Shown piece after piece: positions 1-21,060 of a stretch of DNA of 21,060 nt. The stretch covers positions 1 to 21,060 of the forward strand of contig CAZUFC010000069.1 in NCBI GenBank assembly GCA_964619725.1. Reading direction: 5' to 3'. Under the pieces are notes generated by a model. The model ran no database searches. It saw only the letters and a list, made by a program, of their open reading frames with translations, and was not told where the DNA came from. The stretch is from an uncultured bacterium. GTDB lineage: Bacteria > CSSED10-310 > CAZUFC01. The position numbers and the translations under genes were made by a program. Each line of letters opens with the position of its first letter. Positions within the stretch are counted from its first letter, which is position 1.

Positions 1-180
1 GTTTCCATCAAATATAATGAAAACATGCACATCATTTATCGTGATCACTCTCATCCCAAAGCTAAACTTTTTCACATTATGAAAAACGGTGTAACCAAAT
101 ATATTGTATAAATTTTTTCGATTTATCTTAAAACTGCGTTTCTTCCAGACAATTTGTAATAGATTCAGGAGAATTGAAAT

Positions 181-2112
181 TCATAACATTTTATCCTTGA
201 TATCTTCGACTCTCCGGCCGGCGATGTTCTCATCGGGTCGCTCCTGCAGCACGATCAGATAACACCGCAGGGCTTCTTCGTAACGTTCCTGCCGGTAAAA
301 AACCGACCCCAGGTTGTTGTAATGTTCGTAGAATGCTCCGTCGCTTTCTTCAATCGCGCGGATGAACCTTTCGGCAGCCTGCTCCAGTTCGCCCCTGTAC
401 AAATGGAATAGCCCCAGATTATGGTCCTTGTTCGGAAACTCGTGTTTTTTCCATAATCCCGAAAGCCAGCGTTTCCAACCGATATCCCTGGGTATTTTTC
501 CGCCGCCCGGAAGTTCTCCGATATTTACAGCCAACGGTGAAACCGTTGTTATGTCGGTTGTTTTCTGAATTTGTTCCCCGGCCTTATGAAAAATGGCGGC
601 AAGCCCGTCCGCATAACTCAATTGCCATGCCTCTGAATTCGACAGATATTGAAGGAACTTCGGCATTCCCCTGTAGGGAAAAATCGTCCATCCTATCCCG
701 TAATGCTCGACGCAGGACTCGAATACGGCCGGAATAGTCATCGCCTTTTCATAAGCTTCATAAAATTCTTCGCCTATCACTTCAAGCCTGCCGTCGATAA
801 AAACAGGCTGCTTCAACGACCACATAAGATAACCGCCGAAATTAAGATGATTCAGCATGGGCGGATTCAATTCTTTATTTTTTATGAATTCCGCGGCATG
901 CACAGGCAACTGATTGTCGTTCCAGCTCCATCCGAATCGGTCACCCCGGCGACTTTTCACGTAATAGGCGTCATTGTAGATTCTAAGACCAAGCCCTATA
1001 ACGAAAAAGGCTATAATCCCCAGAAGCGTATATTGGATAAAAACCGCCCGGCGCCTCTTCATAAGACTCCTCAATGACGATCCTGCCGGCATGGCCCAGG
1101 CTATTACGGGAACGCCTGTGAAAATCAACAGGGGAATATTGCGGATGACCCTCAGCGCCGGTATGGCGAATACCAGCCAGAGAAAAATCATTTCGTATTT
1201 TCGTTTTTTTGCCGCTTTCCACAATGACAGAAATGAAAGTACGGCAAACAGCCGAAATGAATACAGGGGCAACCTGGCGAAAAAGGGAAACTGGTCCGTT
1301 ATTTTTAAATCGAACGGGGAAACAAGTTCGCTTATGGTTTGAGCGAAAATGTTTTCACGGTGAAAACGGGTCAGTAAAGTGAAAGGAAATATGACGCCTT
1401 TTATGCCGTAGGGATTTATTATCGTTACCGATGCGGAGACTGCCGAATAAAGAAGGAGCTTCGTATCCACCTTTTTGTTCCTGAGGCTTATACCCGCAAG
1501 AAAACAAGCCATGGCGCCCCAGCCCAGGACGAACAGCGCATGCGTATTCGCCCATAAAAGTTGTATCACGGGCAATGTCCATAATAAGTTTTTCCTCTTT
1601 TCTGCATAGCTGTACAAAACGAAAAGCGTTATCGACAAATATAGATAAGAGGACAATTCCGGCCGCACGTTGAATCTCGTTTCGCAGGAGCATATACCCA
1701 AAAGCAAAACGGCAATCACGGAAAGCGGATCGGCCTTCAGCAGTTTGGCGGTTCGAAATAAAAAGAAAAAAGCGATCTGGAGAAAAATCAGGTTCAGAAC
1801 GACCATTCCCGGCGGTCCTGCCAGTCGGAAAGCCGCGGTCAGGATGACTTGGTATCCCCAGGAAGTATCCACGTAAGGTCTGTGGTTGACCGTATAGGTG
1901 AAGGGATCATTTTGCGGCCAGCCTTTGCCCGATAATATATAATCACCGCCCCTCAAATGGAAACCGCTGTCGAGGCTGCTGACCCGTCGAATCGTAAAAA
2001 CCGCGCTCAAAATAAAAACAAGCGTCAGGACTAACAAAACAAATCTGTCGTCAAATTTCAGCGTCGGAACAGAGGCTTGCTTTAGCTGCTCCTTACGTTT
2101 GTTCTCTTTCAT
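181..2112 (-). CDS. Polytopic inner-membrane protein (possible GT-C-fold glycosyltransferase) with C-terminal TPR repeats
   Basis: 643 aa ORF with an AAGGAGG RBS upstream. Roughly 10-12 hydrophobic segments; first loop DSGFHLRGG...DPFTYT...SWGYQV; motifs VRPEL, LWANTH, INPYG, NFGGYLMW...VFIDGR; two TPR-like repeats near the C-terminus (HNLGLFHLYRGELEQAAERF, YNNLGSVFYRQERYEEALRCY). Confidence 0.75.
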   Translation of the reverse strand: MKENKRKEQLKQASVPTLKFDDRFVLLVLTLVFILSAVFTIRRVSSLDSGFHLRGGDYILSGKGWPQNDPFTYTVNHRPYVDTSWGYQVILTAAFRLAGPPGMVVLNLIFLQIAFFFLFRTAKLLKADPLSVIAVLLLGICSCETRFNVRPELSSYLYLSITLFVLYSYAEKRKNLLWTLPVIQLLWANTHALFVLGWGAMACFLAGISLRNKKVDTKLLLYSAVSASVTIINPYGIKGVIFPFTLLTRFHRENIFAQTISELVSPFDLKITDQFPFFARLPLYSFRLFAVLSFLSLWKAAKKRKYEMIFLWLVFAIPALRVIRNIPLLIFTGVPVIAWAMPAGSSLRSLMKRRRAVFIQYTLLGIIAFFVIGLGLRIYNDAYYVKSRRGDRFGWSWNDNQLPVHAAEFIKNKELNPPMLNHLNFGGYLMWSLKQPVFIDGRLEVIGEEFYEAYEKAMTIPAVFESCVEHYGIGWTIFPYRGMPKFLQYLSNSEAWQLSYADGLAAIFHKAGEQIQKTTDITTVSPLAVNIGELPGGGKIPRDIGWKRWLSGLWKKHEFPNKDHNLGLFHLYRGELEQAAERFIRAIEESDGAFYEHYNNLGSVFYRQERYEEALRCYLIVLQERPDENIAGRRVEDIKDKML

Positions 2113-2316
2113 GCCCCTCCTTCTGACGATAAAAATAATTGCCGCTGAATGACCAATTGATGACTCAGCTCTTAAACAGATTCCGATTACTCAAAAAGTC
2201 CTTGAATTGACGGAACGCTCCCCAAAATTGAGGATTCCTGAACGACCGGCGCCGGTGCAACCGGAACGTCCCTTATGCTTTCCACTGCTTGAAAGACAAG
2301 AAAAAAACTCCCGTAA

Positions 2317-2679
2317 TCACCTGGCGAAAGGTATATCCTCGTCCTTCTCAAAGCCTCGCTTTTCTTCGAAGACCGCGTTTTTCGTCTTCGCTTTCCTTAA
2401 ATTAGCGCCTTTTAAAACAGCATCACGAAGGTCCGCTTCGCTCAAATCCGCTCCTTCCAGATTAGCCCCCGTGAGGTTAGCCCTTCGTAAATCAGCGCCG
2501 GAAAGGTCCGCTCGTTTCAAGTTGGCTCCGGCCAGAACGGCTCCGCTTAAATTACACCTGTTCAGGTTCTTCCCTTGCAGATTGATCATTGGCAATTTAA
2601 TCCCCTGCAAATCCAGTTCGTTTAACGGCTCCCCCGCCTTCAGTTTCCTCATAAAATCATCTTTCGACAATGTGCTCAT
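2317..2679 (-). CDS. Pentapeptide repeat protein
   Basis: Tandem A(D/N)LXX units (ANLKR ADLSG ADLRR ANLTG ANLEG ADLSE ADLRD AVLKG ANLRK); AAGGAG RBS before the ATG. Confidence 0.92.
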   Translation of the reverse strand: MSTLSKDDFMRKLKAGEPLNELDLQGIKLPMINLQGKNLNRCNLSGAVLAGANLKRADLSGADLRRANLTGANLEGADLSEADLRDAVLKGANLRKAKTKNAVFEEKRGFEKDEDIPFAR

Positions 2680-2808
2680 TTTTTTTCTCCTTTTCCTGAC
2701 AGCTCCTCTTCAAATATTCTGAGGAAAATGCGTTCATCCGACGGATGCACCTTAACGCAATGCCGGAATATTCCCTCAAGGAAATTGAATCCTTTCCTTT
2801 CATAATGT

Positions 2809-2837
2809 ACATTAAGGAGCGCGGTCCGTTGTGTCAA
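2809..2837 (-). promoter_or_regulatory. Putative sigma70 promoter for the pentapeptide gene, with a palindrome over the -10
   Basis: Minus strand TTGACA (2837-2832), 17 bp spacer, TAATGT (2814-2809). The perfect palindrome TAATGTACATTA at 2803-2814 overlaps the -10. Confidence 0.6.
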
Positions 2838-3027
2838 GATTTCACGATCTGAAACCGCACGATTGAAAGCGAGTGATTAAAAATGAACTGCAGCCGCTGC
2901 AAATCCTCCATGAAAGAAATGAAACGCAGCTTTCATAAAAAACGAAAATGGATTTGCCCTCGTTGCGGTAAAGTAACCATGCAAAAAATCGTAAAAAACA
3001 AAAAATACAAAAAGTTATAATCCCCCA

Positions 3028-3267
3028 ATGAAAAAAATTCGGGTCAACGTTAAATCCTATAGCGGACACAGGTTGTGCGAATCCCCCAGAAGCATAGAAT
3101 TCGACGGAAAAACGCTCCGCATCGCTTCGATCCTCTCGGTAAAAAGAAAACTGATCAAACCGAGTAATGAAATCGTCAATGAATTCGTGGCGCTCTGCGA
3201 AGACGGAAAGATATACCGAATCGAGAATCTGACGGATACGAACGCCTGGAGAATGGAGATAGAATAA
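3028..3267 (+). CDS. Small conserved hypothetical beta-rich protein (DUF6504-like)
   Basis: 79 aa. The pattern V.SYSG.R..E.PR...FDG....I..I ... F....EDG..Y.I......NAW resembles a family of small cytoplasmic proteins; family assignment is from memory. Confidence 0.65.
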   Translation: MKKIRVNVKSYSGHRLCESPRSIEFDGKTLRIASILSVKRKLIKPSNEIVNEFVALCEDGKIYRIENLTDTNAWRMEIE

Positions 3268-3340
3268 TCCAATAAAGTTCCGCCGACGAAAATGACGCCA
3301 TCCTCGCCGGCGGACCTTGTTCTTTTGTTACGAACCGCTC

Positions 3341-3796
3341 CTATTTTACCTTCTGCACAGGCTTCGACCGGCCTTCCAGTTTGTCCAATCTCCCAGACAT
3401 CGCTTTGCGCGTTTTATCGTCGCGTATCCTCACTATCGTTTTGCTCCGACAACGTTCGATAAACAGGTTGGCGGATTTGAAATCCTTGTTGTCCAGGGCA
3501 GCATCAATAATGTCCATTTGCAGGTCCGCTACCTTTTTCGGCATGCCATCATCCGAAAAGTCTACTCTTTCGGTAGCCTGATAAGCCAGATGCATCATTT
3601 TTTTAGCGCAATCCTGATGACCGAGCCCGATTAATTCTCTTACATAATCATAACCGGCATTTGCTCGTTCATACTCCGAAATTTTCGAGCTTCGCTGAAA
3701 ACCTTTTCCGGCCCTGGGAGGCCTTTGAGCCGCCGTTATACCCGCAAAAACGATTATCAGCAAGATGCTCAGACATACGGTTAAATTTCGCTTCAT
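3341..3796 (-). CDS. Hypothetical exported protein, predicted all-alpha
   Basis: GGAGG RBS upstream of the ATG; Sec-type signal peptide (MKRNLTVCLSILLIIVFAGITAA-Q); helical amphipathic mature region. Confidence 0.75.
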   Translation of the reverse strand: MKRNLTVCLSILLIIVFAGITAAQRPPRAGKGFQRSSKISEYERANAGYDYVRELIGLGHQDCAKKMMHLAYQATERVDFSDDGMPKKVADLQMDIIDAALDNKDFKSANLFIERCRSKTIVRIRDDKTRKAMSGRLDKLEGRSKPVQKVK

Positions 3797-3885
3797 CTGA
3801 TATCCTCCTTTCAGGACTAATTGAGCGAGATATCACTTCTCCTGACGCTTCATAAAAGCGCCTTTCAATTTCTTCTTTCCGGGAT

Positions 3886-3917
3886 AAAAAAAAGGCGTTT
3901 CCAGATATGAAAACGCC
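3886..3917 (-). terminator. Rho-independent terminator downstream of the cytochrome c3 gene
   Basis: Minus strand GGCGTTTT-CATATCTG-GAAACGCC stem-loop followed by T8. Confidence 0.8.
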
Positions 3918-3998
3918 GTGAATTCTATCCCGTATAACTTCTATTGGACGCCTTAAACGCTTTCGTTTCTCACTCACAAAAGGCGCCGATGACAGACG

Positions 3999-4394
3999 TT
4001 ACTTTACGTGACATTCCTTGCATTTTGCAGGCGCCTTTTTGCCTTCTTTAGCGGCGTCCTTGTGGCAATCCATGCAAAGCTTGTGATAAGCGTCCTTGGG
4101 TGGTACCTTATCATCCTTAGAATGACAGCCTGCAGTTTTACATCCTTTCGGCGTTTCTGATTCGTCTTTCATCATATGATGGCATTTCTTGCAGGCGATT
4201 TTTTCTGTTTTGGCATGCTGGTCATGGTCGAAAGTCACTTTACCGAGCTTGCTGTCATATTCGAAAACTTTGCCTTCAACGGACGATTCTGTTTTTTCGC
4301 ACGGTTTTTCAGCTTTTTCCGCTTCATCTCCGGCAAAAAGAACCACGCCGAAAACGATAAGAACAAGCGGTACCAGGAAGATTAGTTTTTTCAT
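3999..4394 (-). CDS. Tetraheme class III cytochrome c (cytochrome c3 family), periplasmic
   Basis: Likely start is the ATG at 4394 (MKKLIFLV..., GGAGG RBS), followed by a signal peptide. Distal His pair VTFDHDQH; heme motifs CKKCHH, CKTAGCH, (YH)KLCMDCH, CKECH; 8 His, enough for four bis-His hemes. Confidence 0.93.
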   Translation of the reverse strand: MKKLIFLVPLVLIVFGVVLFAGDEAEKAEKPCEKTESSVEGKVFEYDSKLGKVTFDHDQHAKTEKIACKKCHHMMKDESETPKGCKTAGCHSKDDKVPPKDAYHKLCMDCHKDAAKEGKKAPAKCKECHVK

Positions 4395-4488
4395 CTCAGC
4401 CTCCTTTTTCCATTCAGATAAAAATGATTCCACGGTTATTTGCCCGAAGGCGCAATTGTTTCAAGCCCTCTGCACTTCTTCTCATCAT

Positions 4489-4517
4489 ATAATAATAGAA
4501 GAAAAAAGATTTGTCCA
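4489..4517 (-). promoter_or_regulatory. Putative sigma70 promoter for the cytochrome c3 gene
   Basis: Minus strand TGGACA (4517-4512), 17 bp spacer, TATTAT (4494-4489). Confidence 0.5.
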
Positions 4518-4551
4518 CACTTTTATCCGTTAAAAGCGATAAGCGGACGGG

Positions 4552-4581
4552 TTGACAAGGATAAAATGCTACTGTTACTTT
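4552..4581 (+). promoter_or_regulatory. Putative promoter for the glycosyltransferase pair
   Basis: TTGACA at 4552-4557, 18 bp spacer ending in TG-n, then TACTTT at 4576-4581 (extended -10-like). Divergent from the cytochrome promoter. Confidence 0.4.
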
Positions 4582-4713
4582 TATTTCCGCGGAAATTACC
4601 CGTAAATTCTGCCTATGATCAAGGATTCCGGTCATCAGGCGCTATCGGGCTGACCGCGGGAACTGCGGGGAACTTCCAGTCAATACCGGCTGAACGATGA
4701 TGGGGAATTATTA

Positions 4714-7332
4714 ATGAAAATAGCCATGGTCAGTTACATGGATTTCAGCGGACCCGGTTCGACGCATATGTACCATTTTGCCGGAGAACTATCATCCATG
4801 GGACACGACCTGTTTCTGACGGTTTACGGCGATCCCCAAAGCGTCGAGCTGATGCATAAGGCTCCGGAATTTCCGGTAAGAAAAGTCGAATTCGACGATC
4901 TTTTTATGAAACGATCTCTTGTGCGGGAATTGTCGGAATTCAGACCACAAATCGTCCATCTATGGACTCCGCGCAATGTTCCCTCCAGGGTCGGCCTGGA
5001 ACTGAAATACCGGTTCGGGACGCGAATCGTCATTCATTATGAAGATGATGAAGATTATCTGGTCCGTTATTACGGCGAGGGACATTTTGAAACGTTTGAA
5101 GATATGTTGAAGGACCTGCGCGATCCGGGAAACTGGCCGTGGAAAGTACCTGTTTTTTCTACGCTGGCGAACAGGTATGCGGACTGTTTTACGGCCATTT
5201 GTCCGGCTTTTATCGAACGTCTGAAGCGTCAATGGGGCAAAGAAGCGCACCTGCTTTATCCCGGAGTGGATACGGACCGGTTCAGCCCTGACGCCGAACC
5301 GACGAAGTCTTCGCTGCCTTTCGAAACTGAGGGGCGTCGTTTGCTGCTCTATTCAGGCTCTATCGGCGCTGTGCATGAATTTCCTCAATTGCTTCAAACC
5401 GTTCACATCCTAAAGAAAAAAAGACCGGAGGTATTGCTGCTGCATATCGGCCGGAACTTGATCCGGGATGAAACGGATCGTTTGATCCGGGAGCTTGATC
5501 TGCAGAATAACGTTATTTTTCTGGGTCCTGTAGAACACCGCAAGATTCATGCCTATCTGGCGCTGGGTGAAATTCTGCTCCAATCCGGGCGCCCCGGAGA
5601 ATTCAATCGTTACCGTCTGCCTTCAAAATTACCGGAATATCTCGCCATGGGCAAACCCGTTGTATGTTTTCATGAAGGCATAGGCCGGGAATTCGCAGAC
5701 CGGAAACATGTTCTGAAGACGTATACCTCTGATCCTGAAGAAATGGCAGAAAAAATCGAGGAACTTCTGGATGATGCGACATTAAGAAAAACGTTGTCGG
5801 AAAATTCGCGAGCCAAAGCTGTGGAATTATTCAACTGGAGACGTAATGCCGGCGTATTGGCCAAGGTCTACAGGGATGTTCTGGACGGTAAATACAATGC
5901 GAATCGTTCAGGAATGATACGGAATACCGACCCCGTTACAGCTCCGCCCATCAGTTTTTCAAAACCGCGTCTTTCCGTCAGAACCATAAGCAAGATACTC
6001 ATCGTGGCCCCGGATATGCCCCCGTTTGAAGGAGCTGTGACCTCCGGTGCGGGATTGAGAGCCTGGTCTTTTCAAAAAAGTCTGGAAGAAGCGGGTTTCC
6101 ATACGCTTTTATCCGCCCCTGAACCAGCGGCTCGACATTACAAAAATATCCCATCAGAAATCAAGGAACTCATGTTCGACCCGCAGCATCTCGAAGAGAA
6201 AATCGCCAGAGTCGATCCCGACCTCGTTCTTTTCTGTCACTGGCCTATGCTGAATCTCTTGAAGGAAAAACCTCACCTGCCCACTGTCCTGGACCTGGCA
6301 GGACCTCATTTTTTGGAGCGGACTTACCTTCCCGGCATGAACGATTTTCAGCAGAACCGACTGGAAAAAATTAGAGCGCTCAGATCGGCCGATTATTTCA
6401 CCTGCGCAGGCGAAAAACAAAAAGCCTATTTCATAAGCTGGCTCATCGCCGCAGGTTTCGATCCCTCTCAAATAAACATCTCCGTCATCCCTATCTCCTT
6501 TCCTCCTGAATTGCCGTCGCATAAAGAAAAACTCGAAGAAATTACGGTGGTCTACTCGGGCATATTCCTGCCCTGGCAGGACCCCGCTAAATCGCTGCGC
6601 TCCCTGATACGCGTTATGATGCAGGAAAACAAAGGACGACTCCTGTTTTTCGGCGGTCTGCACCCGCACCATAACGTCGATCCGGGTATCTTCACTGAAT
6701 TTATCAAGGAACTCAAAGATTGTTCCCGTGTAGACCTTCGAAAGTCAATTCCATATAATGACCTCATTGAAATTCTTCCCAGGGCCCATGCCGCTGTCGA
6801 CCTCATGAGCCGCAATCTGGAAAGAGAAATCTCGTTCAACGTCCGAACCGTCATGTATCTCTGGTGCGGATTGCCCGTCATCTATAACGATTATTCTGAG
6901 CTGAGCCCTCGCATTCAGGATTACGATGCAGGATGGATACTTGACCCGGAGGATGAAAAAGGTCAGGAGAATGTTTTTCGCCGCGTGCTGAATGATGCCG
7001 AAGAACGACGGTCTAAATCGATCAACGCCGGATTGTTGGCCAAAAATGAACTTAACTGGCGTGAAACCATGAAGCCTTTGATTCGATATTGCAGGAATCC
7101 CCTGTTCGCAGAAACGAAAAAGACATGGAACGCTCAACTTGAAACAATTCCGGAAAATTCACATGACATGGCGAGATTGAAAAGTATGTTGCGTGAAAAG
7201 GAGCATCAATTGGACTTGAAAGAAAATCACATTCGGAATCTGGAACATTTCAGGAACAAAATAACGGATAATCCCTTTTACCGTCTTTATGTAAAATCTA
7301 AAACAATCAAACAGCGAATCAAACGACCTTGA
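4714..7332 (+). CDS. Two-domain GT-B (GT4-like) glycosyltransferase with a C-terminal coiled-coil tail
   Basis: Domain 1: MKIAMVS..., YPGVDTDRFSP, LLYSGSIG, PSKLPEYLAMGKPVV, FNWRRNA. Domain 2: KILIVAPD..., VVYSGIFLPWQDP, EREISFNVRTVMYLWCGLPVI, LNWRETMKPL. Tail: LKSMLREKEHQLDLKENHIRNLE...PFYRLY. Confidence 0.88.
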   Translation: MKIAMVSYMDFSGPGSTHMYHFAGELSSMGHDLFLTVYGDPQSVELMHKAPEFPVRKVEFDDLFMKRSLVRELSEFRPQIVHLWTPRNVPSRVGLELKYRFGTRIVIHYEDDEDYLVRYYGEGHFETFEDMLKDLRDPGNWPWKVPVFSTLANRYADCFTAICPAFIERLKRQWGKEAHLLYPGVDTDRFSPDAEPTKSSLPFETEGRRLLLYSGSIGAVHEFPQLLQTVHILKKKRPEVLLLHIGRNLIRDETDRLIRELDLQNNVIFLGPVEHRKIHAYLALGEILLQSGRPGEFNRYRLPSKLPEYLAMGKPVVCFHEGIGREFADRKHVLKTYTSDPEEMAEKIEELLDDATLRKTLSENSRAKAVELFNWRRNAGVLAKVYRDVLDGKYNANRSGMIRNTDPVTAPPISFSKPRLSVRTISKILIVAPDMPPFEGAVTSGAGLRAWSFQKSLEEAGFHTLLSAPEPAARHYKNIPSEIKELMFDPQHLEEKIARVDPDLVLFCHWPMLNLLKEKPHLPTVLDLAGPHFLERTYLPGMNDFQQNRLEKIRALRSADYFTCAGEKQKAYFISWLIAAGFDPSQINISVIPISFPPELPSHKEKLEEITVVYSGIFLPWQDPAKSLRSLIRVMMQENKGRLLFFGGLHPHHNVDPGIFTEFIKELKDCSRVDLRKSIPYNDLIEILPRAHAAVDLMSRNLEREISFNVRTVMYLWCGLPVIYNDYSELSPRIQDYDAGWILDPEDEKGQENVFRRVLNDAEERRSKSINAGLLAKNELNWRETMKPLIRYCRNPLFAETKKTWNAQLETIPENSHDMARLKSMLREKEHQLDLKENHIRNLEHFRNKITDNPFYRLYVKSKTIKQRIKRP

Positions 7333-7361
7333 TGCAACGCTGATCTTCATTCAATTCCATT

Positions 7362-8678
7362 ATGAATAATAAACTCAAAATCGGTTTTTTGACTCAACGT
7401 ATGCTGCTGGGTTACGGAGTCGACCTGGTTGTCGATCAACAGGCCCGCGGACTGATGGATAAGGGCTGGAACGTCACCGTTTTTGCTGACGAAATCAGTG
7501 AATTCTATAAAGACACCCCTTATAAAACCATAGGATTGAGAAGAGATTTAGGCGTAAAACCGCTGATGATAGATCCGGGATATTCAGATGCCTGCCTGGC
7601 GGCCCTGAAAAAAGAACCCGTAGATTTCTGGATCATCCAGACGCCGCCTTACTACTCATGGAAAGATAATCTGGCAAAACCCCTCATCCTGGTCGACCAC
7701 GGAACCCCTTTCGGAAAATTCTTTCATAAGAAAAGAGGCCTCCTGCTCGACGTGGAAACGAGATTGAGGTACAACAGAATCTTCAATCATACGACTTCCT
7801 ATCAGAAGTTAGCGGTTATTTCTGAATTTATCCGTTCGCAATTGCCCCTGCCGGCTCAAGCCGAAGCCGACATTCTCTACAATGGAGTCGATCATTATTC
7901 GTATGCGACGCGGAACGAAGCCATCTCTGTTCGGGAAAAACTGGGAATAAAACAAGACGATTGCATGATGCTGTGCGTCAGCCGTATAGCTTTTGAAAAC
8001 GACGATCAACCTTACAAAGGCGTCCACGAACTCATTAAAATATTTTTAAAATTAAAAAGACGCAATCAGAGATTAAAATTCGTACTGGCCGGCAGAGGTC
8101 AGAAAAAAGATGAAAAACGATTGACTAAATTGGGCATCATTCCCTATTTTAACGTTCCCAGGCATGAGATGCCCGGTCTTTATCACGCTGCTGACATGTT
8201 CGTCAGTCCTTCCCGGTGGGAAGGCTTCAATCTGCCTGCGGCTGAAGCCCAATTCCAGAGCACCCCCTGCCTGGCCCTCGACATCGGAGCGCACAAAGAG
8301 ATCATCAAAGATGGATGCAGCGGCTTAATCGTGAAGAACTATCGACAGTTGAGCGAAGCCATTGAAACGCTGGCCGCAGACCCGGAAAGACTGACCATGA
8401 TGGGCGAACGGGCTAAAGTATGGATTATTCGTTTCGGCTGGTACAAGAACATCAATCGTCTGGAAGAAATGATCACAGAAACTCATCGTAATTATTCGAC
8501 AAATCCCGACCATAGACCTCTTTTCATAAGAAAACCCTGCAAACAAAGAAAATGCGCTTCGGATTATCTGCTCAGCGCCAAATATATCTACCATCATTTC
8601 GGCCTGAGAGAATTGATGTACCGCTCTAAGGTTGCCATGAAAAACAGACTGAAAAATAACGACGAAGAAAAGAATTGA
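7362..8678 (+). CDS. Glycosyltransferase family 4 protein
   Basis: LKIGFL...GYGVD, YNGVD, VSRI...YKGV, and ADMFVSPSRWEGFNLPAAEAQ (EX7E motif). Starts 29 bp after the preceding GT gene, so likely co-transcribed. Confidence 0.92.
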   Translation: MNNKLKIGFLTQRMLLGYGVDLVVDQQARGLMDKGWNVTVFADEISEFYKDTPYKTIGLRRDLGVKPLMIDPGYSDACLAALKKEPVDFWIIQTPPYYSWKDNLAKPLILVDHGTPFGKFFHKKRGLLLDVETRLRYNRIFNHTTSYQKLAVISEFIRSQLPLPAQAEADILYNGVDHYSYATRNEAISVREKLGIKQDDCMMLCVSRIAFENDDQPYKGVHELIKIFLKLKRRNQRLKFVLAGRGQKKDEKRLTKLGIIPYFNVPRHEMPGLYHAADMFVSPSRWEGFNLPAAEAQFQSTPCLALDIGAHKEIIKDGCSGLIVKNYRQLSEAIETLAADPERLTMMGERAKVWIIRFGWYKNINRLEEMITETHRNYSTNPDHRPLFIRKPCKQRKCASDYLLSAKYIYHHFGLRELMYRSKVAMKNRLKNNDEEKN

Positions 8679-8964
8679 TCCGCTGCAGTTTATTCATATT
8701 CCAGGCACAAAAATTTTTCCCGAAACCAGATGATCTGGCGTTTTGCAAAAGACTCTGACCCCGGTCGGCAGCTCAATTAATCCGTACAGCAATATTTCTT
8801 GCATCAATCCGTGCTTTTCACGGTACCTGAATGATCGAATTGTGAATTATTATCCGCATTGGTTCCGTTGCGGTTCCGGTTCTTTCGGAAATGTCCGGGA
8901 AGCATGTATTCAACGAGGTTTGTCGATCCGTATCCGCGTGACTGGATTTTTAACCCGCATCGGA

Positions 8965-8987
8965 AAGCGGCAGGATGCCGCTTCTAC
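8965..8987 (-). repeat. GTAG-type REP-like palindrome
   Basis: Minus strand GTAG-AAGCGGCA-TCC-TGCCGCTT: a GTAG foot followed by a perfect 8-bp stem, lying between convergent genes. Confidence 0.7.
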
Positions 8988-9215
8988 TTTCCCTTCCTTC
9001 TTTGGAGATGATTTTTTTGTCACGGCTATCGAATATCGCTAGAAATATATGCATCGGGGAATGGTTTCGCAGACATCCTTGTTGCAGAAAAGCTGAAAGA
9101 TGTCAGATTTACGGCAATGTAACCCCTCTTGTTCGTTCGATTCGTGGTTGATTTTTGCGAAGTGTAATGACTCCGGTGCACAATTAAACAGACATTATCC
9201 TCAATGAGCTTAGAT

Positions 9216-10802
9216 TTATTCAGCGCCGGCATGCGACAACTGATTCATGCTCCCGCGCACTTTTTCCCTTTCTTCCTCAAAATCGAATCCTGTCCATATG
9301 CCTATTGAATTGAGAATGGAATCCTGGGGATGATATCCCCTGAAGATTTTGTAATAAAACGCGGCCTCTTTGGAATTTATGACGGCATTCGGATTTTCTT
9401 CTTTGATAAGCCGGTATTCCGCATCGCTCATCGCCTTTTCGGCAAGCATCATGCCTATGCTTTCGCATCCGGCGCCCTGCGTATACTGGACTTTATAACG
9501 CCACAAAATATCATCGGGAAGATAGCCTGTCCCGGCAAAGGCTTTCCTCAGTATCCATTTTTCTATTTTAGCGCCGTTTTCCTCTTTGATTTTCAGTTCC
9601 GCCGGTATTTTCTGAGCCAGCGCTATCATCTCAACATCCAAAAAGGGCACCCTGAGTTCCAGGCTGAACAGCATTCCCATTCTGTCGGCGCGTTGCAGGT
9701 TGATGTTATGAAGACTCTTAATGCATCGTCGACCCTCTTCATTCAATTTATCCATAGGAAAATTTTTCATGTACTGGTAACCGGTAAAAATTTCGTCCGC
9801 TCCTTCGCCGGTCAAAACGACCGTGACGTGTTGCGCTGCAAGCTTACAGGTAAAATAACAAGGCACAGCGCAGCGCACGAGCGAAGGATCGTAAGTTTCC
9901 AGCTTGTTTATCACATGAGGCAACGCTTCCTTATAATCATCTATCGTAAAAATGAGCTCGTGATGAGTCGAACCGATATGACGTGCGGCCAGACGAGAGG
10001 CTTTGACGTCGTCACCGACATCGCCGTTTTCGTCACGCATACCGACCACGAAGGTATGCAGGTTGGGTATCTCCTCCGCTGCTATCGCTGCGACGAGGCT
10101 GCTGTCCAGTCCGCCCGAACAGAATGATCCTACCGGGACTTCAGGATCAGCCAACAACCTTTTCTTCACGGCGCGAATAAATGCTTCCCTGATGACTTCG
10201 CTTGCTTCTTCGACCCCCGTTAACCGGTCGTCCTCAACTTCCGGCACCGTGTAATACTCCACAAAACCTTCCTTCGTCGTGTAATAATGTCCCGCGGGAA
10301 ATTCATGCACTTCATCCACGCCGCATAAACTCATCGCTCCCAGTTCTGAAGAAAAATAGAGCGCTCCGTCCTGATGTCCGTAATATAATGGCTTTATCCC
10401 GATGGGATCGCGGGCCAGCATAAGACTGTCTCCGTCCCGTATCGCAAAAGCAAACATACCATCCAGTTCCTTCACGCATTCCGGGCCCATTTCACGGTAC
10501 AAATTCAAAATTACCTCACTGTCCGAATCTGTCTCAAAATCATAGCGGTCCGATATTCGATTCCGCAATTCCTTAAAATTATATACCTCACCGTTGCAGA
10601 CAAATCCCAGCTTTCCCCCTTCTCTCACCATTGGCTGATGTCCTCCGGATACATCCACGATCGATAATCGCGTATGACCGAACGAACCATTCGAAAATTC
10701 ATAAATTCCCCTGTCATCAGGACCTCTATGCCGTAAAGCGTCCAACATCCTATGGACCTTTTTCGTCTCCTTTTTTCCCATACAACCCGCTATCCCGCAC
10801 AT
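9216..10802 (-). CDS. asnB: Asparagine synthase (glutamine-hydrolysing), AsnB family
   Basis: ATG at 10802 gives the Ntn-amidotransferase start MCGIAG; HRGPD, GHTRLSIVD...GHQP, NGEVYN, ARDPIGIKPLYY, SGGLDSS, VLTGEGADEIFTGY, ELRVPFLD, EKWILRKAF; AAGGAG RBS. Confidence 0.93.
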   Translation of the reverse strand: MCGIAGCMGKKETKKVHRMLDALRHRGPDDRGIYEFSNGSFGHTRLSIVDVSGGHQPMVREGGKLGFVCNGEVYNFKELRNRISDRYDFETDSDSEVILNLYREMGPECVKELDGMFAFAIRDGDSLMLARDPIGIKPLYYGHQDGALYFSSELGAMSLCGVDEVHEFPAGHYYTTKEGFVEYYTVPEVEDDRLTGVEEASEVIREAFIRAVKKRLLADPEVPVGSFCSGGLDSSLVAAIAAEEIPNLHTFVVGMRDENGDVGDDVKASRLAARHIGSTHHELIFTIDDYKEALPHVINKLETYDPSLVRCAVPCYFTCKLAAQHVTVVLTGEGADEIFTGYQYMKNFPMDKLNEEGRRCIKSLHNINLQRADRMGMLFSLELRVPFLDVEMIALAQKIPAELKIKEENGAKIEKWILRKAFAGTGYLPDDILWRYKVQYTQGAGCESIGMMLAEKAMSDAEYRLIKEENPNAVINSKEAAFYYKIFRGYHPQDSILNSIGIWTGFDFEEEREKVRGSMNQLSHAGAE

Positions 10803-10955
10803 CAAATTTCTCCTTTTCCTCTTGCTGCTTCTTTTGTTTAATCCGCTTTTCTCTAAAACAGAATCACGCGGATTTGATCGCTCATCATTTAAACCCGATC
10901 CAAAGCCTTCTCAGTCAACAAGAAACTTGCATCATCATCAGAATCAGGCTGATTT

Positions 10956-10983
10956 AACCTATCACAGTGATGAAACGAGTCAA
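10956..10983 (-). promoter_or_regulatory. Putative asnB promoter with a palindromic operator in the spacer
   Basis: Minus strand TTGACT (10983-10978), 16 bp spacer ending in TG-n, TAGGTT (10961-10956); palindrome ATCAC-A-GTGAT at 10961-10971. Confidence 0.45.
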
Positions 10984-11220
10984 GCCGCCGGCTCCGTACG
11001 GATATTAATAAATGAGGACTGGTCAGTCGGCCGGCAAGAAAAGGGTCAGCGAAACTCCGCGAATTCACGAAAAAAGATAGAGAACCGGAAGGCGATCGCT
11101 TGATATAAAGCGTTTGAGTTTCCAGGCATCTATTTGAAAAGCGGATTTGCCGGAAAATGGCATTGATCGAAAATGGGTCTTTTGAGGTTACATTCCTTCC
11201 GAATATCCCATCATTTTGAT

Positions 11221-11255
11221 CCGATTGCGATACCGATGCCGACCCCGATTATCGA
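11221..11255. repeat. Degenerate hexamer tandem repeat (C/G)CGAnn
   Basis: CCGATT GCGATA CCGATG CCGACC CCGATT ATCGA in intergenic DNA. Confidence 0.6.
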
Positions 11256-11372
11256 AAAAAACTGTCAAATGTTTTGAAAAATAGGTAACCCCGGTTTGAT
11301 CAGTCACGGAAATTTATTTACTGATTGAACGTCGTTTCTATGATTCACTTCTATTCACGATTTTACTCTTGT

Positions 11373-11400
11373 TTCGCGTAGATTCGCGATAATTCGCGGA
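11373..11400. repeat. 10-bp-period TTCGCG repeat with an inverted partner at 11056-11065
   Basis: TTCGCG at 11373, 11383 and 11393; AATTCGCGGA (11391-11400) is the exact reverse complement of TCCGCGAATT (11056-11065). Confidence 0.55.
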
Positions 11401-11548
11401 CGATAAATTCTTCGCTCATAAGCCTTACGGCAGGGCTCCGACCCTTAAGGACACGCTTCTGTTCGTTGCCTTTTTCCCTGGAATTTACTCGAATCGAATT
11501 ACTTGAAAGACAACATGATACTCGGTTTCAAATCATAAATTTTTAATT

Positions 11549-12865
11549 TTATTTTGTCCGCAAGCGGCTGTTTTTCTGTAATGATGCGTCAGGCTGCGGA
11601 TTTGCTCTTTCTTCCGCTTTCTCAGCATTACTGATTATCTTCTTAATAGTTTCTTCGGCAAATCGCTCACAACGAAACACAGCAGCCCGCACGATTTTAC
11701 CGCGACGCTTTTTCACATCCGGATTGTAAAATTCCCACACTTTTTTGCCGCTGCGAGTTATTTCAAAAATCCTGCCTTTATCCGATTCCGTGATCAATAT
11801 ATTGCCGTTAGGCAACTCCTGCGCGGCCCCCCTGGTCTCGGAATAAAATGATTCACGAGGACTCCCGTAATATTCCCAGACTATTTCGTTTCGGGTCGGG
11901 TCTACTTCCAGCGCCCGACTGTATTTTCTTCTTCTCGATCCATTATCGAAGATCATTATGTTTCCGTTTTCCAGCAGTGAGGGATCATGAGGTTTGATCA
12001 AATCCTCTTTCCCCCAGCTCCATCGGACTTTTTCCTTCGACAGATCGACGACGGCAGTTAGGTTTAAATTGCGGCAGCATATAAGAACATCGCCTTTTTT
12101 GCATAATCCCGGAACATCACGGGATATCCATTTCAAGGTATTCGTATGAAAAACGTCAAATACCGAATCCGGCATCAGTTTTTCCATGGTTTTATTAACA
12201 TAAGTCTTTGTGGAAATTTTCTTTAAACTCTCCTCAGCGATTTCATGACCCATTATTTCATGCAAGGAATACTCCGTTTTCAATTCACCTTGAGAATTAA
12301 GAACGATGATGTAATCGTTCAATATGGGGATGTCTTCATCATTGTAAGGGATTCTCAACTTTTGCCTGGACAGAAGATAAACATCGCCGTTTTCCGCTAT
12401 GGATATGAAATGATGGAAGCGGCCCTTGCATTTCCACATTATTTCGGAATTCCAGTTCAACTTGGCTGCTGATTGATCTTTAACCAACACGTACAAATCA
12501 CCTTTTTCATCCAAAGCCGCTGTTTGCCAGCCGCTCATCCGGGCTTCCCACTTATGGATTACTGCTCCCTTCATATCCATCAGCACAGCGCTGCTCCTGG
12601 GACGCGACGTAAACAAATTTATCCCGGACCAGGATTTCACCCTGTCATAAAGAATCACGCCGCTCTTATCCTCGTCTTTCTTATCAGAAGGCGCCCATTC
12701 CAGATAACCCAGCGCTTCCAGCCGCTCCGCTTCAGGAAATGTTTCTGTTTTGATCGCCTCCTGTTTTGACCGTTCCCGTGTTCCTTCGCTTTCTGATGAA
12801 TAAGCATTTTTAAAAAACCCGAAAAGCATAAACGAAATAAAACATGTCATAACTATCTTCTTCAT
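11549..12865 (-). CDS. Arylsulfotransferase (ASST) family protein, exported
   Basis: Signal peptide; propeller repeats LMDMKGAVIHKW, IAENGDVYLL, LLENGNIMIFDNG, AQELPNGNILITES, GRIFEITRSGKKVWEF; candidate catalytic-type motifs FHH, HTN, CRN, PHD. Confidence 0.85.
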   Translation of the reverse strand: MKKIVMTCFISFMLFGFFKNAYSSESEGTRERSKQEAIKTETFPEAERLEALGYLEWAPSDKKDEDKSGVILYDRVKSWSGINLFTSRPRSSAVLMDMKGAVIHKWEARMSGWQTAALDEKGDLYVLVKDQSAAKLNWNSEIMWKCKGRFHHFISIAENGDVYLLSRQKLRIPYNDEDIPILNDYIIVLNSQGELKTEYSLHEIMGHEIAEESLKKISTKTYVNKTMEKLMPDSVFDVFHTNTLKWISRDVPGLCKKGDVLICCRNLNLTAVVDLSKEKVRWSWGKEDLIKPHDPSLLENGNIMIFDNGSRRRKYSRALEVDPTRNEIVWEYYGSPRESFYSETRGAAQELPNGNILITESDKGRIFEITRSGKKVWEFYNPDVKKRRGKIVRAAVFRCERFAEETIKKIISNAEKAEERANPQPDASLQKNSRLRTK

Positions 12866-12962
12866 TATCGCCTTTCGCCTTCCCTTCGCATAGTTATATC
12901 GCTGCCCATCAAGGCAAATACAATCCCCGCAACCCCATGGTATCCTTTTAAGTGTCCCGGGT

Positions 12963-14552
12963 TCATTTCTTGATGTAAGCGTATTTAAGCATCATTTTAT
13001 CCAGTATGTTCTGATGTATTCCCTTCACTTCGGGACCATGCAGGTGCTGAGACACGTAAAAATAAATAGGAATAACCGGCAGTTCCTCTTCTATCAGTAG
13101 TTTTTCTGCCTGGCGAAAAATTTCCATTCTTTTCCGGCTCTCCTTCTCCAGGGCGGCACTTCGAATAAGTTCGTCGTATCTTTGATTCGACCATCCGGTA
13201 TTATTGTTGCCTCCGTCCGTAATGAACATATCCAGAAAAGTGTTAGGGTCCGGATAATCCCCTATCCAGGCGGCCCTGCTTAATTGATAATCGAGCGACC
13301 GCTGCGAATTGAGGTAAACTTTCCATTCCTGGTTTTCAAGCTCGACGTGTATGCCCAGATATTTCCGCCATTGCTCCTGGAGCACTTCAGCGATATCCCG
13401 GTGAGCCTCGAAAGTATTATAAAGATAAACCAGTTCCGGGAAATTTTCTCCGTTGGGATACCCGGCTTCGGCCAACAGTTTTTTGGCCGCTTCCGGATCG
13501 TAATGAATCCCCTCCGGACCTTCATAATCGGGAAGCCCCGGAGGAACAAAAGAATCAGCCGGTATTTGTCCGGCCCTGGTCACCCTTTCGGTTATCTGAT
13601 CTTTTCTGATGGTCATGGCCAGAGCTTTTCTGATCCTTACGTCGTTTAAAGGCGGCTCCGTCACATTGCAACGAATGAAATATACCCCCAGATAGGGAGC
13701 GATATGACAATCCGGCCTTTTAATTAATTTATCCATGATGTTGAGCGGCATGCCGTTCGAATCGGTCCATTGCGCTCGCCCCGTCATGTAAAGATTAAAA
13801 CTGGTATTGGTGTTTTCCACAGTCAGGGCCTCGATTGAATTCAGACGAACATTCTCCTTATCCCAGTATGAATGATTCTTCACCAGCAGAAGCCGGTCCC
13901 TCATTCTCCACTCCTCCAGCGTAAAAGGACCGTTGACGACTATATTTTCGGGCTTGATCCAATTCGACCCGTGCTTCTCCACACATCTCCGGTTCACAGG
14001 CAGTAATGTCTGAAAAGAAGTGATGTACAGAAAAAAAGGCGTAGGATTCTCTAAAACGATTCGTACGGTTTTTGCGTCAGGCGCCTCTATGCCCACTTGT
14101 GAAAAATCCTGCAGCTTGCCCTCGTTATAAAGACGGGCGTTTTTTATATACCACAGCATGTAAGCATACTGCGCTGCGGTCTCCGGCTCCAATACCCGTC
14201 GCCAGGACCACACGAAATCATGGGCCGTCACCGGATCGCCGTTGGACCATTGAGCAGCACGCAAATGAAATGTATAAACCAACCCGTCTTCCGATATTTC
14301 CCAGCTCTTTGCCATACCAGGCATATTCTTCAAATCGGTCGGCCGGCTCGTCGTTAATCCCTCAAACAACCCCCGTTCTATCCGACCCTCCGGCACCCCC
14401 GTGGATATGGCCGGATCGATCGTCTCCGGCTCCGTACCCAGAATAAAAGAAAATTCCGCCTGCTCATACGAACAGGAACTGAACATCACCAAACACAGCA
14501 ACACGATGCAATATTTAAAATATCCGCTTAAAATATTCCCTTTCCTTCTCAT
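12963..14552 (-). CDS. oppA: Oligopeptide ABC transporter substrate-binding lipoprotein (family 5, OppA-like)
   Basis: EPETIDP, LFEGL, PGMAKSWEISEDGLVYTFHLR, WSNGDPVTAHDFVWSWRR, NGPF, RAAWIGDYPDPNTFL; lipobox-like MFSSC. Start uncertain (ATG 14552 or TTG 14567). Confidence 0.9.
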   Translation of the reverse strand: MRRKGNILSGYFKYCIVLLCLVMFSSCSYEQAEFSFILGTEPETIDPAISTGVPEGRIERGLFEGLTTSRPTDLKNMPGMAKSWEISEDGLVYTFHLRAAQWSNGDPVTAHDFVWSWRRVLEPETAAQYAYMLWYIKNARLYNEGKLQDFSQVGIEAPDAKTVRIVLENPTPFFLYITSFQTLLPVNRRCVEKHGSNWIKPENIVVNGPFTLEEWRMRDRLLLVKNHSYWDKENVRLNSIEALTVENTNTSFNLYMTGRAQWTDSNGMPLNIMDKLIKRPDCHIAPYLGVYFIRCNVTEPPLNDVRIRKALAMTIRKDQITERVTRAGQIPADSFVPPGLPDYEGPEGIHYDPEAAKKLLAEAGYPNGENFPELVYLYNTFEAHRDIAEVLQEQWRKYLGIHVELENQEWKVYLNSQRSLDYQLSRAAWIGDYPDPNTFLDMFITDGGNNNTGWSNQRYDELIRSAALEKESRKRMEIFRQAEKLLIEEELPVIPIYFYVSQHLHGPEVKGIHQNILDKMMLKYAYIKK

Positions 14553-14744
14553 GGCGGCTTCAGTCAAAATTATAGTTACCCCAACTGAAACAGGTTAAGA
14601 TTCTCCCATCAAACGCGGCCCCTATCCTCACCGCGCCCGCTTCAACCCTATCACGACAACATAGCGTCATTCAAATTAAACGACTTTTTCTGCAATGGCA
14701 ACCGCTATAGCGGAGAATTGTGCTTTTCGGAAAAACAAATGATG

Positions 14745-15380
14745 TTACATTTCATCCGCCGGTTCTGACTCGGCCTCAACCGGCGTTTCCTCTGCTTTTT
14801 CCTCTTCAGCGCTTCCGGCAAAGTCTTCCAGGATTTTCTTCGTATATTCGATATAGTCAGGACCTTTGCCTGGTATTACGGCGTAAATTTTGCCCTTTTC
14901 GTCTATAAGAAAAAAGAAGGGTTGGAAAGTTACCCGGAAATCTTCTGCAGCTTCCGCATTTTTGTCCAGCAAAACCGGCATCTCATATTCTTTTTCGTTG
15001 ACGAACCTTAATATACTTGTCTCGTCAATATTTCCGACGTGAATCAACAAAAATCTGACGCGATCCTCGTATTGATATTTGAATTCTTTGACCGATTTCA
15101 GCGCCTCCGTCGATTGCGGATATCTCAGGGACCAGAAACAGAGGAACAATTTTTCATTTTGCAGGTTCTTGAGTTTTACCGCATTTTCTTTTCTCAGTGT
15201 CGGAAGCCGGAACTTAGGCGCGACCATGCCTTTCTGAAGGGGATATTGAAAATTAACCGGCCGTTTCAATTCCCACATAATGCGGAAAGCCAGCAAAACC
15301 GCTACGCAAAAAGTCAAAGCGATTAAACCGATTCCTGCGGCTCTTACCCAATTCTGTTCTTCCGTCGAAATCAATTTCAC
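14745..15380 (-). CDS. Membrane-anchored TlpA/ResA-like thioredoxin-fold protein lacking CXXC
   Basis: N-terminal TM helix; G.VAPKFRLPTL, LFLCFWS, MPVLLDKN, and cis-Pro loop FQPFFFLIDEKGKI. The usual WCxxC position reads RYPQS. The GTG start overlaps the upstream stop (GTGA). Confidence 0.82.
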   Translation of the reverse strand: MKLISTEEQNWVRAAGIGLIALTFCVAVLLAFRIMWELKRPVNFQYPLQKGMVAPKFRLPTLRKENAVKLKNLQNEKLFLCFWSLRYPQSTEALKSVKEFKYQYEDRVRFLLIHVGNIDETSILRFVNEKEYEMPVLLDKNAEAAEDFRVTFQPFFFLIDEKGKIYAVIPGKGPDYIEYTKKILEDFAGSAEEEKAEETPVEAESEPADEM

Positions 15381-16135
15381 TGTAACGGTTCTCCTCTCAT
15401 AAGACTATTGCCGATCCCTGCCAGCAATACGGCGAAAATGAGCTTCAGAATCCAGTAGGTGACGGAGTAGAAAATCGTTTTCTTGAGCGGCTTTCCGGTC
15501 AGAACCCTAATGCCTGTTGCGATCAGGAATAAAGACCAGATGAAAACCAGGTCAATCTGTTCGGCAATGACATGAAAAACCGTAAACGTTTCCGTGCGGG
15601 GCAACAATGCTAAAAGATTGAGGGACATGACGGGAATCGTCTCATAAGAAACCGCTGAAGGTATAGTCGTAATTAATGTGAAAAGGGCATGCGGAAACCA
15701 GGCATAACCGATCAGACTCATGAGTTTTTTAAAGTCCGTCTTAGTGGAATCAAGGCGTAAGACGGTCCAGAAGACTACCGTTCGCACCATCCAGTTTCCG
15801 AAAATATAAATGGCCAGCATCATAAGCTGCATCATGAAAGGAGTCATCATAGTATTGAAGTCAGGAGGATAAACGCCGTAAAATTCCCGCATGGGAACAA
15901 TGGACCGGGCTATTCCCGTCAACAGATGACATCCTATGGTAACGGCCATTATGGTTATCGGTATCTGCCAGTCGACTCTTTCCGCAATTTTAAGGAAAAC
16001 TCTTTCCGGATCGATCAAAAGCGAACCCAGTCGGTCTATCCAATCAATCTTCGGCGCCGGAGTTTCCTCCTGCTTCTTCTTTTCCCCGCCGGATTTCCCT
16101 TTTAACTTTTTATCGCCTTTTTGCTTATTGCTCAT
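15377..16135 (-). CDS. Yip1 family membrane protein
   Basis: LLIDPERVFLKI...WQIP start motif, about 5 TM helices, FKKLMSLIGYAWFP, DLVFIWSLFLIATGI; GAGG RBS. Confidence 0.82.
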   Translation of the reverse strand: MSNKQKGDKKLKGKSGGEKKKQEETPAPKIDWIDRLGSLLIDPERVFLKIAERVDWQIPITIMAVTIGCHLLTGIARSIVPMREFYGVYPPDFNTMMTPFMMQLMMLAIYIFGNWMVRTVVFWTVLRLDSTKTDFKKLMSLIGYAWFPHALFTLITTIPSAVSYETIPVMSLNLLALLPRTETFTVFHVIAEQIDLVFIWSLFLIATGIRVLTGKPLKKTIFYSVTYWILKLIFAVLLAGIGNSLMRGEPLQ

Positions 16136-16172
16136 TTCAATAAATTACCTCACGCAAAATTGCAGGAATACG

Positions 16173-16201
16173 ATTATTCACGCAAGCGAATCAAATGTCA
16201 A
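16173..16201 (-). promoter_or_regulatory. Putative sigma70 promoter for the Yip1-TlpA-like pair
   Basis: Minus strand TTGACA (16201-16196), 17 bp spacer, AATAAT (16178-16173). Confidence 0.5.
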
Positions 16202-16253
16202 ATGAACTGCCGGCGCTCGTCAGGCATCCTTGCTGAATGACGCGTTCAGAAAC

Positions 16254-16282
16254 TTGACTTGAAATGCTTTCATATTTATAGT
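16254..16282 (+). promoter_or_regulatory. Putative sigma70 promoter for the beta-propeller gene, with a palindrome in the spacer
   Basis: TTGACT (16254-16259), 17 bp spacer, TATAGT (16277-16282); TGAAA-TGC-TTTCA inverted repeat at 16260-16272. Confidence 0.65.
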
Positions 16283-16344
16283 TTACATTCATAAACCCGA
16301 TGATTTTTCACAAGTAATCGACTTCCCATGAAAGGAAAACTAGT

Positions 16345-18993
16345 ATGAAAACCGGTAAACTGAAAAAGCAGGTTTCAACTTACATTTTTTTTCTGACTTT
16401 TTTCATTTTTTCAGCATCCGTAAACGTAAAGGCGAATTCAAAAGCCTTCGCCGGTACGCATGAAGCGGATTTAAGCGGCTGTTACAGGATGATTGACGGA
16501 AACAGGGTTTCTGCCGGTCAGGCAGAAGCGCCCGTCCGTGAAAGCGGAATGTGGAAAAGAGAACCGGCAGGCTCTAGCTTTTCCACTCAGAAGGATACGT
16601 GGGAAAAGGCGGGGCCCTGGGGCGGATCGATTTATGATATTTGCAGGGATGCCGGCGGAACATTGTATGCCGGTGTGGCGGAACAGGACAGGGGAATTTT
16701 TCGCAGCACGGACAATGGAGCAAATTGGGAACACATGGGCCTTGACGGATACTCGGCATCAGCGGTTGGAGCTGATTCAGCCGTACCGGGCTGGATATAT
16801 TGCGGGACTTTCGACGGAGATCAGTTTCGATCCACAGACGCGGGAGAAAACTGGGAAGATATTTCGTCGGCGCTGCCTGTTACGCTTCGGGCGATAGCTC
16901 CGGACCCTGAAATAAGCATGAAAGCATTGGCCGGCGGATACGGAGGCGCTTTGTACGGCACGACGGACGGAGGCGACAGTTGGTCGGTAAAACACAATCA
17001 CGACGGCAACGTCATTTCCCTGGTTTACGATCCTTCTGACAGCGACATAATGTATTGGGGCTCTGACGATTCATCCGGGCACATTTATATTTTGAAATCC
17101 ACCGACCGCGGGGAATCCTGGTACGCTTCATCGACAGGCGTCCCGAACAATGTCATCATATCAGGAATAGCCGTAAGTCCGACGGATTCCGACAGGATAT
17201 ATGCGACCTGGTGGCCTTTTGGAGGGGTTACCGGTATTTTACGGTCCGTTAACGGCGGTCAAAATTGGACGACATTGGCGACCAACCGGGGCGGCAATGA
17301 TATAAAAACAGACCCGGAAAGCGGAGACATCGTATATGCCGTGGGTTCCAATTCGAGTTTTTCAACGGACGGCGGCGATTCCTGGACTTCCTTCAGCGCG
17401 GGGCATCCGTCAATCGGAGATTTATGGGCTACTTCGATAATGACCGATCCGGCAAATCCCGACACTCTGTTCGTCGCTCTTCACGGCGAAGGCATTGTTT
17501 GGTCGACGGACGGCGGCGCCTCCTGGGCGTCTCGCTGCAAAGGAATGGACGGAGTGGGCATCACCAGCGCATTTATTTGTAAAAACGATGCCGATCGGAT
17601 AGGAGCAGCCACAGGTTCATACGGAGGCGGATATTTTCATTCCGAAGACGGCGGACTCAACTGGTCGGTATCGCCTCCCTACGGTTATGGACCCTGGAAC
17701 CTGAAAACTTACGCTCTCGCTTCTTCGCCGGACGGGGTGAAAATTTACCTGGGCGACTGGAACGATTCCTACAGAAGCATAAATGAGGGTTGGGACTGGA
17801 ATTCCATGGTTGTTCCGCAGGGAACCATGAGAGCGACCTCCTTTGCTGTATACGACGTTAATCCTCATTTAATGTATGCCGGCGTTACCTATCCCGACAT
17901 TGTTCACTTTTCGGAAAACAGCGGCGAATCCTGGCTGGAAAGAGGCGAAGGTTTACCTGCGAATGCTGATTACTGGTTCGCTTTAGCTGTCGATCCTCAT
18001 TCATCCGATATAGCGTATGCCGGCGACTGCAGCAGCGACAGCGACCTGAATAACGGAAAAGGCGTTTACAAGACTACCGACCAGGGCATGACATGGATTG
18101 AAGCAAATGATGGTTTGGCGGCCGGCAGGGCCAGGGCCGCCGTATGGCTGGCGATCGATGAACATGATACCGATACGATCTACGCCGCTACCGGCGACGG
18201 ACCATATCGCTCGCTGGACGCCGGCGAAAACTGGTCCCGCCTCTCCCAGGAATTCGACAATGCTCTCTGCATAAACGTTTCTCCTCACGATCCCCGCCTC
18301 CTCTGCATGACGGCCCGTAAAACAAGTAATTCTGAATACTCCGTTTTTCTGTCGACCGATCAGGGCGAAACCTGGGAAAAATTCGGTTCGGGACTGCCTG
18401 TGCGAAATTCGCTGACCGTCAGTTACGGCCTCTGGTCCTTCCCCTGGGCGGCATTCGATCCGGAAGACAATCGAAAAATGTGGGCAGCCGTAGGCAACTC
18501 CGGACTATGGACAAACGACAACGTTCCTGTTCTGCAGACCATCACCCCTTCACCATCAGTATCGCCCCCTTCCACTCAAACCCCGCCGCCGCAAACCACC
18601 ACTCCCGAACCTACTCCCACAATTGAACTTTTCACCGGCGTCAGGTGCGTTATGCCCGCTTCCCATTACTCTCCCGGCGACATTTTTTACCTCGACCTGC
18701 TCATCGGAAATCAGGGCGAAACTATGCCCGGAATGTACCTTTTCCTGGTTTTAAATATTCTGGGTGACTACTGGTTCTTCCCCTCATGGGTCACATTCCC
18801 GCCAGATGTCGATTATTTGCTCCTGAACATTCCTCATGGTTTATATACTCTACATGCCATCGAAGCTTTTACCTGGCCGCAGATCGACGATGCCTTCTCA
18901 GGCATCCGGTTCCTCTCAGCTATAGTAGACCCCGAAATCATGGACATTGTCGGCGAATGGTGCAACGTCGAGTGGAGCTACGGCCCGCGCTGA
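16345..18993 (+). CDS. Secreted BNR/Asp-box beta-propeller protein (VPS10/GH74-like fold) with a Pro/Thr linker and C-terminal beta domain
   Basis: AAAGGA RBS and signal peptide; GPWGGSI start of the propeller; 13 S/T-x-D/N-x-G-x-x-W Asp-boxes counted; linker TPSPSVSPPSTQTPPPQTTTPEPTPT; terminal ~120 aa domain starting near 18631. Confidence 0.88.
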   Translation: MKTGKLKKQVSTYIFFLTFFIFSASVNVKANSKAFAGTHEADLSGCYRMIDGNRVSAGQAEAPVRESGMWKREPAGSSFSTQKDTWEKAGPWGGSIYDICRDAGGTLYAGVAEQDRGIFRSTDNGANWEHMGLDGYSASAVGADSAVPGWIYCGTFDGDQFRSTDAGENWEDISSALPVTLRAIAPDPEISMKALAGGYGGALYGTTDGGDSWSVKHNHDGNVISLVYDPSDSDIMYWGSDDSSGHIYILKSTDRGESWYASSTGVPNNVIISGIAVSPTDSDRIYATWWPFGGVTGILRSVNGGQNWTTLATNRGGNDIKTDPESGDIVYAVGSNSSFSTDGGDSWTSFSAGHPSIGDLWATSIMTDPANPDTLFVALHGEGIVWSTDGGASWASRCKGMDGVGITSAFICKNDADRIGAATGSYGGGYFHSEDGGLNWSVSPPYGYGPWNLKTYALASSPDGVKIYLGDWNDSYRSINEGWDWNSMVVPQGTMRATSFAVYDVNPHLMYAGVTYPDIVHFSENSGESWLERGEGLPANADYWFALAVDPHSSDIAYAGDCSSDSDLNNGKGVYKTTDQGMTWIEANDGLAAGRARAAVWLAIDEHDTDTIYAATGDGPYRSLDAGENWSRLSQEFDNALCINVSPHDPRLLCMTARKTSNSEYSVFLSTDQGETWEKFGSGLPVRNSLTVSYGLWSFPWAAFDPEDNRKMWAAVGNSGLWTNDNVPVLQTITPSPSVSPPSTQTPPPQTTTPEPTPTIELFTGVRCVMPASHYSPGDIFYLDLLIGNQGETMPGMYLFLVLNILGDYWFFPSWVTFPPDVDYLLLNIPHGLYTLHAIEAFTWPQIDDAFSGIRFLSAIVDPEIMDIVGEWCNVEWSYGPR

Positions 18994-19185
18994 TTACCAC
19001 AGGCGCATCATCACGATTTTATCTTTTTTCTGGACTGATCATACAAAAGGCGCAGCGTTTGCCTATTTCTTCTGCTTTTTGGAATGCTCGCCCTTATTTT
19101 CCCTGGCTGCGGGGTCTTTGTAAGCGTTTCCAATTTGGAAATGAAGCATCCCTGACGTCGAACACCCAATCCCTTTATCGATACT

Positions 19186-19218
19186 AAAAAGCCGCCCGCT
19201 TAGCGGGCGGCCTTATTT
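19186..19218. terminator. Rho-independent terminator between convergent genes (best on the minus strand)
   Basis: AAAAA-GCCGCCCGC-TTA-GCGGGCGGC-CTTATTT: 9-bp GC stem with a T5 tail on the minus strand and a weaker T-rich tail on the plus strand. Confidence 0.85.
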
Positions 19219-19288
19219 ACTTCTTAACCGTCCCTAGGAATTTTCTCTGCAGCGATCTACAAAATCAATCGCACTTTAAACTCATATC

Positions 19289-21060
19289 CTAATCGAATAA
19301 TTTGAATTCACCCTTCAATGCAGAACCGCCGCTACTGCTGCTCAGGAACTTAAACTCATTAACGTCAATGTGTTTCAGCATCCCTGTCTCCGGATCGCTC
19401 AAAATTGTGAGAAATACGTAATCTCCGCCCGGTTCTCTTCCTGTCCAGTCATAACGGAGCAATTCGGCCACGACGTCGGTTCCTGCAGCGAATTCTATAC
19501 CCATAGGCGGGAACAGATCGCCGGCATATTCCTGATTGATCAGCATCATCATCTGCATCTTGAGACGACAATCTTCACCGGGATTGTATATCCTGCAGTC
19601 CACCACGAGCGGATGCCCTTCATAATAGACCATTCTGTCGGACCAGGTATTAATCTGCACCTTGCATGCTGATTCCGGCTGCGGTATGCCCGCAATCGTC
19701 CAGGACCAGCTCTGAACGCCTTCATGGTCAATCATCGCCAATTTGTAAAAATAAGGAACTCCATTTTCAACCTCAGTATCGGTGAACTGGTAATTATGCT
19801 TCTCAAAACTCGTTCCCGCTCCCGGTATTATCTTATCCGTTATGACCTCATAATCGTCGAAATAAGTCGATGAACGATACAGATGGAAACCGATGTTGTT
19901 TATTTCCGTTACTGTCGTCCAGTGCAGGTCTACCTTTCCGTCCTCTGGAACCGCATAGAAATTATACAATTCCACCGGAACCGTAAAAAGGATTTTGACG
20001 TAATCGAAGAGGCATATGTCAGGTCTTGTGTTCCAGGTGAAGACATACACGGGATAGATCAGCTCTTCGAGTCCGGTGGTGTCCCAGTCGACCGAAGCGT
20101 ATTTCTTTTCGCCTACGGCAATATCTTCAAGTATGTAAGGTTCTCCTATCAGAACCGGATTCGGGTCGTCATCGCCTTCCAAAGGCGTCGCATCATAAGC
20201 AAAATATACCTCGGTATAATCCGTATGAATCGCTCCGACATTCTGAACCGCTGCCGTTATAGTAACTATCATTCCGGGGGCGGCCCTTTCCGGATCGAAG
20301 GTTATCTCTTCGATCGGAATTTCCAGTTCAACGCAATCCGGCGTAACTGTCGGCGACGGCGCCAGGGTGGGAGTAAACGTCGGTTCGAAAGTGTACGTCG
20401 GCGGCATAGTGAATGTAGGCGTCGGAGTCATTGTCGGAGTCACAGACGGGGTCAGCGTCGGAGTATCAGTCGGACTCGTCGTGGCCGTTGTCGTAGGCGT
20501 ATTTGTCGGTGTCCAGGTTGGCGTTTCGGACGGAGTCAATGTCGTCGTCGGAGTATCTGTCGGCGTGTCTGTCGGCGTGTCCGTTACGGTCTGTGTCGGC
20601 GTGTTGGTCACCGAGGGAGTCGTCGTCGGCGTATCCGTCGGCGTTAACGACGGCGTATCAGTAGGCGTCTGCGTTATGGTCGGGGTATCGGTCGGGGTCT
20701 GAGTCGGCGTCAACGTATCCGTCGGCGTGTTCGTCGGCGTACCCGTCGGGGTCAGGGTTACTGTCGGCGTCAATGTCGGCGTTAAGGTCGGCGTAAATGT
20801 GGGCGTATCCGTCGGAGTGTCGGTCGGCGTCAACGTTATCGTCGGGGTATCCGTAGGCGTATCCGTCGGAGTCGTCGTTATCGTGGGCGTATCCGTCGGG
20901 GTCCGCGTCGGAGTGTCGGTCGGCGTATCCGTCGGAGTATCTGTCGGGGTTGTCGTAATCGTTGGTGTGTCGGTCGGCGTGTCGGTCGGCGTATCTGTAG
21001 GAGTGAGCGTTATCGTCGGAGTATCCGTCGGAGTCAATGTCGCCGATTGCGTCGTCGTCG
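19289..21060 (-). CDS. Large extracellular-type protein, 5' end outside the window: Thr/Pro repeat stalk, CARDB-like Ig domain, 'PVEL' FN3-like domain, C-terminal beta domain
   Basis: The frame stays open to the window edge (TTTQSATLTP...), so the listed TTG start is an artefact. Over 230 aa of TPTD/TPTIT repeats; ITFDPERAAPGMIVTITAAVQNVG...ASVDWDTT (CARDB-like); VPVELYNFYA...VDLHWTTVTEINNIGFHLYRS...YQFTD...YFYKL...D..G (FN3-like); TAG stop at 19289-19291. Confidence 0.88.
   Translation of the reverse strand, partial: TTTQSATLTPTDTPTITLTPTDTPTDTPTDTPTITTTPTDTPTDTPTDTPTRTPTDTPTITTTPTDTPTDTPTITLTPTDTPTDTPTFTPTLTPTLTPTVTLTPTGTPTNTPTDTLTPTQTPTDTPTITQTPTDTPSLTPTDTPTTTPSVTNTPTQTVTDTPTDTPTDTPTTTLTPSETPTWTPTNTPTTTATTSPTDTPTLTPSVTPTMTPTPTFTMPPTYTFEPTFTPTLAPSPTVTPDCVELEIPIEEITFDPERAAPGMIVTITAAVQNVGAIHTDYTEVYFAYDATPLEGDDDPNPVLIGEPYILEDIAVGEKKYASVDWDTTGLEELIYPVYVFTWNTRPDICLFDYVKILFTVPVELYNFYAVPEDGKVDLHWTTVTEINNIGFHLYRSSTYFDDYEVITDKIIPGAGTSFEKHNYQFTDTEVENGVPYFYKLAMIDHEGVQSWSWTIAGIPQPESACKVQINTWSDRMVYYEGHPLVVDCRIYNPGEDCRLKMQMMMLINQEYAGDLFPPMGIEFAAGTDVVAELLRYDWTGREPGGDYVFLTILSDPETGMLKHIDVNEFKFLSSSSGGSALKGEFKLFD
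20343..21060 (-). repeat. Coding low-complexity tandem repeat (Thr-Pro-Thr-Asp and TPTITL/TT units)
   Basis: Degenerate 12- and 18-bp units such as ACGCCGACGGAT, with synonymous variation, encoding a TP-rich linker. Confidence 0.9.

Follow-up and report, generated by a model that had tools for sequence, protein, structure and literature searches.

A recurrent C-terminal beta-sandwich domain in the uncultured phylum CSSED10-310, most likely a common surface-anchoring or sorting tag

High-copy C-terminal tags have been a productive route to protein sorting systems. The T9SS CTD, PEP-CTERM, LPXTG and PGF-CTERM are tags of this kind, and each of them brought a dedicated sorting machine to light. 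The PPC domain of secreted proteases, also C-terminal, aids secretion and is then removed. A further candidate is found in an uncultured bacterium of CSSED10-310, in which two convergent genes encode proteins that both end in a domain of about 115 residues, referred to here as tail 1 (in the propeller protein) and tail 2 (in the Thr-Pro-repeat, or TP-repeat, protein). Both genes lie in the window, that is, the whole 21,060-nucleotide stretch of DNA analysed, and their features are collected in Table 1. A sequence-only reading had placed the two tails correctly and had proposed that they are a lineage-specific export or surface-attachment tag. We infer that the tail most likely acts as a common surface-anchoring or sorting tag, and in CSSED10-310 it appears to be the usual final domain of a large set of exported proteins.

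Table 1. Features of the two convergent genes and of the region between them.
Feature	Position	Strand	Description
Propeller protein	16345-18993	+	882 aa; Pro/Thr linker, then ~118-aa tail at the C-terminus
Signal-peptide-like N-terminus, propeller protein	16345..16437	+	Lys-rich start, hydrophobic core, VKA-type end; passes the crude signal-peptide heuristic
Cargo, BNR/Asp-box, Sortilin-Vps10-type beta-propeller	16438..18543	+	PF15902 E 1.7e-26; PF02012 E 1e-15
Pro/Thr/Ser-rich linker, propeller protein	18544..18621	+	~26 residues, from the translation
Tail 1	18634..18990	+	Belongs to the C-terminal beta-sandwich family of 222 copies; residues 764-881 = profile positions 1-118
GC-rich hairpin between the convergent genes	19191..19211		9 G-C pairs; T-runs on both strands
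TP-repeat protein	19289-21058	-	Convergent; ~118-aa tail plus 15-residue extension at the C-terminus
Extension after tail 2	19292..19336	-	15 residues, Ser/Gly/Lys-rich; missing in three paralogues (alignment)
Tail 2	19337..19690	-	Divergent subfamily of the tail-1 superfamily; hhalign 95.7-96.7 %
CARDB-like domain, cargo part of TP-repeat protein	20075..20320	-	PF07705 E 0.0018, sub-threshold
Thr-Pro repeat region	20324..21058	-	~245 residues, from the translation; gene leaves the window into an assembly gap

The propeller protein is the simpler of the two cases. Its cargo scores 141 bits against NF045728, under the cut-off of 175 for that model, and the hits obtained with the whole protein as query are all distant BNR propellers of other phyla, at 24-29 % identity over the cargo. 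A homologue search based on shared exact words, run with the tail region as query, recovered only the query itself. Tail 1 ends one residue ahead of the stop codon (18991-18993), and its AF2 model is a beta sandwich with a pLDDT of 97.7.

The sequence-only reading had named one or two copies per genome, frequent internal copies and a match to a characterised domain among the results that would speak against a tag, and none of the results it listed was observed. An HMM search of this genome (9.2 Mb) detects 222 tail-1 domains in 221 ORFs, distributed over 123 of the 344 contigs, and the tail-bearing ORFs account for 5.4 % of the genome bases. In 208 of the 222 copies (94 %) no more than 5 residues separate the end of the domain from the stop codon, and internal copies are rare, only 8 lying over 20 aa upstream of the stop codon. 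Copies situated just after a signal peptide or internally occur in L035, L036, L037 and L038, as well as in P0036 and P0110, and tandem copies in P0003 and P0019. A library of 1.84 billion proteins contains 2,429 representatives that match the tail profile at E<=1e-3; among the best-scoring 149 of these 2,429 (E up to 5.7e-31), the tail is C-terminal in 144. Tail genes cluster to a modest degree: 29 pairs are adjacent, against 16.9 on average and 29 at most when genes were placed at random with overlaps allowed.

The carriers have the features expected of exported proteins. Signal-peptide-like N-termini were assigned to 146-176 of 208 family ORFs, as against 1076-1415 of 3431 other ORFs, by a crude heuristic that thus also flags 31-41 % of the latter. 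Net charge per 115 aa is -12.8 for the tails and -11.2 for the cargo of tail proteins, compared with -1.2 for other ORFs, so that the carriers are as acidic as expected of exposed proteins. The cargo itself is diverse, comprising peptidases, beta-helices, propellers, FG-GAP and LTD domains, nucleases, VWA domains and PMP-like proteins, and these predicted families are typical extracellular ones. In 136 of 213 tails, at least half of the 30 residues upstream are Pro, Thr or Ser. The tails are also rich in aromatic residues (17.4 % vs 10.1 %), particularly Trp (4.0 % vs 1.4 %). Two invariant Trp of the family sit in loops, according to the consensus and the AF2 model, and the last strand of the consensus is aromatic and conserved. 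The genome is labelled as coming from a microbial mat metagenome.

The tail is almost confined to one phylum. Across 401 genomes (14 from CSSED10-310 and 387 from outside it), tail 1 was found in 11 of the 14 CSSED10-310 species genomes, with 57 to at least 110 matches each; the figure of 57 comes from a genome of 2.6 Mb. This bears out the suggestion in the sequence-only reading that similar tails occur in CSSED10-310. Outside the phylum, 4 of 387 genomes carry 1-3 weak C-terminal copies each, and Pfam reports nothing above threshold for the four carrier proteins. The sequences thus indicate a domain that is not strictly lineage-exclusive. The proposal of a lineage-specific tag is supported by high copy number, terminal position and occurrence in CSSED10-310, but has to be qualified by these weak outside homologues and by the standing of tail 2 as a divergent subfamily.

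Tail 2 belongs to a protein of different build. The TP-repeat gene runs past the window end in the same frame into a stretch of X (N in the DNA), and its N-terminus is not in the assembly. The architecture is conserved: the tail is preceded by a TP repeat, a CARDB-like domain and an Fn3-like domain (a label given by eye, with no tool assignment), in that order. The sole CARDB match in the protein lies in the cargo part (residues 247-328) and scores 18.9 bits, below the cut-off of 22.7. AF2 models tail 2 as a beta sandwich (pLDDT 85.8) and predicts the extension behind it to be disordered, with pLDDT <50 at model residues 112-124. One invariant Trp of the tail family is missing from tail 2. Only 4 ORFs of the genome carry this version, which occurs in 5 of 14 CSSED10-310 genomes and exclusively in tail-1-positive ones: 5 of the 11 positives have it, compared with none of the 3 negatives and none of 27 genomes from outside the phylum. 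Tail 2 is a small, divergent subfamily, distinct from the main tail-1 family. Between the two convergent genes, the hairpin at 19191..19211 looks like a bidirectional terminator; five terminator-like sites are present in 18800-19500, compared with 0.7 expected from shuffles.

The relationship between the two tails is remote. In direct comparison, BLASTP yields E 0.2 with aligned fragments of just 9-16 residues. The 222-member tail-1 HMM covers tail 2 end to end (model positions 4-113) but with only 16.7 bits; in the genome-wide HMMER search tail 2 ranks 231 with E 0.21, and five further rounds did not recruit it. Shallow profile comparisons fail as well, with a Prob of 2.6 % (32 vs 4 sequences) in one and 5.7 % in another. 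These values, together with one by-eye motif match that is out of register, are what would be expected if the two domains were unrelated in any meaningful way and merely alike as beta sandwiches at protein ends are by chance. Such a reading is very improbable in view of the deep profile comparisons. Four tail-2 sequences aligned by hhalign to the 222-sequence tail-1 alignment reach a Prob of 95.7 % (E 1e-8, 96 columns), and eight tail-2 sequences against the deep tail-1 profile reach 96.7 % (E 4e-10, 97 columns), in both cases end to end. None of 176 controls against the deep profile exceeded 7.9 %: reversal gave 0.3 %, 15 column shuffles at most 4.8 %, and 160 natural 118-aa segments at most 7.9 %. 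Length and terminal position are common to both tails, the AF2 models have the same strand order, and both match the CARDB structure 3idu with TM 0.57-0.63. The restriction of tail 2 to genomes that carry tail 1 likewise argues against chance likeness. The similarity noticed by eye thus reflects a shared fold and a deep profile relationship, and is weaker at the level of pairwise sequence than it was read to be. The motifs Y..G..D..I.N.GE, (F/Y)xW and FL....DPE and the terminal aromatic strand stay in register; the FPP of tail 2 pairs instead with the WF-x-PSW motif of tail 1, not with the FPP of tail 1. The two tails can be regarded as relatives, if only remotely, within one superfamily of acidic, aromatic-rich, ~115-residue Ig-like (CARDB-like) beta sandwiches.

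No described family accounts for these domains. When 32 tails were compared with Pfam and NCBIfam at E<=10, no match to T9SS CTD (PF18962/TIGR04183), CARDB, dockerin, SLH, PPC or CBM models was obtained, and Gram_pos_anchor gave a single hit, with E 0.27, in Pfam. The family has no sequence match in Pfam, NCBIfam or the PDB, and in the ESM Atlas only unnamed clusters were found (scores 0.90-0.93). Structure comparison places CARDB 3idu as the nearest solved fold of tail 1 by Foldseek (E 4.2e-5, TM 0.57/0.61), with a VIA-align Z of 8.2 (rmsd 3.2, 96 residues aligned). For tail 2, Foldseek ranks 3idu 12th by E-value, with TM values (0.60/0.63) among the highest. Several glycoside-hydrolase Ig-like domains outscore CARDB for tail 1 (Z 9.2 vs 8.2), and glycan-binding sandwiches lie close by, namely the Wzt CBD (Z 8.2), RbmA (Z 7.6) and a porphyran CBM (Z 7.5). 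Since the best VIA-align Z is 9.2 and best values of 7-8 are typical even of unrelated models, these structural matches are generic, and the modelled likeness to CARDB is that of E-set/Ig-like domains in general.

Known sorting systems offer no partner for the tail. SprA (SprA_N, PF14349), the one T9SS core gene covered, was found in 0 of 14 CSSED10-310 genomes and in both of two Bacteroidota MAGs used as a positive control. Por_Secre_tail has no match in this genome, and hhalign against 10 genuine Por_Secre_tail domains gave a Prob of 1.8 % with a tail alignment (A1), 0.2 % with the 222-sequence profile and 0.5 % with tail 2. No T9SS CTD is among the matches listed by Foldseek or VIA-align, where generic Ig-like domains dominate. 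The characterised-domain comparison raised by the sequence-only reading therefore gave nothing in Pfam, NCBIfam or the T9SS CTD profiles. Sortase (PF04203) has no match in this genome, and neither SprA nor full-length exosortase was found in tail-positive genomes. For exosortase (PF09721), this genome has one ORF of ~195 aa that matches half the model; full-length versions are present in two tail-negative CSSED10-310 genomes and absent from the third, a complementary distribution that is only suggestive. A regular expression finds one PEP-CTERM-like end in this genome, and a scan with the PEP-CTERM HMM PF07589 gave zero everywhere and, lacking a positive control, is uninformative.

Outer-membrane components were also considered as partners. 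This genome has 7 secretin and 6 Omp85-family genes, which lie 1.4 to 47 kb from the nearest tail genes and were rejected as neighbours. Omp85 genes number 2-6 in genomes with the tail and 4-6 in those without it. FGE-sulfatase proteins, which we take to be GldK/PorK-like in fold, recur among the non-terminal tail copies, probably by coincidence, as all 14 genomes, also those that lack the tail, are rich in FGE domains. Neither count differs between tail-positive and tail-negative genomes. No ligand, receptor, translocon or co-occurring gene was found for the tail.

The explanation that we favour, with a confidence that is about evenly balanced, is that the tail is a surface anchor retained on a flexible spacer. 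Carriers would be exported by Sec through the N-terminal signal peptide and would cross the outer membrane by a general route. The tail on its Pro/Thr spacer would stay on the protein and bind noncovalently to a common ligand of the envelope or matrix, which could be an outer-membrane protein or a glycan of the surface, for example LPS or EPS. In this way propeller proteins, peptidases, and PMP-like and beta-helix proteins would end up tethered at the cell surface, the tail behaving as anchoring modules of the dockerin, SLH or CBM type do and unlike a cleaved secretion signal. A retained binding module is favoured because Pro/Thr/Ser linkers precede 136 of 213 tails, because post-signal-peptide, internal and tandem copies exist, and because low-copy C-terminal homologues occur outside the phylum; the aromatic-rich tails with two invariant Trp in loops and the glycan-binding sandwiches among the structural neighbours are further reasons. 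Against an anchor, the share of terminal copies (94 %) is higher than a pure binding module would require and fits an export signal too, the Omp85 and FGE-sulfatase counts do not follow the tail, and the structural matches are generic.

That strict position, in 208 of 222 copies and 144 of the 149 best representatives, is also an argument for a rival that we consider unlikely, namely that the tail directs export through a dedicated outer-membrane translocon still to be identified, in a functional analogue of T9SS. The tail would be recognised in the periplasm, would drive secretion, and would then be removed or swapped for an anchor. The very large number of copies that each positive genome carries (57 even in 2.6 Mb), the diverse cargo, the near-confinement to one phylum and the conserved aromatic last strand would all suit such a signal. 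The T9SS core was not found, however, no candidate translocon emerged, and tail-negative genomes do not differ in Omp85 numbers; the outside genomes, with 1-3 copies each, have too few to justify a dedicated machine. Copies after signal peptides, within proteins or in tandem also speak against it, as do the spacers in front of the tails, since Pro/Thr spacers are typical of retained modules. Still less probable is a substrate- or matrix-binding module of CBM or adhesin type that targets external polymers or biofilm, with no part in sorting or cell attachment. The proximity of the fold to CARDB, the Wzt CBD, the porphyran CBM, RbmA and glycoside-hydrolase Ig-like domains, the aromatic-rich conserved motifs, the linkers upstream of most tails and the microbial mat label of the source are consistent with this. 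One specificity for ~220 proteins of unrelated activity (peptidases, nucleases, VWA, LTD) would nevertheless be unusual, no CBM family matches in sequence, and CBMs are usually not 94 % terminal.

It is possible, if rather doubtful, that a phylum-specific, non-T9SS sorting system exists, in which the tail is a universal address tag and the translocon or attachment enzyme belongs to an unrecognised gene family. If a dedicated system of this kind were at work, an estimated ~3 % of genes and 5.4 % of bases would be the cargo of one undiscovered machine. The search for a partner is well posed because 11 positive and 3 negative genomes are available within one phylum. In a phylum that is rare and uncultured, the tail, undescribed in Pfam and NCBIfam, marks from ~60 to over 200 exported proteins per genome; it gives an operational definition of the surface and secreted proteome of CSSED10-310, and a new family model for use in annotation could be made from it.

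Compared with known systems, the tail resembles T9SS CTDs (type A, PF18962/TIGR04183; type B, TIGR04131) in being small, all-beta and last in the protein, as 208 of the 222 copies are, on signal-peptide proteins of varied function, with copy numbers per genome in the tens to hundreds and a lineage-restricted distribution. It is longer (~115 aa vs the 75 positions of the Pfam model), usually has a Pro/Thr spacer upstream, and occasionally follows a signal peptide or occurs internally or in tandem; it has no sequence or profile relationship to T9SS CTDs, and SprA was found in none of the 14 genomes. Unlike PEP-CTERM, the tail is globular and all-beta, and it lacks a hydrophobic helix. Both tails resemble the CARDB fold (PF07705), but the CARDB HMM gives no match to any of the 32 tails, even at E<=10. 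The PPC domain (PF04151) is likewise a C-terminal beta sandwich on secreted enzymes; the tail has no sequence match to it, and to our knowledge PPC is neither expanded to hundreds of copies nor found on so many cargo types. From dockerin and SLH domains the tail differs in its all-beta sandwich fold, which has no Pfam match, and, compared with dockerin-type anchors, its host appears to have an outer membrane (6 Omp85-family matches). Like dockerin, SLH and CBM-type anchors, however, the tail is a terminal module carried behind a Pro/Thr linker by many different enzymes, which it would presumably keep at the cell surface.

The C-terminal domain of the propeller protein (tail 1) belongs to a large family, with 222 domains spread over 221 stop-to-stop ORFs in the 9.17-Mb genome that holds the window (G000; 90.9 % complete, 6.5 % contamination), a count from phmmer and a converged HMM that may be slightly inflated by assembly redundancy at one pair of identical 798-aa tail proteins with equal scores (G000:C36:31726-32070 and C117:12352-12696). 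They are distributed over 123 of 344 contigs and occur on 71 of the 103 that reach 30 kb or more, and are therefore part of the main genome; the ORFs that carry them make up 5.4 % of all its bases. The domain ends within 5 residues of the stop codon in 208 of the 222 cases, within 20 in 6 more and further inside in 8. By a crude heuristic for signal peptides, 146-176 of 208 family ORFs score as positive, compared with 1076-1415 of 3431 other long ORFs. The sequence-only reading had envisaged a terminal module present in many copies per genome on exported proteins, and on all three points the counts agree with it. A few pairs are near-identical, 6 tails sharing 90 % identity or more with another tail; these aside, the tails are old paralogues, with a median nearest-paralogue identity of 49 %.

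Features of the two convergent tail-bearing genes
Feature	Position	Strand	Basis or remark
Propeller protein gene, 882 aa	16345-18993	+	translation
N-terminus, signal-peptide-like		+	translation
BNR/Sortilin-type propeller (cargo)		+	PF15902 E 1.7e-26, PF02012 E 1e-15
Pro/Thr/Ser linker, ~26 residues, before tail 1		+	translation
Tail 1, ~118 residues	18634-18990	+	ends 1 residue before stop codon
GC-rich hairpin, T-runs on both strands	19191-19211		between the two stop codons
TP-repeat protein gene	19289-21058	-	translation
Thr-Pro repeats, ~245 residues		-	translation
CARDB-like domain, sub-threshold		-	18.9 bits vs cut-off 22.7
Additional beta-rich region, between CARDB-like domain and tail 2		-	
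Tail 2, ~118 residues	19337-19690	-	
15-residue extension, C-terminal to tail 2		-	

The N-terminus of the TP-repeat protein is lost, as its frame enters a stretch of N (about 21060-21160) just past the window end, and two of its three paralogues also lie at contig ends (G000:C46 and C1). Upstream, positions 3999-15380 hold genes for a class III cytochrome c, two GT4 glycosyltransferases, an asparagine synthase-like, an arylsulfotransferase-like and a peroxiredoxin-like protein, an SBP_bac_5 solute-binding protein and a Yip1-domain protein, with no evident link to the tails. Six of 29 adjacent tail-gene pairs in the genome are convergent with their tails facing, as at loci L002, L004 and L022 and in the window itself.

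The 30 residues upstream of the tail are at least 50 % Pro/Thr/Ser in 136 of 213 cases (mean 0.47; proteome mean 0.17). The tails and their cargo are acidic to an equal and strong degree, with net charges per 115 residues of -12.8 and -11.2, compared with -1.2 for other ORFs; by this acidity the carriers form a class of their own that is probably exposed, and the presumably extracellular proteome of G000 is acidic and the remainder is not. Aromatic content reaches 17.4 % against 10.1 % (Trp 4.0 % against 1.4 %), and two Trp and one Pro, inside short WF-x-PSW and F-x-WP motifs, are invariant. The tail HMM scan also gave a weak match in a giant open frame of 12,092 codons (G000:C34:1691-37966, +).

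The cargo is diverse. Pfam searches of 70 full-length representatives recovered right-handed beta-helix and PMP repeats, peptidases of families S8, S15, M6, M28, M23, C1 and C11, BNR/Sortilin and Kelch propellers, and FG-GAP, LTD, VWA, FGE-sulfatase, Exo_endo_phos and CarboxypepD_reg domains, while 32 of the 70 matched no Pfam family. Among the best 149 representatives in a protein library, 144 carry the tail terminally and two have tandem copies; 82 of the 112 complete proteins bear a signal peptide by appearance. Non-terminal copies are rare; in G000 they include two FGE-sulfatase proteins, a 5'-nucleotidase-like and a neprosin-like protein. FGE-sulfatase recurs among the few proteins whose tail is internal or just after the signal peptide (e.g. 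loci L035, G000:C153:3829-6570, and L038, G000:C179:522-2942); throughout the phylum this domain type is greatly expanded, each genome having 2-38 matches that are frequently arrayed in tandem (e.g. G009:C62, G010:C13).

Tests of a relationship between tail 2 and tail 1 point both ways. BLASTP between them is not significant (E 0.2); an HMM of all tail-1 paralogues spans tail 2 from end to end but scores it at just 16.7 bits, ranks it 231 (E 0.21) in the genome-wide scan of G000, and never recruited it in five further HMMER rounds. Shallow profile-profile comparisons of 32 tail-1 sequences also fail, with Prob 2.6 % over 18 columns for four tail-2 sequences and 5.7 % over 92 columns for eight, the latter in the register of the deep comparison. 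With all 222 tail-1 sequences, by contrast, tail 2 aligns at Prob 95.7 % (E 1e-8, 96 columns), and eight tail-2 sequences from five genomes at 96.7 % (E 4e-10, 97 columns). Controls against the same profile stayed low: 0.3 % for reversed tail 2, and maxima of 4.8 % for 15 column-shuffles and 7.9 % for 160 natural 118-aa segments from other ORFs. AF2 models predict beta sandwiches of identical strand order for both tails (pLDDT 97.7 for tail 1, 85.8 for tail 2), and both models match CARDB 3idu and similar Ig-like neighbours. It is concluded that the tails are distant homologues. The by-eye observation is partly confirmed. Five of its six motif matches are in register in the deep hhalign alignment, and FPP is not.

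Searches for a known identity gave no evidence that the domain is already described. For 32 tails, Pfam-A returned no meaningful match (five unrelated families, one member each, E 0.063-0.33) and NCBIfam 20.0 none, and the tail profile found nothing among PDB sequences. The top Foldseek match of tail 1 is CARDB 3idu (E 4.2e-5, TM 0.57/0.61). In VIA-align the leading matches are Ig-like domains from enzymes of families GH66 and GH2 (Z 9.2-8.3), followed by CARDB and Wzt CBD (8.2), RbmA (7.6) and, at 7.5, a porphyran CBM; according to the search's own note, best Z values of 7-8 are common when a model has no clear match. The predicted fold is a generic E-set/Ig-like sandwich. No T9SS CTD is among the structural matches listed by either search, and a Por_Secre_tail profile built on ten genuine domains, which come from two related MAGs, gives no match to the tails (Prob 0.2-1.8 %).

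The family is largely restricted to one lineage. A library of 1.84 billion proteins yields 2,429 representatives at E<=1e-3. Among 14 species-representative genomes of CSSED10-310, 11 are tail-positive, with 57 (in a 2.6-Mb genome) to at least 110 matches each; the other three (G001, G002 and G004) are negative, and none of 27 outgroups has a match. Across a broader set of 401 genomes, only 4 of 387 outside the phylum have matches, 1-3 weak ones each. Those retrieved prove to be genuine, remote homologues that again occupy the C-terminus of proteins with a signal peptide; no Pro/Thr linker precedes them, and their carriers have no Pfam annotation. The sequence-only reading had named CSSED10-310 as having similar tails, and this holds: NCBI assigns two tail proteins to 'candidate division CSSED10-310 bacterium', and one of these is 100 % identical to an ORF of G006, a genome of the same phylum. 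The genome announcement (PMC8248873), which predicts Gram-negative cells, does not mention the domain. Tail 2 forms a small subfamily of conserved architecture; G000 carries 4 copies and four further tail-positive genomes a single copy apiece, numbers probably underestimated because long Thr-Pro repeats evidently break assembly; it was not found in the three tail-negative or the 27 outside genomes.

No partner gene emerged among the machinery families searched. SprA_N was found in none of the 14 phylum genomes, the same search finding it in two Bacteroidota MAGs. Por_Secre_tail was not found in G000 and 11 others; there is one match in G012 and 11 in G013 (MAG 69 % complete), on short contigs (e.g. 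C274, C513, C433) that may be contamination from another phylum. The 11 are classical T9SS domains, and SprA was not found in G013. G000 has 6 Omp85-family and 7 secretin matches, and therefore an outer membrane and general secretion routes. Neither Omp85 nor FGE-sulfatase numbers separate tail-positive from tail-negative genomes. No sortase was found in G000; one ORF end there resembles a sortase signal (LPATG, hydrophobic stretch, basic end; C14:64567-66534, +). The exosortase model PF09721 matches, in its second half, only a ~195-aa ORF in G000 (C134:13003-13455, -). Such half-length ORFs (~180-265 aa; model positions ~101-252) are conserved in all 14 genomes and may encode a mini exosortase-like protein, full-length exosortase being confined to the tail-negative G001 and G002. 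PEP-CTERM ends are almost lacking in G000 by regular expression.

The family combines a very high copy number with a terminal position, spans unrelated exported cargo and is restricted in lineage, and no known sorting system was found among those tested. Together these traits are the genomic signature of a shared address or anchoring tag, and the earlier interpretation is supported as far as genomics can go. The tail may act as a retained non-covalent anchor, a reading with about an even chance of being correct. Several features lean towards it and away from a secretion signal that is cleaved off: Pro/Thr spacers, occasional internal, tandem or post-signal-peptide copies, homologues at low copy number elsewhere, aromatic residues conserved in loops, and structural neighbours that bind glycans. 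A cleaved signal is considered unlikely. A substrate-binding module ranks third and is rather improbable. The family is a good target for follow-up on a putative receptor or translocon. It is new and without an existing model, and the kind of feature, a terminal tag on secreted proteins, is already known.
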